Notes: generated from the sequence alone by a model not told the origin. A stretch of DNA of 64,000 nucleotides from a virus (IMGVR_UViG_3300008255_000097:123225-187224); one strand, 5' to 3'; shown: positions 1 to 64,000, counted from the first letter of the stretch. Program-made: numbers and translations.

Positions 1-696
1 TCACTATCGTACACCAGCTCAATTTTACTAACATTACAGTAGATATAGTCATGTGTTAGCTTGAATAAGAATGTTCGATCTTTTCCGTCTACCGTAACAC
101 ACACTTTTGTAAAAATCGGGCAAGTGGTATAGTCATTAAATTTAACACCATTAAATTGTTCTCTAATACTAACTTGCAATAGATGCACAATTAACGTCTT
201 ACATAACCAACATCGTTCTCTATTTCTTGTGTTTTTATCCTCTGCAGCGTATAGTTTATTACCGAAATGTTCTAAACTATTTTTATCTTCCAATGATTCA
301 ATTAAATCAAAAAACATTTCATCTGTTTTAATATCACTACCACTGATAACCTCTTGCTCACACAACCACCGTGTAGAATAACTTAAATCTGGAGTAACAG
401 AATACGCCTGCATATTTCTTCCTCTACTAGCTTTATCGGGGCTACTTTCTAGAGTTAAAGGTACAGGTACAAACTCTGCTTTTGATGCTTCCTCGAGTAA
501 AGGAACGTATATGTTTTTATGATAATTTTTTTGAACTATACAAGCGCGGTGATGTGCACGGATAGCGCGCTTTATATTTTCTTCGAGTGTATGTCGATTA
601 TGTAGGTGTAGTTTTTTTCCGTTGAGAAATACTATAGTATACTCTCTCCATAATATTTCAATAGTATCTTCTGTAAAGCTGACATGCGGGCTAGTT
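1..696 (-). CDS. hypothetical protein, partial (continues beyond window start)
   Basis: Minus-strand frame open from the window edge to an ATG at 696..694 (MKSRTSPHVSF...). It is not in the ORF track because the stop lies outside the window. Confidence 0.45.
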
Positions 697-930
697 CTAG
701 ATTTCATCTATATATTCCTGCCAGTTGTTACTGTCATCATCCCAATGACGACAATCATAAATTTTAACTCCTAGATACAGGCCATATAGCTCTATAACAA
801 ACTCAAATCCTGCGTGGTCGCATTTATGCGTCCAATGACAGTGAACATCGAAGAAGTATCCACTATCTTTAAAATAATCTAACTGAATCTCAAAAAATTT
901 GTTAAGAGTTATTTGTATAGTTTTACACAT
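697..930 (-). CDS. hypothetical Cys/His-rich small protein
   Basis: 77-aa ORF in operon orientation; contains HCHWTHKCDH. Confidence 0.4.
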   Translation of the reverse strand: MCKTIQITLNKFFEIQLDYFKDSGYFFDVHCHWTHKCDHAGFEFVIELYGLYLGVKIYDCRHWDDDSNNWQEYIDEI

Positions 931-936
931 ATTGTT

Positions 937-1167
937 CTACTCCAGTGCTATGTTTGCTAACTCATACGCTTCATCAACCTGAGCTCCCATTCGTTCGAGT
1001 ATGCCACAAGTATAGTTATAATGTCTAATGAGCCCCTTTAGATTTTTGACTACCGCAGTATGCTTTTGTTCGAGTGTTGATAAACGTATCTCTAGCTCTT
1101 TAATTCTCTCCTCAGGAGTTGAATTATGCTTAGCTTTCTTCGATGAAGAGGTGTTGCCTTTTTTCAT
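937..1167 (-). CDS. hypothetical coiled-coil protein
   Basis: 76-aa ORF with a heptad-like Lys/Glu-rich sequence. Confidence 0.4.
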   Translation of the reverse strand: MKKGNTSSSKKAKHNSTPEERIKELEIRLSTLEQKHTAVVKNLKGLIRHYNYTCGILERMGAQVDEAYELANIALE

Positions 1168-1672
1168 TAATTATCCTCGCATACTGTTCATTCATAATTA
1201 CATTGTTCGGTATATTATAGTCTATAAACAATGAAGCTATCTCTTCGCAGCTATACCCAGCAAGTTTTGATCCAATCATTGTTACAAAAAATTCAAGCTC
1301 TGGATGCTCTGTTGCGTACTGTATAAAGTATCTGATTTGTCTCTTAATCTTGTGCAGCGGTACAGACCTCATACCACCATTCTTATTAACACGGAGATCT
1401 TTAGTTACAATAGCATATGATCGTCCTTGTCGTCCATATCCTTGTCCATACTTCGCTCCAAATAAGCGTCTAGCAGTTTCAGCCGCACCTTTGCCGTGTC
1501 TACCTTCAGGGTTTGAACCAAAAACAAATATTTGATTAGGCTCTAGCTCTGTAATAAGTCCACTAAATGTTCTCATCTTCGAACTCTTTTTCCCATCTTG
1601 CAACCCATTCTTTGACTCTCGATTTGAATAGACTAAATCGAAGATCATCTTCAAACTCTTCATTAATTTCAC
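1130..1672 (-). CDS. hypothetical protein with Rossmann-like GSN..HGKGAA motif (SLOG-like)
   Basis: FVFGSNPEGRHGKGAAETARRLFGAKYG resembles the nucleotide-binding loop of SLOG/LOG/DprA-like folds. Function unknown. Confidence 0.35.
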   Translation of the reverse strand: MKLMKSLKMIFDLVYSNRESKNGLQDGKKSSKMRTFSGLITELEPNQIFVFGSNPEGRHGKGAAETARRLFGAKYGQGYGRQGRSYAIVTKDLRVNKNGGMRSVPLHKIKRQIRYFIQYATEHPELEFFVTMIGSKLAGYSCEEIASLFIDYNIPNNVIMNEQYARIINEKRQHLFIEES

Positions 1673-1799
1673 ACAATAAATTAGACATATTCTGTCCAGC
1701 TACTACCATTGACTGCATGCGAAGCATATCGTTTCTAAATTCATCTTCAAATTCATCGAATTTAGCTTCTGCTTCTGAAAATGGCTCTGTTGTATTCAT
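1563..1799 (-). CDS. hypothetical acidic protein
   Basis: 78-aa Glu/Asp-rich ORF. It overlaps the neighbouring ORF, so the start is uncertain. Confidence 0.3.
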   Translation of the reverse strand: MNTTEPFSEAEAKFDEFEDEFRNDMLRMQSMVVAGQNMSNLLCEINEEFEDDLRFSLFKSRVKEWVARWEKEFEDENI

Positions 1800-2092
1800 A
1801 CGTTTCCTACCACAAATTCTAATGCATACTCCGATGATATTCTAGCCGTCTTTCTTGCAAGTTCTTCAATTTGTTCAAAGTATTTCTTATCGTTACTCTT
1901 CTCAGGTATTTCTTGATTTTGATATATCTCAACCATTCGAGCTTCAACAGGATAAACAGCTTGTAATCGTTTAAAGTTGTTACTATCAGCCGTTGACAAC
2001 AGCCCAAATAATTTACATGTGAAATTATCAGGAACTGGTAGTACAGTATGAAATACAAAGAACATATCTAAAGCTACACTCATTTTATACAC
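1796..2092 (-). CDS. hypothetical protein
   Basis: 98-aa ORF in operon orientation with ATGA overlap coupling. Confidence 0.35.
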   Translation of the reverse strand: MYKMSVALDMFFVFHTVLPVPDNFTCKLFGLLSTADSNNFKRLQAVYPVEARMVEIYQNQEIPEKSNDKKYFEQIEELARKTARISSEYALEFVVGNV

Positions 2093-2337
2093 CGCCTTGA
2101 TTTTTCTGAGTTTTTAAACGACCATGTTATTTTACTCAGACACTCTCTAATATCTTTCAATACATCTGATGCCATCTCTTCATTTCTTATATAGTGCAGT
2201 TCAAGCAGAGTAAGCCAGTTTAATAAACTAACACCATCAATACGTACTTGTGTGATGTTACACTTCTCTACATCAATAGCATCAAAATCTCTAGATGCTT
2301 GTAGGTTTTGTGGTAATGGTATGTTATTCATAGTCAC
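2080..2337 (-). CDS. hypothetical protein
   Basis: 85-aa ORF in operon orientation. Confidence 0.35.
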   Translation of the reverse strand: MTMNNIPLPQNLQASRDFDAIDVEKCNITQVRIDGVSLLNWLTLLELHYIRNEEMASDVLKDIRECLSKITWSFKNSEKSRRCIK

Positions 2338-3568
2338 GAATGATTTTCAATTTTGCAAAACGAGGAATACCATAGCGAGTATACCGGAAGAACTTAAATG
2401 TTCCTCTCTTACCGATGAGCTCATCCTTGTTGTCGAGCAGCCATTTTGCATATGTTTCGGTACCGATAATACCGGCTCTGAATGGTTTACCTTGATGAGT
2501 ACGACCACAGGCACGTGCAGCAATATTGGCTTTGTTGCCGTTTCCAGAAAGAATATCAGTAATGATAAACTCATCATCATCGAACATCTTATACTTGATA
2601 AGCTTTTTTGTCCGCTTATTCTCGTATGGTCCATCAATGCGAATGATCAGTCCTTCATATCCTTCACTAGTGAATTTGTCATGTAGCGGGCGAAGATCTG
2701 CTTCGGAGTTGATTGGATAGTTTTCAACGAGAACAAACATACCAGTATCCCATAGTCCGTGCTTTGTAAGTGCTTCGACCATCAGCTTGTATCGTGATGT
2801 GAACTTTGCACTAAGACCGAGATTGCCAATCTGAGGGCAATCGTAGATATGATACTGAATCTTCTCTTCTGCTTCAAACAAATCAGCAACAGAAGGTTTT
2901 GTCTTTTTAATAAGACTGCAAAGCTTCTCGAACCCACCATCTTCAGCTTCAGGTGTGAACCCTCCACATTGATCAACATTTTCCGGATCAAGAGTTTCCT
3001 CACTTACACCACCACTGTGATATTCGTGATTATACAACTCACCGTCCAGAATAAGATTCGGATACTCTTTAAAGACTGGTTTAAGTGCCGCTAACAGATG
3101 AGGCACTGTACACTGAGGTGTACCTTCACGGGAGAACGCACCCTTCGTTGACATAATGGAGCGAACACCATCTGACTTGCGCTGGCCAATACATGGATAT
3201 TTGATTGTCAGCTTGACTGTCAACATAGTGTTGTCAGGTTGTACCTTCTCCTTTTCAAAAGGCTCAGCAAGCATTGGACGGAAACTTTCCGCAAGAGCGG
3301 AATCGATGTTGTCAATATCTTCTGTGTATCCTTTGTCCTTCTGCTTTTTCCATTTGCTTTCTGCATCTGCGAAAGCTTGTTCATTTGCAGTAGTCTCATT
3401 ACTGCGACCGACATTCTTTCGATCGCATGCTGTTGGTGCACTCTCAGTAATTACACCACCAACCTGACCAGAGCGTGTATAATACAAACCCCCCGACTGT
3501 ACAATAATTGTCCATTCCTGAACAGCGCCAGTAGATGTTCGTTTGTAAAGTGTTGGTAACTGTGTCAT
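2324..3568 (-). CDS. ATP-dependent DNA ligase
   Basis: Nucleotidyltransferase motif I KSDGVR (GQRKSDGVRSIM) in a 414-aa protein of T4/T7 ligase size. Confidence 0.7.
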   Translation of the reverse strand: MTQLPTLYKRTSTGAVQEWTIIVQSGGLYYTRSGQVGGVITESAPTACDRKNVGRSNETTANEQAFADAESKWKKQKDKGYTEDIDNIDSALAESFRPMLAEPFEKEKVQPDNTMLTVKLTIKYPCIGQRKSDGVRSIMSTKGAFSREGTPQCTVPHLLAALKPVFKEYPNLILDGELYNHEYHSGGVSEETLDPENVDQCGGFTPEAEDGGFEKLCSLIKKTKPSVADLFEAEEKIQYHIYDCPQIGNLGLSAKFTSRYKLMVEALTKHGLWDTGMFVLVENYPINSEADLRPLHDKFTSEGYEGLIIRIDGPYENKRTKKLIKYKMFDDDEFIITDILSGNGNKANIAARACGRTHQGKPFRAGIIGTETYAKWLLDNKDELIGKRGTFKFFRYTRYGIPRFAKLKIIRDYE

Positions 3569-3644
3569 TTTTCTCCTTATTGTGTGAAATTCTTCAATTT
3601 ATATATGAGATAATAAGGGATTTATGAATGAATGTCAAGCGATA

Positions 3645-3974
3645 TTATTGTATGATTGCTTGATATGTCGGGCGAATATGTATTTCTTTACCAGATTTAA
3701 TTAGTTCATCATACACATCTGCAAATTTCTCTGCATAACCAAGATCCACCCATAGAAATGATGCTTCATTCCAGTCAATCGGTTTTTGTTGGCGTTTACT
3801 CTCTTCATATTTAAAGATTTCAATACACTTCATTTGAATCATAAACCGATCATCTAATAAAGAACATCTTACACAAAGTTCTTTTAGAATACAATAATGA
3901 TCCTCCGGACAGTGCTCGCAGAGTTCATTTACCATACTTGCAGGTAAATTTCTTTTCATACAAATATTTATCAA
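3645..3974 (-). CDS. hypothetical Cys-rich protein
   Basis: 109-aa ORF with CEHCPEDHYC...CVRC. Confidence 0.4.
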   Translation of the reverse strand: MINICMKRNLPASMVNELCEHCPEDHYCILKELCVRCSLLDDRFMIQMKCIEIFKYEESKRQQKPIDWNEASFLWVDLGYAEKFADVYDELIKSGKEIHIRPTYQAIIQ

Positions 3975-4561
3975 ATTCGGTTAATAAATCTGGCTGTCTC
4001 TATCTCTTCAAATAACACTTTGTCTGAGAAATCTTCAACTGACTGTTCAATTATATTCGCAGCTTCACAGACACAAAATGAACAGATTTTTTGACCTATT
4101 ATCTCGAGATATTTCATGCCTGGTGGAATAAGTGCACCGCACTCATTACAGTGTAAATTACTGTAATCGAACCAATTAGGGAGTACTCGATCAACTTTAA
4201 GACTAGTGTGTGTTGATTTTCTATCAGTGGATGTTTTCGGTAGACAGAGACAGAGTTGCTCTTGAGGGTATGTTTCATATTCCTCAATTTCAAACATAGC
4301 GAGAATTTCTTCAGCAGTATTGTCAGGTAGTCTTAGTTTCTCTGGCAGTTTACTAACGAATACCTCTGCAAGAGTTTTATCTTTGTATTTAAATCCGCGC
4401 TTAAAGTCAAGAGTATTCACTGTAATCGTTGATTTTCCATTTATTTGTTTTCCTTCAAGGAAAGAGTAGTAGTGGGATCGCTCACGAGAAGATAGGAGTT
4501 TCGGTACCCAGGTTCCGGTCGGGAGATGTTTAATCATGTAGAACATAGTATTACCTTCCAA
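3971..4561 (-). CDS. hypothetical zinc-finger protein
   Basis: 196-aa ORF with CNECG...CSFCVC. Confidence 0.4.
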   Translation of the reverse strand: MEGNTMFYMIKHLPTGTWVPKLLSSRERSHYYSFLEGKQINGKSTITVNTLDFKRGFKYKDKTLAEVFVSKLPEKLRLPDNTAEEILAMFEIEEYETYPQEQLCLCLPKTSTDRKSTHTSLKVDRVLPNWFDYSNLHCNECGALIPPGMKYLEIIGQKICSFCVCEAANIIEQSVEDFSDKVLFEEIETARFINRI

Positions 4562-4615
4562 ATATGTTTTATATCATACCTAATATAAGAGATTTGAAAT
4601 CATATTGCAATGAGA

Positions 4616-4915
4616 TTATAAGAGAAACTCAAAATATTCCGATATAAACTCATTAGAAGTTAGTACTTTTATAATTTTTTCACTATTAATTAGTATTGTT
4701 CCTTTTTGACTATATATTTGTAGTTCACAAGGATTATCTATCCATTTCCAGTTCGGTGAACTAATAAAGATAAAACCACAATTTTCATTTATAGTTTGTT
4801 CCATAGTAGATAATGCATCTACAGCTTCAACCTTTCCTATAATTTTAATTGTAGGATAATCTGAAACAGTACAAACTATATACTTACCTTGTAGATTTTG
4901 TTGACTGTATCTCAC
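4616..4915 (-). CDS. hypothetical protein
   Basis: 99-aa ORF. Confidence 0.35.
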   Translation of the reverse strand: MRYSQQNLQGKYIVCTVSDYPTIKIIGKVEAVDALSTMEQTINENCGFIFISSPNWKWIDNPCELQIYSQKGTILINSEKIIKVLTSNEFISEYFEFLL

Positions 4916-5176
4916 TGATAAGTCCTTTTATTAACTCTGATTCGGTTATATGTGGTGTCGCATATATGTTTTTAAGAAAGTCGACATAGATCTTCGGTAC
5001 ACATATATTAGTTTTGGGTGTTAAATTATTCGGTGATATAATACATTGATTGCATTTACACATAATATTTCCTTCTTCTATTATTATACATATGATAAAA
5101 GAATATGCAAGGGCAGATTAGACGTAAGAATTTGGAGATTGTTACCAAAAAGAGCTGCCCTTGCATATAAATATTT

Positions 5177-5779
5177 ATGGAGATTGTTATGAAAAAACCA
5201 AAAGCAGGAACACCTGAATATTGTCGCTGGTATCACGAGCAACACCGCGATGAAATTAACCAAAAGTGTAAAAAACACCAAAAGGCTTATCAAGAGCGTA
5301 AGGGTGAAGTATTTAAACAAGCGGTTCAAATGCATTCTAAAGCTTCCTATGATCGACATAAAGAAGAATATAAAGATAAGTATTCCTCAGAAGAATTTGC
5401 AGAACCTCGTCGTCAACGAATTAGAAAAAGACTACAAACAGACGTATCTTTTAAACTATCACTATCATGTCGCAACAGAATACTACGTGCTATCAAAGAG
5501 CAAAATCAAACCAAACAAAAACAGACTTTTGAACTACTTGGATGTTCTGTTGATGAATTAAAAGCACATCTTGAAAAGCAGTTTCAACCGGGTATGTCGT
5601 GGGAAAACCATGGACGTGGTGAACAATGTTGGCATATTGATCATATTAGACCTTGTGCGTCTTTTGATCTATCTGATCAAAAACAACAACAGCTTTGTTT
5701 TAATTATACAAATCTTCAACCTCTATGGGAATCAGAAAACCTCTCGAAAGGAGCCAAATATTCAAATGAACACATTTAA
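5177..5779 (+). CDS. HNH homing endonuclease
   Basis: WHIDHIRPCASF ... NLQPLWESENLSKG, the HNH H-N-H signature. Isolated plus-strand gene. Confidence 0.7.
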   Translation: MEIVMKKPKAGTPEYCRWYHEQHRDEINQKCKKHQKAYQERKGEVFKQAVQMHSKASYDRHKEEYKDKYSSEEFAEPRRQRIRKRLQTDVSFKLSLSCRNRILRAIKEQNQTKQKQTFELLGCSVDELKAHLEKQFQPGMSWENHGRGEQCWHIDHIRPCASFDLSDQKQQQLCFNYTNLQPLWESENLSKGAKYSNEHI

Positions 5780-6059
5780 TACATACATCAAAGACATCGT
5801 TGTTGAGAGATCTTTACTCGGTGATCCTAATAAACCTTGGGAATTTCTAAGGAATGATCTTATGGGAGTCGATGCTGATGTTAACATAGAAGATAAAACA
5901 GGCAAATTTAATTCAACAAATTGACCGACAATTAAATCACGGCTAGAATCTCAAGGATACACAGTTACTCAAAATCAGAAACTACAAGACGGGAGAATTG
6001 AGTATAAAATTACTGGCAATTCTCCTAAACATGTTAAAGAGTTTTATATAGCTGTCTGA

Positions 6060-6284
6060 TTAAATTATGTTGTCCTCCATCCACCTATATAACCTTACCC
6101 GCGCATTATGAGACATTTTACTGACTTCATTGTGTATTGTTGTCTCAAGTTTAGTCTCTGTACTCTGCGCATCTTTCTTTGCTTGAAGTTGATCATCAGC
6201 CGGTCTCGGCTCTCCACAAAAACTGCATCGGCTAATATCATACCGATTCGTACATTTACATTTCATACATTTCCAATTATTCAT
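6060..6284 (-). CDS. zinc-ribbon protein
   Basis: CMKCKCTNRYDISRCSFCGEPR. Confidence 0.4.
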   Translation of the reverse strand: MNNWKCMKCKCTNRYDISRCSFCGEPRPADDQLQAKKDAQSTETKLETTIHNEVSKMSHNARVRLYRWMEDNII

Positions 6285-6338
6285 ATCTTACCTCCTTTAT
6301 ATATTAACATGAGCTCCTCATAAAGCAACAAAATGAAA

Positions 6339-6367
6339 AGAGGGCTATATATTAATTATAGCCCTCT
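6339..6367. terminator. perfect 11-bp inverted repeat hairpin (bidirectional terminator candidate)
   Basis: AGAGGGCTATA tattaat TATAGCCCTCT flanked by A-run and T-rich sequence. Confidence 0.4.
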
Positions 6368-6809
6368 TCTCTATTAAATGGATAAGTATTGATTTAACTG
6401 ACATATGGATAAGCCAGTAATATATTATATCTGCTTTACGGTGACATGTCTACTCCTGTTTATTGTGTTTAATGTCAGAGTTTATTTATTATTATATCTA
6501 TACTAATAAAATGGATAAGATTTCTTTTAATTGGCCTGATGGTTAACGGCCGATATATAAATATGTATATATCACATTACATATATTAATATCTCTATTT
6601 ATTAAATCAAGTGTAAAACTTAAATATTTATATGAAGACGCTCATATCAATACTCTCTTTCATCGTTTCACTGTTAGTTCGCTTCTCCACTAACATAAAA
6701 AAGGATAAAATTACTGATGATCAAAAAGTAGCTGATGCTATTAGAAACGGAGACGGTCGACGAATAGCAGAAGAATGGAAGCGTAGACGAAAGTATTAAT
6801 AGGTACTAA

Positions 6810-7151
6810 ATGAAAAGATTGTTAAAACTATTTTGTATTGGTTTAATTTTATTTGTATATGGATGTACTACACCAGCGCCACCTCTAACAGAATCAGAAA
6901 TTCCCTGGAGAATGAAACCCGGCTCATATAGAGACGATAGAGGTGCTATACATTTAGTACAAGAAGTAAAGCCTCGGTGGTCTGTTTCAGAGGCGTATCT
7001 ACTTGAAGCGGTTACAGATGCAGACAAAGAACAAAAAGATAATTATTGGCTCAAAACACGTGAGTTTACTAAAGAACATTGGTTTGAGCTTTTAATTCTA
7101 TTAGGGTTGCTGATTGGAGCTATAAAACATAGCAAGTTAGAGCCTAAATAA
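6810..7151 (+). CDS. putative lipoprotein
   Basis: Signal peptide with an LFVYGC lipobox; plus-strand mini-cassette next to the lysin. Confidence 0.45.
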   Translation: MKRLLKLFCIGLILFVYGCTTPAPPLTESEIPWRMKPGSYRDDRGAIHLVQEVKPRWSVSEAYLLEAVTDADKEQKDNYWLKTREFTKEHWFELLILLGLLIGAIKHSKLEPK

Positions 7152-7169
7152 TTCAGAAGGAGGTATGGT

Positions 7170-7628
7170 ATGAAAAAGTTACGAGTATTAGTTTTTAGTT
7201 TACTACTAGCAGGTATTGTTATACTTCAAAGTGGTTGTGCGAGTTATGCAGCATATAGTTATAATAAAAGCACCGCATACGGTGCAGCTGCAAGAGGTAT
7301 AAACACTGAGCAAGCTATTAGAGCTTATGCTAATGGAGATTATATTGCCATTGGTGTTGATCTTGCTGCAACTGATGTTATTTTACAGGACTGGAGAAGC
7401 TTAGGACTACAACTAGGTGGTGCAATTGTTGATGGAATAACACTCTGGGCAGCAATAGACGCAATTGATGATATGAGAGATGATGATAAACCTAATCCTA
7501 AACCTGTAGTAGAGCCTGATCCAGTTAGTGTTCCTCAAGGACAAACTGCTCAAGGTGATAATACATCTATAACAGTTAATGGTGACGGAAATTCAGTTGA
7601 ATACACAATAAATATAGGACAAGAATAA
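7170..7628 (+). CDS. putative lipoprotein (spanin-like candidate)
   Basis: MKKLRVLVFSLLLAGIVILQSGC is a classical lipoprotein signal; strong GGAGG RBS. Confidence 0.5.
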   Translation: MKKLRVLVFSLLLAGIVILQSGCASYAAYSYNKSTAYGAAARGINTEQAIRAYANGDYIAIGVDLAATDVILQDWRSLGLQLGGAIVDGITLWAAIDAIDDMRDDDKPNPKPVVEPDPVSVPQGQTAQGDNTSITVNGDGNSVEYTINIGQE

Positions 7629-7644
7629 TTATAAAGGAGAAATT

Positions 7645-7959
7645 ATGTTTAAGAAAATATTACTAATGTTTAGAGCTGGTTGGTTATGTCAAGCTGTAAC
7701 AAAGCTTATTTCTGGATTTACATCTGCTATAACAGTGTTAAACTTTGTGATCAAAGAAATATCAGGGTCACCTCTCGGTGCTCAAGTTTTAGTATACTTA
7801 CAGGCTATTAAAGATTTGTTAGAGTCTGCCCTCAATGTACTAACAAAGATTGGTACTTTTGTTTGCGGTGTTGAAGCAGTTGCAGAAGCTAAGACACAGT
7901 CTGTTGAATCTGCGCTACGCAATATAAGAGACAAATCTACAGATCTCAAAAAGCTTTAA
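7645..7959 (+). CDS. hypothetical small protein (holin/lysis candidate)
   Basis: 104 aa, hydrophobic N-terminal half, last gene of the plus-strand cassette. Confidence 0.35.
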   Translation: MFKKILLMFRAGWLCQAVTKLISGFTSAITVLNFVIKEISGSPLGAQVLVYLQAIKDLLESALNVLTKIGTFVCGVEAVAEAKTQSVESALRNIRDKSTDLKKL

Positions 7960-8146
7960 CCTTTTGGTGAATAAGTGGATGAGCTTGGTGCATCCGCTGT
8001 TGCTGGATTTGAATTAACATTCTGTACAGCGCGATGTGCACCTGGTAGAATAATTCTAGAAGAGTCCTTTTTAGGACTCTTCTTTTTTGTTCCGTTCATT
8101 CGAGATCTTATAACTCTGTTATGGAAATAGGTTTTGAAATTCTCTT

Positions 8147-8704
8147 TCATTTTGCTCTATATGCTCCTTGCTTAGAAAATAGATGACTACCAATTCTGGT
8201 TTCTTTTTCTTTAGCCCATCCTGGAGATACTATCTTATCGTTGTAATAATGAGTTGCATCAGTGGTCGGTGTGAATGTTCCATTTACTAATTCAGTTGCA
8301 ATTTTAATAGCAATATTCCATTCTGGTCCGTCATATTGTTTTATTTTAAAATTAGCCCAATCTGAAGGTGTCATCTTATTCCAGCAACTAAACTGTTTTG
8401 GTGCTTTTATAGCATCTACCATTTTAGTGACATTACCTTTTCCACGATTATAAATAACTGATGCAACAGCTCGCATTCCAGTTTCTCCATCATTTCGAGC
8501 TTCTCTCCATAGAGTTCGAGCAATAATATTGTGCATTTCTTTTGTAGAGTAACGGTTAACACCTATACTCGATGTAATCCCAGGTGGTGTATTTGCTGCA
8601 TTTGAAATTGCAGGTGCAGATGTCCCGAGCAATGTCGCTGCTAATGCACTTCGAGCAAAATTTCTCATAGCGCCCTCATAAAGAGTTTCATATTTTGTAT
8701 TCAT
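8147..8704 (-). CDS. SleB-like cell wall hydrolase (endolysin candidate)
   Basis: Signal peptide followed by REARNDGETGMRAVASVIYNR ... HYYN, matching the Hydrolase_2/SleB domain. Confidence 0.65.
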   Translation of the reverse strand: MNTKYETLYEGAMRNFARSALAATLLGTSAPAISNAANTPPGITSSIGVNRYSTKEMHNIIARTLWREARNDGETGMRAVASVIYNRGKGNVTKMVDAIKAPKQFSCWNKMTPSDWANFKIKQYDGPEWNIAIKIATELVNGTFTPTTDATHYYNDKIVSPGWAKEKETRIGSHLFSKQGAYRAK

Positions 8705-9051
8705 ACAAATATTTATTAAATATCTATATGAGCTGTGATCCAGAATTTAAAAAACGTTTCCATTACTTCTTTATTTCAAAGGTCTATTACTTATTGAATA
8801 ATACACCGGAAATATTTATGTATCAACGACTTAAGCCAGCTCTACTAGGTGAATGTGATTGGGAAAATATTAAAGTTAATCCATTCAATGAACAAACCAA
8901 TGTTGTCTCAGTAACTATTCATGAGGCTCTTCATTGGTACTATCCTGATTGGTCTGAGACAAAAGTGCTTGAGATAGAAAAAAAGATTATGCACAATATG
9001 TCGAAGATACAATTTAAACGACTTACAGGTCTAATCTTAAAAGTCATATGA
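8695..9051 (+). CDS. hypothetical protein with HExxH motif
   Basis: TIHEALHWYYPDW; plus-strand ORF between minus-strand genes; weak support. Confidence 0.3.
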   Translation: MYSYKYLLNIYMSCDPEFKKRFHYFFISKVYYLLNNTPEIFMYQRLKPALLGECDWENIKVNPFNEQTNVVSVTIHEALHWYYPDWSETKVLEIEKKIMHNMSKIQFKRLTGLILKVI

Positions 9052-9070
9052 CTGCAGGGCGCGCGGTCAA

Positions 9071-9517
9071 TTAACTAACTTGAATATCAACGTCAGTTAT
9101 ATCAGGCTCCTTAAATGGAACCGTTACAGCAAGGATACCGTCTTTGTATATACTGGTAACCTTCTTTGCATCTGCATCTGGACTTAGTGGAATTTGTCTG
9201 CGCATAGAGCGACGACTAATACCGCGATGTCTATAATTGGCCTTAACCTTTTCTGTCTCTTCTACTGCAATGACAGTAATTAAGATATGGTTATTGATAA
9301 CCTTTACAGAGATGTTCTCTTTTGGAATACCTGCAAGAGCGAACTGAATTTCATCTCCGAGATATTTATCATCTTTTACGATTTTCATGACGTTATAGGG
9401 ATAACTATTCTCTTGTCCAAGACGAAAGTCTGCGCCAAGAATGTCATGCATCTCTTTAATAAAAGATTCTGGTAGTAGTGATGGGAACGAACGCTCCCGT
9501 GGAATTATTTGTGTCAT
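9071..9517 (-). CDS. Hsp20/alpha-crystallin small heat shock protein
   Basis: C-terminal AKKVTSIYKDGILAVTVPF and overall alpha-crystallin-domain pattern. Confidence 0.75.
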   Translation of the reverse strand: MTQIIPRERSFPSLLPESFIKEMHDILGADFRLGQENSYPYNVMKIVKDDKYLGDEIQFALAGIPKENISVKVINNHILITVIAVEETEKVKANYRHRGISRRSMRRQIPLSPDADAKKVTSIYKDGILAVTVPFKEPDITDVDIQVS

Positions 9518-9613
9518 ATTATTTCTCCTTTCTTAAGCAAGAATATGTTTTATCAACCCGCGCCCTGCAGCATTGACAAATATATTTATAACATCAATAG
9601 ATAAAAAATCCAC

Positions 9614-9916
9614 TCAATATATTAAATTTTTCAGTTTACTTTCAATGTCTTCAATTTCTTTTCTGATAAGAAAGTTTTCCTGCTCAAGTTTTCCAATTTC
9701 ATCTGCTTGAGAGAGAACAAATCCGGGTCTCCTTAGCTCTACTAGAACTGCTTCATTACGAACAATTATACTTTGCTTCTGAATCAGTTTACTTTTTAGG
9801 TTTATTCTTTTGTTTCTTCTCATCCGATGTTTTATTACATTTATCCACATCTTTTTTCTCCTTCCAGTAGTCAGCTTCCCAGTAGTTACTCCAATTAGTA
9901 TTTCGCCATTTATCAC
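9614..9916 (-). CDS. hypothetical protein
   Basis: 100-aa ORF. Confidence 0.35.
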   Translation of the reverse strand: MINGEILIGVTTGKLTTGRRKKMWINVIKHRMRRNKRINLKSKLIQKQSIIVRNEAVLVELRRPGFVLSQADEIGKLEQENFLIRKEIEDIESKLKNLIY

Positions 9917-9943
9917 CTTTACCTGCCATAATTAGTCTTCTTT

Positions 9944-10408
9944 CTACATATATTGATATACCCTATCCCAGAGATACTCAGATTGTTCATCATCCATCTT
10001 ATACTTTTTGAGTAAAACTTTCATCATATTATCTATTGCTTTTTCTTCAGACTTTAGGAGTTTGTAGGCATCCTTATATTCCTGAATCCTAGTAATACCA
10101 TATGCTTCTGCGTCAAAATCTACTTCACCGTCTTCCCAAAATACACTTACAGGCACTGATACTTTGATTGTTGTACGCATTAGCTTTTTTAGTCTTCTAG
10201 CAATAGGTAAGATATCTGTTTTAGGTATAGAATATACTGTGTCTGTCTCTTTATATCTTACTTCATCTAACTCTTTAGTTAGTTTTTCAATTTCAGCTTT
10301 GATTTGTTGTTCTGTTCTCATAATTTTCTCTGTCATCACCATCCTCGTTTCTCCATCCACTCTATTATAGACATAACTATTACACAAGTTACAATAAGAC
10401 CAATACAA
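9944..10408 (-). CDS. hypothetical protein
   Basis: 154-aa ORF. Confidence 0.4.
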   Translation of the reverse strand: MYWSYCNLCNSYVYNRVDGETRMVMTEKIMRTEQQIKAEIEKLTKELDEVRYKETDTVYSIPKTDILPIARRLKKLMRTTIKVSVPVSVFWEDGEVDFDAEAYGITRIQEYKDAYKLLKSEEKAIDNMMKVLLKKYKMDDEQSEYLWDRVYQYM

Positions 10409-10472
10409 AGTAGTATCGGTGTAATAATAAAAATTACAAGTAAACCATAAATAAGTAATAGTAAATTTATCA

Positions 10473-10859
10473 TTAGTAATTTAAAATATAACTATCCTCT
10501 TCGTTCAATTCCACTTCATCAGAATATCTAGCTAAACTTATTAATTTTTGAGCATGCATAACCCATTTTTCACTGTAACTATTGTAATATTCTTTCATAG
10601 TACAGTAAAAATACTCATGTAGTACATCGCCTATATGATCAACAGTATCCATCCAATTAAGAATAGATTCTGTTTCTGCAGTCATTGAACCGTATTTCTT
10701 TTTTATCCTTCTCTTATACCCTCTTGCAGTTAAGTCTAGTAAATCTTCTCTAATCTCTTTGACTTTTTTATCAATTCGTCTTTGGTTTCGTACTTTAACA
10801 CACTCAATGTATGCGGTACATTTCTCAATAACTACAGTAGATTTTACATATGCTTTCAT
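10473..10859 (-). CDS. hypothetical protein
   Basis: 128-aa ORF. Confidence 0.4.
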   Translation of the reverse strand: MKAYVKSTVVIEKCTAYIECVKVRNQRRIDKKVKEIREDLLDLTARGYKRRIKKKYGSMTAETESILNWMDTVDHIGDVLHEYFYCTMKEYYNSYSEKWVMHAQKLISLARYSDEVELNEEDSYILNY

Positions 10860-11002
10860 AATACTCTTTCAGTTTAAAATTATCCAATCGCGCTTATTTT
10901 TCATTTTTTGTTTTGCCTTCCTCAGCTTATGCTCTTTCTTCCACAGCGTAGATTTCATAGTGAGTATCTTTATCGCCAGCCGAGTCTTCATAAATACCTC
11001 AA

Positions 11003-11266
11003 CTACTTTGTACTTAAACTCTTAAGATGCTGCTTGAAGCTAGCAGCCTTCTGTGGATGGTCAGGATAACATTTTGGACATGCACCATACTTATATTTCG
11101 TACCCCATGATTTGATTGTACCGCCTCCTTTGCATCTCTTGCAATCTGGATTTGGTTTAAACTCCAGTGGCTGAAATCGGTCTGTATCACTAGGATCCAT
11201 AGCTTTACGAATAACATTTAAATCCTCTGTAGTTGCTTCAAATACTTGTCCTGTTCTTGTATCCAT
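11003..11266 (-). CDS. zinc-ribbon protein
   Basis: CKRCKGGG...CPKC. Confidence 0.4.
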   Translation of the reverse strand: MDTRTGQVFEATTEDLNVIRKAMDPSDTDRFQPLEFKPNPDCKRCKGGGTIKSWGTKYKYGACPKCYPDHPQKAASFKQHLKSLSTK

Positions 11267-11267
11267 T

Positions 11268-11846
11268 TTATCTCTCCTTAATATTCATCAAATCATTGAC
11301 AACAGTAATCCAATTAGGATATAACTCGCTACCAAATAATATTAACTTTCCTTCAAATCTGTCTTGACCATCAGTTATCGAATCATCTATAAGATAGTCT
11401 CCCTTTAATAGAGACTTATCACATGACATGATAAGCTTATTTAAATACTCAACTCCAAGATGTTGTTGAATCCACATCGCTTTTTCAGTATAACTTAGTA
11501 GATTGTATATTGACGGTCTTGTTAAAATATAAATGTCAAATTTCTCACTTAATTTCTGAATTGAACTAAGAGCGTTTGTAATAGGCTCTAGATTTAAAAA
11601 GAATCCATATGCTGATTGTGGAAATGGCTGAGATGGATTCTTTTGTTTATCTTGCTCAAAGGCTGATCTAAAATTACATAACACACCATCCATGTCACAA
11701 TATAGAATTGGTTTTGGTTTAATTATCTTTTCATGATGACAAGAGCACATACATCTCCAACCACCAAATGATCCTGGAGTATGCTCACCACCTGTACATG
11801 TATCACAGTTACAGTTATGACGTAGTTGTACCATTAAATCTCCCAT
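11268..11846 (-). CDS. HAD-family 5'(3')-deoxyribonucleotidase-like phosphatase with N-terminal Cys-rich region
   Basis: LYCDMDGVLCNF matches HAD motif I DxDGVL. Confidence 0.55.
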   Translation of the reverse strand: MGDLMVQLRHNCNCDTCTGGEHTPGSFGGWRCMCSCHHEKIIKPKPILYCDMDGVLCNFRSAFEQDKQKNPSQPFPQSAYGFFLNLEPITNALSSIQKLSEKFDIYILTRPSIYNLLSYTEKAMWIQQHLGVEYLNKLIMSCDKSLLKGDYLIDDSITDGQDRFEGKLILFGSELYPNWITVVNDLMNIKER

Positions 11847-12103
11847 GTAGTTGTTACTATGCGGTCACCGCATGTATCACATTCATGTTCGCTCATTTCA
11901 TAGTCATCATATTGAAACAATTGAATAATGTCGTTAATACTCACAGCACTATTTTTTATCTCTTCTCGGAGCCGTACAAAGAGATGTTCAACCAGAAGCG
12001 CTCGCTCTTCATCTGTCATAACATTGTTACCCTCACCATACAGAAGCTTACCGTCTACTGTTGTATGGAAAGCTGTACAACCCTCACTGATTACAATCTT
12101 CAT
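11834..12103 (-). CDS. hypothetical protein
   Basis: 89-aa ORF. Confidence 0.35.
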   Translation of the reverse strand: MKIVISEGCTAFHTTVDGKLLYGEGNNVMTDEERALLVEHLFVRLREEIKNSAVSINDIIQLFQYDDYEMSEHECDTCGDRIVTTTWEI

Positions 12104-12298
12104 ACTATTGTTCCAATATTACCAAAGCTCTACCAAGCTCTGTTTTGCTTGTACTCATCGTTCCTACTGAGGTTGATGGTACTAGTGGGCAGATTGTTTC
12201 TACCGCCCAGCCTCGTTCCAGCTTTGTGTTAAGATCCTCTACATCTCTACTTGTTTGAACCATTATTGCTAATTGCATCATATCTCCTTCACCTATGT

Positions 12299-12441
12299 TG
12301 GAAGCGCAGGTGGGAATCGAACCATTGAATGTTGAGTTACTAGTTTTCAACATTCCACATCTTAAAGCATACTCAGCTATATTTGCCCGGGCTTGTATAA
12401 CTTTTTAGCTCTACATTCTACCAGTTAAACTACTGCGCCAT
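12299..12441 (-). ncRNA. tRNA-like element (143 nt, atypical or insert-containing)
   Basis: Canonical 5' half (GGCGCAG TA GTTTAACTGGTAGAAT) and 3' end (GGTTCGATTCC...CTGCGCT T CCA) pair as an acceptor stem, but they are separated by about 65 extra nt including a 9-bp hairpin. Confidence 0.3.
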
Positions 12442-12708
12442 CATCTAAACGGGCGCTCGGGGCTGGAATCACACCAACATCTATAGTATGCTGTTTTACA
12501 TGACGTAGTACTCCATCATGCATCATATACACCATCGTATTATTCTAAGACTACCGCTCGGATATTGCCCTTACGGTCTTCATCTTTTTTTATACGACCC
12601 AAGCATTATTTCTATCTAAAATGGTACGCGATAAGTCTAGCATTTGGTGGTGCACTCAACCTTTCTTCGAACTCAATCGACGCATTGATATATGCTAATC
12701 ACGTAAAC

Positions 12709-12786
12709 TGGTACGGGCGGAGGGACTCGAACCCCCGACCCACGGATTAGAAATCCGTTGCTCTATCCACTGAGCTACGCCCGCGT
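12709..12786 (-). tRNA. tRNA-Arg(TCT)
   Basis: Anticodon loop TTTCTAA, T-arm GGGGGTTCGAGTCCCTC, 7-bp acceptor with G1-U72, CCA encoded. Confidence 0.75.
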
Positions 12787-12798
12787 ACTATTTTGAAA

Positions 12799-12876
12799 TG
12801 GTGGGCTCTGCCGGACTTGAACCGACAACCTGAGGCTTATGAGGCCACTGCTACTAACCAATTGAGCTAAGAGCCC
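12799..12876 (-). tRNA. tRNA-Met/Ile(CAT)
   Basis: Anticodon loop CTCATAA, T-arm GTCGGTTCAAGTCCGGC, acceptor GGGCTCT/AGAGCCC, CCA encoded. Confidence 0.7.
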
Positions 12877-13025
12877 TATTTATTCTTTATAAGTAATCTT
12901 TATCTTACCACATCTCCATAGGATTCTTCCAATTATGTACCCGATCAATAAGATAAACCATATTCCGGTTAAGATCTTAATGAACCAAATATCTATAAAG
13001 TACATCATTATTATTCTCCTATGAG

Positions 13026-13102
13026 TGGTAGACGCTATGGGGTTCGAACCCATGACCCCTGCATTAAAAGTGCAATGCTCTGTCCAACTGAGCTAAGCGT
13101 CC
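13026..13102 (-). tRNA. tRNA-Lys(TTT)
   Basis: Anticodon loop CTTTTAA, T-arm ATGGGTTCGAACCCCAT, CCA encoded. Confidence 0.75.
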
Positions 13103-13110
13103 AAAACTCC

Positions 13111-13401
13111 TTATTTGAAATACTTTTCTGCGCGAGCAACCATTTGCTCCCAAGCCACAGAGGTTGTAGTAATCATGTCACCAGGAATATTGCAAGGAAC
13201 ACCTTTCTCTGCACGACCGATTGCAATATCACGGCCAACCTTTTTCTTGAATACGTCGTTCCTGTTGCAGAATGATGCACCGATCAAAAACGAACGCGAG
13301 TCTCCACTCTCTTGTCCTGGTACCTTACGACCTGTGCAGGTGATGCATCCGCGACGGTTACCTGTATTGTCGTTCAGGTACTTAATCAATGTATTCTTCA
13401 T
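13111..13401 (-). CDS. hypothetical protein
   Basis: 96-aa ORF. Confidence 0.35.
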   Translation of the reverse strand: MKNTLIKYLNDNTGNRRGCITCTGRKVPGQESGDSRSFLIGASFCNRNDVFKKKVGRDIAIGRAEKGVPCNIPGDMITTTSVAWEQMVARAEKYFK

Positions 13402-13757
13402 TTTGTTTTTCCTTTCTTTTTTGTGTATTGTTTACATATCTTAGCCATTGCATATATCATTTCCGTACTCATATCACTTTTTTGACCGTTAGCTGTTGTA
13501 TCACAAGCAATAACATTACCAGCAATATACCCCTTTGTATTGTCAATACGATCAATCGATGTATTGCATTTAGGACCGTAATGAATCAGAGTACGGCCTG
13601 AATATGGACACACTTTACGCTTTAACAAATTCTTATAAGCGCAGAGAGATAAGTTAAATTCTATTTGTCGATCTTTAGCACTGGTAACCAATCTTAAATA
13701 CTTTCTACATAAATCAATATCAGGAACACCTTCAGTTACATCTATATCGGTTTTCAT
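13398..13757 (-). CDS. HNH endonuclease
   Basis: CPYSGRTL...IDRIDNTKGYIAGNVIAC, an HNH core. Confidence 0.7.
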   Translation of the reverse strand: MKTDIDVTEGVPDIDLCRKYLRLVTSAKDRQIEFNLSLCAYKNLLKRKVCPYSGRTLIHYGPKCNTSIDRIDNTKGYIAGNVIACDTTANGQKSDMSTEMIYAMAKICKQYTKKKGKTK

Positions 13758-13790
13758 TTACTCTCCTTTGTCTTAATCTAATGTTAACTA

Positions 13791-13997
13791 TTACTGATAA
13801 TTTTCTTCTTGATATGCTTTATGCATTCCGTCTTGTATACCTTCTCGAAACGCCATCACAAGAGCATCTCTAATTAACTGAAGAGTTACTCTATTTAGTC
13901 CTTTTTCATTTGTTCTGTCTATATCCAATGTATCTATTCCAAAGATTTTCTTTGCAATATCCTCAGTTACTGCTTCCTCTCTCGTTCTAATTCTCAT
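13791..13997 (-). CDS. hypothetical protein
   Basis: 68-aa ORF. Confidence 0.3.
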   Translation of the reverse strand: MRIRTREEAVTEDIAKKIFGIDTLDIDRTNEKGLNRVTLQLIRDALVMAFREGIQDGMHKAYQEENYQ

Positions 13998-14433
13998 ATG
14001 GCATCACAATCCAATTTTCTGGATCAATTATTTTAAACGAGGATAGTTTCATTCTATCCAGAACATCTTTTGAGTATAGAGTCAGGAAATGATAATTATT
14101 GCAGTGACACTCCTCTAATTCCTGCTTGACAACATGCTCCCATGTTTCTCCTGTGTCGAGAATCTCATCTAGTATAAGCACACGTTCGAACTCTATACTC
14201 GATGGAAGATGCTGATATACAATAGGGAACTCTCTCTTCACATCACCATCATAATAAGTTACTCCTAGTGAATAGACTTTCGTAATTCCCAGCTTATGTG
14301 CAATAATAGTTGCAGGAATTAGTCCACCACGAGCAATACCAACTATTGCTGTAAACGGTCCGTGCACTGATGCACAACTAGCTGCGTTACAGCAATCAGT
14401 TATATACTCATCCCATTTAATAAACGTTTTCAT
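13987..14433 (-). CDS. purine phosphoribosyltransferase (HGPRT/XGPRT-like)
   Basis: PRPP-binding motif VLILDEILDTGET. Confidence 0.6.
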   Translation of the reverse strand: MKTFIKWDEYITDCCNAASCASVHGPFTAIVGIARGGLIPATIIAHKLGITKVYSLGVTYYDGDVKREFPIVYQHLPSSIEFERVLILDEILDTGETWEHVVKQELEECHCNNYHFLTLYSKDVLDRMKLSSFKIIDPENWIVMPYEN

Positions 14434-14464
14434 GTTATCCTAAACTCATTCTGTAATCTTGTCA

Positions 14465-14803
14465 TTAATAAGAATCCCTCAGATAGTTCATCATTTTAAT
14501 CAACCGATTATGAGGCATAGGAATCAATTCGGTATTGTTTAAATATTCTGCCATTTCTGCAGGAGTTTTTTGTGTACCAACCATGCCATCAGTCATTGAG
14601 ATCAAAACTGTTCCTTTCGAACTACCTCCTATGAAACCTATCTTATGTGTCCATTTAGCAGTCCATCTATCAGGCGTCCAACTCCTATCTTTGTTTACAT
14701 TACAAATCGGCTTATAAACAAAAATACCGCAAACAACATCTTTTTCTTCCCAGATATATTTCATAATATCCTTAAGTATAGAGGCGCCTGCAGATTTGCT
14801 CAA
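14465..14803 (-). CDS. hypothetical protein
   Basis: 112-aa ORF. Confidence 0.35.
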   Translation of the reverse strand: MSKSAGASILKDIMKYIWEEKDVVCGIFVYKPICNVNKDRSWTPDRWTAKWTHKIGFIGGSSKGTVLISMTDGMVGTQKTPAEMAEYLNNTELIPMPHNRLIKMMNYLRDSY

Positions 14804-15887
14804 GCAATTTTTTAATCATTCTTTGCTCAATCGGGTGATTATCTAGATGTAGAAACGCACACTTCGTTTTTTCAGTTGATCCATACGCTTCCTGGATACG
14901 GCGAGCTACCTCTTTACGTTCAATAGTACGAAGAGGTTCTACAAACTTCTCAACATGCGCTAGCATTTTATCTAGTTCTTGCTTTGCATTGCAAACTTTA
15001 GAAACCAGACCTTGAGCCATCTGAACACACTCCCAATCAAAGTCAGCTGTCAACTGATCAATATATTCTTGGTAAGTTGGACATCCTCTTTCGACAAACA
15101 TTTCAAGAACCGACTTCATCGTGCAATGAGATAAGAACGCATGCTTAGCGAGGTATTCAGTTCCTTTTAGTTTGAGTATCTGTTGGTGGTCTTTTCCGAA
15201 GTAGACACAAACACCTTCTTTACCTTTGAATGCTCTTACAGCATCAACCATATCAGATACAGAATTGAAATCGTATGTCCGAGCTCGCTCAACATTCATC
15301 ATGACAGCAACCCCGTCAAGTTTATCTTGAGATGCAATTTTGTATTCTTCGTGTTTGACTATACCGGTTAAGAACAACTGTGGTTCACTGCCGTAGTCAA
15401 GTACAATTCGATTGGTAGGAGTTACCCATTCAAACAAAAGAGTATGCTTTTCAGAATTAATCAACTGATTATCAAATGCAACAGGATACTTTTCCATGAG
15501 CAAGTCAATCTCTTGACCGTTCTCGAGATCACGTGCATTAACTGTGCCGCGTGTTCGAATGATGAGCTCTCCACACCACTTCGAAACAATCAAGCAGGAG
15601 CCGTCAATCTTTTCAACAGCTACAGCGCCCGTGAGGCTTTCTGGCGGCTCACATAAATCAGCACGTTCACCCCAATTGAAGAATTTAGGATACGACAAAG
15701 AGACAGGAACTTTTAGCTCCTTTAACCACATAGAACTACGAAACTTAACTAGATCAGAGTTCCAGTTAATATCAAACATGTTACCTTTGCTTGGATAAAT
15801 AAGAACACAGGCATCACCAGCAACTTCACAGTCTCTAACTATGAATCCCTTTTTAAGCAACTCAATTTGTTCTTCTTCCCATGTCAT
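14772..15887 (-). CDS. RNA ligase (Rnl1-like)
   Basis: Motif I VEKIDGSCLIV (KxDG); the 371-aa length matches T4 Rnl1. Confidence 0.55.
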   Translation of the reverse strand: MTWEEEQIELLKKGFIVRDCEVAGDACVLIYPSKGNMFDINWNSDLVKFRSSMWLKELKVPVSLSYPKFFNWGERADLCEPPESLTGAVAVEKIDGSCLIVSKWCGELIIRTRGTVNARDLENGQEIDLLMEKYPVAFDNQLINSEKHTLLFEWVTPTNRIVLDYGSEPQLFLTGIVKHEEYKIASQDKLDGVAVMMNVERARTYDFNSVSDMVDAVRAFKGKEGVCVYFGKDHQQILKLKGTEYLAKHAFLSHCTMKSVLEMFVERGCPTYQEYIDQLTADFDWECVQMAQGLVSKVCNAKQELDKMLAHVEKFVEPLRTIERKEVARRIQEAYGSTEKTKCAFLHLDNHPIEQRMIKKLLEQICRRLYT

Positions 15888-16165
15888 AATACACCATCTT
15901 TCACTTTTCCAAATCCATATCCGTATTGCTTTGCTAGAATTTCGACAGTCTCTAAAAATGTTTTCGCCGCTTCTGTAATAGTACCTTCATATACAACGCA
16001 TAGTTCATCGTCGTCATTGTTCTCTAGTGTGACTTTATTATCACCAATAACAAAAGTGATATTATTAGGTAGCACCGCACTGGCATCAATCATATACGGT
16101 TGTAACAACCGATCATCCATCGTATACATGCTACTATCACAGATAGATAGTTCATTATTCATCAT
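15884..16165 (-). CDS. hypothetical protein
   Basis: 93-aa ORF, translationally coupled. Confidence 0.35.
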   Translation of the reverse strand: MMNNELSICDSSMYTMDDRLLQPYMIDASAVLPNNITFVIGDNKVTLENNDDDELCVVYEGTITEAAKTFLETVEILAKQYGYGFGKVKDGVL

Positions 16166-16168
16166 ATA

Positions 16169-16456
16169 CTAATTCAACCTCTCGTAAATATGCCAAACCA
16201 GCCCTCGAATATCTTGAACGGTACTAATATATTTTCGCTCAGTGCCCATATCCTCTCTAAGAGTGTGTCCAGTACCAACAATTTCAAACATACGCTCGCT
16301 CTGCTCTTTTTTTGGATCGACTTCCGCCCAAATACAAATTACACCTCGCTGTATTTGAGCTGTTAACACAGTACTACCTATCGGCATCAAAATGGTAGCA
16401 CCTGCCCAGTCTTTATCGTCAATACTATATTTCCATATCTGCTTCATAATATCCAA
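16169..16456 (-). CDS. hypothetical protein
   Basis: 95-aa ORF. Confidence 0.35.
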   Translation of the reverse strand: MDIMKQIWKYSIDDKDWAGATILMPIGSTVLTAQIQRGVICIWAEVDPKKEQSERMFEIVGTGHTLREDMGTERKYISTVQDIRGLVWHIYERLN

Positions 16457-16601
16457 TCTTCATATATAATAGAATATCAATGATATAAACGCAAGCATAA
16501 TCATAAAAATTCTTCAAAGTGAGACTCAAAATATTCATCAAAATTCATTTTGTCATCAAAAACAATTATCGAACCACCCTCTAGCTCTATTACCCATGCA
16601 T

Positions 16602-17009
16602 TCATAGAAATCTTACAAAATTTTGTTCCATAAATCGTTTAAATGTATCAAATACCTCAAACCGAATGCAATTTTCAATTCCATTAATTATTGTGTGCTT
16701 ATGTGTTTCAGTTGGGTTACTTGACCATGCAACATCTATTATAATATCTGTTGTCTTTTCTTCCTTATTTTGGCTTGGTAGTTGTTTTAGATAATGTTTA
16801 TGAATGTCAATTACTCTACCGGCTACTTGAAGATCAAGTGATACCACGTAACCCCATTGACCTAACCCAATCAAAGCTCGTCGTTCCCGCTTAATATTGT
16901 TAATTTTCTCTCTTTTAAGAGTTTCTTTCTTCTTTTTTTTATACTCTTTGCGTCTAATACTACTAGTAGTACCGTATTTTCTATAAATAGGGTTCATTAT
17001 ACACCTCAA
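16602..17009 (-). CDS. hypothetical protein
   Basis: 135-aa ORF. Confidence 0.35.
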   Translation of the reverse strand: MRCIMNPIYRKYGTTSSIRRKEYKKKKKETLKREKINNIKRERRALIGLGQWGYVVSLDLQVAGRVIDIHKHYLKQLPSQNKEEKTTDIIIDVAWSSNPTETHKHTIINGIENCIRFEVFDTFKRFMEQNFVRFL

Positions 17010-17013
17010 ATTT

Positions 17014-17421
17014 TTATAATAGTATTATTTCTCTTCCTAGTTTTGTTGCAGTTTTAATTGTATTTTCAGTTCCACCGGTTCTATCTCTAGCAACCAATGC
17101 AAGAAGAATATCACAATCCTCCGCAATTAAAGTATTACGAGTGTAGTTTGCATTTACATAATCCGAGTATTGTGAGCCTTTTGGTACTGTCTTTGGCCTG
17201 TGTATTATTAAGAATCCATTTTCTTCTGTAAGATTTAACTTCTCTGCAATTAACTCCGCAAACTTATCACCGCCTTGCGTACAACCACCTGATACTATTT
17301 TATCTCCTGGTTTATAAATTTCCAAAAAAGCTGTTAAAAGCTGTTTTAAATCAGTATCTGTATTACGTCGGCGAGATCCTACTATTCCAATAACTTTGTA
17401 TGGTTTAATTATATCTCTCAT
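17014..17421 (-). CDS. SLOG/DprA-like Rossmann-fold protein
   Basis: VIGIVGSRRR ... IVSGGCTQGGDKFAELIA resembles the DprA/YpsA/LOG nucleotide-binding loops. Confidence 0.4.
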   Translation of the reverse strand: MRDIIKPYKVIGIVGSRRRNTDTDLKQLLTAFLEIYKPGDKIVSGGCTQGGDKFAELIAEKLNLTEENGFLIIHRPKTVPKGSQYSDYVNANYTRNTLIAEDCDILLALVARDRTGGTENTIKTATKLGREIILL

Positions 17422-17433
17422 ATCGGTGTGGTT

Positions 17434-18567
17434 CTATAAATTGTGTGTTATGAGTAATTCCGTGGCTTTAGCTCTAATCTCATCTGTCTTCAACTCAGCG
17501 TCTGTTAGTCCTTTGAACTCATCTCGCACATTGAGCCATTTAATCCACTTACCTACTTCAGGTCCTGGTTCTATCTTAAGTATGTCCATGATATCTTTAC
17601 CAGAGAGAATTTGACGACACTTCTTATCAACTGCGGTTGCTTTTGCTATAATCTTCTCAACTCTATCACTGCCAAATATTCGCTTCTCTATTTCATAGTC
17701 ATTATTTGTTACTGTTGCACTCTTTTTTATGTTACGCAAGATGTCATAGGTGTCTTGAACCTCTTGTTTCTTTTTTGCTGCAGCATGTGCTTTTCGATTC
17801 TCAACAACAAGATTCCGGCCATCAACAAACCGTGGCTTGTTCCATACATCCCAATCATATCTCGGAGAGTTAGATATCCATGTCGCAACTCCATTTGGAT
17901 CAAATAAAATAGGATCTTCAAACTGAACAGGATCAAGCATAAGTAACTGAAACACTTCGTTTATATCTCTAGTTAGCATTATGTTATGAAAGTTGTCTTT
18001 AGTATCTTTTAAACGGATAAAAAACGCTTGACTGTCATATTTATACCCACAGCTGCGAGCAAAGCTACCAATCAGAGCCGGTACGATAGTTCCATGCCCA
18101 TGAAAAAACTTTTTAAACTCAAATGATTGTGTGGTTGTCAGTAGAAAATCGATCATGTACTGTTTACCATCTCCCAGCAAATCTTTAACAACAAGCATTA
18201 ATTGCGGTCCATTGCTTTCATGTGCAACGATATTTTCATCTATTGGAGCATTTGCTAACTTATGCCACTTATCATTATGATAATTTTTTCTAACTAAAAT
18301 ATCTCGCCTCCAGAAAGAGTTACCGCTCTTTTCTGACCCTTGTTTAGGTACAATAACAATATCCATATCGCCAGTATCAACTCGACCCATTGCTTTCTTA
18401 TGAGCATTAGGAATAAACATTTGACTGAATAGATGTCCCCACCGCTCAGTTACAGCTTCTGCAAGAGCATCGAACTTATCAAGTGGTATACGCTCAGGCT
18501 GTTGATCAATTGGATAGTGTTTAAACGCGCCATTCATATTCTCTCCTTGTAATCTCCACTGAATCAA
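17434..18567 (-). CDS. hypothetical protein (possible nucleotidyltransferase fold)
   Basis: 377 aa; GRVDTGDMDIVIV weakly resembles the pol-beta NTase hG[GS]...DhD signature. Confidence 0.3.
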   Translation of the reverse strand: MIQWRLQGENMNGAFKHYPIDQQPERIPLDKFDALAEAVTERWGHLFSQMFIPNAHKKAMGRVDTGDMDIVIVPKQGSEKSGNSFWRRDILVRKNYHNDKWHKLANAPIDENIVAHESNGPQLMLVVKDLLGDGKQYMIDFLLTTTQSFEFKKFFHGHGTIVPALIGSFARSCGYKYDSQAFFIRLKDTKDNFHNIMLTRDINEVFQLLMLDPVQFEDPILFDPNGVATWISNSPRYDWDVWNKPRFVDGRNLVVENRKAHAAAKKKQEVQDTYDILRNIKKSATVTNNDYEIEKRIFGSDRVEKIIAKATAVDKKCRQILSGKDIMDILKIEPGPEVGKWIKWLNVRDEFKGLTDAELKTDEIRAKATELLITHNL

Positions 18568-18784
18568 AAAACATTACTACGATTACAACAAATGTAAACC
18601 ACGGTAACGGCACTTTAGTCATATAGCATATGCCTAATTGACCTACTACACAAAAGAATTTGGCTAGAAAATAAAACCAAATGTTTAGAACTTTTTTGGA
18701 TAAAAACGTTACCAATAATGCAACGCCCCAGGACCAAAATGCTACGTATTTTGTTATAATGAAAAAGTATAATAAGTATTCCAA
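18521..18784 (-). CDS. hypothetical membrane protein
   Basis: 87 aa with two hydrophobic segments. Confidence 0.3.
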   Translation of the reverse strand: MEYLLYFFIITKYVAFWSWGVALLVTFLSKKVLNIWFYFLAKFFCVVGQLGICYMTKVPLPWFTFVVIVVMFFDSVEITRREYEWRV

Positions 18785-18793
18785 GATACCTTT

Positions 18794-19078
18794 CTAGCGC
18801 TTCTTTTTACGCTTCATTGTAATTCGAAAATGATCGGGTTTCTTTTGTATCCATTTAATCCATTTTTGAATATCACTGACAGCTAAGATTGATTCAATCG
18901 TAAAATATTTCCGTTCTAACTCTTTCTCTGTGAATAACTGATGAATCATATCATGACAATCACAACACATTAATTCAGTTATTTTACCTTTTCTACACTT
19001 TGGTATTAAATGATGTTTCTCCATATAACAGTCTGGTGTTATTCGGTCACATATCGGGCATTGATTATTCATTACCAA
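18794..19078 (-). CDS. small HNH nuclease
   Basis: CPICDR...EKHHLIPKCRKG...CCDCHDMIH. Confidence 0.55.
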   Translation of the reverse strand: MVMNNQCPICDRITPDCYMEKHHLIPKCRKGKITELMCCDCHDMIHQLFTEKELERKYFTIESILAVSDIQKWIKWIQKKPDHFRITMKRKKKR

Positions 19079-19520
19079 ATGTACTCTGTAAAATATGCTC
19101 TAGTTGCTTGATTGTATCATCCGCCGAAGTGTGTAAAATACCTATTCCACCTGCTGCTGTCCATTTCATTATATTTGATTCTCTATCATCAATCAATATA
19201 AAATTTGGCGTAGCGTAGTTTTCTTTTTTGCTTGTTAGTATAACTTCAACATCCCCTATGTTATCTTTGCACCATTTCATCTTCCCGGTCTTGCTAGCAT
19301 TACTTCGGCTCGGAGTTGATGCTATTTTTACAGGAAAGTTACTTATGAACTTCCACAGTTCTTGTCCATCTGGCATCCAAGGCATTTCACTCCAAAACTC
19401 CTCACCAGCTTGATTAATAACTCTCCAGAGCGCAGGCTGCCCTCTGGATTTCAATTGTTCTATTGTTCCACGACCAAGCGCAGTAACCCCTCGATCAAAA
19501 TCGCACAATACACCATCCAT
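19065..19520 (-). CDS. HAD-family 5'(3')-deoxyribonucleotidase
   Basis: N-terminal MDGVLCDFDRG matches the NT5C-type DxDGVL motif I. Confidence 0.6.
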   Translation of the reverse strand: MDGVLCDFDRGVTALGRGTIEQLKSRGQPALWRVINQAGEEFWSEMPWMPDGQELWKFISNFPVKIASTPSRSNASKTGKMKWCKDNIGDVEVILTSKKENYATPNFILIDDRESNIMKWTAAGGIGILHTSADDTIKQLEHILQSTFGNE

Positions 19521-19548
19521 ATCGCAGTAGATAATTAAGTTAGTTATA

Positions 19549-19836
19549 TTATATATCCAGGTCTAGTTGTTTAGGTTTAGTTGGTTCTACTTTCGGGGGT
19601 GCCGGTGGTACCTCCACTATATTCCAATAGCTTAATTCTATTCGATCATTTAACTCTCTCGGTGATGGTATACCAGGATTTCCAGCCTTCCACTTACCCT
19701 TAAAGTTTGTCCAAGCCTCTTTACGAGTATCGGCAGTTGTGTAAGCATATTTGTTTAACGGTTCCTTTGTCAGGTTGTGTACTATTGCCCATACAGCCAT
19801 TTTATCTCCTATAAATCTTAAATCGATGCAATGCAA
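19549..19836 (-). CDS. hypothetical protein
   Basis: 95-aa ORF. Confidence 0.35.
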   Translation of the reverse strand: MHCIDLRFIGDKMAVWAIVHNLTKEPLNKYAYTTADTRKEAWTNFKGKWKAGNPGIPSPRELNDRIELSYWNIVEVPPAPPKVEPTKPKQLDLDI

Positions 19837-21271
19837 ATTGTTTTAACTCTTCTTCAGTAGCATCAAACTTTTCAGAGTTAATAATCCATTCATGGACATC
19901 TTTCATGATTCGACCAATCAGTGGTTTGTTATCACGTATATTTAAGTCTGGTACCCATTTGAGAAGTTTACTCCCATCAATAAGTTGTTTGAGTCTATTT
20001 TTTAATCCTGCACTTCCCCCACTGACAGACATTTTCTGTAGCACTTCTTCTGCATATTTCATCTTCGCTTCATATCCTTCTGGATCTGCGAGCGGCTCAC
20101 CTCGACTCATTTCATCTGCATAAACAACATCCTTCAACACAGACCAATTAATATCGCTAACAAGATCAACAATCTTCTTCTTAGTTAGTCTACTTCCAAT
20201 ATAATGAGCCTTCATATGACCCGCAGCAGCAAACGAAATCGATTCAACGTCTGCACTGGAGATTTTTAAACGCTCACCAATTTGTTTAATTAATGGAAGC
20301 CCTGCAGTCTCGTGACCGTAATATGTATGCTTACCGTCACGATTTCTGTATGTGATTCCTTTGCCAACATCATGCAATAAAACTGCTATGTTAGTAACTG
20401 GATCGATTGAACGACTAGCATGTACAGCAGCGATGGTATGCTGATAACAATCCCCTTCAGGGTGATGGTGTGGAGCTTGTTTCAATCCTTGCAGAGCTTT
20501 TATCTCCGGAAGAATTTTTTGTAGCAGTCCTACTCTATCGAGATGTTTTATATAGTTTGCAAGAGACTTGCCAGTATGTGAAGCACTGTATAGCTCCTCT
20601 CTTACTCTCTCTTTTGCTAGGCTAACTGTATGACCTTGTTTAATTAATTTTTTTGCTGCTTCATATGTATCATGTTCAATATTGAAGTTGAGCTTCGATG
20701 CAAATCTAAACAGCCTATAAATTCTTAATGCATCCTCTTGGAATCGTTCTTCAGCATTGCCGACTGCACGGAGCATATTGGACATGAGATCCTCGAATCC
20801 TCCATAGTAGTCGTATATATTTGCCGCGGCATCGATCCCGAGGGCGTTAACAGTAAAATCTCTCCGGGCTGCATCGGTTTGAAACGACTCCGCTTTCTCG
20901 ACTTTGTCTGGTCTCCTATTATCTGAGTAACCAACTTCAGTCCTAAATTGAGCAATTTCATAGCTAAATCCTTCCCACTTCACTGTCACTATACCAAAAT
21001 CTTTTGATTTTCCGATATCATGAGTTTGAAACGCTTGTTCGATATCATTGATATCAATATTAGTTGCAATATCAACATCTTTGATTGGTTTATGAAGCAA
21101 CAAATCCCGTACAGTACCACCGACAATCAAACTCTGGGAAGATGGAAAGCGATCATCTAGCTCTCTAAGTAGAGATACGCCGGCGGAGAGCATGGGGTTT
21201 TTTGCGATTTCTTGTTCCCATATTTCGATTATTGGTGTGTTATTTATTTTCATAATGACTCGATAAACCAT
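19802..21271 (-). CDS. cca: tRNA nucleotidyltransferase (CCA-adding enzyme) with HD domain
   Basis: Head-domain motif GGTVRDLLLHKPIKDVDIAT, HD motif LLHDVGK, 489 aa. Confidence 0.8.
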   Translation of the reverse strand: MVYRVIMKINNTPIIEIWEQEIAKNPMLSAGVSLLRELDDRFPSSQSLIVGGTVRDLLLHKPIKDVDIATNIDINDIEQAFQTHDIGKSKDFGIVTVKWEGFSYEIAQFRTEVGYSDNRRPDKVEKAESFQTDAARRDFTVNALGIDAAANIYDYYGGFEDLMSNMLRAVGNAEERFQEDALRIYRLFRFASKLNFNIEHDTYEAAKKLIKQGHTVSLAKERVREELYSASHTGKSLANYIKHLDRVGLLQKILPEIKALQGLKQAPHHHPEGDCYQHTIAAVHASRSIDPVTNIAVLLHDVGKGITYRNRDGKHTYYGHETAGLPLIKQIGERLKISSADVESISFAAAGHMKAHYIGSRLTKKKIVDLVSDINWSVLKDVVYADEMSRGEPLADPEGYEAKMKYAEEVLQKMSVSGGSAGLKNRLKQLIDGSKLLKWVPDLNIRDNKPLIGRIMKDVHEWIINSEKFDATEEELKQFALHRFKIYRR

Positions 21272-21594
21272 AATGTTTTTACATTACCTACTTCTTTAAA
21301 CCGTACAGAATTTTTAACTTTTTTCTTATATGCTCGCAACCGTTCTTTTAGTTCTACATAACGTTTTATTGATGTCTTTGCGTTTTCCACTGTTGTGTAG
21401 GTTACATGAAATTCGTCGTTATGTTTTACATCAATCTCATTTAATTTACGAGCAATTTTATCACCAGAAATATACAGATCACTCCAGATCGGCATAAAAA
21501 TAGATCTAATATAAACTCTAAATTCATCCCGAAACATATTGTTAATTTGTTGAATTTTATACTGCATTTGAACGTTCCATAAGAAGCATTTCAT
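21250..21594 (-). CDS. hypothetical protein
   Basis: 114-aa ORF. Confidence 0.35.
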   Translation of the reverse strand: MKCFLWNVQMQYKIQQINNMFRDEFRVYIRSIFMPIWSDLYISGDKIARKLNEIDVKHNDEFHVTYTTVENAKTSIKRYVELKERLRAYKKKVKNSVRFKEVGNVKTLWFIESL

Positions 21595-22084
21595 ATCGTT
21601 TCTGTATTTCTTCAGTCAATTGCCACCTACCGAGCATTTTCTCGATTACAAATTTTGGAACGTTATGCACTCCATAGTGACACAATTCACTTACACACCT
21701 CTTTAAGTCCCATCCTACAACCTGATCCGGTTTCACATTACGCTGTTGGAGATAATATTCAATATTCCGCCACCAGTCACTAATTGACTCTTGGAATATA
21801 ATTTCATATCCGAGTCGAACTGCAGCTACCGCATACGGGTCGATTTCCTTCCAGGTCGTATTGGTATTATCAACAACGATAGGAGTTATACCTTTCTGCA
21901 TAGCTTCGGCCACTCGTTGCTGATTCCATCGATGTGCTTGACCGATCTTTGCAATATCAAAATCATAATTAGGTCCCCAGTATTCATCTGTTGAGAATAT
22001 GTTTTCCTTACTTGCAAGTGTTTTTGCAGTAAACGACTTACCTGCCCCAGGAATACCACGCATAATATAGCAAATTTTCTTCAT
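21557..22084 (-). CDS. P-loop kinase (polynucleotide kinase-like)
   Basis: Walker A GIPGAGKSFTAKTL; 175 aa; sits in the RNA-repair neighbourhood. Confidence 0.55.
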   Translation of the reverse strand: MKKICYIMRGIPGAGKSFTAKTLASKENIFSTDEYWGPNYDFDIAKIGQAHRWNQQRVAEAMQKGITPIVVDNTNTTWKEIDPYAVAAVRLGYEIIFQESISDWWRNIEYYLQQRNVKPDQVVGWDLKRCVSELCHYGVHNVPKFVIEKMLGRWQLTEEIQKRYEMLLMERSNAV

Positions 22085-22162
22085 GAATCTCCTTTTTATA
22101 ACACATATTATAGCGAATCTAATAGGAGATGCAATAAATAATTAAAATGGAGATACATTTCT

Positions 22163-23254
22163 ATGACATATGAAAAACTAATTCAGCGGCTCCTCGAGCG
22201 TACAGACAATTTTCCTGAGCCAACAGATGAACCTCCACTAGAAGGTAAGCCTAGCGCTTCAGCTATTATTCCAGGTTCAAAAGAAGACTTTTTTAATGAA
22301 TTAGTAAAAAAGGGATACAAGATTGAACAAGCGCCTGTTGATCCAGAGGCTGATGCTATGTGGGATCATGATCCAACTGACCCACAAACTACATGTGAAG
22401 ATGCAAAAGAAAAAATAGACCTAGCAAAATTAAGACTTGAGCGTGGGTTCTTCGCATTAGGTTCATTTTTAAATTATGTGAATATGGTCTGTAATGACCC
22501 ACGAATTGCATCTGCTGCTGTTGACCAGTCTGGTAATTTTTATTACAATAGTGATTTTATTAGTAAATTACCAATTGGTCAAGTTGCTGGACTAATAATG
22601 CATGAAGTCGCTCATATTGGAATGGGAGACCTCTTTAGATCAGAAGGACTCGACGGTAAACGCTGGAACATTGCAGCTGATTATGTTAATAATTGGTATA
22701 TAATGAACGATTTAGTTTCTCTGAATGCAGGACAAGAAGATGATGGTGAAGAAGGACTAAAACCTATACCTAGAGGTGGAGCACAAATTGTTATTAGTCT
22801 TCCAGTCGGAGGTCTTTATCCGGATCCGGATGGAATAATTCGACAAGTTCGTCTAGACAAAGAGAATGTATTAATCTTTCCAGACGCTAAACAAATAGAT
22901 CTTAATATGAGATCAACAGAAGAAGTATATGAAATGTTGAAAGAGCTTGATGATGATGTAATAGAAGCTATGAATGATGATCGATTTGATTCACATGTAT
23001 CGGCTACAAGTATTAATGCGGTTACAATTGAAGAGGTTGTAACAGAAGGTGGCAGCGGCGGTAGCGGGGGTAAAGGGCCAATAATTCCGGCAGACTTAAA
23101 AAATCTCTTAGTTATCGATAAACGTACCGGGCAGTTAGCTATTGTGGTTAATACAAACGACACGAACAAAACTGCAACTATTATTCCATTATCCAATCAG
23201 GAAGTTGAAACTATAAAGAGAGAATTTGATCTTAATGATCTACCAATACAATGA
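22163..23254 (+). CDS. HExxH metallopeptidase-like protein (vWA-partner type)
   Basis: LIMHEVAHIGMGD, C-terminal Gly/Ser-rich linker GGSGGSGGKG, ATGA overlap with the downstream vWA gene. Confidence 0.5.
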   Translation: MTYEKLIQRLLERTDNFPEPTDEPPLEGKPSASAIIPGSKEDFFNELVKKGYKIEQAPVDPEADAMWDHDPTDPQTTCEDAKEKIDLAKLRLERGFFALGSFLNYVNMVCNDPRIASAAVDQSGNFYYNSDFISKLPIGQVAGLIMHEVAHIGMGDLFRSEGLDGKRWNIAADYVNNWYIMNDLVSLNAGQEDDGEEGLKPIPRGGAQIVISLPVGGLYPDPDGIIRQVRLDKENVLIFPDAKQIDLNMRSTEEVYEMLKELDDDVIEAMNDDRFDSHVSATSINAVTIEEVVTEGGSGGSGGKGPIIPADLKNLLVIDKRTGQLAIVVNTNDTNKTATIIPLSNQEVETIKREFDLNDLPIQ

Positions 23255-24798
23255 ATAAATTTATCATATTTTTTGAAGCAAACAGTAAAGTAGATGTCGA
23301 TCAACTCGGAGGTATTCATCTACCTGACACAATTATCAAAGATATAATGTCTCGTAGTAATCCAGTTAATCGTACATTTGAGGAAATTGTTCGTGTTGCA
23401 GAATTAGTTGATCTTGTACCTCCAGAAGGCAGCGGAGGAGGCGGAGGTGGAGGTGGGGCACCTGCCCCGCGAGTTGATCCGCTACTAGATACAATGGCAA
23501 CAAAAGTTAGAAAGCCTAAATCAGACGGAGGGAAACCTGGAGAAGGAGAGCCAGGAGAGCCAAGTAAACCTGGAGAGCCAGGTAAGTCTGGAAGGCCAAA
23601 TACCCCAGGAGAGCCAGGGGAGCCTGGAGAACCTGGGGAGGGTACACCTGGTGAAGATGATAGTACACCAGGAGGACAACCCTCTGCTACCAGTGATGAA
23701 CCTAGTGCTGATGCGGATTACGGTGATACTGTTTCAGTAACACCTAATCCCGACGGTACGTTTACTGATCAGGATGGTAATATCTGGACTGCTGATCAGA
23801 TTCGAGATGCAGTACAGCGCGGCACACAGGTTAAAGGTGTTAGTAAACTATCAAAAGGATCGAGTGATCGTGTGCATGAAGCTGGTACTTTAATTACAAA
23901 AGAGGAACAGCGTAGCAAGCAAGGTATTGAGCAAATAGAAGATGAATATTCAGATGATAAGCCATCACAAAGCAGTGAAAATCAGTCAGTTGATGATATT
24001 AAGCGCGGGCTACGTAATACTAAATTATCCAAACATGATATAGAAGCACTCAAAGCCAAAATGGAAGAGCAAGCGGAGAAAGCGCGCGAGCAGATTGTCG
24101 AAGACCCTGATGCTACCGATGATTTTTGGAAGCAGAGAGCTAGAGAAGGTGCTGATATATCAACATCAAAAGGTTCTGGTGGAGGTGGTTCTAGTAATGA
24201 AAAGCTCACTGATAAAATAGTTAAAAGATTAAAAGCTAATATTAACTGGAAAGATGCACTAAAACGATTATTTACAAAACCAGGTGATAAGTATGAAGAC
24301 TGGAGACATCCATCTCGTCGTACATACGGTACAAGAGCTTATATGCCAATCCAGCGTGAAGATGAAAGTGAAATAGATGACTTTGCTGTAGCTATTGACC
24401 AATCAGGTTCATTGATGAGCAGTGAGGCTTTTTCCAAATTTATGAATGAGGTTATTAACTTGTTTAAGACAATTGATAACGCTCGCGGAGTTGTCTTAGT
24501 TTATGATGATAAAGTAACTGATGCAGTAGAGATTACACCTCAAAACTATAATAAACTATTAAATGTTAGACCTTCAGGTGCTGGTAATGATATGGATGCA
24601 GTACCAGCATATATGGAACGCCATATGAAGAATTTTAGACCGAAGGGTGTTATTTTCTTCACGGATGGATATGAAGAGCGGCCAAACTTACCAAAGAAAA
24701 TTAACGGTCAAATTGTAGATTATATTTTCTTTTTAGTTCCAGGAGGTAAAAGAGAGACCGTTGAGGGATTTGGACCAATTTATCCTATTGTTATGTAA
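23251..24798 (+). CDS. vWA (MIDAS) domain protein with collagen-like Gly-X-Y repeats
   Basis: GEPGEPSKPGEPGKSGRPNTPGEPGEPGEPGEGTPGE repeats and the MIDAS motif AIDQSGSLMS in the C-terminal third. Confidence 0.65.
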   Translation: MNKFIIFFEANSKVDVDQLGGIHLPDTIIKDIMSRSNPVNRTFEEIVRVAELVDLVPPEGSGGGGGGGGAPAPRVDPLLDTMATKVRKPKSDGGKPGEGEPGEPSKPGEPGKSGRPNTPGEPGEPGEPGEGTPGEDDSTPGGQPSATSDEPSADADYGDTVSVTPNPDGTFTDQDGNIWTADQIRDAVQRGTQVKGVSKLSKGSSDRVHEAGTLITKEEQRSKQGIEQIEDEYSDDKPSQSSENQSVDDIKRGLRNTKLSKHDIEALKAKMEEQAEKAREQIVEDPDATDDFWKQRAREGADISTSKGSGGGGSSNEKLTDKIVKRLKANINWKDALKRLFTKPGDKYEDWRHPSRRTYGTRAYMPIQREDESEIDDFAVAIDQSGSLMSSEAFSKFMNEVINLFKTIDNARGVVLVYDDKVTDAVEITPQNYNKLLNVRPSGAGNDMDAVPAYMERHMKNFRPKGVIFFTDGYEERPNLPKKINGQIVDYIFFLVPGGKRETVEGFGPIYPIVM

Positions 24799-24803
24799 GG
24801 AGT

Positions 24804-27746
24804 ATGATGAACATATTTAATGAAGAAATAAGAAAGCTTTATGAAGCAAATGACCTAGAAGGGTTTGATCCAGTCCCAGGTAAGGGCCAGGGAGGTGTAG
24901 GCGGATGGAAAGATGTTGGAATGTATCGCCCACAAGGTATGGGAACAACTGCAACAGATCCAGATGCGCCTGGATTACCAGCAATCAACCATGCAACGTA
25001 TAAATTTTTAGTTGAAGAATCTTATGGTGTTGAAGAAACTGAAGCAGAGCTTGGAACATCAAAAAAGCCTCTTCTTGTATTGGGTCGACCGGGGGTTGGT
25101 AAGTCTTTTGTTGTTAGAGATGTACTCGAAGACATGGCTTCAAAATATCCGAAGGCGGGTAACCCAGAGGAAATGCGCGAACCAGTTGTGTTTAACCAGC
25201 TTGATGTAGATAAGCAGCAAGCAGTTTTAAATACTCCAGGTGACTATTTTATTCTTATTGATGTACGAACATCACAACTAGAGTCAGTTGACTTTATCGG
25301 TATTCCAAAATTCAATACTGAAACTGGTCAAATTGAGGCTAATCAGAGGAAAGATGTAAAATCTCTATACGATCAAGGATTTACTCCAGATGAAATACAA
25401 GCTGTTTTAAGTAAAAACACGCAAGAATATTTACGAACAGCAAAATATAAATGGGCATATTTATCAACTCATCCAGATTCTCGTGGGTATCTATTCTTCG
25501 ATGAAATTAATCAAGGCACGCCTGATGTTATTAATGCTATGTATGCCGTAGTGCTAGATAGGGTTATATTTGATAAAAAAATATCTGATGGTGTTGCAAT
25601 TGTTGCAGCTGGTAATTTACAGGAGCACGATCCTGCGTCGCAAAACCGTCCGATGCCAAAAGCGTTGATACGTCGGTTCCAGCAAGGAGTCGCATCTTTG
25701 GTTATCGATCCAGATGATTGGTTAAGTTGGGCGATTAGTAAGAATATTCATCCAACTATTATTGCATTTGTCTCATCAAATAAAGCGCAAAACTTCTACC
25801 ATCGATTTGATGCAGATAGTCAAAATAATCGATTTGCAGATCCAGACTCAATTACTAATCTTTCAAAATTTTTATACAACGCAGAACGCCGATTCTTTTC
25901 GCAAGATGTTGACGCTCGTAACTATGCTGATCTGGTTCGAGAGTATGATCGTATCGCTAGAGCTATTGTTGGCTCACAGTGGGCAGCTAACTTTGTTAAG
26001 TTTGTTACAGAGCTCAAATCTGATAAATTTATCAGTCCTAGAAAATTAGGTGCTGGACAGCGATGGAAGAATATCAACACTGCACAGACATTAACTATGA
26101 TGCTCGTTACAACTGATCCACAACTAAAAAAACCTCAATCTCAAGCTCTTGCATCTGCTATTCTTAATTGGCGGGATAAGACTGAAGCAGATGATAGACA
26201 GACCGCCAATAATGTTATCGGTGCACATCAAATTGAAGGATTAACAAATGAATTAGTTATTTTTAAAGAGTCTTTAAAAACTTTTAGTAAATCTGACAAA
26301 AGACTATCTGATGAACAAATATCCCAGGCTGTGGAGCAAGCTGTAGGGGGTGAATATCAAAGTGAATTTACCACTTATGCTAACTCTGATGAAACAACTA
26401 ATCTCTTAGCTGTTAACCATGCAAGCTATTTAAAGACATTAGAACACGCTTGGGATACAAAAGAGTCATTACTAGTGTACGGTGACCCTGGTATCGGAAA
26501 GAGCTGGGCTGTTAAGAAGTTCGCACAACAGAAAGCAGAAGAGCTTGATTTACCGTTTGCAGATGTTAGTAGTATGCCAAAAGATGAGCTATCAAAAGTA
26601 GCGAGTAATTCTAACGGGTATTTTCTATTCATGGATGTTCGTGTTGCACAGATGACAACCGCTGACTTTATTGGTATTCCGAATGTATTTGATGCAGAGA
26701 AGGAGTATCTAGAAACTAAACCGTATCTATGGGTATGGCTGGCAACTAGACCAAATGTTGTTGGTATACTATTCTTTGATGAAATGAATCAAGCAAGTAA
26801 ACAAGTATTGAAAGCTATGTACTCAGTTGTTAATGCAGATGATAAATTTATTTTTGACCGTAAGATATCAAAAGATATTCTTGTTATTGGAGCTGGTAAC
26901 TTAAAATCTCAAGAAAACGCAGCCGCTGTCAAAACTCAACTACCTATTGCACTAACTAGACGATTTAAAGCAGGTACTGTTGTACTTGAACTTGATCCAG
27001 AAGAGTGGATAGATTGGGCTCTCAATCAAACAGGAACGCCAAATGAAATTCATCCAATCTTATTATCGTTTATCATGTCTAGACCGCATCCAAAAGCATA
27101 TATCTTTTACAAAGAGGGGGATTACGACTATTCCCAGGATGTAACACCGGATACACTAAGAGCACTGTCTCAGAACATCCGTCAATCTGAACAAAAAATG
27201 AAACAAGCTCTTCAAAGTGGTAGTATAGATGAAAATCAAGCAAAACAAATGTTTACAAAAGATGTACAGACCCATGTCCGTGCTAATACACCACCTAACT
27301 ATGCGAATGAACTTCTTGATTTCTTATATAAGATTGTAAATATTAATTGGGACCAGATTGTAGCAAATAAAGAGATGTTTAGAGATCCGCAGGCACTCCG
27401 TCGACAGGGAGAAGAGGGTAAGAGTATGTTAGCAACTATATTTGCTTGGTTACCTTATAAGATAGAAGTACTAAAAACTATTATTGCAAGAGATCCAGAA
27501 ATGCAGAGCCCTATAACTCGTCAAAGAGTAAAAGAAATTATTGATTTAATGGGAATATACCATAATAACTATCGTAGTGCATTCTTCTCGTTTATGAAAC
27601 GCTTAATTGGTGATACAGCTATTAAGGATTTTATGATCAAATATGTTGCAAACAACCCCCATTTAGATGCAGAAACAAAAAACAAAGCAAAAGAGATTTT
27701 TATTTCTACCGCAACACGTACACAACAAGCACTTGGAGGAAAGTAA
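24804..27746 (+). CDS. tandem AAA+ ATPase (two MoxR/AAA_5-type modules)
   Basis: Two Walker A sites (LGRPGVGKSF and YGDPGIGKSW), two Walker B sites (LFFDEINQ and LFFDEMNQ), two sensor/arginine-finger segments (AAGN...RRF and GAGN...TRRF); 980 aa. Confidence 0.75.
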   Translation: MMNIFNEEIRKLYEANDLEGFDPVPGKGQGGVGGWKDVGMYRPQGMGTTATDPDAPGLPAINHATYKFLVEESYGVEETEAELGTSKKPLLVLGRPGVGKSFVVRDVLEDMASKYPKAGNPEEMREPVVFNQLDVDKQQAVLNTPGDYFILIDVRTSQLESVDFIGIPKFNTETGQIEANQRKDVKSLYDQGFTPDEIQAVLSKNTQEYLRTAKYKWAYLSTHPDSRGYLFFDEINQGTPDVINAMYAVVLDRVIFDKKISDGVAIVAAGNLQEHDPASQNRPMPKALIRRFQQGVASLVIDPDDWLSWAISKNIHPTIIAFVSSNKAQNFYHRFDADSQNNRFADPDSITNLSKFLYNAERRFFSQDVDARNYADLVREYDRIARAIVGSQWAANFVKFVTELKSDKFISPRKLGAGQRWKNINTAQTLTMMLVTTDPQLKKPQSQALASAILNWRDKTEADDRQTANNVIGAHQIEGLTNELVIFKESLKTFSKSDKRLSDEQISQAVEQAVGGEYQSEFTTYANSDETTNLLAVNHASYLKTLEHAWDTKESLLVYGDPGIGKSWAVKKFAQQKAEELDLPFADVSSMPKDELSKVASNSNGYFLFMDVRVAQMTTADFIGIPNVFDAEKEYLETKPYLWVWLATRPNVVGILFFDEMNQASKQVLKAMYSVVNADDKFIFDRKISKDILVIGAGNLKSQENAAAVKTQLPIALTRRFKAGTVVLELDPEEWIDWALNQTGTPNEIHPILLSFIMSRPHPKAYIFYKEGDYDYSQDVTPDTLRALSQNIRQSEQKMKQALQSGSIDENQAKQMFTKDVQTHVRANTPPNYANELLDFLYKIVNINWDQIVANKEMFRDPQALRRQGEEGKSMLATIFAWLPYKIEVLKTIIARDPEMQSPITRQRVKEIIDLMGIYHNNYRSAFFSFMKRLIGDTAIKDFMIKYVANNPHLDAETKNKAKEIFISTATRTQQALGGK

Positions 27747-28048
27747 TGGAAAAAGACAATTTTAGTTTTAATAGAACAGCACAAAGCTTAGTAAAAGATA
27801 CTGATTCTGATGAATTAGTAGAGCCATCTAAATTTTTTACACAAGCTATGAATGAGCTTCAAGAACGATATAACATTCTACAAAGCTCTAAACAATTCAA
27901 CGAAGCAAAGAGTCATTTATTAACTATTGTTAAAACAACCAGTAGATTGACTGAAGATGAACAAGACTATTATGCAAATCGGGTAAATAATCTAAGAGGT
28001 ATAGTACAATTGTTAATGTTTCTACATCAAGAAATAAAAGGATTATAA
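27746..28048 (+). CDS. hypothetical helical protein
   Basis: 100 aa, ATGA-coupled to the ATPase gene. Confidence 0.4.
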   Translation: MEKDNFSFNRTAQSLVKDTDSDELVEPSKFFTQAMNELQERYNILQSSKQFNEAKSHLLTIVKTTSRLTEDEQDYYANRVNNLRGIVQLLMFLHQEIKGL

Positions 28049-29382
28049 TGAGAACACACTCTGAAACGCTATTAGAGCAAATTTACCGTAAGCAAGTTTT
28101 AAAAACAGATGCACCTGTATTAGTGGAAGCATCAGTTTTTGCAAAGTATTTTGAAATGCCCGGAAAGGCAATGGAAACTATTCATGATGAAATAGGTATT
28201 ACAGCAGATGCAGTGCCCGAAAGACCTATTGATGTAAGTAAGAGTGATAGACCGTTTGATCCGACTGGGATGAAACAGCAAAGATGGTCAGGGAGAGGAC
28301 TAGCATCAACACCAGATGCGAGTTTAGGACCAAAGCATAAAGAATTGAGAAAAGTCTTTGAGAGAGGTGATGGACTTTTTGTTGTTAACCCTGAGACAAA
28401 TACAAGAGTTATTATCAAACATAAAACCGAAAATCCATATCAAAGCCCAGCAACACGTGACAGCAGACACGTACCTAAGCAGTCTACATATAATGTATGG
28501 ATATTCGATGAAGCTGGTGATTTGAGAAAGAAGATTAACTGTCCAATGACAGGAAGAACAGAGAGAATTCAATATGTGGATCCTACCGGTAAGATTGCAA
28601 CTGGTGCTCCTATCGTTATGCATAAGATTCCAGAGAAAGGTGTGTACGTTGAAGAGTCGGATCTCTTAGCTTGGAAAGCATATGAAAAGAATAGCTCACT
28701 TTCTCCGCCAGCTACATATACTTCAGAAGAACTTCAAAAGATGCATAATAGCGGTCAAAATATAATCTTTGTTGAGCCTATTCCGAAGGATGCAAGTAGT
28801 AATATGTATGTTCGTTATGTTGATCAAACAGATGCAAAAGCGTTCATAATACCTAATACAGCTTTTCGTGCCACTAAAAAAGATGATCTAGGTTATGTCG
28901 GTGTTAGTTCCTACAGAACCTCTTTGAATAAAGTATCAACTCCTGTAAGACCTACTAGAGAAATTAGCAAATTAATAATCAATAAGTACGGAAAAGCAAT
29001 TAAAGCAAAAATTCAATCAGTTTTAGAACCTCTAAAAAATGGTATTGTTGATGTATTAAGCGATCTTCGTGTTGATACTGAAGTTGTTCAAAAATTGATA
29101 ACAGATTATCGTACCTTTTTAAAGCTACAGAATGATGTATCACAGCTAGATCTTGCAACTGACATTGCGAATTTTCTTGATTTGGACACAGATACTAACG
29201 CAAGAGTAAAAGGAGGTAATATAGGAGATTATGGTATAACGACACGTGATGGTGTTGTTTTCTTCAAAAGTGAAGAATCTTTTAACCAGTTTCTCCGTGA
29301 ATTCACTCTCGCTTATATTAAAACTTTTACTTCAACACAAACTGAGGAAGCTGTAGTTGATTCTATGGTAGATATCTTCTAA
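28048..29382 (+). CDS. hypothetical protein
   Basis: 444 aa, ATGA-coupled; no recognisable motif. Confidence 0.45.
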   Translation: MRTHSETLLEQIYRKQVLKTDAPVLVEASVFAKYFEMPGKAMETIHDEIGITADAVPERPIDVSKSDRPFDPTGMKQQRWSGRGLASTPDASLGPKHKELRKVFERGDGLFVVNPETNTRVIIKHKTENPYQSPATRDSRHVPKQSTYNVWIFDEAGDLRKKINCPMTGRTERIQYVDPTGKIATGAPIVMHKIPEKGVYVEESDLLAWKAYEKNSSLSPPATYTSEELQKMHNSGQNIIFVEPIPKDASSNMYVRYVDQTDAKAFIIPNTAFRATKKDDLGYVGVSSYRTSLNKVSTPVRPTREISKLIINKYGKAIKAKIQSVLEPLKNGIVDVLSDLRVDTEVVQKLITDYRTFLKLQNDVSQLDLATDIANFLDLDTDTNARVKGGNIGDYGITTRDGVVFFKSEESFNQFLREFTLAYIKTFTSTQTEEAVVDSMVDIF

Positions 29383-29390
29383 ATACTAAT

Positions 29391-29879
29391 ATGAAAAGTA
29401 CAACAAAAAAATCATCTAGAACTAAAACTATAAAAAAGAAACTACCTGTGGCAACAGATAAAGACATTAACGCGCTAGCAAGTAGTATTATTGCAGAGAG
29501 AGAAGAAGCGCGAGTTAAAGAAGATATCCAACTCGAGGACCCTGATATTAGTATCGATCTACCTGCTGCTGTACACAGTTTTGAAGAAGAACCTCGTTCT
29601 ATAGAGCAACCTAAACAAGTTACTCGTAAAAATATTACAGAAGGAAAAACACCTTTAACACCTATCATTATAAAGAAGCACGATAGAGAAATATTCAACC
29701 ATCTCTCCGAGCAGTTCGGCGAACAAGATGGTAGCTTCTTTGTTTTGAATGAACTATGTCAATGGCGAACTAGATCAGATGGTAGGAAGAAGATAAAGAC
29801 AGTATTAGTCGAAGATATAAACGGCTATAGATATCAAATATTCTTCGATGTCACAGCAACTAGCTTTCTCCATGGGTAG
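29391..29879 (+). CDS. hypothetical basic protein
   Basis: 162 aa with a Lys-rich N-terminus; last gene of the plus-strand island. Confidence 0.4.
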   Translation: MKSTTKKSSRTKTIKKKLPVATDKDINALASSIIAEREEARVKEDIQLEDPDISIDLPAAVHSFEEEPRSIEQPKQVTRKNITEGKTPLTPIIIKKHDREIFNHLSEQFGEQDGSFFVLNELCQWRTRSDGRKKIKTVLVEDINGYRYQIFFDVTATSFLHG

Positions 29880-30111
29880 AGTCTGCTAATTTTTCAAACA
29901 TCATTCTCGCTCCGAGCGTTGCTGCTTCCATCAACCTATCACCTTGCTCTATCAGCTGTAAATTTGGGTGATGTTTAATTGTATTATTAATTGTATATTG
30001 AATTTGTTCTCTAATTTCCTCAATACAAGCCTCACAAAATACTTTATCATCCGGTAGTAACTCGCTCATTTTATGGCTACTCTCCTCATGAAGTGACCCC
30101 AACTTTTGCAC
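29860..30111 (-). CDS. hypothetical protein
   Basis: 83-aa ORF. Confidence 0.3.
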   Translation of the reverse strand: MQKLGSLHEESSHKMSELLPDDKVFCEACIEEIREQIQYTINNTIKHHPNLQLIEQGDRLMEAATLGARMMFEKLADSTHGES

Positions 30112-30656
30112 ATATGCTTATCTGTGTTGATATTATCCAGTGGGGTTTCCCATGCAGGTTTATGTGGTTTGTGTTTTAGTTTCATTCCAGCCTGTGACGG
30201 TGTACGATCTGCCTTATACTGATTGCATTTAAAACAGGAGGCAATTACATTATCCCATGTTGTTAGCCCGCCTTGTGCTCTAGGTATAATATGATCAACT
30301 GTAAGGTCTTTTAGTTTGAATTGTTTTCCACAATATCCACACTTACACCCATCTCTTGTAAATACATTCTGTCGACTGTATTTTACGCACCGAGTTGGTA
30401 GATGATTGAATGTAACAGATACTATAATTTCTGGAATCGCGATCGTTATTGACGTTCCTTTTACCTTATAATAGTCTTCAGCATTACGCAGAGAAAAGTC
30501 AAGCCAATCAGGGTACCGATAAGCAGTCAGATCGTGGTCGAGTGAGTTTACCTTCTCTTGGTAAATCAAGCTCATAGCTCTCTGCCAATCAATAATATAG
30601 ATTGGTGCCCAGCTCTTATTTAAAACCAATACATCATGCTTTTTCTTTTTTGACAT
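30066..30656 (-). CDS. HNH endonuclease
   Basis: CGYCGKQ...LTVDHIIPRAQGGLTTWDNVIASCFKCNQYK. Confidence 0.7.
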   Translation of the reverse strand: MSKKKKHDVLVLNKSWAPIYIIDWQRAMSLIYQEKVNSLDHDLTAYRYPDWLDFSLRNAEDYYKVKGTSITIAIPEIIVSVTFNHLPTRCVKYSRQNVFTRDGCKCGYCGKQFKLKDLTVDHIIPRAQGGLTTWDNVIASCFKCNQYKADRTPSQAGMKLKHKPHKPAWETPLDNINTDKHMCKSWGHFMRRVAIK

Positions 30657-30664
30657 TTTCTTCC

Positions 30665-30880
30665 TTAAAGTAATTCACATATATTCTCACTAATAATGTC
30701 CAATAGCTGCTCATTCGTAATGAGGGAATTTTGTCTAAGTATACCTTGTCTGTCCTTTATCAATAAGTATCTATCCCCTATTTGCCTAAAAGCTATATCA
30801 TATGAAAATATCCCTGGAGGTGTTAGAGCTTTTCCGTTGAATGTGCGGACATCTCCTTCTTTATAAATCTTAATGGTCAT
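30665..30880 (-). CDS. hypothetical protein
   Basis: 71-aa ORF. Confidence 0.3.
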   Translation of the reverse strand: MTIKIYKEGDVRTFNGKALTPPGIFSYDIAFRQIGDRYLLIKDRQGILRQNSLITNEQLLDIISENICELL

Positions 30881-31475
30881 AGTATTCCCTGTAGTAACTA
30901 ACTATATCGTCATCGCTTAGAGCCGTACCTCGACGCCAGAACTTATTCGGATCGTGATCTACCAAGTATAAATGCTTCTCTCCCTTGAATACACCTGGAT
31001 GTAGACATAGATGATCTTCAACAGAAGGATTACCAACACCTCTCCGAATTAAAATCTTCGCTTCCTTCAACAATAGCTCATATATAGTCTTCCAATCATC
31101 CTCTTCAAATCCACCTTTATCATCCAGAATAATATCATAGTAAAACTTCTTGCTAAAATCGGCATACCCTCTTGATGCACATTCAGAGTTCTCATTCAAA
31201 TAATCTATCTTTATTCCGTTATCCTTAAACATCTTAAATACACCTGTTAGACTATCTTCCGATGTAGATGTATATAGAATGATGCACATATCAGGTCTCA
31301 TAGTCAACATACGGAGAACGTAAGGAGCAAAGCGAAACATACGCTCTGGGGTACGATTAGCATCATAGGTTGGAGCGATAATGGTGCTGTGCAAATCAAT
31401 GCACCAATATAGCTTTTTCCATCCTTTTTGCTCTCTACAATTAAGCGCGCGTTGAACTATGTTTGTAATATTCAT
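30870..31475 (-). CDS. hypothetical protein
   Basis: 201-aa ORF. Confidence 0.4.
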   Translation of the reverse strand: MNITNIVQRALNCREQKGWKKLYWCIDLHSTIIAPTYDANRTPERMFRFAPYVLRMLTMRPDMCIILYTSTSEDSLTGVFKMFKDNGIKIDYLNENSECASRGYADFSKKFYYDIILDDKGGFEEDDWKTIYELLLKEAKILIRRGVGNPSVEDHLCLHPGVFKGEKHLYLVDHDPNKFWRRGTALSDDDIVSYYREYYDH

Positions 31476-31686
31476 TTGTTACTGTTGGTATCCCATTGGA
31501 TGAATATGTAGTGTATGCTATTACACCAGGTTTAACATCAACTGGTACCGCTAACATTTTATTGGTAGTAGTTCGATTATCTTTGCACCATCTTAATACA
31601 GCCTTCTGTAGTGTTTTTGCCTTAACAAAACTCAGGTGTATTATACCAGCGTCATCAATATACTTAATTTTAAATTTCTTTTTCAT
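31441..31686 (-). CDS. hypothetical protein
   Basis: 81-aa ORF. Confidence 0.3.
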   Translation of the reverse strand: MKKKFKIKYIDDAGIIHLSFVKAKTLQKAVLRWCKDNRTTTNKMLAVPVDVKPGVIAYTTYSSNGIPTVTNEYYKHSSTRA

Positions 31687-31687
31687 A

Positions 31688-32164
31688 TCATTTACTTAAA
31701 TTAAAATCAATTGAATCAAACCTCTCTACGACTGTTTGTTCCTTCTTCTTTTGTTCCGTCGTTATTTTCTTTTGTTCAACTTCTTTTGGAGGATCATCCG
31801 GTACAATTTTAATTGTATCCCATTTGACATTTTGATACATAGGTTTAAGATGATAGGCATTACATAAATATGAAGTATATTCTATCACTCCTGGTTTAAT
31901 ATCAATAATAAACTCATACATTCCGTTCTTATCCTTAGTGCAGAACGAATAATGAATAGTATATATTGATTCTATATGAGTGTCCTGTCTCTTCACACAA
32001 ACAACAAGTATAGGATATTTATTTACTTGACTACCGTTAAGTGTAAATGTCATTTCTGCACCCGCAGATGATAGTATAAGTATTAACAGTGATATAATCA
32101 TAACAACTATACGCTTCATTTTAACTCCTTGATATATTGCTGCACATACCACAATTGTCCGCAC
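31688..32164 (-). CDS. hypothetical secreted/membrane protein
   Basis: Signal-peptide-like RIVVMIISLLILILSSAGA. Confidence 0.4.
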   Translation of the reverse strand: MRTIVVCAAIYQGVKMKRIVVMIISLLILILSSAGAEMTFTLNGSQVNKYPILVVCVKRQDTHIESIYTIHYSFCTKDKNGMYEFIIDIKPGVIEYTSYLCNAYHLKPMYQNVKWDTIKIVPDDPPKEVEQKKITTEQKKKEQTVVERFDSIDFNLSK

Positions 32165-33003
32165 CCACCTCCAATATCATCTTGACCAGCAGGATCAAAA
32201 ATTCGAGTGTCATATCCCTCCTGCATAAAGATCTTTTCGAACGCATTTATATGTTCGATATTTCTGTATGCAGTTTCTTTCATATTTTCATCTGCAGAAC
32301 ATACAACAGAAAAGGTGAAACAAAATACAGTTGGTGGAAATCTATTTATTAAATTTTCAGCATCTTTAATACTATTATTAGATCCATTAATACAATAGTT
32401 ACAGTAGGGCTTTCTACCGGTTTCTTTCCACCATTCAATTCCATAATTGCGAATCTCATTTAAGTTTAACTTGCTTTTATATGGTATAAGAATATCTCGA
32501 GCAACATCCGTTGATTCATGAATAGAAAATTGTAATCCGATGCGAGGATCATTTTTACATAATTCTATAAAATGCTTCATCTGTGGTACTCTATACGGTG
32601 CAATAGTAGAAATGAGGAGCTGTACATTTTCGAATTGTGGGTCATTGAATCCCTTCATTAGTACAGATGCTACACAACTATAATTAAGAAAGGGCTCTCC
32701 CATACTCATAAACATAATTTGGAATTTTTCAACCTTTTCACCGTGAATATCTTTATCTTTGAGGATGTAGTTTACTTGAGCCATTATTTCATCCGGAGTC
32801 AGATTTCTAATAAAAGTTTTGCCTGTGCCGCAAAATGTACAACCAACAGGGCATCCAGATTGAACTGATACACAAATTACTGTACGCTCCTCAAATGAAC
32901 CATACCTGTAAAGTACAGCTTCAGCAACAGCATCATTTAGTATAAATACATATTTCCAAACATTACCTTCTGAGCTTTCGAAAACTTTTACATCTTTCAG
33001 CAT
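32116..33003 (-). CDS. radical SAM enzyme (RlmN/Cfr-like RNA methyltransferase)
   Basis: SVQSGCPVGCTFCGTG (CxxxCxxC) and FMSMGEPFLNY resemble RlmN motifs. Start placed at the ATG at 33003..33001 to avoid overlapping the upstream pilin gene. Confidence 0.55.
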   Translation of the reverse strand: MLKDVKVFESSEGNVWKYVFILNDAVAEAVLYRYGSFEERTVICVSVQSGCPVGCTFCGTGKTFIRNLTPDEIMAQVNYILKDKDIHGEKVEKFQIMFMSMGEPFLNYSCVASVLMKGFNDPQFENVQLLISTIAPYRVPQMKHFIELCKNDPRIGLQFSIHESTDVARDILIPYKSKLNLNEIRNYGIEWWKETGRKPYCNYCINGSNNSIKDAENLINRFPPTVFCFTFSVVCSADENMKETAYRNIEHINAFEKIFMQEGYDTRIFDPAGQDDIGGGCGQLWYVQQYIKELK

Positions 33004-33004
33004 A

Positions 33005-33478
33005 TCACTCCTCACTCTTAAGCTGTGTATGGAAAAAATCATCAAAATCAGAATCAAATGTTTTGTTTGCTTTAATAGAAGACTCTTTATGGCGCATGTC
33101 CTGTGTCTCTGATAACGGTAAAGGAGCATACACAACTACCTCTATATCTCGTTTTAGAGGATTATCTGCAACCTTAGCCACCGTCTCAGTCAGATCATTC
33201 GGATCAACCGTATCAAAAAACAAACCATCGTCGTACTCTATACGTACTCTAAAATCATCTCTACTAACCCATTTTGTAATTTTTGTTATTTTTGCTTTAC
33301 CTTTGTGTGGAGCAACATCGACATAATTGTAGCAAAAACTATCAAATTTAAATCCTAGCTCTTTTACTTCTGCTCTTCGGCTTGTCTGAACACAGCTTGG
33401 AACGAACAGTGCAAGAAGTAACCCGATGATAGCTAATACTATCAAAACCTCTATAAACGTAAATCCTTTATTTTTCAT
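33005..33478 (-). CDS. type IV pilin-like (ComGC/pseudopilin-type) protein
   Basis: N-terminal MKNKGFTFIEVLIVLAIIGLLLALFVPS is a prepilin cleavage/methylation motif. Confidence 0.55.
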   Translation of the reverse strand: MKNKGFTFIEVLIVLAIIGLLLALFVPSCVQTSRRAEVKELGFKFDSFCYNYVDVAPHKGKAKITKITKWVSRDDFRVRIEYDDGLFFDTVDPNDLTETVAKVADNPLKRDIEVVVYAPLPLSETQDMRHKESSIKANKTFDSDFDDFFHTQLKSEE

Positions 33479-33555
33479 TTTCTTACCTCTCATATATGAT
33501 ATAAAAAAGAGAGGGAGAAGCAAGTGAATAATGCTTCTCCCTCATATTACGCCTG

Positions 33556-34941
33556 TTAGAGAGCTGCGTTGGCGCGCACTTGATCAAATGTGATCTCGTT
33601 TACCATCAACCCGTTAACAAACACAGGCTTTAGACGGTTAACTGTTGATTCTGTAGCCTCTTCAACTCGTATTGTTTCGAACTGACCGTTATTACTTGTC
33701 AATATCAAACGACCACTCTTCGACTTCTTGCTGGTATCTAACGGATTCTTCTGGATATCATACCACACATCACTACGCTGCTGAGCGCTGCTTTTGAAAG
33801 CAAACCGTTGTGTATCGCGATTAATTTTCTGTAGAAGACCACCGCCCATACCAAATACAATATTGTCTGCACACCAGTGGTTGTTGCGCATGGTATACAG
33901 AATACCGCGAATACCGTTGTAGTCAATACCATCACCCCAAAGCGTACCGACCTTTGGATTAAGCTGGCGATATCCTTTAGCGTTTTTGGTTGAGCCAAAT
34001 ACCGTATCAAGACCTTCCAGCACATCAATTGTTACTGAATCAGGATCACCGGAGTCGGGACGAAATACAACCTTACCATCTCGTGCAAGAATTTGGTCTT
34101 TAAATTCTTTTGCATACTCATCAATGAAGCGACGATAGTTGTATGAGTCGATAACCACACTAAGGATGCCCTTTGGGAATCGATCAAGCATCTGTTTGAA
34201 TACAGCTTTCTCTCCTGATTCACCGCGAGCAGTCATAACACTGTGCTCCGACGCTGGAACACTATATGCAAGACCGTTGATAGGTGCGTCATAATACTCT
34301 CGAGCATACTGCATTGCTGCAATAGTGTCCGTACCCATGAAGTTGACGATGTGACCTGCACCAGCGATGCCTGCTGCTTCACATTGGTTGACACCACGGA
34401 ACCCAAAGTCATGTAACATGAAGTTGAGTGCACCCATGTTGCCGCCAGTTGCCTCTAAATAGTAATTAAGAAGAATCTTAACCTCTCGACTCAAAGACGC
34501 AACAGTCGATGGACCCCAGACGTGTGTAAGGAGTGACTCAAAGTGATTTGTCAATGGAGCACACCGTGGATCGGTATTTTCAACAGTCATCATCACGTTG
34601 TTGATATCAACTGGAGTACCTTCCGGTACAGCCATAATCCTCAACGGAAGTCGCCCGCCATGGACCCTGAGAATATGCTCCCACATCTCGCGATTAAAAT
34701 ATTCAGCACTTCCAAGATGTGCAACGACGAGCTCTTCACCTTCGTCGATATCTTTCTTTGTGATCCCTTTCACTAAATACTCTTTGATGAGATACTGAAG
34801 ACCGAAAAATACGGTCTTGTTGAATGTTGCACCAACCCGTGCTTCAAAGTATGAATAAACTGTCTGTGTATCGCTAGGATACATAGCGTGGTGTAACACT
34901 TTGTAGGAATCGGTTAGTACTGTCAGGTTCTCTTTATTCAT
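33556..34941 (-). CDS. nadV: nicotinamide phosphoribosyltransferase (NAMPT/NadV)
   Basis: N-terminal LTDSYKVLHHAMYP...VYSYFEAR matches the NAMPT signature; 461 aa. Confidence 0.8.
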   Translation of the reverse strand: MNKENLTVLTDSYKVLHHAMYPSDTQTVYSYFEARVGATFNKTVFFGLQYLIKEYLVKGITKKDIDEGEELVVAHLGSAEYFNREMWEHILRVHGGRLPLRIMAVPEGTPVDINNVMMTVENTDPRCAPLTNHFESLLTHVWGPSTVASLSREVKILLNYYLEATGGNMGALNFMLHDFGFRGVNQCEAAGIAGAGHIVNFMGTDTIAAMQYAREYYDAPINGLAYSVPASEHSVMTARGESGEKAVFKQMLDRFPKGILSVVIDSYNYRRFIDEYAKEFKDQILARDGKVVFRPDSGDPDSVTIDVLEGLDTVFGSTKNAKGYRQLNPKVGTLWGDGIDYNGIRGILYTMRNNHWCADNIVFGMGGGLLQKINRDTQRFAFKSSAQQRSDVWYDIQKNPLDTSKKSKSGRLILTSNNGQFETIRVEEATESTVNRLKPVFVNGLMVNEITFDQVRANAAL

Positions 34942-35151
34942 TTTATTTTCCTTTCATGTATCATTAAACCATTACTTGGTTATTTTATTCATCCTCTATT
35001 TCTGCCTCTAACTTTCGACCATCAATTACGTATTGTACTGCTATTCCAGTTGCAGATGAATTACTATCTTTATGATAGATCTCCAATGGAGATTCACAAA
35101 CAACTTCCCATCCATCAGATTCAAGTAAACACTTATCTGTAATGTCCATTT

Positions 35152-35391
35152 TTAACTCCTTGGTGAATGAACTCGTAGTATAGATTGTTGACCTTTGCGA
35201 TTTGTATTCTTTTTGAATTCTTTGAATCCGTCATTAGACACAATCTGTATCGACGGAGCTGTTTTATGCTCCCATACCATTACTCCACAGACTTTTGATG
35301 TAGTGACATTTTTTGCACACATCGAGCATTTATCACTGTTGAGTAGCTCGATTCGTACTTGTTCAATTTCTCTACCGCAACGACATCTCAT
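35152..35391 (-). CDS. zinc-ribbon protein
   Basis: CRCGRE...CSMC. Confidence 0.35.
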   Translation of the reverse strand: MRCRCGREIEQVRIELLNSDKCSMCAKNVTTSKVCGVMVWEHKTAPSIQIVSNDGFKEFKKNTNRKGQQSILRVHSPRS

Positions 35392-35396
35392 AGCTG

Positions 35397-36332
35397 CTAT
35401 ACTTCTTTAGCGGTTTCAGATGGACAAAGAACTTTGTCTTGTAGCGCTTTGTATAGTATGCGATGGTTTGGAACGATATTATCTAATGTAATGTCACTCA
35501 CATTAAACCATTTACATTCTGCGATATCATCCGCAGCGCGAGGTGACCCGAAGAGGTACTCTGTGTAATAAAACAGAGTGCGAATACAATCATCACATGA
35601 CTGGTAACGCCAGTCTTCAATATTGTAGCTTCCGAGGTAATTCTTATATGTGATAGGTGTCGTTTCGATGTCAGGAATCTCTTCAGATAGCTCGCGGTTA
35701 GCAGCAGCTTCGTTATTCTCATCACGACTGTCGACAAACCCTCCTGGGAAGCGCCATAAGATCTCATTCGACTTCCTTGCGAGGAGTACTTGGCTGTGAT
35801 CTGGTTTAATAACAGCTATATCAACGGTCGTATAGACAGTATCAAAACGTTGCCATGAAGCCCAAATAGCACCGTGACGAAATTCACGACATGCATGAAC
35901 TTGGTTCTTGACCATTGCACGGATTTCAGAACCAGATACCCAATGCTCTTGGATAAGCTCCTGGGTATTGTATCGTCCTTTGTAGTGGTCGATAAATGAA
36001 TCACGTCCACCATATAGGGTTACGGATTGCTTTGGACCGACAAGTGACCGGATTTGATCATCGAGCTTCGAACTCCAGATCTCATCGAGTGGTTCGTCTT
36101 TAATATAAGCAACCATAACACTCGGAAATGCTTCGTTGATCATATGCTGACGAGATTGGAAGTCTAGTGGGTCTTCAGAATTGAAGACAGGTGACAATCC
36201 AAGAAAGACGATAACTTTATCGTGCTCATCACAGATGGATTGAATAAGTTCTTTATGCGCCTCATGTAGATCGGGAACTTGAAACCGACCTACAATTATA
36301 CCAACATCAGTTTTATCACGTTTAACCTTCAT
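35397..36332 (-). CDS. natV: bifunctional NMN adenylyltransferase / Nudix hydrolase (NatV-like)
   Basis: GIIVGRFQVPDLHEAHKELI is the NMNAT nucleotidyl-binding motif; C-terminal Nudix box ANRELSEEI. Confidence 0.75.
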   Translation of the reverse strand: MKVKRDKTDVGIIVGRFQVPDLHEAHKELIQSICDEHDKVIVFLGLSPVFNSEDPLDFQSRQHMINEAFPSVMVAYIKDEPLDEIWSSKLDDQIRSLVGPKQSVTLYGGRDSFIDHYKGRYNTQELIQEHWVSGSEIRAMVKNQVHACREFRHGAIWASWQRFDTVYTTVDIAVIKPDHSQVLLARKSNEILWRFPGGFVDSRDENNEAAANRELSEEIPDIETTPITYKNYLGSYNIEDWRYQSCDDCIRTLFYYTEYLFGSPRAADDIAECKWFNVSDITLDNIVPNHRILYKALQDKVLCPSETAKEV

Positions 36333-36430
36333 TGCTTTCTCCTTTATCTAGCGTTGAAAAAAATCGATAAGACGTTAAATTGTTATCTTGTCTTATTGAT
36401 ATAATAATTTATGCTTTTCGCATATGGAAA

Positions 36431-36718
36431 TCAAGCATCAATTTGGTTGGATCTTAATATCTCTAGTTCACGCTGAGCTTTCTGTATCGTTTGTTGTGCT
36501 GCTTTAATTCGATACGCTTCGTGTGCCGCCTTTCGATCCAACTCGCGTTGTTTTTTAACATCAACACGTAGTTTGCACCAGTCTTTAGCAGGAGTTGAAT
36601 CTGTGCAAACAAATTCAAGCTCAACAACTTCAGCATTGGCATACTCGACCATATATTTTTCTGGGCTTTGTGCTAGATGGGAGTTTAATTTGCCTTGACT
36701 TGTCCAGATCTTTCCCAT
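36431..36718 (-). CDS. hypothetical protein
   Basis: 95-aa ORF. Confidence 0.35.
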   Translation of the reverse strand: MGKIWTSQGKLNSHLAQSPEKYMVEYANAEVVELEFVCTDSTPAKDWCKLRVDVKKQRELDRKAAHEAYRIKAAQQTIQKAQRELEILRSNQIDA

Positions 36719-36809
36719 TTTTCCCAGCGAACAGGTGGATAGCCACCGAGTGAAAACAGACCGTCTGACAAACGACGAATTTTAAACATTTTCATTTTTA
36801 CCTCAATAA

Positions 36810-37106
36810 TTAAAACTGAATGTCATTCCATTTGTTTAGTACAGCATTATTTGTTCTTGGAGGAGAAGCAATGATTGTGTTGGTCTTAATAACTTCCACA
36901 GGCATAATAACTTCTTTTACGATAACTCGTTCAGTTACTTGTGTAACTACAACAGTTTTGGCTGTTATACTTGGGGTATTCGTACCTTCCCATATCTCAG
37001 CAATTGCAGTTTTTAATCCTACCACTTCACTGCGCTCGATGGCTGTGCATGCTCTAGTAATTAGCGCAATACATATAAAAAATAAAACTATTTTTAGGAG
37101 GTCCAT
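36810..37106 (-). CDS. hypothetical secreted protein
   Basis: N-terminal signal peptide. Chosen over the overlapping plus-strand ORF because of operon orientation. Confidence 0.35.
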   Translation of the reverse strand: MDLLKIVLFFICIALITRACTAIERSEVVGLKTAIAEIWEGTNTPSITAKTVVVTQVTERVIVKEVIMPVEVIKTNTIIASPPRTNNAVLNKWNDIQF

Positions 37107-37107
37107 T

Positions 37108-37494
37108 TTAGTACGCTGGGAGATTACCAGTTATAAGTTTAATTTTGTCAAAATCTGCAGGTCCAATTGATAGCCCTGTTGTCGTAAGAATAGGTCGACG
37201 TAAAATCTCTGAATAGATAGTATCTTTAAACAGCCAAACCGGTAAACTTACCTGGTTTGCTTCCTTAAAAATGATGTCTAATTCATCAAAATTGTTTACA
37301 GCAAGAACTGATATATACGGATCTTTCATCCAATCTCTTACATCAGGAGGAAAAATATCCTTTATAGTTTTATCTGGATTCTCCCAAATCTTCTGGCGCA
37401 TAAAGTGATCTGAAATATGGGCGGCTTGAGCCATTGCTGCCCCCAGTGAAAGGTGCAGATCGCGTCTAATAATAATTACATGTCGTGTATTCAT
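37108..37494 (-). CDS. peptidyl-tRNA hydrolase, PTH2 family
   Basis: VIIIRRDLHLSLGAAMAQAAHIS matches the Pth2 core (DLxMxxGKxAAQxxHA). Confidence 0.6.
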   Translation of the reverse strand: MNTRHVIIIRRDLHLSLGAAMAQAAHISDHFMRQKIWENPDKTIKDIFPPDVRDWMKDPYISVLAVNNFDELDIIFKEANQVSLPVWLFKDTIYSEILRRPILTTTGLSIGPADFDKIKLITGNLPAY

Positions 37495-37537
37495 AATGTG
37501 TATAATATAGGAAATGAGAAATATTGCAATAAAAAAA

Positions 37538-37963
37538 TTAGCTTGTATATCCTAGCTCTTTAATGTGAGCTTCACATAGAGTTTTATACCAGCCACCCTT
37601 CTTTACTGTTTGACCATATTTACCGCAGATCTCACAAGTTTGCTCGCTGTTACGTTCAGCCGCACCTATTACATGGTAAATAATTTTATCCCAAACATCC
37701 GCATTTTCAAAATTTGGTGGAAATAATACATTGACATAAAATCGAAGACCGCCAAATTTTTCTTTACATTGCTGTGCTATAGTCTGTATACCTGTCATTT
37801 TCTCAATTGCATCCAACTCCTCACACATCTCATCGATTAATTCATACCAACCGTCATCACATTCAAACCCAAAACACATTAAACTTTGTGTCGGTGGTAA
37901 ATCTTTATTCTGAAATATAGTTGGATATTTCTCGTGTAGCTTTTTTGTATTCTCTTTATTCAT
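37538..37963 (-). CDS. hypothetical zinc-binding protein
   Basis: 141 aa; CEICGKYGQ...C. Confidence 0.4.
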   Translation of the reverse strand: MNKENTKKLHEKYPTIFQNKDLPPTQSLMCFGFECDDGWYELIDEMCEELDAIEKMTGIQTIAQQCKEKFGGLRFYVNVLFPPNFENADVWDKIIYHVIGAAERNSEQTCEICGKYGQTVKKGGWYKTLCEAHIKELGYTS

Positions 37964-37983
37964 TATTTATTTCCTATCTAAAA

Positions 37984-38355
37984 TGGTGGACCCGGGGGGA
38001 GTCGAACCCCCGTCCGTATTAGAAGCCGTCATACTTTCGTTCACATGCTTTGCAATGATTTATCGACCCATGCTCGTCTATCTAAGTTATATGCTTTTAG
38101 TAAGCTGATATAGTTCTTTCCACTATTCAAAGTCCAGGTTCATTTACGGTTCTACCTATCTCCGGTCTTTGTAATGACGCTAATAACACTTACCAAGACA
38201 ATCTCAGTGCGTTTGCGGGCTAGGTATCTCTACGCAGCCATTTTGAGTTCAGTGTCGCCACTTAATTCTTGTACCCGGATTTTTTACGAGGCCAACCAGA
38301 TATCCTCGGCATGCAAATATAATCTCTAACCTATACGTCGAAACCAAACGGGCCC
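37984..38355 (-). ncRNA. ssrA: tmRNA (ssrA)
   Basis: 3' end GGACGGGGGTTCGACTCCCCCGGGTCCACCA (T-arm plus acceptor plus CCA); 5' GGGCCCG pairs with CGGGTCC and includes G3-U70; GCATGCCGAGG...GGTTGGCCTCGTAAAAAA aligns to the PK1 region; candidate tag frame GGC GAC ACT GAA CTC AAA ATG GCT GCG TAG. Confidence 0.8.
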
Positions 38356-38562
38356 TTAAATCTCTGCAATAATGTACTCTGCCTTCTTGGCACCTTCAGG
38401 AACACCTTTCTCAAAAAGCTGTTTCCATTCTTGATCTGTGATCTTTGCTGTCGGAATACAAAATATGTTTTCAGTGTCATTCCAGTACATCTGGTGAAAT
38501 ACCTCAAACAGGACTTGATATCCCGTAACAAGTAAAATACAATTTGTTTCAAATACTTTCAT
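38356..38562 (-). CDS. hypothetical small protein
   Basis: 68-aa ORF ending at the tmRNA 5' end. Confidence 0.25.
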   Translation of the reverse strand: MKVFETNCILLVTGYQVLFEVFHQMYWNDTENIFCIPTAKITDQEWKQLFEKGVPEGAKKAEYIIAEI

Positions 38563-38606
38563 AACACATAATATATGATATTACCTACATGAAATCTACA
38601 GAAAAA

Positions 38607-39305
38607 TTAGTTAATTTCTTTTAGTAGCTCCAGTCGCCTGGCTTGAAGTAGTTTATCAACTTGACCACCGACACTATTAACACTAAAAACTTTTAATTGT
38701 GTCTTTTCTCTTTCTTTCGCATAATTCTTAAACCACAGTATGCCGCCTATTTTACATGGCATCTTAAAACAACGCTCAATCAACCGACGATATATCTCTA
38801 GCTGCAATGAAAACTTATCTATTTTATCATCACTAACTCTGTCACCTTTTGGTCTAGGTACAGAAGTCTTTATATCCCATAGCCATATGCAATCTTCATC
38901 TATTTCAATAATGTCAGCTGTACCCGCGATAAGAAACTCTGGATCGTGTAATATGACCTCAGATAATAATTGCCCTTTAAATTTTAACCGTGAAAATTGT
39001 ACAACGAGCGGGGTGAGTTTCTTATCGGTTGGGTATGCTCCTTCATTAATAAAGTCTTCTATTGATTTATGAACTGTTGTACCGAGCGGAGCTGAATCAG
39101 CCCACTGTTGTATAACAGCGTCTTTATCCATGCCATAGTATTTACTTCGTGGATTACAAATAACACGAGTTGCTATGGCTTCTGCATTAAACTCTTCGTC
39201 ACCTTTGATAAATGTAGTAACAGACGTATATTCTTGACCATCTTCGTCAAAATATTTATGCTGTTTAGGATCGAATGTTAGTGGTTTGTATGGTAATTTA
39301 AACAA
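38607..39305 (-). CDS. hypothetical protein
   Basis: 232-aa ORF. Confidence 0.4.
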   Translation of the reverse strand: MFKLPYKPLTFDPKQHKYFDEDGQEYTSVTTFIKGDEEFNAEAIATRVICNPRSKYYGMDKDAVIQQWADSAPLGTTVHKSIEDFINEGAYPTDKKLTPLVVQFSRLKFKGQLLSEVILHDPEFLIAGTADIIEIDEDCIWLWDIKTSVPRPKGDRVSDDKIDKFSLQLEIYRRLIERCFKMPCKIGGILWFKNYAKEREKTQLKVFSVNSVGGQVDKLLQARRLELLKEIN

Positions 39306-39316
39306 TTAGTTAGCTC

Positions 39317-39541
39317 CTACATTAAATCTACTATATGATTTTCGATAAAACTCTGTACATTCTCTTCCGGTATCCAACAGTTATATTCACCACAAGTTTT
39401 AAGTAAACCAGTATCATCTTTTGTTATGAGATAAAATACTTTTTCTACACCTATATATAATTTCTTAAAAACTATATCATATTCACTATATGAATTATCT
39501 CTTGTGTCCTTAGATACATCCTCAACCAGTAAAATTCTCAT
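39317..39541 (-). CDS. hypothetical protein
   Basis: 74-aa ORF. Confidence 0.3.
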   Translation of the reverse strand: MRILLVEDVSKDTRDNSYSEYDIVFKKLYIGVEKVFYLITKDDTGLLKTCGEYNCWIPEENVQSFIENHIVDLM

Positions 39542-39543
39542 AT

Positions 39544-40443
39544 CTAAGCAACCATAGGTTTCAACCTATTTTGTATTCTCTGTTTAAATAGACCAACGGT
39601 TTTTTTGCTTATTGCTGATCGAGCCTCTTTTGTATCTACAATCTCTCCCTCTGCTTCTCTCATCACATCTTCAAGCATTGCCTTGATTACGTCTGGAATA
39701 TTCTCCATGCCTATCCCTTGTGGAAGCTTGTCTAAGACGTGCTCAAGCCTCATCTCAGTAACCCATTCATCAGCGATCTCATTAGCTTCAGTTAATACTT
39801 TAAGTTTCGCTGGATCAATTATCTTTTGAACAGTCTTTCTTTCAGAGAATTTATCACTCTTATGCTTGGCACAAATACGTGATCCATTGTTACCAGTCAT
39901 CTCCATGAGTGGACGTAGCACAACACCTTCACGCAGTAGTGTCTTTCCTTCCGGTAGTTTACTTGTATCGACCTTATTACGGAAACATTGCACTGAATCA
40001 CGATCTCTTTCATGGTCAATCGCTTCTACAGTCGCCGGAATCCTTACATAGTCCACAAATTCTAGATCAAAAGCTTTAGTTACACTCTCAGCATCTAGTA
40101 CACTAAGCCAGCAATCGTCAACTTTTACATCGAAAACTACAAATTTCAATTCTTTACCATACAGGTAACTCATGCCCTGGCATTTGCCGCCATATGCTTC
40201 ACCGTATAGTGTGTAAGTTATAGTCGATGCCGGATCAAGAGCCAAATAACGAGTACGTAGATCTTCTTGATTAAACAAGCCAACGAAATTAGTATGCTTC
40301 TCGCCACCGGAAAAAAATATAATGTCATTAGGTGTTATTTTTACATGTGCACTTGTACCGTGGATTTTTTCCATTGCAAAGCACTCTTTAAACATTAAGA
40401 TATTTTGTTCCTTGTATAGGTTAGAAATGTGCGCGTACCCCAC
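39544..40443 (-). CDS. RNA ligase (Rnl2-like)
   Basis: Motif I MEKIHGTSAHVK matches the KIHGTN adenylation site of T4 Rnl2. Confidence 0.65.
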   Translation of the reverse strand: MGYAHISNLYKEQNILMFKECFAMEKIHGTSAHVKITPNDIIFFSGGEKHTNFVGLFNQEDLRTRYLALDPASTITYTLYGEAYGGKCQGMSYLYGKELKFVVFDVKVDDCWLSVLDAESVTKAFDLEFVDYVRIPATVEAIDHERDRDSVQCFRNKVDTSKLPEGKTLLREGVVLRPLMEMTGNNGSRICAKHKSDKFSERKTVQKIIDPAKLKVLTEANEIADEWVTEMRLEHVLDKLPQGIGMENIPDVIKAMLEDVMREAEGEIVDTKEARSAISKKTVGLFKQRIQNRLKPMVA

Positions 40444-40444
40444 T

Positions 40445-41077
40445 TTATACCTCCTTTAAATAACTAGTGATTTTAATACCTAACTCTGGATTGTCCTTTA
40501 AAAATCCAACTGCAACATTACAATTATTACAGAGCAATCCTCTTATTTTTCCTGTTTTATGGTCATGATCAACTGCGAGCGACTTATTATTATCTACTGG
40601 AGTCAAACCACATATCTTACATCCACCTTTTTGTTCAGTTAACAGTTCTTCATACTCAACTAATGTTATTCCATACTTTTGTACAAGACATCTATTTTTC
40701 TGAACTCTCCAACCTTTTTTATAGTATTTGTGACGCCTAGTCGGGTTAACTTTTTTTTGTAGTTCTTTTGAACATTCTTTGCAGTGGGAAGCAACTCCAC
40801 TATTACTATCTCCAGCAGTATAAAACTCTATTAATGGTCTTGTTTTTTCACATCCCGGGCAATATTTCATACCCTTCTCTCTATCCTTTCTGGCATCAAG
40901 AGTATATCGTCTTTTAGTTTTTCCTGCTTTTAAAGATTTTGCTCTCTTCCAATCTGTATAACAAACTATACATGAACACTGCCTCCCAGATCGGTTAGAA
41001 TTATCTATATAAAAATCAGTTAATGGTTTTTCTACTTTACATTTTGAACACTTTTTTGTTTTATCGGATATACACAT
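40445..41077 (-). CDS. HNH endonuclease (endonuclease VII-like)
   Basis: LAVDHDHKTGKIRGLLCNNCNVAVGFL. Confidence 0.7.
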   Translation of the reverse strand: MCISDKTKKCSKCKVEKPLTDFYIDNSNRSGRQCSCIVCYTDWKRAKSLKAGKTKRRYTLDARKDREKGMKYCPGCEKTRPLIEFYTAGDSNSGVASHCKECSKELQKKVNPTRRHKYYKKGWRVQKNRCLVQKYGITLVEYEELLTEQKGGCKICGLTPVDNNKSLAVDHDHKTGKIRGLLCNNCNVAVGFLKDNPELGIKITSYLKEV

Positions 41078-41130
41078 ATAAATACTTATGTTCTTGAGCT
41101 CTATTTATATGTGTATATCCACCCCTATCG

Positions 41131-42639
41131 TTAGTCCTTCAATGAAATCTTCTCAATCATATGCACAAGCGCCTTACAGTCCTGCTCCAGCATCTTCATG
41201 ATATCAAAAATCTTATCACTAAATCCGGCAATACAATAGACATCATTCTCTGGGAACATCATGTCACCTTGACCACTAAGATCAAAGCTATAGATCTTCG
41301 GAGTTACATTGAACTTCTTCTTGTATTCCGTAAACTGCTTGGTAGGTGCACCACCAGATATCCACCCTTGCATATCCGAAAAGATAACAATACGGTTGTA
41401 CGCCTTATTTATAGTCTTGAAGATCAAAGGGAAATCTGTTCCATGTCCTACCTGCATCTTTCCACCCGTCACCGATGAAGATGATCCCCAGCCGCTGCTA
41501 TTGTTATGAGTCATAAACTCATCCGCAAGAGCCAGTGCCGGGATTGACGGATTATAATCGATGTACGCCGCACTATTACCGAAGATCATGAAGTCTCCGT
41601 TTTGTGCCTTTGCCATCAGTGCACCAAATATAGACCCGATACCGCGATATGATGTTGGACCATTCCCCATCGATCCAGAGTAATCAACTACAACGAGAGT
41701 ATCACCGTCAAGGACAGGAATATTTGCACAAGAAATATCAAGTGCCTTAGTAAGAGCAACAGTCGCCTTACGAACTCGTGCGGAATCACCCTTGAGGTTA
41801 TTAATTGCAGTTAGAAAGCGGTATGGAAATACCAACGACTTCTTAATCATATGCTCATTAACGAGAACCTCAAGCAACGCGTTGAACGTATCTGCATCAG
41901 CCTGCTCGATAATGTTGTTGATGTTTCGAAGCGCCGCGAAGTAACCGAGCTTCTTCTCTGCAAGCAAAGTCTTCCACGCATCTGCCTTCGCATCTGCCTT
42001 CTCCTCTTCAGTGTTAGAATTCTGACCAGCCGCGGTAAGCTTTGCCTCCCACGTCTCTGTGGAGCGAAGATTATCATTAATAAGACCCTTAAGAGCCTCT
42101 GCATTCTTTTCTGTCGGTGCTGGGCGTACGAGATTAACAACATCTACAAGGGAGACGTTCTTGCCGTCACCACGATACTTTGCTAGCTGGTAACTGTCGA
42201 ACTTTCCAAACGCCTTTGCAAATCCCTTCTTGAGAGAGTTTGGAATTGGCTTGCCATAAGTCCTAAGATAGTAAGCGAGCGTCTCAGTCATATCATCCGG
42301 GCGATAAACAACCTTTGCAAAAAAGTCCTTGGTCCAGTCAGCACCCTTTACGGTATTTGCAACTTCAGCAGCTACAACATGCGTAATTGAACGCATACCG
42401 AATTCATTACGAGCAAAGATTGCAGACTTCGCAAGAAACTCCTTATCAGCAAGCCCTCTGACGAGTTCTTGTGTGCGAGTAACTTGTTCACTTGCCGACC
42501 GATAATATTGATCCTTGATCAATGATGTTAGAAGCAACGAGATAAACTCGAGCTTATCTGTCTGCTTGTATGCTGCTCCACCTGCGCGGTTTATAGTCTT
42601 AGTTGTCTTCTGTGGGATAGCTGAATTGAACCTTGCCAT
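41131..42639 (-). CDS. Ro60-like TROVE domain protein with C-terminal vWA domain
   Basis: N-terminal NRAGGAAYKQTDKLEFISLL resembles TROVE; MIDAS motif LVVVDYSGSMG; 502 aa. Confidence 0.7.
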   Translation of the reverse strand: MARFNSAIPQKTTKTINRAGGAAYKQTDKLEFISLLLTSLIKDQYYRSASEQVTRTQELVRGLADKEFLAKSAIFARNEFGMRSITHVVAAEVANTVKGADWTKDFFAKVVYRPDDMTETLAYYLRTYGKPIPNSLKKGFAKAFGKFDSYQLAKYRGDGKNVSLVDVVNLVRPAPTEKNAEALKGLINDNLRSTETWEAKLTAAGQNSNTEEEKADAKADAWKTLLAEKKLGYFAALRNINNIIEQADADTFNALLEVLVNEHMIKKSLVFPYRFLTAINNLKGDSARVRKATVALTKALDISCANIPVLDGDTLVVVDYSGSMGNGPTSYRGIGSIFGALMAKAQNGDFMIFGNSAAYIDYNPSIPALALADEFMTHNNSSGWGSSSSVTGGKMQVGHGTDFPLIFKTINKAYNRIVIFSDMQGWISGGAPTKQFTEYKKKFNVTPKIYSFDLSGQGDMMFPENDVYCIAGFSDKIFDIMKMLEQDCKALVHMIEKISLKD

Positions 42640-42769
42640 TTTATTCTCCTTAGTTTTTCAGTGAGAAACTCACTGCACTGTTATTACTAAATCCTCCATG
42701 TACCTTACATAGAGGGATTGCACATACCTCTATAATAGAGGCAAGATTGAAAAATGCAACAGGGGGAAC

Positions 42770-43639
42770 TTAGAATATTGCATCAGCAATATCGTAATCG
42801 GTTTCATCGGTGCCGAAATCTTGACTTGTCTGTCCTTTTTTCATAATACCGACCTTTGGAATAACTGTTTTTAGATACATCTTCCAAAGTCTACTGCTTT
42901 GACTGTTTGCATATGAGTCAGGATGGTGTTTCAAATTTTTAATAAATGATTCCAGTCGAGCGTCTCGTTCGATACCTGTTTTTGCAAAATGTTCAATAAG
43001 TGATTCAATTAAACCTATAGCATCATAAACACGCTCTCGGTCTTCTAGGTATGCTACTACTTTATTAAGTAACGTATTTACCAAATCTGGTCTATGTATA
43101 GATAAATGCTTCACATAGGTAGTTATTGACCATATAGGTAAATATTGAATTAGTTCAGACCACTCTTTGCCACGAACAGTTTCATATTTCGCAACATCCT
43201 CTCCGTCAATACTAGTAATCTCCCCTTCTTCACCAGCTAGTTTATTTATTAGAAGTTGCTCTAAATCCTTATACGGCTTCCCGAGAGTTACCATATATTC
43301 AATTAAAAGCTCTGGATTTAGTTTTGGTTCAATTTCAGTCCAGCGATTTTTACCTCTTAGCTCTATATATTTTAACAATAAAAACCCAATATAATCGCCT
43401 AACTCTCCGCCGGTCCTATTCCAATCCGTAATTGCTTGTTTTTCAAGTTGCGGACTAACTATACCGGTACCTAACATATAATTAATATTCTCACTGCCAT
43501 GTAAGAATGGTGTAATTTCTGGCCATGGGTCCATTTCATCGTGTATCAAGCGGCCCACATCGTAATGTGAAATATTACCAGTCTTCTTAAGATGCGTTAA
43601 ATATTTTATAACTAAATCTTCTATTCTATTAGCAACCAC
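42770..43639 (-). CDS. hypothetical protein (frame stays open upstream to about 43864 without an ATG; probably continuous with 43797..44177)
   Basis: 289-aa ORF assigned a GTG start; see the frameshift finding. Confidence 0.45.
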   Translation of the reverse strand: MVANRIEDLVIKYLTHLKKTGNISHYDVGRLIHDEMDPWPEITPFLHGSENINYMLGTGIVSPQLEKQAITDWNRTGGELGDYIGFLLLKYIELRGKNRWTEIEPKLNPELLIEYMVTLGKPYKDLEQLLINKLAGEEGEITSIDGEDVAKYETVRGKEWSELIQYLPIWSITTYVKHLSIHRPDLVNTLLNKVVAYLEDRERVYDAIGLIESLIEHFAKTGIERDARLESFIKNLKHHPDSYANSQSSRLWKMYLKTVIPKVGIMKKGQTSQDFGTDETDYDIADAIF

Positions 43640-43796
43640 AGGATTTGTTTCATGTAAAATTAAATAGCTATTTACAGCATTAGGCTCAGTTACAATAATC
43701 GGTTCTCCTGCTTTCCATATCTTATCCGGAAATACCGTTGCTGCATAATCAACTGCTTTTTCCGCTGCGTTAGGATATGCGCCAGTAGATGCAACT

Positions 43797-44177
43797 TCAA
43801 TTAATTTTTCTGTTTCTTCTTCTGTAAAAATATGGCGCCATTTTTTTTGTTGTTGCTTTTGTAATTATACTATTAATATCAAGAGTAGGAATATAGTCCC
43901 TTTTAGGGTCCATCTTAATAAGATAATACATTTGGTATTTTTTTAAATGTGCTGTTGGATTAACATGTTTAGTTAGCCATAAGATAATATCATTTAGATC
44001 CAATCCCTTAGACCGACCGCCATATTTAATGTTACGTACCTTTTCACCGTAGACTTTAAGCACCTCAAAATATTGTGAGAGGATCTTATATGCTTCTGTG
44101 AAGGGTATTTTTTTGTTTTGTACAGGCAGTGCTAATCGCTCGGTTGCTTCAAAAAAAGTATCAAATCTATGTTTCAT
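43797..44177 (-). CDS. hypothetical protein (possible N-terminal part of a frameshifted gene)
   Basis: 126-aa ORF ending just after an A8 tract (43841..43848). Confidence 0.4.
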   Translation of the reverse strand: MKHRFDTFFEATERLALPVQNKKIPFTEAYKILSQYFEVLKVYGEKVRNIKYGGRSKGLDLNDIILWLTKHVNPTAHLKKYQMYYLIKMDPKRDYIPTLDINSIITKATTKKMAPYFYRRRNRKIN

Positions 44178-44189
44178 ATAAGTATTTAA

Positions 44190-44264
44190 TGGTACTCATA
44201 TCCAGATTCGAACTGGAAATAAGAGTTTAGGAAACTCCTGTGTTATCCCTTACACTATACGAGC
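44190..44264 (-). tRNA. tRNA-Arg(CCT)
   Basis: Anticodon loop TTCCTAA, T-arm TCCAGTTCGAATCTGGA, CCA encoded. Confidence 0.7.
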
Positions 44265-44268
44265 AATA

Positions 44269-44345
44269 TGGCGTCCTTGGAGGGACTCTAACCCCCACTA
44301 TCGACGTTAGAACCGTCGTGCACTATACAATTATACTACAAGGAC
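44269..44345 (-). tRNA. tRNA-Arg(TCT) second copy
   Basis: Anticodon arm CGACG GTTCTAA CGTCG; unusual T-loop TTAGAGT; CCA encoded. Confidence 0.6.
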
Positions 44346-45042
44346 ATAAATTAATACACAGAACATTATCTGTAATAGAGTTAATTTCGTAAAAATACAT
44401 ATTATGTGGTCTTTCATCTCTATACCAGGGATCCAAACCGTTTTCAGTACTTTCTGGATCATAGCACATCTTTAACATAAAGATAAAATTATCAAACGTA
44501 AAAATAGTATATACTTCAAAATATCCAGTATCCACAGTTGATTCTTTTAATAAACTAATATCAATCTTATTAAGAATGTCAACTGCTACTTCTTCAAGAC
44601 AGAAATCGATAGTTTTTGAGCAGTTCGATGTAATTCGTTCCTGTCTATGTTCAAATCTATATGAGAGTCGATCTAGGAAATACTTAATGGATTTAAAAAA
44701 CTCAACATCAATCATATCCTTAATCATTGCGTCATTTTGTGTCGTAGAAACTTCTATCACATTTATACCATCTTTAGTTATCTCATATCCATACCGAGTT
44801 TCTTCATGAATAGCAAGTAATCGATCAGCGCATCTCTCATCTAAAAGCTCCTGTGCATATTGCTTTACATAATTAGATCTAAACGTACCGGAATGTTTAT
44901 TAGTATGTTGTTCAGCTCTTTCACATAGTCGCGCATGCTTAGTTAGATATTGAAAATGCTTATATGGATATTGAATTACCTTATTCATGCCACATATTAT
45001 ATAGGAAACATGAATAAGATAAAGCAAAATTTTGGTTAACAT
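44323..45042 (-). CDS. hypothetical protein
   Basis: 239-aa ORF whose 3' end overlaps the tRNA by about 20 nt. Confidence 0.4.
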   Translation of the reverse strand: MLTKILLYLIHVSYIICGMNKVIQYPYKHFQYLTKHARLCERAEQHTNKHSGTFRSNYVKQYAQELLDERCADRLLAIHEETRYGYEITKDGINVIEVSTTQNDAMIKDMIDVEFFKSIKYFLDRLSYRFEHRQERITSNCSKTIDFCLEEVAVDILNKIDISLLKESTVDTGYFEVYTIFTFDNFIFMLKMCYDPESTENGLDPWYRDERPHNMYFYEINSITDNVLCINLCPCSIIV

Positions 45043-45140
45043 GCTATTTCACGCAGAGCGTGAAACGATGCTCCTTCCACTCTTACATACTTCTAATGGT
45101 AGATGAGCCATATATCAGCCACTAATAACTGTGACAAGAT

Positions 45141-45215
45141 TGGTCCCGTAGAGTGGAGTCGAACCACTTATACACTGCGTATGAAGCAGCTGCCTAGCCG
45201 GTTAGCTTCTACGGG
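45141..45215 (-). tRNA. tRNA-Met/Ile(CAT)
   Basis: Anticodon loop TTCATAC, T-arm AGTGGTTCGACTCCACT, CCA encoded. Confidence 0.7.
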
Positions 45216-45423
45216 GTCATGAGATGCACAGTTTTCTCATCCTTAATATCTAGTTGTGAGCTAAACTTTGGGGAGTAGTGAGGATATAAATTCAGGAACA
45301 ACCCTCTGTTTATAGCCCACACGACACGACCACTTTACTTCGCTGCATTGAATAGTTTGTTATAACATTTTGCTACTATTCACCACAGTTTATGTAGCAT
45401 CTCATCTCTTAGTCGCTTCGAGT

Positions 45424-45497
45424 TGGAACGGGTAACGGGGATCGAACCCGTATCATTAGCATGGCAAGCTAACACTCTACCATTGAGATATACCCGC
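45424..45497 (-). tRNA. tRNA-Gly(GCC)
   Basis: Anticodon loop TTGCCAT, T-arm ACGGGTTCGATCCCCGT, CCA encoded. Confidence 0.75.
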
Positions 45498-45502
45498 AAA
45501 AT

Positions 45503-45576
45503 TGGTTGGCTCGGAAAGATTCGAACTTCCGCAAACTGAGTCAGAGTCAGTTGTGCTACCATTACACCACAAGCCA
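45503..45576 (-). tRNA. tRNA-Gln(CTG)
   Basis: Anticodon loop CTCTGAC, U1-A72, CCA encoded. Confidence 0.7.
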
Positions 45577-45577
45577 T

Positions 45578-46042
45578 TTAAAAAATTGTTGAATGTAGCC
45601 CGATATCATTGTGTCGTCTAGTGAGTGTATCCAATAACTTCTCTACTGTCGGTCCTTCATGATAACCTGTGCTACTGTTAAACTCAAATCCCCAGCCTTT
45701 TACTAAAGAATCAAACGCTTTATCAATTCTCATAAATCGTTCAACATCAATATCATTTAATAAAACACTACCGTTGCGCCTTATAAGAATCTTATCACTC
45801 CAGTTAGGTAATATTATAGAAGCTATTACCCCATTAGTATCCTTCTTTTGTGCTCGTATTCCTTTTGGTGTGTATAATATTTCTAGTATGTTAGAACCTG
45901 CATCAGCTCTGGTTTCCTTCTCTCTAGTTATTTTACCAGGAGTTGCTACTCCCCAAATACGTTCAATACGATCTGCCATGAAATCAAACAACGTGAATAA
46001 ATCACTTTGATTAGTCTCAAAATATAGATTAAACGAGTTCAT
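45578..46042 (-). CDS. hypothetical protein
   Basis: 154-aa ORF. Confidence 0.4.
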   Translation of the reverse strand: MNSFNLYFETNQSDLFTLFDFMADRIERIWGVATPGKITREKETRADAGSNILEILYTPKGIRAQKKDTNGVIASIILPNWSDKILIRRNGSVLLNDIDVERFMRIDKAFDSLVKGWGFEFNSSTGYHEGPTVEKLLDTLTRRHNDIGLHSTIF

Positions 46043-46095
46043 ATAGATATTTATACACTTATGATATATTCCTAAGGAGACCCTGAATAAAAAAT

Positions 46096-46842
46096 ATGCT
46101 GTCTCCTATAAATATTTATATGAAAACAATTTTGGATTCTATAGTTAACATTGATCAGTTTCATTCTGCAAAATATGATGACATTGTTGAAGTCGTCTGT
46201 GCACAATGCTCGCAAACATATAAAAGAAAAAAACGAGATATTAAGGCATATCAACGAAGAAATTTATCTGCAAGTGTATGCAAAAAATGTCAAAATGCTA
46301 ATCAAAAAACCGGCTCAAAAGTACAATGCCCAGAATGTGGAAAGTCTAGCTACAAACCGGTAGAGAAGATATCAAAAGGTTACATATTTTGTAATGCTAC
46401 TTGCTCTACCACATACAATAATAAACATAAAGATTACGGATATAGACGCTCAAAACTTGAAAAATGGATAGAAGATCGGTTAATACAGGACTTTCCAATA
46501 CTTGATATTCATTTTAACTCTAAACAAGCAATCGAAAGTGAACTTGATATTTACATTCCTGCTCTCCGTTTAGGTATTGAATTGAATGGTATCTTTCATT
46601 ATGAGCCTATTTACTCACCGAATCAATTTAAACGAATTCAAAATAATGATCAACAAAAAATTATTGAATGCTATAAACGTGGAATTGAGCTCTGTGTTAT
46701 TGATACTTCAACACAAAAATACTTCTCTGATAAAACATCAGAAAAATATTATGCCATAGTCACTAATATAATTAATCGCTGTTTGAAAAGATTGGAGCAG
46801 ACAGAGGGAATCGAACCCCCGACAGGCTTATCACCTGCTTAA
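46096..46842 (+). CDS. Vsr/DUF559-like PD-(D/E)xK endonuclease with N-terminal zinc fingers (homing-endonuclease-like)
   Basis: C-terminal LDIYIPALRLGIELNGIFHY...GIELCVID fits the DUF559 core (D...IExDG.H); CxxC pairs at the N-terminus; lone plus-strand gene in the tRNA array. Confidence 0.5.
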   Translation: MLSPINIYMKTILDSIVNIDQFHSAKYDDIVEVVCAQCSQTYKRKKRDIKAYQRRNLSASVCKKCQNANQKTGSKVQCPECGKSSYKPVEKISKGYIFCNATCSTTYNNKHKDYGYRRSKLEKWIEDRLIQDFPILDIHFNSKQAIESELDIYIPALRLGIELNGIFHYEPIYSPNQFKRIQNNDQQKIIECYKRGIELCVIDTSTQKYFSDKTSEKYYAIVTNIINRCLKRLEQTEGIEPPTGLSPA

Positions 46843-46885
46843 CCGGATTTGCAGTCCGGCGCCTTAGCCACTCGGCCATATCTGC
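46793..46885 (-). tRNA. class II-type tRNA with GCA anticodon (possible tRNA-Cys on a long-variable-arm scaffold)
   Basis: Anticodon arm CCGGA CTGCAAA TCCGG, 22-nt variable arm, T-arm GGGGGTTCGATTCCCTC, discriminator U73, CCA encoded. Confidence 0.5.
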
Positions 46886-46930
46886 TATTTATTTTTATCA
46901 TCGCCTAACCACTCGGCCACGGGGTCATGT

Positions 46931-47004
46931 TGGAGCCACCTACCAGTATCGAACTGGTATTTGCTGCATACCAAGCAGCTGTTCTACCTTTGAACTAAAG
47001 TGGC
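46931..47004 (-). tRNA. tRNA-Thr(GGT)
   Basis: Anticodon loop TTGGTAT, T-arm ACCAGTTCGATACTGGT, CCA encoded. Confidence 0.75.
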
Positions 47005-47008
47005 ATTA

Positions 47009-47094
47009 TGGTACGGGAGGAGGGACTTGAACCCTCATGCACCATTACTCTAATTATAACCGCCCTGCTTATAAGACAGGTGAGATACTCCCGT
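47009..47094 (-). tRNA. atypical tRNA-like gene (86 nt; anticodon arm CCTGT CTTATAA GCAGG gives TAT; D-arm not resolved)
   Basis: Clear T-arm GAGGGTTCAAGTCCCTC, acceptor ACGGGAG/CTCCCGT and CCA; internal fold is ambiguous. Confidence 0.35.
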
Positions 47095-47110
47095 ATACTA
47101 TTAATATTTA

Positions 47111-47785
47111 TTATCCTATAGTAACTTGATTATTAAAAGCATCTGCTGTAACAGGAAAAAGTTCTTTCATAATTTTAAACATTGCAATAGCATATTGTCT
47201 AATTTCCCATTGGGCATGCTCATCCATACGCAACCGTAAAAAATGCATTAGATTATGGATATCACAATTCACATACACTTCTGTATACAAATTAACAGGT
47301 AGAACCATTCTTGCCATTTCTCTTGCAACATTTTTAGATAACAAATCTTGGTAAAATTTGTATGACTCTCTACAGTGAGTCACCAGATGATCATTCAACA
47401 AATATTGTGTCAATTCTGAACTCTCAACACCGCCTTGCTTATTCTTTGTATCCTGCACTCTCCATCCATCAGGAATATAAAATTCATCTTTCATTTCTGT
47501 GTATCGTGCAGATTGCTCATTAAGACGGAAAGTACGATGGCGAACAAATTGTCTCATAACAAAGATTGGCATCTTTATATTGTATGTTATATTAACCGCT
47601 TCAAATGGGGAAGTATGTCTGTTCATATACAGATATTTCAACAGTTTCATATCCTGCTCTTCACCTTTTGATGGTGCATCATAGCAAATTCGTGCTGTCT
47701 CAACAATTCGTTGATCATTACCTAAATGGTCTATGTATCGCACAAACCCTTTATCCAAAACATCAATCGTAAACCCTTTATCCAT
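47111..47785 (-). CDS. thyX: flavin-dependent thymidylate synthase ThyX
   Basis: ThyX signature RHRTFRLNEQSARY (RHR...S.RY). Confidence 0.8.
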   Translation of the reverse strand: MDKGFTIDVLDKGFVRYIDHLGNDQRIVETARICYDAPSKGEEQDMKLLKYLYMNRHTSPFEAVNITYNIKMPIFVMRQFVRHRTFRLNEQSARYTEMKDEFYIPDGWRVQDTKNKQGGVESSELTQYLLNDHLVTHCRESYKFYQDLLSKNVAREMARMVLPVNLYTEVYVNCDIHNLMHFLRLRMDEHAQWEIRQYAIAMFKIMKELFPVTADAFNNQVTIG

Positions 47786-47803
47786 ATTGTTAAACTTCCT
47801 TAC

Positions 47804-47877
47804 TGGCTCCTAGACCTGGGCTCGAACCAGGAAAAACAGATTAACAGTCTGCTGTGATACCATTTCACCATCTAGGA
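47804..47877 (-). tRNA. tRNA-Asn(GTT)
   Basis: Anticodon loop CTGTTAA, T-arm CCTGGTTCGAGCCCAGG, CCA encoded. Confidence 0.7.
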
Positions 47878-47945
47878 TTCATCTTCACAATTATCAAATG
47901 GGGCCGCTTTTAAGGATTTTCACCTAAGGTCTATCGGCCGGTGAC

Positions 47946-48266
47946 CTATATCTTATCGACACCTGTTTTTTGCAGAAACTCAACAAATTTCTTGCAATCT
48001 TCTCTTCTAAGCTCCCAGCAATCCCAATGACCATATCTACATTGATAGCCGAATATGTATTTAATAGCTACCCAAATACGTTTAAATATATTTCTCCATT
48101 GAACAAGCTGAACTTCGAGATACAGACCTGCATCATCAAAATCTACTATTCCATCCTCATCTGCAAAATACACAAACCGTATAGTGTGATCCGAGCTTGC
48201 ACAAATACAATCAAAATACTCAGTCTTTAGCTGGCTCTGGTAACTGTTCTTCTTTGACTTTTTCAT
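47946..48266 (-). CDS. hypothetical protein
   Basis: 106-aa ORF. Confidence 0.35.
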   Translation of the reverse strand: MKKSKKNSYQSQLKTEYFDCICASSDHTIRFVYFADEDGIVDFDDAGLYLEVQLVQWRNIFKRIWVAIKYIFGYQCRYGHWDCWELRREDCKKFVEFLQKTGVDKI

Positions 48267-48414
48267 ACGGTGGTGGTCCTATTTTAACGAGATGATTTAT
48301 ATCTATACAAACTTTCTGTTGTTGTCTAATAGACTGAGCTTGTGCCATCATTCTTCTTAATTCTTCTAAAGGTATCTGTTGCATGTTATGTCCATAGAGC
48401 ACGACGAATATCAA
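48220..48414 (-). CDS. hypothetical small protein
   Basis: 64-aa ORF bridging two larger ORFs. Confidence 0.25.
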   Translation of the reverse strand: MIFVVLYGHNMQQIPLEELRRMMAQAQSIRQQQKVCIDINHLVKIGPPPYEKVKEEQLPEPAKD

Positions 48415-49012
48415 TAAGTCGTTTTAGATATTCTTGTTCTTCGTCATGTAATTTTTCTTCAAGTATATGAAGATCATCAAACATTTTCTTTACTTCAGGT
48501 GTGTCATTTGAGTTTAAACGTTCAAGCCAATTGTCTCCGCATCCTTCAAATTTCGCATCATGCCATTCTGTGAGCTTATCACTGATTTCCTGCTCACGGG
48601 TTGGATAATTTTTCCACCAATCATAAATTGCGTGAATCTCCTTAGCTACGTGTGCATGTTCAGGGTCGCTATCCCAAGCAATAACCTCGAAACACTTTTC
48701 CTTTTCTACAAAATCAACTAAAAGATTCATCATACCATAAAGAATGAGTTCAACCTTATCACACCACTGTCCTTTATTAAGACCGGTTGGTATTAAGTCA
48801 TACCGACGAAGGAGAAAATTACGAATCCAGTAATAGATATCTTTTGGTTTTGACCAACAGTAGTATGTAATCTCAAACCACATATCTTCAAGGATTGTAA
48901 CAACTCTTGACGGTTTCTTCTTTGTAATAGATTCAATGCTCTTTGTTAATTGTTTGAAATCTTTCATATATACCTCACTAAATGGAGCCACCAGACGGTC
49001 TCGAACCGACAA
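48386..49012 (-). CDS. hypothetical protein
   Basis: 208-aa ORF. Confidence 0.4.
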   Translation of the reverse strand: MSVRDRLVAPFSEVYMKDFKQLTKSIESITKKKPSRVVTILEDMWFEITYYCWSKPKDIYYWIRNFLLRRYDLIPTGLNKGQWCDKVELILYGMMNLLVDFVEKEKCFEVIAWDSDPEHAHVAKEIHAIYDWWKNYPTREQEISDKLTEWHDAKFEGCGDNWLERLNSNDTPEVKKMFDDLHILEEKLHDEEQEYLKRLIDIRRALWT

Positions 49013-49058
49013 CCTGCTGATTACAAATCAGCTGCTCTACCAACTGAGCTATAGTGGC
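48983..49058 (-). tRNA. tRNA-Thr(TGT)
   Basis: Anticodon loop TTTGTAA; T-loop TTCGAGA; CCA encoded. Confidence 0.7.
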
Positions 49059-49062
49059 ATAT

Positions 49063-49137
49063 TGGAGCCGCCAGCCCCACTCGAAGAGGCTTTTCCTGGG
49101 TACAGGCCAGGCGCATCACCGTATATGCTTTGGCGGC
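49063..49137 (-). tRNA. tRNA-like gene with non-canonical anticodon loop (CCTGTAC, C33) and A8; possible pseudogene
   Basis: Good acceptor (GCCGCCA), T-arm and D-arm, but U33 and U8 are missing. Confidence 0.4.
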
Positions 49138-49186
49138 AAGATGAATAAAGAAAATTTAGTAACAGTGTTTTTTGAAGATAAAGTTC

Positions 49187-49214
49187 GAAGTAACCGCTTC
49201 TATCACTTTTATTC
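49187..49214 (+). repeat. tRNA-trailer hairpin repeat copy a (GAAGTAAC...ATCACT...TATT)
   Basis: Member of an 8-copy family, each directly adjacent to the CCA end of a minus-strand tRNA; extended upstream similarity AGTGTTTTTTGAA..AAAGTTC is shared with copy f. Confidence 0.6.
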
Positions 49215-49289
49215 TGGAGCCACTGCAGGGATTCAAACCCTATTATCCGATTTACGAGACCGGCGCATCATCACTTATGCTTCAATGGC
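49215..49289 (-). tRNA. tRNA-Thr(CGT)
   Basis: Anticodon loop CTCGTAA, CCA encoded. Confidence 0.65.
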
Positions 49290-49362
49290 AAAAAAATGAA
49301 CCTCTATAAACTGCCTGTTTAATTACTCTCTTTAAACTACCTATTATTTTTATCTTGTCTTT

Positions 49363-49384
49363 TGGTGACTTAGTCACCTTTTTA
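49363..49384 (+). terminator. rho-independent terminator-like hairpin (plus-strand sense)
   Basis: GGTGAC TTA GTCACC followed by TTTTTATT. Confidence 0.4.
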
Positions 49385-49409
49385 TTAGATGTCTTTTTAG
49401 CTCTAGCAG

Positions 49410-49434
49410 TTTTTGTTTTTGTTTTTGTTTTTGT
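49410..49434. repeat. (TTTTTG)x4 tandem repeat
   Basis: Direct hexamer repeat just downstream of the hairpin. Confidence 0.6.
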
Positions 49435-49453
49435 TTTTGCTTCTTTCATTTGA

Positions 49454-49526
49454 TGGAGCGGGTAAGGAGAATTGAACTCCTGTATTCAGATTGGAAGTCT
49501 GACGCACAACCATTATGCCATACCCG
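49454..49526 (-). tRNA. tRNA-Gly(TCC)
   Basis: Anticodon loop CTTCCAA, T-arm AGGAGTTCAATTCTCCT, CCA encoded. Confidence 0.75.
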
Positions 49527-49538
49527 CGTTACCAATAT

Positions 49539-50120
49539 TTATCTCAATCGTTGTATAATACTTTGTCGAACTCTACCCGGCATTCCATTGAGTTGTTTTA
49601 TTATTTTTAACACCTCCGGACTATCAATCAAATCCATTGCTTTCATTGAATCACAATAATCACCGACGTTCTTCGAATAATGTCGCATCAACTCTGCTGC
49701 TTTAAAAAACTCATCATCAATATTACAAGTATCTGAGACAATCTTCTCTACCTCTTTACCTGGACGGAAAAACTGTACTTCTGCGAATGCTGCTTTTTGT
49801 AGACTTTCATATTTTTCAGGGTTATTTTTCGCTAAATCAGAAATTCGAATTTTTTCTCTTAGCATTTCCGTGAACGGTTTATTTATATCCTTCTCAGGTT
49901 TTGTATCGATATCGACAACATTAAAGGTACATATAGCAAAGAGATTTTTATCTCTATGCTCTACTAAAAGATAACTATTTTCACAGTTGAATAGATATTC
50001 ATTATCTAATAGTTTCTCCACATTGGCCTGTGACGATTGAACAGCCTTCAATATTTGTTTTACAAACCAATCAATATACGTGGTTGGAATATTATCTATT
50101 TTTAAATCTTTGATTTCCAT
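49539..50120 (-). CDS. hypothetical protein
   Basis: 193-aa ORF between tRNA genes. Confidence 0.4.
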   Translation of the reverse strand: MEIKDLKIDNIPTTYIDWFVKQILKAVQSSQANVEKLLDNEYLFNCENSYLLVEHRDKNLFAICTFNVVDIDTKPEKDINKPFTEMLREKIRISDLAKNNPEKYESLQKAAFAEVQFFRPGKEVEKIVSDTCNIDDEFFKAAELMRHYSKNVGDYCDSMKAMDLIDSPEVLKIIKQLNGMPGRVRQSIIQRLR

Positions 50121-50188
50121 ATTATCTCCTGTCCTTAATTATACTCTATTGCAAATATAAATCAACACATGCCTTAATATTTATTTTT

Positions 50189-50262
50189 TGGTTGGATCGG
50201 GAAGATTTGAACTTCCACCAAGAGAGTCAAAGTCTCTTGTGCTGCCATTACACTACGACCCA
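50189..50262 (-). tRNA. tRNA-Gln(TTG)
   Basis: Anticodon loop CTTTGAC, U1-A72, CCA encoded. Confidence 0.7.
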
Positions 50263-50271
50263 TTTTATAGA

Positions 50272-50348
50272 TGGTGTACCTGGAGGGACTCGAACCCCCA
50301 TTAGTCTTGGTCCGTAGCCAAGTGCCATATCCATTAGGCGACAGGTAC
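50272..50348 (-). tRNA. tRNA-Arg(ACG)
   Basis: Anticodon loop CTACGGA, CCA encoded. Confidence 0.75.
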
Positions 50349-50388
50349 ATATTGAGAGGAAAACAATGAGAGGGTATTTCAAATGTCC

Positions 50389-50424
50389 GAAGTAACTCTA
50401 CATCTCACTTCTCAAATAAATTAT
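50389..50424 (+). repeat. tRNA-trailer hairpin repeat copy b
   Basis: GAAGTAACTCTACATCTCACTTC...AATTATT immediately before the CCA of tRNA-Ile. Confidence 0.6.
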
Positions 50425-50500
50425 TGGTAGGCGACCAAGGATTTGAACCTTGTCGACGAGATCTTATCAGGATCTCCGGCATAACCAATGCCCGCCGCCT
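50425..50500 (-). tRNA. tRNA-Ile(GAT)
   Basis: Anticodon loop CTGATAA, T-arm CAAGGTTCAAATCCTTG, CCA encoded. Confidence 0.75.
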
Positions 50501-50505
50501 ATTAA

Positions 50506-50582
50506 TGGTAGCGGAAGCAGGACTCGAACCTACGTCTTCGGCTTATGAGACCGAGCTGGAACCACCTCCAGTCTATTCCGCA
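50506..50582 (-). tRNA. tRNA-Met(CAT), initiator-like (U1·U72 mismatch)
   Basis: Anticodon loop CTCATAA, U8 A9, unpaired 1:72, CCA encoded. Confidence 0.55.
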
Positions 50583-50583
50583 A

Positions 50584-51042
50584 CTATATTCTATAAACTT
50601 CTGCAAATCTACAATTTTGTTTCTTTAGCTTAGGAGGATCAACACGTAAATTTATACTCTTTTGCACAGTAAATCCGTCTTCTTGAACACAATCAACGAC
50701 AGGTATTAAATATCCTTTTTGTGTTTCATCACACCAAATCGCAATTAAATCAATTTCTTTTATGCTATACGTAAATACAGCACTTTTACTTGTAGTGCCG
50801 ACTGTTCTTCTTGTATAAGCACGTACTGCGCCATTCTTTATAAGTCCGTTTTTTATCTGTACTCTTTCAAATCCATTACCGCGGTTGATTACTATATCAT
50901 AGAGTTGATTATCTCCAAAAGGCTGCAAAACAATCCAATTTTTATTTATACATTTCGCAATAATATTTATTTCTGCTTTATCCCCTATATTCTTAGTATT
51001 CATATTCAAAAATGGCTCAAGGGAGTTTAGGACCTTACCCAA
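50584..51042 (-). CDS. YraN/Hjc-like PD-(D/E)xK nuclease (paralog 1)
   Basis: GDKAEINIIAKCI...YDIVINRGNGFERVQIKNG matches the YraN pattern G..E...L...G...DLI...vEVK. Confidence 0.5.
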   Translation of the reverse strand: MGKVLNSLEPFLNMNTKNIGDKAEINIIAKCINKNWIVLQPFGDNQLYDIVINRGNGFERVQIKNGLIKNGAVRAYTRRTVGTTSKSAVFTYSIKEIDLIAIWCDETQKGYLIPVVDCVQEDGFTVQKSINLRVDPPKLKKQNCRFAEVYRI

Positions 51043-51105
51043 GAACTGTCCAAGGCGTTAGCTCTCGCCAACCTCCACCATCTAGTTTACTAACTAGCAA
51101 AAATA

Positions 51106-51525
51106 CTAAATTTCAAAATCTTTTGCCCAGAGAATACTTGCTTTTTGGTTATTTTTTGGTGCTTGTACTCTTAAACACACATCAACTGTCCCTCTATACT
51201 CCTCTATACCTATTCTATATAACTTATTATTGTCTTGACAAAAAATAATAAAACTATCAATTTCTTTATCTGTATACTGTTGAAGTATTGTTGTATTATA
51301 TTTCCGTTTCTGAACCCGACATCTTACAATTCCATTTATTTCTCTACCAGTTTTTACTTGAACTCTTTCAAATCCATTACCGAAATCTACTAAAATATCA
51401 TATTTTTGTTCATCCAAATACGGTTTAGCAACATCATACCCTTTTTCGAGTAAATACACTGCTACTTTATATTCATTAACCATTCCACGGCGTTGATTAT
51501 CATGTCCCTTTTCAATCTCTGTCAT
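51106..51525 (-). CDS. YraN/Hjc-like PD-(D/E)xK nuclease (paralog 2)
   Basis: GMVNEYKVAVYLLEKGYDVA...YDILVDFGNGFERVQVKTG. Confidence 0.5.
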   Translation of the reverse strand: MTEIEKGHDNQRRGMVNEYKVAVYLLEKGYDVAKPYLDEQKYDILVDFGNGFERVQVKTGREINGIVRCRVQKRKYNTTILQQYTDKEIDSFIIFCQDNNKLYRIGIEEYRGTVDVCLRVQAPKNNQKASILWAKDFEI

Positions 51526-51585
51526 TTTATCTCCTATAAATATTTATAAGAGATCATCTGCTATTATAGCAGATATTCAAATTAC

Positions 51586-51661
51586 TGGTCGGAAATGTCG
51601 GATTTGAACCGCTCCCAGACGCCCCAAACGTCTTGTGCTACCAAGTTACACCACATTTCCG
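51586..51661 (-). tRNA. tRNA-Pro(TGG)
   Basis: Anticodon loop TTTGGGG, perfect acceptor CGGAAAT/ATTTCCG, CCA encoded. Confidence 0.65.
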
Positions 51662-51692
51662 AATATTGGAAGAAAAGCTAACAGAGGTTTTA

Positions 51693-51760
51693 ATTTCATA
51701 CTAGGAGTTGAACCTAGAATATGAACCTTTTAAGGGTTCTGCATTTTCCAATTTTGCTAT
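51693..51760 (-). tRNA. tRNA-like fragment/pseudogene with Leu(TAA)-type anticodon arm
   Basis: Clear T-arm CTAGGTTCAACTCCTAG and anticodon arm GAACC CTTAAAA GGTTC, but no 5' acceptor partner and no CCA. Confidence 0.3.
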
Positions 51761-51791
51761 ACGATGTATCTCTATTAATCACTATCCAAAC

Positions 51792-51866
51792 TGGTACACG
51801 CAGAAGGAATCGGACCTCCATCTCCAGTGTGTAAAACTGGGGTACTAACCATTGTACGATGCGTGC
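51792..51866 (-). tRNA. tRNA-Val(TAC)
   Basis: Anticodon loop TTTACAC, CCA encoded. Confidence 0.7.
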
Positions 51867-51912
51867 ATTAAAAGAGAAAATCGACATTGAGTGTGTTTTA
51901 ATTCCCATAATT

Positions 51913-51942
51913 GAAGTAACTCAACATCTCACTACTTTTATT
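51913..51942 (+). repeat. tRNA-trailer hairpin repeat copy c
   Basis: GAAGTAACTCAACATCTCACTACTTTTATT before the CCA of tRNA-Ala. Confidence 0.6.
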
Positions 51943-52017
51943 GGTGGACCCGACAGGAATTGAACCTGCATCTCCTCGGTGCAAGCGAGGTGCTAAACCA
52001 GTGTCAGCTACGAGCCC
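51942..52017 (-). tRNA. tRNA-Ala(TGC)
   Basis: Anticodon loop CTTGCAC, G3-U70 pair, T-arm GCAGGTTCAATTCCTGT, CCA encoded. Confidence 0.8.
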
Positions 52018-52282
52018 AGAATATTTAAGGATAAAGTTGGCAAAAGTGTTCAGTGTTTTACAACGAACTGTACGTTGTGCGGCTCGTTTTAAGTGTCTCC
52101 AGCTTCCACTTGATACATAGTATCAATTCATGTATTTTTCGAAGTATCTTTTCCCTCAATGCCTTAAACATAACATCATTATATATGCATAAAATATTTA
52201 TGCAAGATCTTTAAAAAATTAATAGAGAAAGTCAAGAAAAAGTGTTTTTCGCGTGCTAACATTACACTAACCCTCGATTAAT

Positions 52283-52310
52283 TGGTTGAGGGTGAAGGAA
52301 TTGAACCTCC
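52283..52310 (-). tRNA. tRNA 3' fragment (T-arm plus acceptor strand plus CCA only)
   Basis: TGG T TGAGGGT GAAGGAATTGAACCTCC, with no anticodon or D arms. Confidence 0.3.
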
Positions 52311-52328
52311 TCTTCGTCATTATGTATT

Positions 52329-52360
52329 GAAGTAACTCTTTCTTTCACTACTATTAAAAC
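52329..52360 (+). repeat. tRNA-trailer hairpin repeat copy d
   Basis: GAAGTAACTCTTTCTTTCACTACTATTAAAAC. Confidence 0.6.
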
Positions 52361-52459
52361 TGGTCGGGAAGGTGGGATTCGAACCCACGAAGCACACACG
52401 CTTAGTGCACTTGTCCGGTTCCAAGCCGGATGAGGAAAGCCAGACTCCTCCACTTCCCG
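52361..52459 (-). tRNA. class II-type tRNA with TGG anticodon (Ser-like scaffold)
   Basis: Anticodon arm TCCGG CTTGGAA CCGGA (E. coli tRNA-Ser(UGA) has CUUGAAA), about 25-nt variable arm, 5' CGGGAAG, T-arm GTGGGTTCGAATCCCAC, CCA encoded. Confidence 0.45.
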
Positions 52460-52792
52460 TAAATTGGCAGTGTGATTTGGTTATCATCATTGGATTTCAC
52501 GATGTTCTGTCTTTGATCTTCGTGTGAGACATAGGAGTCGAACCTAAGCACTCGGGCCCGTGAAAGGATGAGTGGCAACCAGCTTCTCCGATCAAATACA
52601 TCTATCAACTACTTCACCAAATACATCTACCGCATACCGGTAGCGTTCTTTTAACCAGATGGATTTCAATATTTTTTCCTACTTGATATTGCTTTCATTA
52701 TTCTAGAACTAATTACTCACCTCTCAACGTCTATCATCTGTTTTATCTTGCCATAAAGACAAGAGTTATGATTTGAACTATCACACGTAAAA

Positions 52793-52867
52793 TGGTACCC
52801 TCGAGGAGAATTGAACTCCCTTTTACAGATTGAAAGTCTATCGAATTAACCAATATTCGACGAGGGC
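52793..52867 (-). tRNA. tRNA-Glu(TTC)
   Basis: Anticodon loop CTTTCAA, CCA encoded. Confidence 0.75.
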
Positions 52868-52935
52868 AAAAATTATTAGAGAAAAGTTGGCGTGAGTGTA
52901 TACTGTGCTAGCCGCTACACTACATGCGGAATTAT

Positions 52936-52981
52936 TGGCCCGCATGCCGGGACTCGAACCCGGCCCAGTCAATTAACAGTT
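52936..52981 (-). tRNA. tRNA 3' fragment (anticodon arm with CTGTTAA loop, T-arm, acceptor strand, CCA)
   Basis: The 5' half is replaced by hairpin repeat copy e. Confidence 0.3.
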
Positions 52982-53002
52982 GAAGTAACTCGTACCATCA
53001 CT
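52982..53002 (+). repeat. tRNA-trailer hairpin repeat copy e
   Basis: GAAGTAACTCGTACCATCACTACTAATAAAT. Confidence 0.6.
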
Positions 53003-53124
53003 ACTAATAAATTGGTGGGGACGAAAGGATTTTCACCTTTAATAACCATATAGGCACCTGGTGTACTGTCAGGCTTGCTCATTAAGTTTCGATACTTAAT
53101 TGCGATGTCCGCTGCCGCGTTCCC
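53003..53124 (-). ncRNA. tRNA-like/structured RNA of unclear type (about 120 nt)
   Basis: CCA, GGGGACG acceptor-like strand and AAAGG ATTTTCA CCTTT T-arm-like hairpin, then an ATTAAG-TTTCGATA-CTTAAT hairpin; no canonical cloverleaf. Confidence 0.25.
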
Positions 53125-53227
53125 CTTTGATTGTTACACGAAGTGGATTCTCACCACACTTGTACCCGAAGCACCGTGCATCAATTATAACTGATTCTAC
53201 ACTATTCGTGAAATTTTTTCATGAAAA

Positions 53228-53303
53228 TGGTAGGTGTGGCGGGACTCGAACCCGCGACAGTCCGGTTAAAAGCCGGAGGCTCTATCAACTGAGCTACGCA
53301 TCC
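53228..53303 (-). tRNA. tRNA-Lys(TTT) second copy with two acceptor-stem mismatches (possible pseudogene)
   Basis: Anticodon loop CTTTTAA, D-arm TAGCTCAGTTGATAGAGC, T-arm GCGGGTTCGAGTCCCGC, A·C mismatches at 3:70 and 6:67. Confidence 0.5.
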
Positions 53304-53713
53304 AAACATCTATCAAAATCTAAATAATCCTCATACCAATTTGTTGTTTTTGTAATTCTTTCATTCTTTTCATATCGGATAACAATACACTTCTTCTTAC
53401 TAAAATCTTTCCAACTCAAATATATAACTCTTTCAATCTCTGGTATATAATATGCAAATACATCTAGATCTCTTTCAGTGTATGTAAATCTATAATTTGG
53501 ACCGCTCTTACTAAGCACACAATCTATTGAACCTCCTGTCTTATTATAACATTGATGGTTCTTCACTTGTATACGAATAGGTATACTACCAACTAAAGCA
53601 ATTAAATCAACTTTTGATAAATCACCTAGCTCTGTAAAAACAGCATATCCTTTCTTTAAAAGATCCAATGCAACAGCACACTCACCTATATTTCCTTTAA
53701 TTTTTGAATGCAT
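53294..53713 (-). CDS. YraN/Hjc-like PD-(D/E)xK nuclease (paralog 3)
   Basis: GNIGECAVALDLLKKGYAVFTELGDLSKVDLIALVGSIPIRIQVKN. Confidence 0.55.
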   Translation of the reverse strand: MHSKIKGNIGECAVALDLLKKGYAVFTELGDLSKVDLIALVGSIPIRIQVKNHQCYNKTGGSIDCVLSKSGPNYRFTYTERDLDVFAYYIPEIERVIYLSWKDFSKKKCIVIRYEKNERITKTTNWYEDYLDFDRCLDA

Positions 53714-53765
53714 ATTTAACCTCTTATCTGTATAGTATATTGCTATAATACACTCATATTAGAAA

Positions 53766-53842
53766 TGGCGGAGACGACGAGAATTGAACTCGCGCTTCTA
53801 GTTAGACAGACTAGTGTGCAGAAACCACTACACTACGCCTCC
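53766..53842 (-). tRNA. tRNA-Asp(GTC)
   Basis: Anticodon loop CTGTCTA, CCA encoded. Confidence 0.7.
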
Positions 53843-53854
53843 AGTAAAATCAAT

Positions 53855-53941
53855 TGGTGCACTTGGGGAGACTCGAACTCCCATTGACCGAAGTCATCTG
53901 GTCCTCAACCAGACGCGTTTGCCAAATTACGCCACAAGTGC
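53855..53941 (-). tRNA. tRNA-Leu(GAG)
   Basis: Class II: anticodon loop TTGAGGA, variable arm TGAC..GTCA, exact 7-bp acceptor, CCA encoded. Confidence 0.75.
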
Positions 53942-53988
53942 AATATATGAAGAAAATCGACTAAGAGTGTTTTTTGAATTAAAAGTTC

Positions 53989-54021
53989 GAAGTAACTCTT
54001 TATCTCACTATCATAAAAATT
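53989..54021 (+). repeat. tRNA-trailer hairpin repeat copy f (not followed by a tRNA)
   Basis: GAAGTAACTCTTTATCTCACTATCATAAAAATT with the same upstream extension as copy a. Confidence 0.55.
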
Positions 54022-54085
54022 GTTAGTAAAGAAAATCTAGAAGAGTGTAATCATCACCAAGGTCGGCCGAAGCTGTGGGGGTGTT

Positions 54086-54103
54086 GATAGGAGTCGAACC
54101 TAT
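54086..54103 (-). tRNA. isolated T-arm fragment
   Basis: GATAGGAGTCGAACCTAT between repeat copies f and g. Confidence 0.25.
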
Positions 54104-54110
54104 TATAACC

Positions 54111-54140
54111 GAAGTAACTCATTCTATCACTATTACTAAA
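54111..54140 (+). repeat. tRNA-trailer hairpin repeat copy g
   Basis: GAAGTAACTCATTCTATCACTATTACTAAA before the CCA of tRNA-Phe. Confidence 0.6.
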
Positions 54141-54215
54141 TGGTGGAAGCCCCGGGGATTGAACCCGATTGTCTGGATTTTCAGTCCAGCGCATTGACCA
54201 CAATTGCTTGACTTC
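54141..54215 (-). tRNA. tRNA-Phe(GAA)
   Basis: Anticodon loop CTGAAAA, CCA encoded. Confidence 0.75.
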
Positions 54216-54302
54216 CAAAATGGTGGACGTGAGTTTTACAAGGATGCGCCCTCCCCTTGCGTTAATTAACTTAGCATTTCTATTGATCAGATAAAAACAC
54301 TA

Positions 54303-54377
54303 TGGTGCCCCCACGGGTAATCGAAACCCGATTTCCAGATTGAGAGTCTGATGTCCTGACCGTTAGACGACAGGGCA
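54303..54377 (-). tRNA. tRNA-Glu(CTC)
   Basis: Anticodon loop CTCTCAA, D-arm GTCTAACGGTCAGGAC, T-arm CGGGTTTCGATTACCCG; acceptor stem pairs at only 5 of 7 positions. Confidence 0.5.
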
Positions 54378-54473
54378 TGAAAATTTAAGAGAAAATTTAA
54401 GAGAAAATCTGAATGAGAGCTTTTTATTGACGGGTGTGTTTACCAGTTTCACCACAAGGCAGCTATGAACCAC

Positions 54474-54512
54474 CAAGGTAGGACTCGAACCTACAATATC
54501 CTGTTTGTTTGA
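54474..54512 (-). tRNA. tRNA 3' fragment (T-arm plus acceptor strand) fused to repeat copy h
   Basis: CACCAAG GTAGGACTCGAACCTAC, with no CCA, followed by the repeat hairpin. Confidence 0.25.
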
Positions 54513-54538
54513 AGTAACTCATACATCACTACTTAAAT
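54513..54538 (+). repeat. tRNA-trailer hairpin repeat copy h
   Basis: GAAGTAACTCATACATCACTACTTAAATTA. Confidence 0.6.
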
Positions 54539-54539
54539 T

Positions 54540-54627
54540 ATGGCTGATAGGGCCAGACTTGAACTGGCAGGGATACAAAGTATCAAAGGTTAACAGCCTT
54601 CCCCGTTACCATTACGGTTTACCTATC
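54540..54627 (-). tRNA. class II-type tRNA with GTT anticodon (Tyr-like scaffold)
   Basis: Exact acceptor TGATAGG/CCTATCA, anticodon arm GAAGG CTGTTAA CCTTT, 16-nt variable hairpin GATAC..GTATC, CCA encoded. Confidence 0.5.
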
Positions 54628-54638
54628 ATTCGCGAAAA

Positions 54639-54719
54639 ATGGTGGGCAGAGGAGGACTCGAACCTCCGTGTGGTATGCCAGATTTACAGTCTGGTGCAGT
54701 CGCCGCTGTGCCATCCACC
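54639..54719 (-). tRNA. tRNA-Tyr(GTA)
   Basis: Anticodon loop CTGTAAA, 10-nt variable region, CCA encoded. Confidence 0.65.
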
Positions 54720-55016
54720 CAAAATAAATGAAGCCCCTACCTACGCTTACATTCGTGTTCGACTATGCCTTTAGGGCGCTGACCTCGGGTTACATCACGT
54801 ATAGATTTTTTACATCACCCCGATATTCTGCGACGGTCGTTTCGAACTTACCTTTTTTAATAGCGAATAAGACGCTCTATCGTTTCTATTTCAAAACAAT
54901 GCGCAGACTTATAGCGACGTCTTATGTTTTCAGGTACATAATCCAACAAACCTATTAAATTTTGATTTGACACGGTTAAATTAGCATTTCTACTAACGCC
55001 CGTTGCTATGTCAAAC

Positions 55017-55093
55017 TGGTGAACGTGGTGGGACTTGAACCCACATATTCTCGGTTAAGAGCCGAGCCTAAATTCCTTTCTAGTCACACGTTC
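55017..55093 (-). tRNA. tRNA-Lys(CTT)
   Basis: Anticodon loop CTCTTAA, exact acceptor GAACGTG/CACGTTC, CCA encoded. Confidence 0.7.
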
Positions 55094-55169
55094 AAAAAAT
55101 TGCGGCTTTTAAGGTATTGCAACCTAACGAGAACCGCGTCGTACTGATTTCACGGAAGGGCAATTTCCA

Positions 55170-55195
55170 ATAAAAAACCCATCCTGTTGGATGGG
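55170..55195 (-). terminator. rho-independent terminator (minus-strand sense)
   Basis: CCCATCC AACA GGATGGG followed by TTTTTTT on the minus strand. Confidence 0.6.
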
Positions 55196-55476
55196 CTAAT
55201 GTAAACTTGTTTGTATTGGCAGCTTACATCAGCACTTCCGTTCCCCCATATCTTCCGCTGTATACGGATGACGATTATTACCTGGGAGGCACTCGTACCC
55301 GCTAAAGCGTCTGATCTGTTTCAAAGTTATAAATTGTGTTTCCATATTTCATTAATTATTTATGCTCTTTGCCTCAATTTCCAGCATATTTCATAAATTT
55401 CTTTCTTTCAATACTCATATATTATAATAATCAGAATATAATGCAACATAAAAACTAAATTTTATGCATTAACGAA

Positions 55477-55824
55477 TCATATGCCTAGAGGATTAACTCT
55501 AGTTAGCTGCTTGAATGTCTCAGTCTTCTTACCTACATTCATTATAGCATGGCCCCAAAAAGCCTTGTTTATTGTACGAGGTTTCTCTGTTTTAATTTCG
55601 TAATAACATTTTGTAATAAACATTTGTTTTTTATTATGACCACCACCAATTTTTCGACGCCTATCTTCAGCCTCCCCTGGGATTTTATAGATAGTAGCAT
55701 GCTTACACTCAGATTGCCAGCCATTACATTCACGATAATAAAAACATCTCATAGTAGGCCCGTGGAAATATCCTAAAATATAACCGATTTTATACTGGTG
55801 TTTAGTTCTACGCTTTGCTTTCAT
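55477..55824 (-). CDS. hypothetical Cys-rich protein
   Basis: 115-aa ORF. Confidence 0.35.
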   Translation of the reverse strand: MKAKRRTKHQYKIGYILGYFHGPTMRCFYYRECNGWQSECKHATIYKIPGEAEDRRRKIGGGHNKKQMFITKCYYEIKTEKPRTINKAFWGHAIMNVGKKTETFKQLTRVNPLGI

Positions 55825-56159
55825 AATAATTCCGTAAAGTGTACTGCTATTAGATCTTCAAATGTGTCGTGAACTTCCCATATTTGTGCTTGAGGTAATG
55901 TTATTAGTTGTGTGTGTAATTCTTCATTATTTGTTGATTTACAATAAAACCTTGTATTCTTTAAAATAGTTGATCCAATATCTGTAATGTAGTAATCTAG
56001 TTCATATATTGGAGATCCTATATACCATAATTGTTTAACTGGTTTTTCATAACCAAATTGTGTAGTCATTCTTGTATTTATAGCCCATATCCACTTCCTC
56101 ACAGGAGTGTCACAAGATGCCGTTCGACTAATTGCTCTAGCGAGTTGTATGTTTTCCAT
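55821..56159 (-). CDS. hypothetical protein, member of ELL-tail paralog family
   Basis: C-terminus ...FEDLIAVHFTELL. Confidence 0.4.
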   Translation of the reverse strand: MENIQLARAISRTASCDTPVRKWIWAINTRMTTQFGYEKPVKQLWYIGSPIYELDYYITDIGSTILKNTRFYCKSTNNEELHTQLITLPQAQIWEVHDTFEDLIAVHFTELL

Positions 56160-56410
56160 TTGTACTCAGATTTTGTAAATTCAACAGAATCCCCTGGTTT
56201 TAAGTTTTTAGAGCTACGCAGAGTCGATCGTAAAATTTTACCTTCCACAATTGTAACCGTGTGTAAATTTCCCTCTCGGTTTCTATATGAATATCCACCA
56301 CTAACATGAACATCTCTTAGAATAGCAAACCCATTATCTTCGATACGAAGTTTGAATAGACCAAGAGATGATTTAATGTTACGTACCTTAGGTTGTATAA
56401 ATGCAAACAT
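56099..56410 (-). CDS. hypothetical protein, member of ELL-tail paralog family
   Basis: C-terminus ...LEQLVERHLVTLL. Confidence 0.4.
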   Translation of the reverse strand: MFAFIQPKVRNIKSSLGLFKLRIEDNGFAILRDVHVSGGYSYRNREGNLHTVTIVEGKILRSTLRSSKNLKPGDSVEFTKSEYKWKTYNSLEQLVERHLVTLL

Positions 56411-56437
56411 TAGTTGTTTTATATAGTGTTAATGTAA

Positions 56438-57274
56438 TTATTTACTGTTCCAATTTTTAGGGGGAGTAGCAAATTTACCAAATGCCGACGGTAATACTAC
56501 TTGCTCTTTTTTTATCATCGGTACTCCTAATGATTTCAACCCAGTTTGACTTGCATAATATATAACTAATTCTGCAACTTGATTTCCTATATTAAATTCA
56601 TCTTGCACTACATGTGAGCTTTTTTGTTGTCCCCACGTAGTACCAACACCGAAAGGATCTTCCTTTACTGATGTACAACACTTCACATCTCCGCTATATA
56701 AACTTCTAGACTTTGAATTTACTCCATAACAATCTAGCGTTCTATTAGAAGTACTGGAACAGTTAATATTATTTGATACCTGGCTATTATACAGTGTCCA
56801 AGGTGGTGTACCAGTTCCGGGATCTATACCTGGAACATATTTAATATCTTTTGCTGAATCACTCGTAATAGTCCAATAAGATGGTATACATATATCTACC
56901 TTCTCTTCAAAAATTAAAGCGCCAATTACCCCATTATTACCTGGTGCACCGGCTTCGTTGCAGTAGCTTCTATCTTTTCGACAGAATTTAAACGCACCAA
57001 CTGTCTCCATATCTTTACGAAAACCTTTAATCTCTAAAGTATCGTTAGCGTTTACTATGTATCCTGTATCGCCTGGTTTTGCAGGCTCTCCAGTAATAGC
57101 ATTAATACCATCTATAGAAGGAATCGCCAGTATCCGATTGTATGAGTGATTACGGATTTGTAAGGAATATTCAGTTCCAACTCGACTTTCAATAAAAGTA
57201 TTGTTGTCTTTGTGGAACTCTTGAACAGGATGGCCGTTGACGAGTATACGTAGCTCGTATTGATTTATTTTCAT
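56438..57274 (-). CDS. hypothetical protein
   Basis: 278-aa ORF. Confidence 0.4.
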   Translation of the reverse strand: MKINQYELRILVNGHPVQEFHKDNNTFIESRVGTEYSLQIRNHSYNRILAIPSIDGINAITGEPAKPGDTGYIVNANDTLEIKGFRKDMETVGAFKFCRKDRSYCNEAGAPGNNGVIGALIFEEKVDICIPSYWTITSDSAKDIKYVPGIDPGTGTPPWTLYNSQVSNNINCSSTSNRTLDCYGVNSKSRSLYSGDVKCCTSVKEDPFGVGTTWGQQKSSHVVQDEFNIGNQVAELVIYYASQTGLKSLGVPMIKKEQVVLPSAFGKFATPPKNWNSK

Positions 57275-57348
57275 TTTTCTCCTGCCTCATATGAGGACTT
57301 CATATCACATCTGTGACATATATATTTATATAGGCTGTAGAAAATAAA

Positions 57349-57705
57349 TCAAGCATTTAATGCGGATAAAAGCATATGAAAAGGTAAAACTTCTGCATTC
57401 GGTAGAAGATATTTCATTTCTTTCGCTCCGACTGGATTCATACTATGAATTAGTATTCGTGGTGGATTAGTAATATTATTAGCTATCCATTTTGCTACTT
57501 CCCAGCCAGTACCTTCACCAGATGCAACGTACACTTTACCACCTAAATCATGATCGAGAAATATCATATCAAACGGACTATTATCTTTTAGTTGTTCAAT
57601 GGCTTCAATAGCTGTTTGAGCCCAAATAGTTTCTGCTCTGCCTACCATTGCCTTTGAGAATGAACTCCACCGAGCTGGATCATCATCCAGGAATAATACT
57701 TTCAT
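57349..57705 (-). CDS. CheY-like receiver (REC) domain protein, putative
   Basis: MKVLFLDDDP...DMIFLDHDLGG resembles the REC acidic pocket and phospho-acceptor Asp; weak. Confidence 0.35.
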   Translation of the reverse strand: MKVLFLDDDPARWSSFSKAMVGRAETIWAQTAIEAIEQLKDNSPFDMIFLDHDLGGKVYVASGEGTGWEVAKWIANNITNPPRILIHSMNPVGAKEMKYLLPNAEVLPFHMLLSALNA

Positions 57706-57989
57706 TTTGAAAATCCTATCTTTATGACTGGTGTCTTAGGTACAACATCAATCTCATCTTCGCGTATGGTTAGTGTTTTTCTTTCTCTTCCCTGCCACCA
57801 GCTTACATCATAAAATATAGACAAATCTCTTCCAGTAATTCCGATATTTTCTATAACTGCTTCAAATGGTTCTTCTGCTTTTACGATAATTGTGGTACCA
57901 GGGGACAAAATATCAAGTTTTTCATGTAAGTATTTATTTACTACCACCGAGTATAAAAGTACTTTTAATGTGTTCATTAAGCTTAGCAT
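57702..57989 (-). CDS. hypothetical protein
   Basis: 95-aa ORF. Confidence 0.3.
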   Translation of the reverse strand: MLSLMNTLKVLLYSVVVNKYLHEKLDILSPGTTIIVKAEEPFEAVIENIGITGRDLSIFYDVSWWQGRERKTLTIREDEIDVVPKTPVIKIGFSK

Positions 57990-58542
57990 TTACATGAGAA
58001 AAGTCCATCATATATTTCTTTTCAAGAGCGGCTTCTATAATCTTCATTTTATATTCAACTAATTCTAATGGTACTGGAGTATAATCCCACATATCCGTGC
58101 CAACATCAAAAGACAGTGAATCTCCCTCTTTTAATCGACCATGAGAGTGGCCATATAAATGCCAAGCACCATGAACAGAAGATGCCCAAGTATTCATTGA
58201 ATAATGACATAAAGTTACATCTTTACCGTTAAATCGTCGACGAAGAAATGGATGTACTTCACGAAAGAGATTTTTTACCTCCACACTCATTTTATCGTGG
58301 TTTCCTTCAATGAGAATCTTCTTTCCATTGAGGCGATGCAGAAACCATGCATGATTCTTGAATGCAAAATCTCCAATGATATACACAGTGGAACCAGGTT
58401 TTACCATATCGTTCCATCTCTGCATCAACACTTCATTCATCTCTTTTACATCTGCAAATGGACGCTTACAGTGACGAAGAATACCTGCATGATCAAAGTG
58501 AGTATCTGCAGTAAAGAAAGTTTTGCTTGGATATTTGATCAT
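57934..58542 (-). CDS. calcineurin-like metallophosphoesterase
   Basis: Motifs DTHFDH, GDFA, GNHD, HGHSH. Confidence 0.7.
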   Translation of the reverse strand: MIKYPSKTFFTADTHFDHAGILRHCKRPFADVKEMNEVLMQRWNDMVKPGSTVYIIGDFAFKNHAWFLHRLNGKKILIEGNHDKMSVEVKNLFREVHPFLRRRFNGKDVTLCHYSMNTWASSVHGAWHLYGHSHGRLKEGDSLSFDVGTDMWDYTPVPLELVEYKMKIIEAALEKKYMMDFSHVNAKLNEHIKSTFILGGSK

Positions 58543-58559
58543 TTTACTACTCCTGATTG

Positions 58560-58640
58560 AGAGTTAAATTGGTACGCCCGAAAGGACTCGAACCTCTATC
58601 CCCAACATTATTAGTGTTGGCGCTCGCGAAATATGTCGTC
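58560..58640 (-). tRNA. tRNA-like gene of uncertain identity (anticodon loop CTAATAA; no clean 5' acceptor)
   Basis: CCA, ACGCCCG strand, T-arm AGAGGTTCGAGTCCTTT, 6-bp anticodon-type stem. Confidence 0.3.
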
Positions 58641-58859
58641 TATTATCTAGGTACATCGATAATATCTAACAATAAGCCTAGATAATAAGGACTAAAAAAT
58701 ATTGATATCATTACCAAAAATGAGAAATAAGTCTTTAGCTATAATCTCGGGTACCACCGATCATATATACTGTACCTTATTTCCCATTTTCAGTTCTGAG
58801 TATCTCAAAGTTAGCGCTTACTACCATCCATTGAGCTACAGGCGCATTTTTTTGTTCTA

Positions 58860-59003
58860 TTACTTGTGTAGTTTGACGATATGTTGGTTATACATATCTA
58901 CATGACCACGCAATTCTTTGTTGGTTATTGCCAACTCAGCGCGTAGCTCTGCTACCACACGCTTGAGGTTTTCGATTTCTTTTATCATCACTTCTTCGTT
59001 CAT
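58860..59003 (-). CDS. small coiled-coil protein (47 aa; absent from the ORF track)
   Basis: ATG at 59003 preceded by AAAGGAGA; MNEEVMIKEIENLKRVVAELRAEL... Confidence 0.35.
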   Translation of the reverse strand: MNEEVMIKEIENLKRVVAELRAELAITNKELRGHVDMYNQHIVKLHK

Positions 59004-59034
59004 TTTGTTCTCCTTTAAATCTATCACTTACAGA

Positions 59035-59280
59035 TTAACTGTACTTTAAACTGTTTACGTTCTTCTCTTCTGTGCGAGCCTTTAGCTGTGCGTCTTTCTG
59101 TCTACGAGCTTCTGCACGCATTCTCTTCTTGCGTTTCTTCACACTAGGCTTCTGAAAGAACTCTCTTTCTCTTAGTTCTTGAAAAAGCTGAGTATCATCT
59201 ACCGCTTTCTTAAACCGCCTTGTCATTTTCTCAATAGTTTCGCGAGGTTTTCTTTTTATTGTTATTTGTGTCATACTCAT
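59035..59280 (-). CDS. rpsU: ribosomal protein bS21 homologue
   Basis: TRRFKKAVDDTQLFQELREREFFQKPSVKKRKKRMRAEARRQ parallels E. coli S21 RRFKRSCEKAG...RRREFYEKPTTERKRAK. Confidence 0.65.
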   Translation of the reverse strand: MSMTQITIKRKPRETIEKMTRRFKKAVDDTQLFQELREREFFQKPSVKKRKKRMRAEARRQKDAQLKARTEEKNVNSLKYS

Positions 59281-59576
59281 AATGTCTCTAAAAATATATC
59301 AGTTCTTACTTCACCAATGTTATTAAAAATACTGTCAGGATTATTTATATCAAACCTCCGACGTTCCACGTTGCTAGGTTTTCCACCATTACTCGACAAT
59401 ACAATAGATGTCTCTTTTAATGTCCATGTCCCCTTCTTCTTATTATGTTTTAATATAAACCGAATAATCGGTTCTTTTTTTCCTTCGATAATAAGAAGAT
59501 ATTCTATAAGCGTATAAGAAATCCAAGGCATAAGATGATTTTCGAATACATACTTATAATATATCTTTTTTCGCAT
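59277..59576 (-). CDS. hypothetical protein
   Basis: 99-aa ORF. Confidence 0.35.
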   Translation of the reverse strand: MRKKIYYKYVFENHLMPWISYTLIEYLLIIEGKKEPIIRFILKHNKKKGTWTLKETSIVLSSNGGKPSNVERRRFDINNPDSIFNNIGEVRTDIFLETL

Positions 59577-59602
59577 TATGCCACGTCTTTTTTAGTTTTT
59601 AT

Positions 59603-59674
59603 TGGCATGCGCGGAGGGAATCGGACCCCCTCCTAGAGTTTTGGAGACTCTTTGGCTACCATAGCCTCACGCAT
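59603..59674 (-). tRNA. tRNA-Trp(CCA)
   Basis: Anticodon loop CTCCAAA, CCA encoded. Confidence 0.7.
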
Positions 59675-59778
59675 ATCACTAATACTTTCTATTATTTGAA
59701 CCCTATGTATAGAACCCGCGTTTTGCGCCAAAAAATTTGGTCACGGGGTCTCGGGTTTCAGTTTCATTTTCAATTTAC

Positions 59779-59874
59779 TGGCGGAAGACAAGGGAATCGA
59801 ACCCTCACCAGACATATTTCAGCCTGGAACGCATTAGCAGTGCGCCGCCACGAACCATTATTAGCCTATCTTCC
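59779..59874 (-). tRNA. tRNA-Ser(GCT)
   Basis: Class II: anticodon loop CTGCTAA, about 22-nt variable arm, CCA encoded. Confidence 0.7.
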
Positions 59875-60100
59875 TTTTTTCATCTATCTTCGCTAAATTT
59901 CTCTCAAGCCTTTTAATAAGGGTTAAAAGATACAAACGAACTACCCCCTTCTTCTTTCCAGCTTCTAGTTTGAGAAACTCAATAACATCTACAAGATTAA
60001 CTCTTAATTCCTTTTCTGGTGTTCTGTAAACTTTAATGCTCATAAAATTACTCTCCAGGGCAGGATTATTATCCTTTTCTAACTCAAAAATTGTTTTCAT
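59861..60100 (-). CDS. hypothetical protein
   Basis: 79-aa ORF whose 3' end overlaps tRNA-Ser by about 14 nt. Confidence 0.3.
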   Translation of the reverse strand: MKTIFELEKDNNPALESNFMSIKVYRTPEKELRVNLVDVIEFLKLEAGKKKGVVRLYLLTLIKRLERNLAKIDEKRKIG

Positions 60101-60105
60101 TCTTA

Positions 60106-60444
60106 TTATAGTATTTTATGATATTGCATACTCGATAGGTTGGGCTCTAAATTTAAATTATCCTCAAATAAAGTAAATATCCTACATCGTTCAAACACTT
60201 CTTGAAATTGTTTTGTATCTTTATCAAAGAATTGTTCATACTCTACCAGCATAGGATGCTTACTTACTAAATCTCTGTAATCATAGAAACACTCCGATGT
60301 CGTTTTTATTGGATTTTTTGGACAGCTTGGACATATCACAACTCGTCTCGTTATAACACGCAAAGCTGGAAAAATCGTTCCATTATATCCTAATACTCCT
60401 TCTTCTATTGTATAATCAATATCATCATATGTCAAGGTTTTCAT
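60106..60444 (-). CDS. hypothetical protein
   Basis: 112-aa ORF. Confidence 0.35.
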   Translation of the reverse strand: MKTLTYDDIDYTIEEGVLGYNGTIFPALRVITRRVVICPSCPKNPIKTTSECFYDYRDLVSKHPMLVEYEQFFDKDTKQFQEVFERCRIFTLFEDNLNLEPNLSSMQYHKIL

Positions 60445-60445
60445 T

Positions 60446-60531
60446 TGGCGGAAGCGGAGGGACTCGAACCCCCAGGGCTGTTACACCCAGCTGTTTTCAA
60501 GACAGCCCGACTACCATTATCACACACTTCC
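60446..60531 (-). tRNA. tRNA-Ser(TGA)
   Basis: Class II: 5' GGAAGTG identical to E. coli tRNA-Ser, anticodon loop CTTGAAA, CCA encoded. Confidence 0.75.
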
Positions 60532-60532
60532 T

Positions 60533-60691
60533 TTATAACAATCTCATCTTTAGTTTCGCTTTGTCGTATTTTGCTTTCGTTTTATCATACTCCTCTCTCG
60601 AAACATTACTTTTATAATTCTTGCTCTCTAGTCTCTTTTTTAAGAATACTAAATATTGTTCTTCTTGAGCTTTAATATTCTTTTTACTCAT
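60533..60691 (-). CDS. hypothetical Lys-rich small protein (start trimmed to an internal Met to avoid the tRNA)
   Basis: The listed ORF 60533..60733 overlaps tRNA-Leu; the internal ATG at 60691 gives 52 aa. Confidence 0.25.
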   Translation of the reverse strand: MSKKNIKAQEEQYLVFLKKRLESKNYKSNVSREEYDKTKAKYDKAKLKMRLL

Positions 60692-60776
60692 TGGTGCGGG
60701 TGAGAGGACTCGAACCTCCACGCCTTGCGGCACAAGCTTCTAAGGCTTGCGTGTCTGCCAATTTCACCACACCCGC
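60692..60776 (-). tRNA. tRNA-Leu(TAG)
   Basis: Class II: anticodon loop CTTAGAA, exact acceptor GCGGGTG/CACCCGC, CCA encoded. Confidence 0.75.
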
Positions 60777-60777
60777 A

Positions 60778-60987
60778 TTATTTATTCTTTACTATTCTTT
60801 TCTTTGTTCTCTTCTTTTGCCTTGGCATACTTCCTGTATACCCTACCTCTTTTAAGAGCTCTTTATGATGTCTAACCCACTTATTCAAATCTTTTTGATT
60901 GCTGTCACTATTATATAGAGCCTCTTGTGCTGCTTCAATTTCATCTAGACAATAATCAGTTTCATATTTTTTCTGTTTTCTCGTCAT
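60778..60987 (-). CDS. hypothetical protein
   Basis: 69-aa ORF. Confidence 0.3.
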   Translation of the reverse strand: MTRKQKKYETDYCLDEIEAAQEALYNSDSNQKDLNKWVRHHKELLKEVGYTGSMPRQKKRTKKRIVKNK

Positions 60988-61112
60988 TTTAAATACTTAT
61001 AACAAATACTCAAACCATCTACTTGTAAACTGCTCTACTGTTACAAATTCTACTTTTGTGTGAAAATTAATACTCGACTTATGTGCTTTAAAATAGTCTC
61101 CTGCTGGAGTTA

Positions 61113-61307
61113 TTATAGGGTTTTAGTTGTATATACTTGATCGTTATAAATAACATACTCTTGTTCATATCTTACTTTTGTACCTCGCTTCCTGCAATGT
61201 ACATATGTATCATCCAGTATTACTATATCAGGGAGAGGTATAATCTTCTTCATGTAATCATCAATATGTGTACCATAATCTTGTTCCTTATCTCTAATAG
61301 CATTCAT
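61113..61307 (-). CDS. hypothetical protein (start trimmed to an internal Met)
   Basis: The listed 120-aa ORF overlaps tRNA-Ser(GGA); the internal ATG at 61307 gives 65 aa. Confidence 0.3.
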   Translation of the reverse strand: MNAIRDKEQDYGTHIDDYMKKIIPLPDIVILDDTYVHCRKRGTKVRYEQEYVIYNDQVYTTKTL

Positions 61308-61364
61308 CCGGGATGATGTTTGTCTTGCTTGCCACTTTTGCTTATGTGTTAACTTTTTTTCATT

Positions 61365-61452
61365 CTGGCGGAAAGCAGAAGACTTGAACTCCACTCCTTT
61401 CGGAGCCGACCGTGTTCCAGACGGTGGTAGCACCCTTGCTACTTTACTTTCC
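61365..61452 (-). tRNA. tRNA-Ser(GGA)
   Basis: Class II: anticodon arm ACCGT CTGGAAC ACGGT, variable arm CTCC..GGAG, CCA encoded. Confidence 0.7.
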
Positions 61453-61471
61453 CTATTACGTGCATGTCTAT

Positions 61472-62056
61472 TCATAATGTACTTTTAAGTTGATATGCGC
61501 GATTATAATTAGCGCCCTTTGGGTCCAAACCTAATCGTATTAACGCTTGTCTTATATTTTTCTCTTCTTTTAGTGCAATACAAAATTCTTCATCTGATAC
61601 TTTCTTTCCTTTTCCTCTATTGCCACCTTTATATGTCTTAGTTTGACTGTGGCAATTTGGACATAACCAGCGAAGATTCTCAACCCGACAATCGAGTCTT
61701 TCACCGTTAATATGATCCATTTCTAATACAATTGTCTTATTATTCCATTTTGTTAAGTTGCAACACGAGCATTTATATTCCTTTATTTGTTTAAATCGCG
61801 ATCTAATATAACATAAACTTCGATGACACTTTTCTGTAAATATATCTTTGTCATCTAAACTAGGCGTATTTTTTCTCCATCCTCGCTGTTCAAAAGTAAA
61901 TGTACATTTTTTATTTCCATTTTTATATGCTCGTTTTACACCATTTGAGTTTTTTAAACGAGTGTTCGGGCATTTATTAAATTTATCACTACAACACCAT
62001 TTACCATTTTTTAATTGGTATTTTGCTTCTTGTAGACATCCATATTGACACTTCAT
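61472..62056 (-). CDS. HNH endonuclease
   Basis: LEMDHINGERLDCRVENLRWLCPNCH; lies inside the tRNA array. Confidence 0.7.
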   Translation of the reverse strand: MKCQYGCLQEAKYQLKNGKWCCSDKFNKCPNTRLKNSNGVKRAYKNGNKKCTFTFEQRGWRKNTPSLDDKDIFTEKCHRSLCYIRSRFKQIKEYKCSCCNLTKWNNKTIVLEMDHINGERLDCRVENLRWLCPNCHSQTKTYKGGNRGKGKKVSDEEFCIALKEEKNIRQALIRLGLDPKGANYNRAYQLKSTL

Positions 62057-62104
62057 ATCTCTCCTTTTAAATACTTATATGGCAGAGATATTTTTTTATA
62101 AAAA

Positions 62105-62187
62105 TTGGTAGCCTAGGTGGGAGTCGAACCCACAAACCGAAGCGCCACTTTTTGAAAGTGGTGAGTATGCCAATTTCTCCACTAGGC
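62105..62187 (-). tRNA. tRNA-Leu(CAA)
   Basis: Anticodon arm CCACT TTCAAAA AGTGG, 11-nt variable region, CCA encoded. Confidence 0.7.
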
Positions 62188-62290
62188 CAATATCCATATA
62201 TCAAAGAACTTATCGAGAAAAATTTATCTCGACTTGAGTGCTCTTAGCGTTACCCAACTGCAACCACGGGGAGGTGGCACTCTCTGCAGT

Positions 62291-62362
62291 CGTTGATCGA
62301 CGAGAATTGAACTCGCGTCACCTGATTCACAGTCAGGCGCTCTGCCACTGAGCTACGACCAA
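62291..62362 (-). tRNA. tRNA-His(GTG) with encoded G-1
   Basis: Anticodon loop CTGTGAA, D-arm GCTCAGTGGCAGAGC, extra 5' G opposite discriminator C; CCA not encoded. Confidence 0.75.
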
Positions 62363-62369
62363 CATTACT

Positions 62370-62660
62370 TTATAACAACTCAACAAAATTATCTGCTACT
62401 AATTTCAATATATCTTCTTCATTAAGCAATCTAACATCATAAGATTTTGCTTTTCTAAGTCTCGTTTCCATTGCACTTTCTGATAATACAAATTGTTCAA
62501 ATTTAAACGGTGTATGTATGAATTTACCATAACTAAATGTATGAAACATTTGCCTATATCCTCTACCAATCTTCTTCCAAAATAAATGTACATCACACCG
62601 CGGAGCATTTTTATTAACTTTACTATAGTCACGAACAAATTGTACATAAGGTGCTTTCAT
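62370..62660 (-). CDS. hypothetical protein, member of ELL-tail paralog family
   Basis: C-terminus ...LKLVADNFVELL. Confidence 0.4.
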   Translation of the reverse strand: MKAPYVQFVRDYSKVNKNAPRCDVHLFWKKIGRGYRQMFHTFSYGKFIHTPFKFEQFVLSESAMETRLRKAKSYDVRLLNEEDILKLVADNFVELL

Positions 62661-62950
62661 AATAAATCCTCAAAAAAATCTGAAATAAACTCCTCCAGCG
62701 ACATCTCGTAACAATAAAAAGTTGAATTGTGTAATCCTGATGCTAAAGTTCTACCACTAATAATATGATTATATCTCTGCTGTTTATGCTCTATATACCA
62801 TCTATATCCGCATTTGCAGACATCTGTCCATCTTTTTATATGATCAGTTGTAACATATTTTATTTCGTATATACGACCGTCTTTATGGTAGAAGATTTCT
62901 TCTACATTATAGTCCCATATTCGCCATATTACGTCTGGATACTTTCCCAT
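62657..62950 (-). CDS. hypothetical protein, member of ELL-tail paralog family
   Basis: C-terminus ...LEEFISDFFEDLL. Confidence 0.4.
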   Translation of the reverse strand: MGKYPDVIWRIWDYNVEEIFYHKDGRIYEIKYVTTDHIKRWTDVCKCGYRWYIEHKQQRYNHIISGRTLASGLHNSTFYCYEMSLEEFISDFFEDLL

Positions 62951-63093
62951 TTGATCTCACAAAAGTTATGAATTCATTTATTGGTGTTGGCTTTGTCTTA
63001 TTTATTCTCAAATAAAACGCATTGTCCAGCACATCTCTACTAATCTTCTTTTGTCTTATTTTTGCTATTTCACTCTTTACACTATTATGTTAA

Positions 63094-63411
63094 TCACCAA
63101 TCTCCTAAAATTAATAACATACTGTTTTCTTCTTGAACTGTCTCTTCATCCACAGCAGCGATTGTATCAAATATTATCCCAACATAATCAGATAAAGATA
63201 TTTTTTCTTGCTTATCCCAAATTGTAGATATTACCTTACACAATTCATCTCGTTTCCATTCAAGAGCTGCCCGTCTCGGTAAACTTAATCTTTTTAGGTC
63301 ACTTAGTTTGCATATCTGACTTACACCTCTGCTATTCTTTTTATGAAGTGATATGTAAATTCCTGGATCATCTGCCATATTTTCCCATATTTCATCTGTT
63401 TCATCTTTCAT
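63094..63411 (-). CDS. hypothetical protein
   Basis: 105-aa ORF. Confidence 0.35.
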   Translation of the reverse strand: MKDETDEIWENMADDPGIYISLHKKNSRGVSQICKLSDLKRLSLPRRAALEWKRDELCKVISTIWDKQEKISLSDYVGIIFDTIAAVDEETVQEENSMLLILGDW

Positions 63412-63413
63412 GT

Positions 63414-63785
63414 CTATAGATCCTTTGAAATTAAATCTGCTAGAATAAAATTAACTGATTCAGACTCCCAATGTTGATTAAAACATTTTAACCAGCAATC
63501 AAGCTCCAGAGATATTTCTCCTTCAATCTTAAATTGATGTGGTACAAATACAATTCTCGGTACAGCTCTCACAACAAGACAGCCTCTCTGCTTTCCTATA
63601 TAAGGATAGCGACCATCTCCAGGCATTGCCAGTAAAAAATCAATAGTATTTTCAAACTGATCCAATTTATCACAGAAGATCCAACACTTATTTGGTGACG
63701 ATCTGAACGCAACATAGCTAATTTTTAATCGCTCTAATTCACTTATTGCTGCTTGATATTGTTCTTCTGTATCGCAGTCAATCAT
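63414..63785 (-). CDS. hypothetical protein
   Basis: 123-aa ORF. Confidence 0.35.
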   Translation of the reverse strand: MIDCDTEEQYQAAISELERLKISYVAFRSSPNKCWIFCDKLDQFENTIDFLLAMPGDGRYPYIGKQRGCLVVRAVPRIVFVPHQFKIEGEISLELDCWLKCFNQHWESESVNFILADLISKDL

Positions 63786-64000
63786 TGGAACTGTTTGATT
63801 AAAAATAGATGTAACAATCCAAAACGGATATTTTGGTTTAATGTTAACAGGTTTATTGGCTTTAAGACTCTCAATTTCATTAATTGTTTTTGTTTTATAG
63901 TAGCATTGACGAATTCCTTGCTCAAATTGAGCAGGTGTTATAATCGTAATAGGGGTATGTTTATATACCCCGTCTTCTATTACTCCGCCGTTATCTATTG
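63782..64000 (-). CDS. hypothetical protein, partial (N-terminus beyond window end)
   Basis: Minus-strand frame open from the window edge to a stop at 63782. Confidence 0.3.

Follow-up and report, generated by a model that had tools for sequence, protein, structure and literature searches.

Textbooks restrict the long variable arm to tRNAs for Leu, Ser, bacterial Tyr and Sec. Three tRNA genes of a giant phage (genome of approx. 236 kb) carry such a class II-like extra arm but have the anticodons and acceptor ends of Cys, Pro and Asn tRNAs, which raises the question of which amino acid these tRNAs carry and what the arm is for. The three genes, termed CysL, ProL and AsnL below, are located on the minus strand of the analysed stretch of 64,000 nucleotides (the window), in a tRNA gene array that also contains small ORFs and three PD-(D/E)XK endonuclease genes (Table 1). 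Their sequences suggest that all three are probably functional elongator tRNAs, which would be charged with their cognate amino acids and in which an expansion of the variable arm has been selected.

The initial annotation had described three long-armed tRNAs with anticodons that do not belong to Ser, Leu or Tyr, and this is borne out by ARAGORN, Rfam and MFE folding. ARAGORN calls the genes with the anticodons gca, tgg and gtt, and folding gives each of them a five-arm cloverleaf with a 7/5 acceptor/T branch. The anticodon loops CTGCAAA, CTTGGAA and CTGTTAA and the encoded CCA were verified in all three, and the coordinates originally given for CysL and ProL are exact, while the third gene had been placed one base off, at 54540-54627. 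In local scans with the Rfam tRNA model, CysL scores 60.6 bits (E 7e-13), ProL 48.1 bits (E 1e-9) and AsnL 32.5 bits (E 2e-5), all above the gathering score of 29; a scan of the whole window lacked ProL and AsnL, apparently lost to speed filters. The low score of AsnL is due to an odd 4-nt linker (TAAA) between its acceptor and D stems. An 8/4 or 9/3 fold of the allo-tRNA or SelC* kind was considered for the three genes and rejected, because all fold 7/5.

Table 1. Positions of the tRNA array and its long-armed, conventional and aberrant members.
Feature	Position	Strand	Basis
tRNA gene array, approx. 38 tRNA genes	44190..62363	-	ARAGORN, Rfam
tRNA-Cys(GCA) with long variable arm (CysL), 93 nt, 7/5, U73, CCA	46793..46885	-	ARAGORN, Rfam, fold, synteny
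CysL variable region, 22 nt (TTAAGCAGGTGATAAGCCTGTC)	46821..46842	-	folding
tRNA-Pro(UGG) with long variable arm (ProL), 99 nt	52361..52459	-	ARAGORN, Rfam, 8-orthologue alignment, covariation
ProL variable region, 25 nt	52389..52413	-	fold, alignment
tRNA-Asn(GUU) with long variable arm (AsnL), 88 nt	54541..54628	-	ARAGORN, Rfam, fold, analogues
AsnL variable region, 16 nt: hairpin GATAC-TTT-GTATC, then CCT	54569..54584	-	fold
Conventional class-I tRNA-Pro(UGG), loop TTTGGGG, G37; redundant partner of ProL	51586..51661	-	ARAGORN
Conventional class-I tRNA-Asn(GUU), U1:A72, G73; redundant partner of AsnL	47804..47877	-	ARAGORN
Conventional tRNA-Tyr(GUA)	54640-54720		ARAGORN/Rfam
Fourth structurally aberrant tRNA, anticodon UAU, A73, CCA	47009..47094	-	Rfam 36.6 bits; L030 orthologue, covariation

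The amino acid identity of the three tRNAs was assessed with the rules given by Giege and Eriani 2023 (PMC9976931). The long arm itself is a feature of tRNA-Ser, and the variable regions of 22, 25 and 16 nt (CysL, ProL and AsnL) all form hairpins. In CysL, a stem of 5-6 bp is followed by a single unpaired C ahead of the T stem, and in ProL an 8-bp stem (AAGTGCAC/GTGTGCTT) closes the 7-nt loop TAAGCGT and is flanked by one unpaired nucleotide on either side. Both thus have the Ser-like geometry, in which a stem of 5-8 bp is followed on its 3' side by a single unpaired nucleotide, and which AsnL does not have. The acceptor ends read G1:C72, C2:G71 and U73 in CysL, C1:G72, G2:C71 and A73 in ProL, and U1:A72, G2:C71 and G73 in AsnL, and the full Ser set of G1:C72, G2:C71 and G73 is found in none of them. 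The Leu combination of A73 with an A15:U48 Levitt pair is likewise absent, as A73 occurs only in ProL, together with G15:C48. AsnL also differs from bacterial tRNA-Tyr (A73, G1:C72, GUA) at every one of these elements.

The cognate elements, in contrast, are largely present. CysL combines the GCA anticodon with U73, the major CysRS determinants, and departs from tRNA-Cys in the length of its variable region, which in class-I tRNAs is 4-5 nt. ProL has G35, G36, A73, C1:G72 and G15:C48, but A37 in place of G37, the m1G37 position modified by TrmD; all long-armed Pro genes share A37, while the conventional copies have G37. In E. coli, m1G37 contributes to prolylation (PMC9976931). AsnL contains GUU, G73 and U1:A72, the latter being relevant for the GatCAB route. 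Two features of AsnL count against a cognate reading: G73 is also the Ser discriminator, and the low score goes along with an abnormal acceptor-to-D linker. Judged by their identity nucleotides, none of the three tRNAs is a Ser, Leu or Tyr scaffold with an exchanged anticodon.

ProL provides the most detailed record of conservation. Eight distinct orthologues of 99 nt each were found in related jumbo phages and can be aligned without gaps; those in L030 and L031 were found via neighbouring proteins, independently of any tRNA pattern, while in the others the UGG loop was imposed by the search pattern. In this alignment, pairing holds in 99.6% of the cells. Two-sided changes occur at 20 of 29 base pairs, among them 5 of the 8 pairs of the variable stem; none of 500 shuffles reached these values. 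The alignment thus indicates purifying selection on the ProL RNA. A73 is present in all eight orthologues and C1:G72 in seven, G15 and C48 are invariant, and the D loop AGYCTGG, which is of the tRNA-Pro type, is conserved. The array of L034 has the order Pro(CGG)-Pro(GGG)-ProL(UGG), with the long-armed gene as the only UGG isoacceptor, and contig L036 encodes a tRNA with a ProL-like D arm, loop and acceptor end and a variable loop of 5 nt. Phages with conserved long-armed tRNAs share proteins at only 39-86% identity. The ProL pattern had no match in IMG/VR and only two chance matches in 185,579 species genomes, neither of them a tRNA; 7 of its 19 metagenome matches were discarded as chance matches. 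The anticodon arm of ProL had been described as one nucleotide away from tRNA-Ser(UGA), which is correct for the 7-nt loop, but the anticodon stems are unrelated.

CysL is the only GCA tRNA of the window and completes an otherwise 20-amino-acid tRNA set. The initial annotation had already noted the lack of a conventional tRNA-Cys next to standard Pro(TGG), Asn(GTT) and Tyr(GTA) genes, and neither ARAGORN nor Rfam found a second GCA tRNA in the window; the three standard genes are present. Its suggestion that the GCA species is the phage tRNA-Cys on an unusual scaffold gains support from this sole-GCA status, U73, the D arm and synteny. The gene order Ile(UAU)-Thr(GGU)-Cys is common to the window and to the related phages L028 and L030; the syntenic Cys gene of L028 has 96 nt, with U73 and a variable stem of 8 bp; that of L030 is an ordinary tRNA of 74 nt, also with U73. 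An origin from a Ser scaffold was rejected for CysL, as it shares its D arm with class-I tRNA-Cys genes of phages.

Analogues of AsnL are found in L031, L033 and IMG/VR, and long-armed tRNAs of apparently cognate type are common in phages. IMG/VR phage contigs contain at least 38 distinct long-armed Asn(GUU) and at least 21 distinct long-armed Cys(GCA) genes. Among the matches listed, U1:A72 is present in 33 of 38 and G73 in 37 of 38 Asn genes, and U73 in all 21 Cys genes, although the search patterns specified none of these nucleotides. When the genes of the same loci were pooled and recounted, there were 41 long-armed Asn, 22 Cys and 12 Pro genes. In the pooled loci, phage Ser genes show G1:C72 (52/55), G2:C71 (50/55) and G73 (48/55) and phage Tyr genes A73 (34/34), while the acceptor ends of long-armed Asn, Cys, Pro and Thr tRNAs mirror those of their short cognates and not those of Ser, Leu or Tyr. 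In the Asn and Cys tRNAs, the variable arm departs from randomness: 35 of 42 Asn and 19 of 24 Cys genes have a hairpin of 3 bp or more, and GNRA loops occur in 18/42 and 12/24, compared to approx. 0.1-0.2 in shuffles. A near-identity DNA search with the tRNA region gave no match among 50,697 phage records, BLAST of AsnL and ProL against the same records returned nothing useful, and locus searches in IMG/VR based on ThyX and PD-(D/E)XK proteins returned loci without tRNA arrays, or none.

These data bear on the earlier proposal that ProL and AsnL are natural missense tRNAs built on Ser or Tyr scaffolds. The arm would then recruit SerRS (or LeuRS for the A73-bearing ProL and TyrRS for AsnL), and Ser, Leu or Tyr would be inserted at Cys, Pro and Asn codons as deliberate mistranslation or recoding. 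SerRS recognises its tRNAs by the variable arm, irrespective of the anticodon (PMC9976931), and mischarging by SerRS is conceivable because ProL and CysL have a Ser-like arm geometry; long arms combined with G73 or U73 are seen as SerRS-compatible (Mukai et al., PMC5389517), and AsnL has both G73 and G2:C71. Precedents are nev-tRNAs and allo-tRNAs, and tRNAs from L003, L001 and Aeromonas phage 44RR2.8t (tRNA-Asn) combine a foreign anticodon with a complete acceptor end of the Ser or Leu type; the Aeromonas gene has the Ser-like G1:C72, G2:C71, G73 end that AsnL lacks. Mistranslation is nevertheless unlikely for the window genes. C1:G72 and A73 of ProL, C2:G71 and U73 of CysL and U1:A72 of AsnL depart from the bacterial Ser set, ProL has a tRNA-Pro D loop and G15:C48 in place of the Leu pair A15:U48, AsnL has G73 instead of the A73 of Tyr and Leu, and the long-armed families keep their cognate determinants while position 2:71 drifts. 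Furthermore, CCA is the commonest Pro codon of the phage (151/313), so that Ser-for-Pro exchange would damage its own proteins, and CysL is the sole Cys tRNA of an otherwise complete set.

Under cognate charging, host CysRS, ProRS and AsnRS (or the AspRS/GatCAB route) would aminoacylate the three tRNAs, as the elements that these enzymes recognise, the anticodon and the acceptor end, are intact. CysL, ProL and AsnL would decode their own codons, i.e. Cys UGY, Pro CCN (mainly CCA/CCG) and Asn AAY, with a variable loop that has grown into a stable hairpin and is tolerated by the cognate synthetases, EF-Tu and the ribosome. From identity nucleotides and conservation, we infer both cognate charging and use in translation. 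If charging is indeed cognate, the tolerance of CysRS, ProRS, AsnRS, EF-Tu and the ribosome for a class II shape also bears on the design of orthogonal tRNAs.

Known exceptions to the class II rule show the reverse pattern. In nev-, nov- and allo-tRNAs, a foreign anticodon sits on a Ser or Leu body, while in the phages cognate Cys, Pro and Asn tRNAs (elsewhere also Thr, Ile, Met and others) appear to have gained a structured fifth arm that is conserved by covariation and recurs across phages. The nev-/nov-tRNAs of nematodes and other eukaryotes (Hamashima et al., PMC3333845, PMC4300185) share the class II shape and have Gly, Ile or other non-class-II anticodons, but they are built on eukaryotic Leu- or Ser-type bodies and are misacylated with Leu in vitro, in contrast to the seemingly cognate class-I bodies with an added arm in the window. 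The allo-tRNAs (Mukai et al. 2017, PMC5389517), which also occur in metagenomes and phages, combine a long variable arm with non-Ser anticodons, but are 8/4 or 9/3 tRNAs with Ser identity (G73/U73) that are inactive or function as suppressors of the missense or nonsense type; the window tRNAs have a 7/5 branch and show cognate signatures. Closest to CysL is the SelC* tRNA-Cys of anaerobic bacteria described in the same study, with a long variable arm, GCA and U73, and taken to be Cys-charged. It is, however, tRNA-Sec-like, with an 8/4 branch, a longer anticodon stem and a paired second CysRS, while the phage-encoded CysL has a 7/5 branch, an anticodon stem of 5 bp and the D arm of an ordinary tRNA-Cys.

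Cultured phages carry such tRNAs as well. Aeromonas phages 44RR2.8t, 31 and Aeh1 and Brevundimonas phage Kikimora (ON529857) encode long tRNA-Asn, tRNA-Cys and tRNA-Met genes of 86-89 nt with a mini-hairpin in the variable arm (e.g., CGC-GAAA-GCG) and U73 in the Cys species; they show no sequence relationship to the window genes and were annotated without comment, as plain tRNA-Asn, tRNA-Cys or tRNA-Met. Neither full-text literature searches nor two reviews (PMC7609411, PMC9976931) turned up a description of long-armed class-I tRNAs in phages, and no publication was found that treats long-armed cognate tRNAs of phages as a group. The cultured carriers 44RR2.8t and Kikimora make the role of the arm immediately testable.

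The redundancy of ProL and AsnL with conventional copies suggests a role beyond simple decoding. The leading guess, still speculative, is evasion of tRNA-targeting enzymes. The arm would reshape the tRNA core, so that proteins docking on a class-I body, such as anticodon nucleases and certain modification enzymes of the host or other defence toxins that target tRNAs, would refuse the phage copy while decoding is kept. This would extend the known strategy of mutating the anticodon loop of phage tRNAs and makes the long arm a concrete candidate for avoidance of tRNA-targeting immunity. Defence-escaping phage tRNAs (van den Berg et al. 2023, PMC10264068; PARIS/T5 tRNA, PMC10802454) are also structurally differing duplicate isoacceptors. 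The published examples alter the anticodon loop or stem only and expansion of the variable arm was not proposed there; the PARIS preprint contains no mention of Asn, Thr or variable arms. A37 in ProL is an anticodon-loop change of the escape-tRNA kind and may follow the same logic.

A broader version of this idea, to be held tentatively, is a distinct phage tRNA architecture in which class-I identity resides on a five-armed body with a GNRA-capped hairpin and the arm marks self versus host. It would be concentrated in Ile-UAU, Thr-UGU, Asn-GUU and Cys-GCA and, in this clade, Pro-UGG. Host synthetases would still charge such tRNAs, which could evade tRNA cleavage by host defences or the depletion of host tRNAs by the phage itself and would perhaps be recognised by phage RNA-repair or quality-control proteins.

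The window also encodes Ro60/TROVE, two RNA ligases, a CCA-adding enzyme and tmRNA. This toolkit points to tRNA conflict and, together with the redundancy of ProL and AsnL, the abnormal D-arm linker of AsnL and the irregular tRNAs that are charged but untranslated (Mukai et al.), it could indicate non-translational RNAs: toxin decoys, regulators, ligands for the Ro60 and RNA-repair proteins, or decaying pseudogenes. Such functions are improbable, since covariation keeps the acceptor stem, anticodon stem and T arm, the anticodon loop is invariant and CCA is encoded, not all of which a decoy needs, while CysL and the ProL of L034 are sole isoacceptors. Decay is contradicted by conservation across such divergent phages. 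Rfam detected neither a Y RNA near the Ro gene nor further tRNA-like genes in the array gaps.

Selection might also act on the DNA, with an insert at the only insertion-tolerant position of a tRNA gene destroying a homing-endonuclease target and the RNA hairpin being the least harmful way of carrying it. Phage T4 SegB targets tRNA gene clusters, and the three endonuclease paralogues inside the array belong to PF11645, a family that includes the tRNA-gene-targeting homing endonuclease I-Ssp6803I. The long-armed tRNAs do not adjoin these endonuclease genes, however, and the conservation of the 8-bp ProL stem and its UAAG-containing loop over many orthologues, together with the strong enrichment of GNRA loops, points to selection on RNA and renders an origin at the DNA level very improbable. 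The UAU tRNA of the same array has no normal D arm and contains a 26-nt stretch between its anticodon and T arms.

The window carries three minus-strand tRNA genes with long variable arms, a tRNA-Cys, a tRNA-Pro and a tRNA-Asn, as the initial annotation had stated; ARAGORN, Rfam and five-arm minimum free energy (MFE) folds confirm them. MFE folding recovers the acceptor, D and anticodon arms, a variable-arm hairpin and the T arm in each gene, and the structures were parsed by hand and then checked by script. The Rfam scores in the table are from local scans; in a scan of the whole window, the tRNA-Pro and the tRNA-Asn are absent. The tRNA-Cys has a 7-bp acceptor (GCAGATA/TGTCTGC) followed by U73, a G13·A22 opposition, G15 with C48, and a variable region of 22 nt. 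The tRNA-Pro has the acceptor CGGGAAG/CTTCCCG, hence C1:G72, followed by A73, an 11-nt D loop (AGTCTGGCTTT), the anticodon loop CTTGGAA, C48, and a variable arm with an 8-bp stem and a 7-nt loop. The tRNA-Asn combines the acceptor TGATAGG/CCTATCA (U1:A72) and G73 with an unusual 4-nt linker (TAAA), a 4-bp D stem, the anticodon loop CTGTTAA, and the variable hairpin GATAC-TTT-GTATC followed by CCT. ARAGORN also calls a plus-strand 'tRNA-Arg(tcg)' over the tRNA-Pro, an artefact that mirrors this gene.

Coordinates, strands and calls of the features discussed
Feature	Position	Strand	Remarks
Rnl1-like RNA ligase	14772-15887		RNA repair/quality control
CCA-adding enzyme	19802-21271		RNA repair/quality control
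tmRNA	37984-38355	-	RNA repair/quality control
Second RNA ligase	39544-40443		RNA repair/quality control
Ro60/TROVE protein	41131-42639		RNA repair/quality control
Segment extra relative to contig L030	45578-46792		~1.2 kb
248-aa ORF	46096-46842	+	within extra segment
Long-armed tRNA-Cys	46793-46885	-	ARAGORN Cys(gca); 93 nt; Rfam tRNA 60.6 bits
tRNA-like gene, loop CTTATAA	47009-47094	-	86 nt; UAU (Ile AUA codon); Rfam 36.6 bits
tRNA-Thr(CGU)	49215-49289	-	Rfam 46 bits; no ARAGORN call
PD-(D/E)XK endonuclease	50584-51042	-	Pfam PF11645
PD-(D/E)XK endonuclease	51106-51525	-	Pfam PF11645
'tRNA-Leu(taa)'	51692-51767	-	ARAGORN call
'tRNA-Arg(tcg)'	52343-52442	+	ARAGORN call; artefact
Long-armed tRNA-Pro	52361-52459	-	ARAGORN Pro(tgg); 99 nt; Rfam tRNA 48.1 bits
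PD-(D/E)XK endonuclease	53294-53713	-	Pfam PF11645
Long-armed tRNA-Asn	54541-54628	-	ARAGORN Asn(gtt); 88 nt; Rfam tRNA 32.5 bits
Ribosomal protein S21	59035-59280

CysRS recognises GCA and U73; ProRS recognises G35, G36, A73, G72 and G15:C48; and AsnRS recognises GUU and G73, with U1:A72 required by GatCAB (PMC9976931). Bacterial tRNA-Ser retains G1:C72, G2:C71 and G73, Leu identity requires A73 and A15:U48, and Tyr identity requires A73 (PMC9976931). All three long-armed genes agree with their cognate lists and disagree with those of Ser, Leu and Tyr; the Ser genes of this phage begin with GGAAG and end with G73. Conventional Pro(UGG), Asn(GUU) and Tyr(GUA) genes are present in the window and a second GCA tRNA is not, as annotated initially. 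As the sole GCA tRNA, with U73, the GCA species is thus supported as the phage tRNA-Cys on an unusual scaffold. The suggestion that the Pro and Asn species are missense tRNAs finds no support, since their acceptor ends fit the anticodons and not Ser, Leu or Tyr. The evidence best supports reading the three genes as elongator tRNAs of cognate identity whose variable arm has undergone a selected expansion, and their sequences suggest that they would be charged with the cognate amino acids and used in translation.

Related contigs were reached by way of proteins homologous to Ro or to a neighbouring protein of 278 aa, and metagenomes were searched with a tRNA-Pro pattern consisting of the D loop and the anticodon loop. 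Twelve of the 19 metagenome matches are true tRNAs, and the pattern yields no tRNA in 185,579 species genomes. Eight distinct sequences of the tRNA-Pro align without gaps; on a hand-drawn structure, pairing is found in 99.6% of cells and both-sided changes in 20 of 29 pairs (acceptor 7/7, anticodon stem 5/5, variable stem 5/8). None of 500 shuffles attains any measure, and slid controls pair in 36-50% of cells. A73 is found in all eight sequences, C1:G72 in seven, and UAAG opens the variable-arm loop in six. G15, C48 and the T loop do not vary. In six sequences, the search pattern itself imposed the anticodon loop and a portion of the D loop; the other two, from the related contigs L030 and L031, were found without it. 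A naturally occurring strain variant of this phage (L019:5996-6094) differs by a single G-to-A change, turning the variable-arm loop TAAGCGT into TAAGCAT.

Contig L030, with a Ro protein 86% identical, encodes the 99-nt tRNA-Pro and, as the Cys gene of the syntenic Ile(UAU)-Thr(GGU)-Cys trio, an ordinary 74-nt tRNA-Cys. At this position, L028 (Ro 63% identical), which stems from a 250-kb contig, has a 96-nt tRNA-Cys with U73, whose 8-bp variable stem is different from that in the window. L031 encodes an 86-nt tRNA-Asn besides its 99-nt tRNA-Pro, and the contig L033 an 88-nt tRNA-Asn together with long His, Lys(CUU) and Glu(UUC) genes. In two further loci (L034 and L043), the gene order is Pro(CGG), Pro(GGG) and long-armed Pro(UGG), so that the long-armed gene fills the UGG slot. 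A rival to the elongator reading is that the long-armed genes are non-translational decoys. Another locus, L036, combines the D arm, the A37 loop, C1:G72 and A73 of the long-armed tRNA-Pro with an ordinary 5-nt variable loop, which shows the arm to be an add-on to a tRNA-Pro lineage.

IMG/VR was scanned with two patterns, in which a long gap separates an anticodon loop of Asn or Cys type from a T loop (80 Asn and 79 Cys loci among the matches listed); the acceptor end was left out of both. The scans contain at least 38 distinct long-armed Asn(GUU) and at least 21 distinct long-armed Cys(GCA) genes. Among the matches listed, the Asn genes have U1:A72 in 33/38 and G73 in 37/38 cases, with 20 C:G versus 17 G:C at the 2:71 pair, and all 21 Cys genes have U73. 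The long arms are mini-hairpins: among the matches listed, 35/42 Asn and 19/24 Cys arms contain a hairpin of at least 3 bp, and 18/42 and 12/24 a GNRA loop, compared with a shuffle expectation of ~0.1-0.2. Long variable arms of phage tRNAs are also strongly isotype-biased. Among the matches listed for IMG/VR loci L055-L134 and L176-L254, ~7-8% of bystander tRNAs with class-I anticodons are at least 80 nt long, including 10/19 Ile(UAU), 11/28 Thr(UGU) and 5/21 Asn(GUU), and none of the Ala, Gly and His genes. The three genes belong to a widespread variant of class-I tRNAs in phages that is apparently undescribed. In the long Ile(UAU) genes, the arms have in common a motif resembling AAGCTCT-GAT.

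A pooled recount of all loci examined (41 long-armed Asn, 22 Cys and 12 Pro genes) gives acceptor-end signatures that are cleanly distinct between groups. Ser genes have G1:C72 (52/55), G2:C71 (50/55) and G73 (48/55), and A73 is found in 34/34 Tyr and 89/92 Leu genes. Long Asn, Cys and Pro genes have the signatures of their short counterparts, as do long Thr genes (G1:C72 and C2:G71 in 11/11). These identity statistics disfavour missense decoding through SerRS, a rival that keeps some probability because the arms of the tRNA-Pro (one unpaired nucleotide on each side of 8 bp) and of the tRNA-Cys of this clade are Ser-like in geometry. The phage Ser arm has a 5-7 bp stem with one nucleotide unpaired on either side, and the Tyr arm a 3-4 bp stem with three nucleotides unpaired on the 3' side; in long genes for Asn, Cys and Thr, the arm is mostly Tyr-like. 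Candidates for true missense tRNAs, better than the window genes, are found elsewhere: an 86-nt GCA tRNA with A73 flanked by two Leu genes (L001:517-602), an 88-nt tRNA of Ser type (GGAGG...G73) with the loop CTTGGAA (L003:622-709), and the 'tRNA-Asn' of Aeromonas phage 44RR2.8t (AY375531.1:69900-69985) with G1:C72, G2:C71, G73 and a 5-bp variable hairpin.

In cultured phages, BLAST finds an annotated 86-nt 'tRNA-Asn' in the T4-like Aeromonas phages 44RR2.8t, 31, Aeh1 and PX29. Brevundimonas phage Kikimora has an 87-nt 'tRNA-Cys' with U73 and the variable hairpin CGC-GAAA-GCG, and an 89-nt 'tRNA-Met'. The long-armed architecture has thus been present in databases for about twenty years, labelled plainly as tRNA-Asn, tRNA-Cys or tRNA-Met. 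The open-access full text searched holds no description of long-armed phage class-I tRNAs, and an earlier remark elsewhere is possible. They are not described in a review of the identity landscape (PMC9976931), and 'Naturally occurring tRNAs with non-canonical structures' (PMC7609411) never mentions phages or viruses.

As to why the arm is kept, we favour the speculation that it changes how the tRNA is recognised by its binding proteins apart from the cognate synthetase, namely defence nucleases or modification enzymes. This would be in line with the phage's toolkit for tRNA repair and quality control, with A37 in place of G37, the TrmD site, in the tRNA-Pro (a change also seen in other phage Pro tRNAs), and with the known escape of phage tRNAs from nucleases through anticodon-loop changes (PMC10264068). 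Besides the two RNA ligases and the CCA-adding enzyme, the window encodes a DNA ligase, NAMPT, an NMNAT-Nudix protein and ThyX; the tmRNA tag is GDTELKMAA, and Rfam detects no Y RNA near the Ro gene. The three PD-(D/E)XK paralogues are dispersed within the tRNA array and may drive its inheritance or diversification. A homing endonuclease directed at a tRNA gene is among the members of their family. A further rival explanation for the long-armed genes is that the arm confers DNA-level immunity against homing endonucleases of tRNA genes.

All of the ~42 tRNA genes of the window (~37% G+C), and the tmRNA too, lie on the minus strand; the window has no close DNA relatives among 50,697 deposited phage genomes. 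It is a piece of a jumbo phage, since its sequence recurs at at least 99.9% identity in many metagenome samples and its Ro protein is also present on a 236,389-bp contig. The 248-aa ORF in the segment extra to L030 has no Pfam match and overlaps the tRNA-Cys on the opposite strand; in L030, Gln(CUG) comes 28 nt after the tRNA-Cys.

The 'tRNA-Leu(taa)' is probably a pseudogene, because it is class-I sized, pairs at only 5/7 acceptor positions and lacks CCA. Two IMG/VR loci (L005 and L007) contain UAA tRNAs of class-I size with A73, an exception to the class rule in the reverse sense. The UAU tRNA-like gene, not called by ARAGORN, has perfect acceptor and T arms, A73 and CCA, and no normal D arm. 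Paired changes between the window (TCTC...GAGT) and its orthologue in L030 at about 3920-4003 (AACC...GGTT) suggest a 4-bp helix around the anticodon arm and, after it, the sequence AATGGTG, which resembles a D loop. At this place, the Ile(UAU) gene of L028 is normal, and ATA accounts for 146 of 533 Ile codons.
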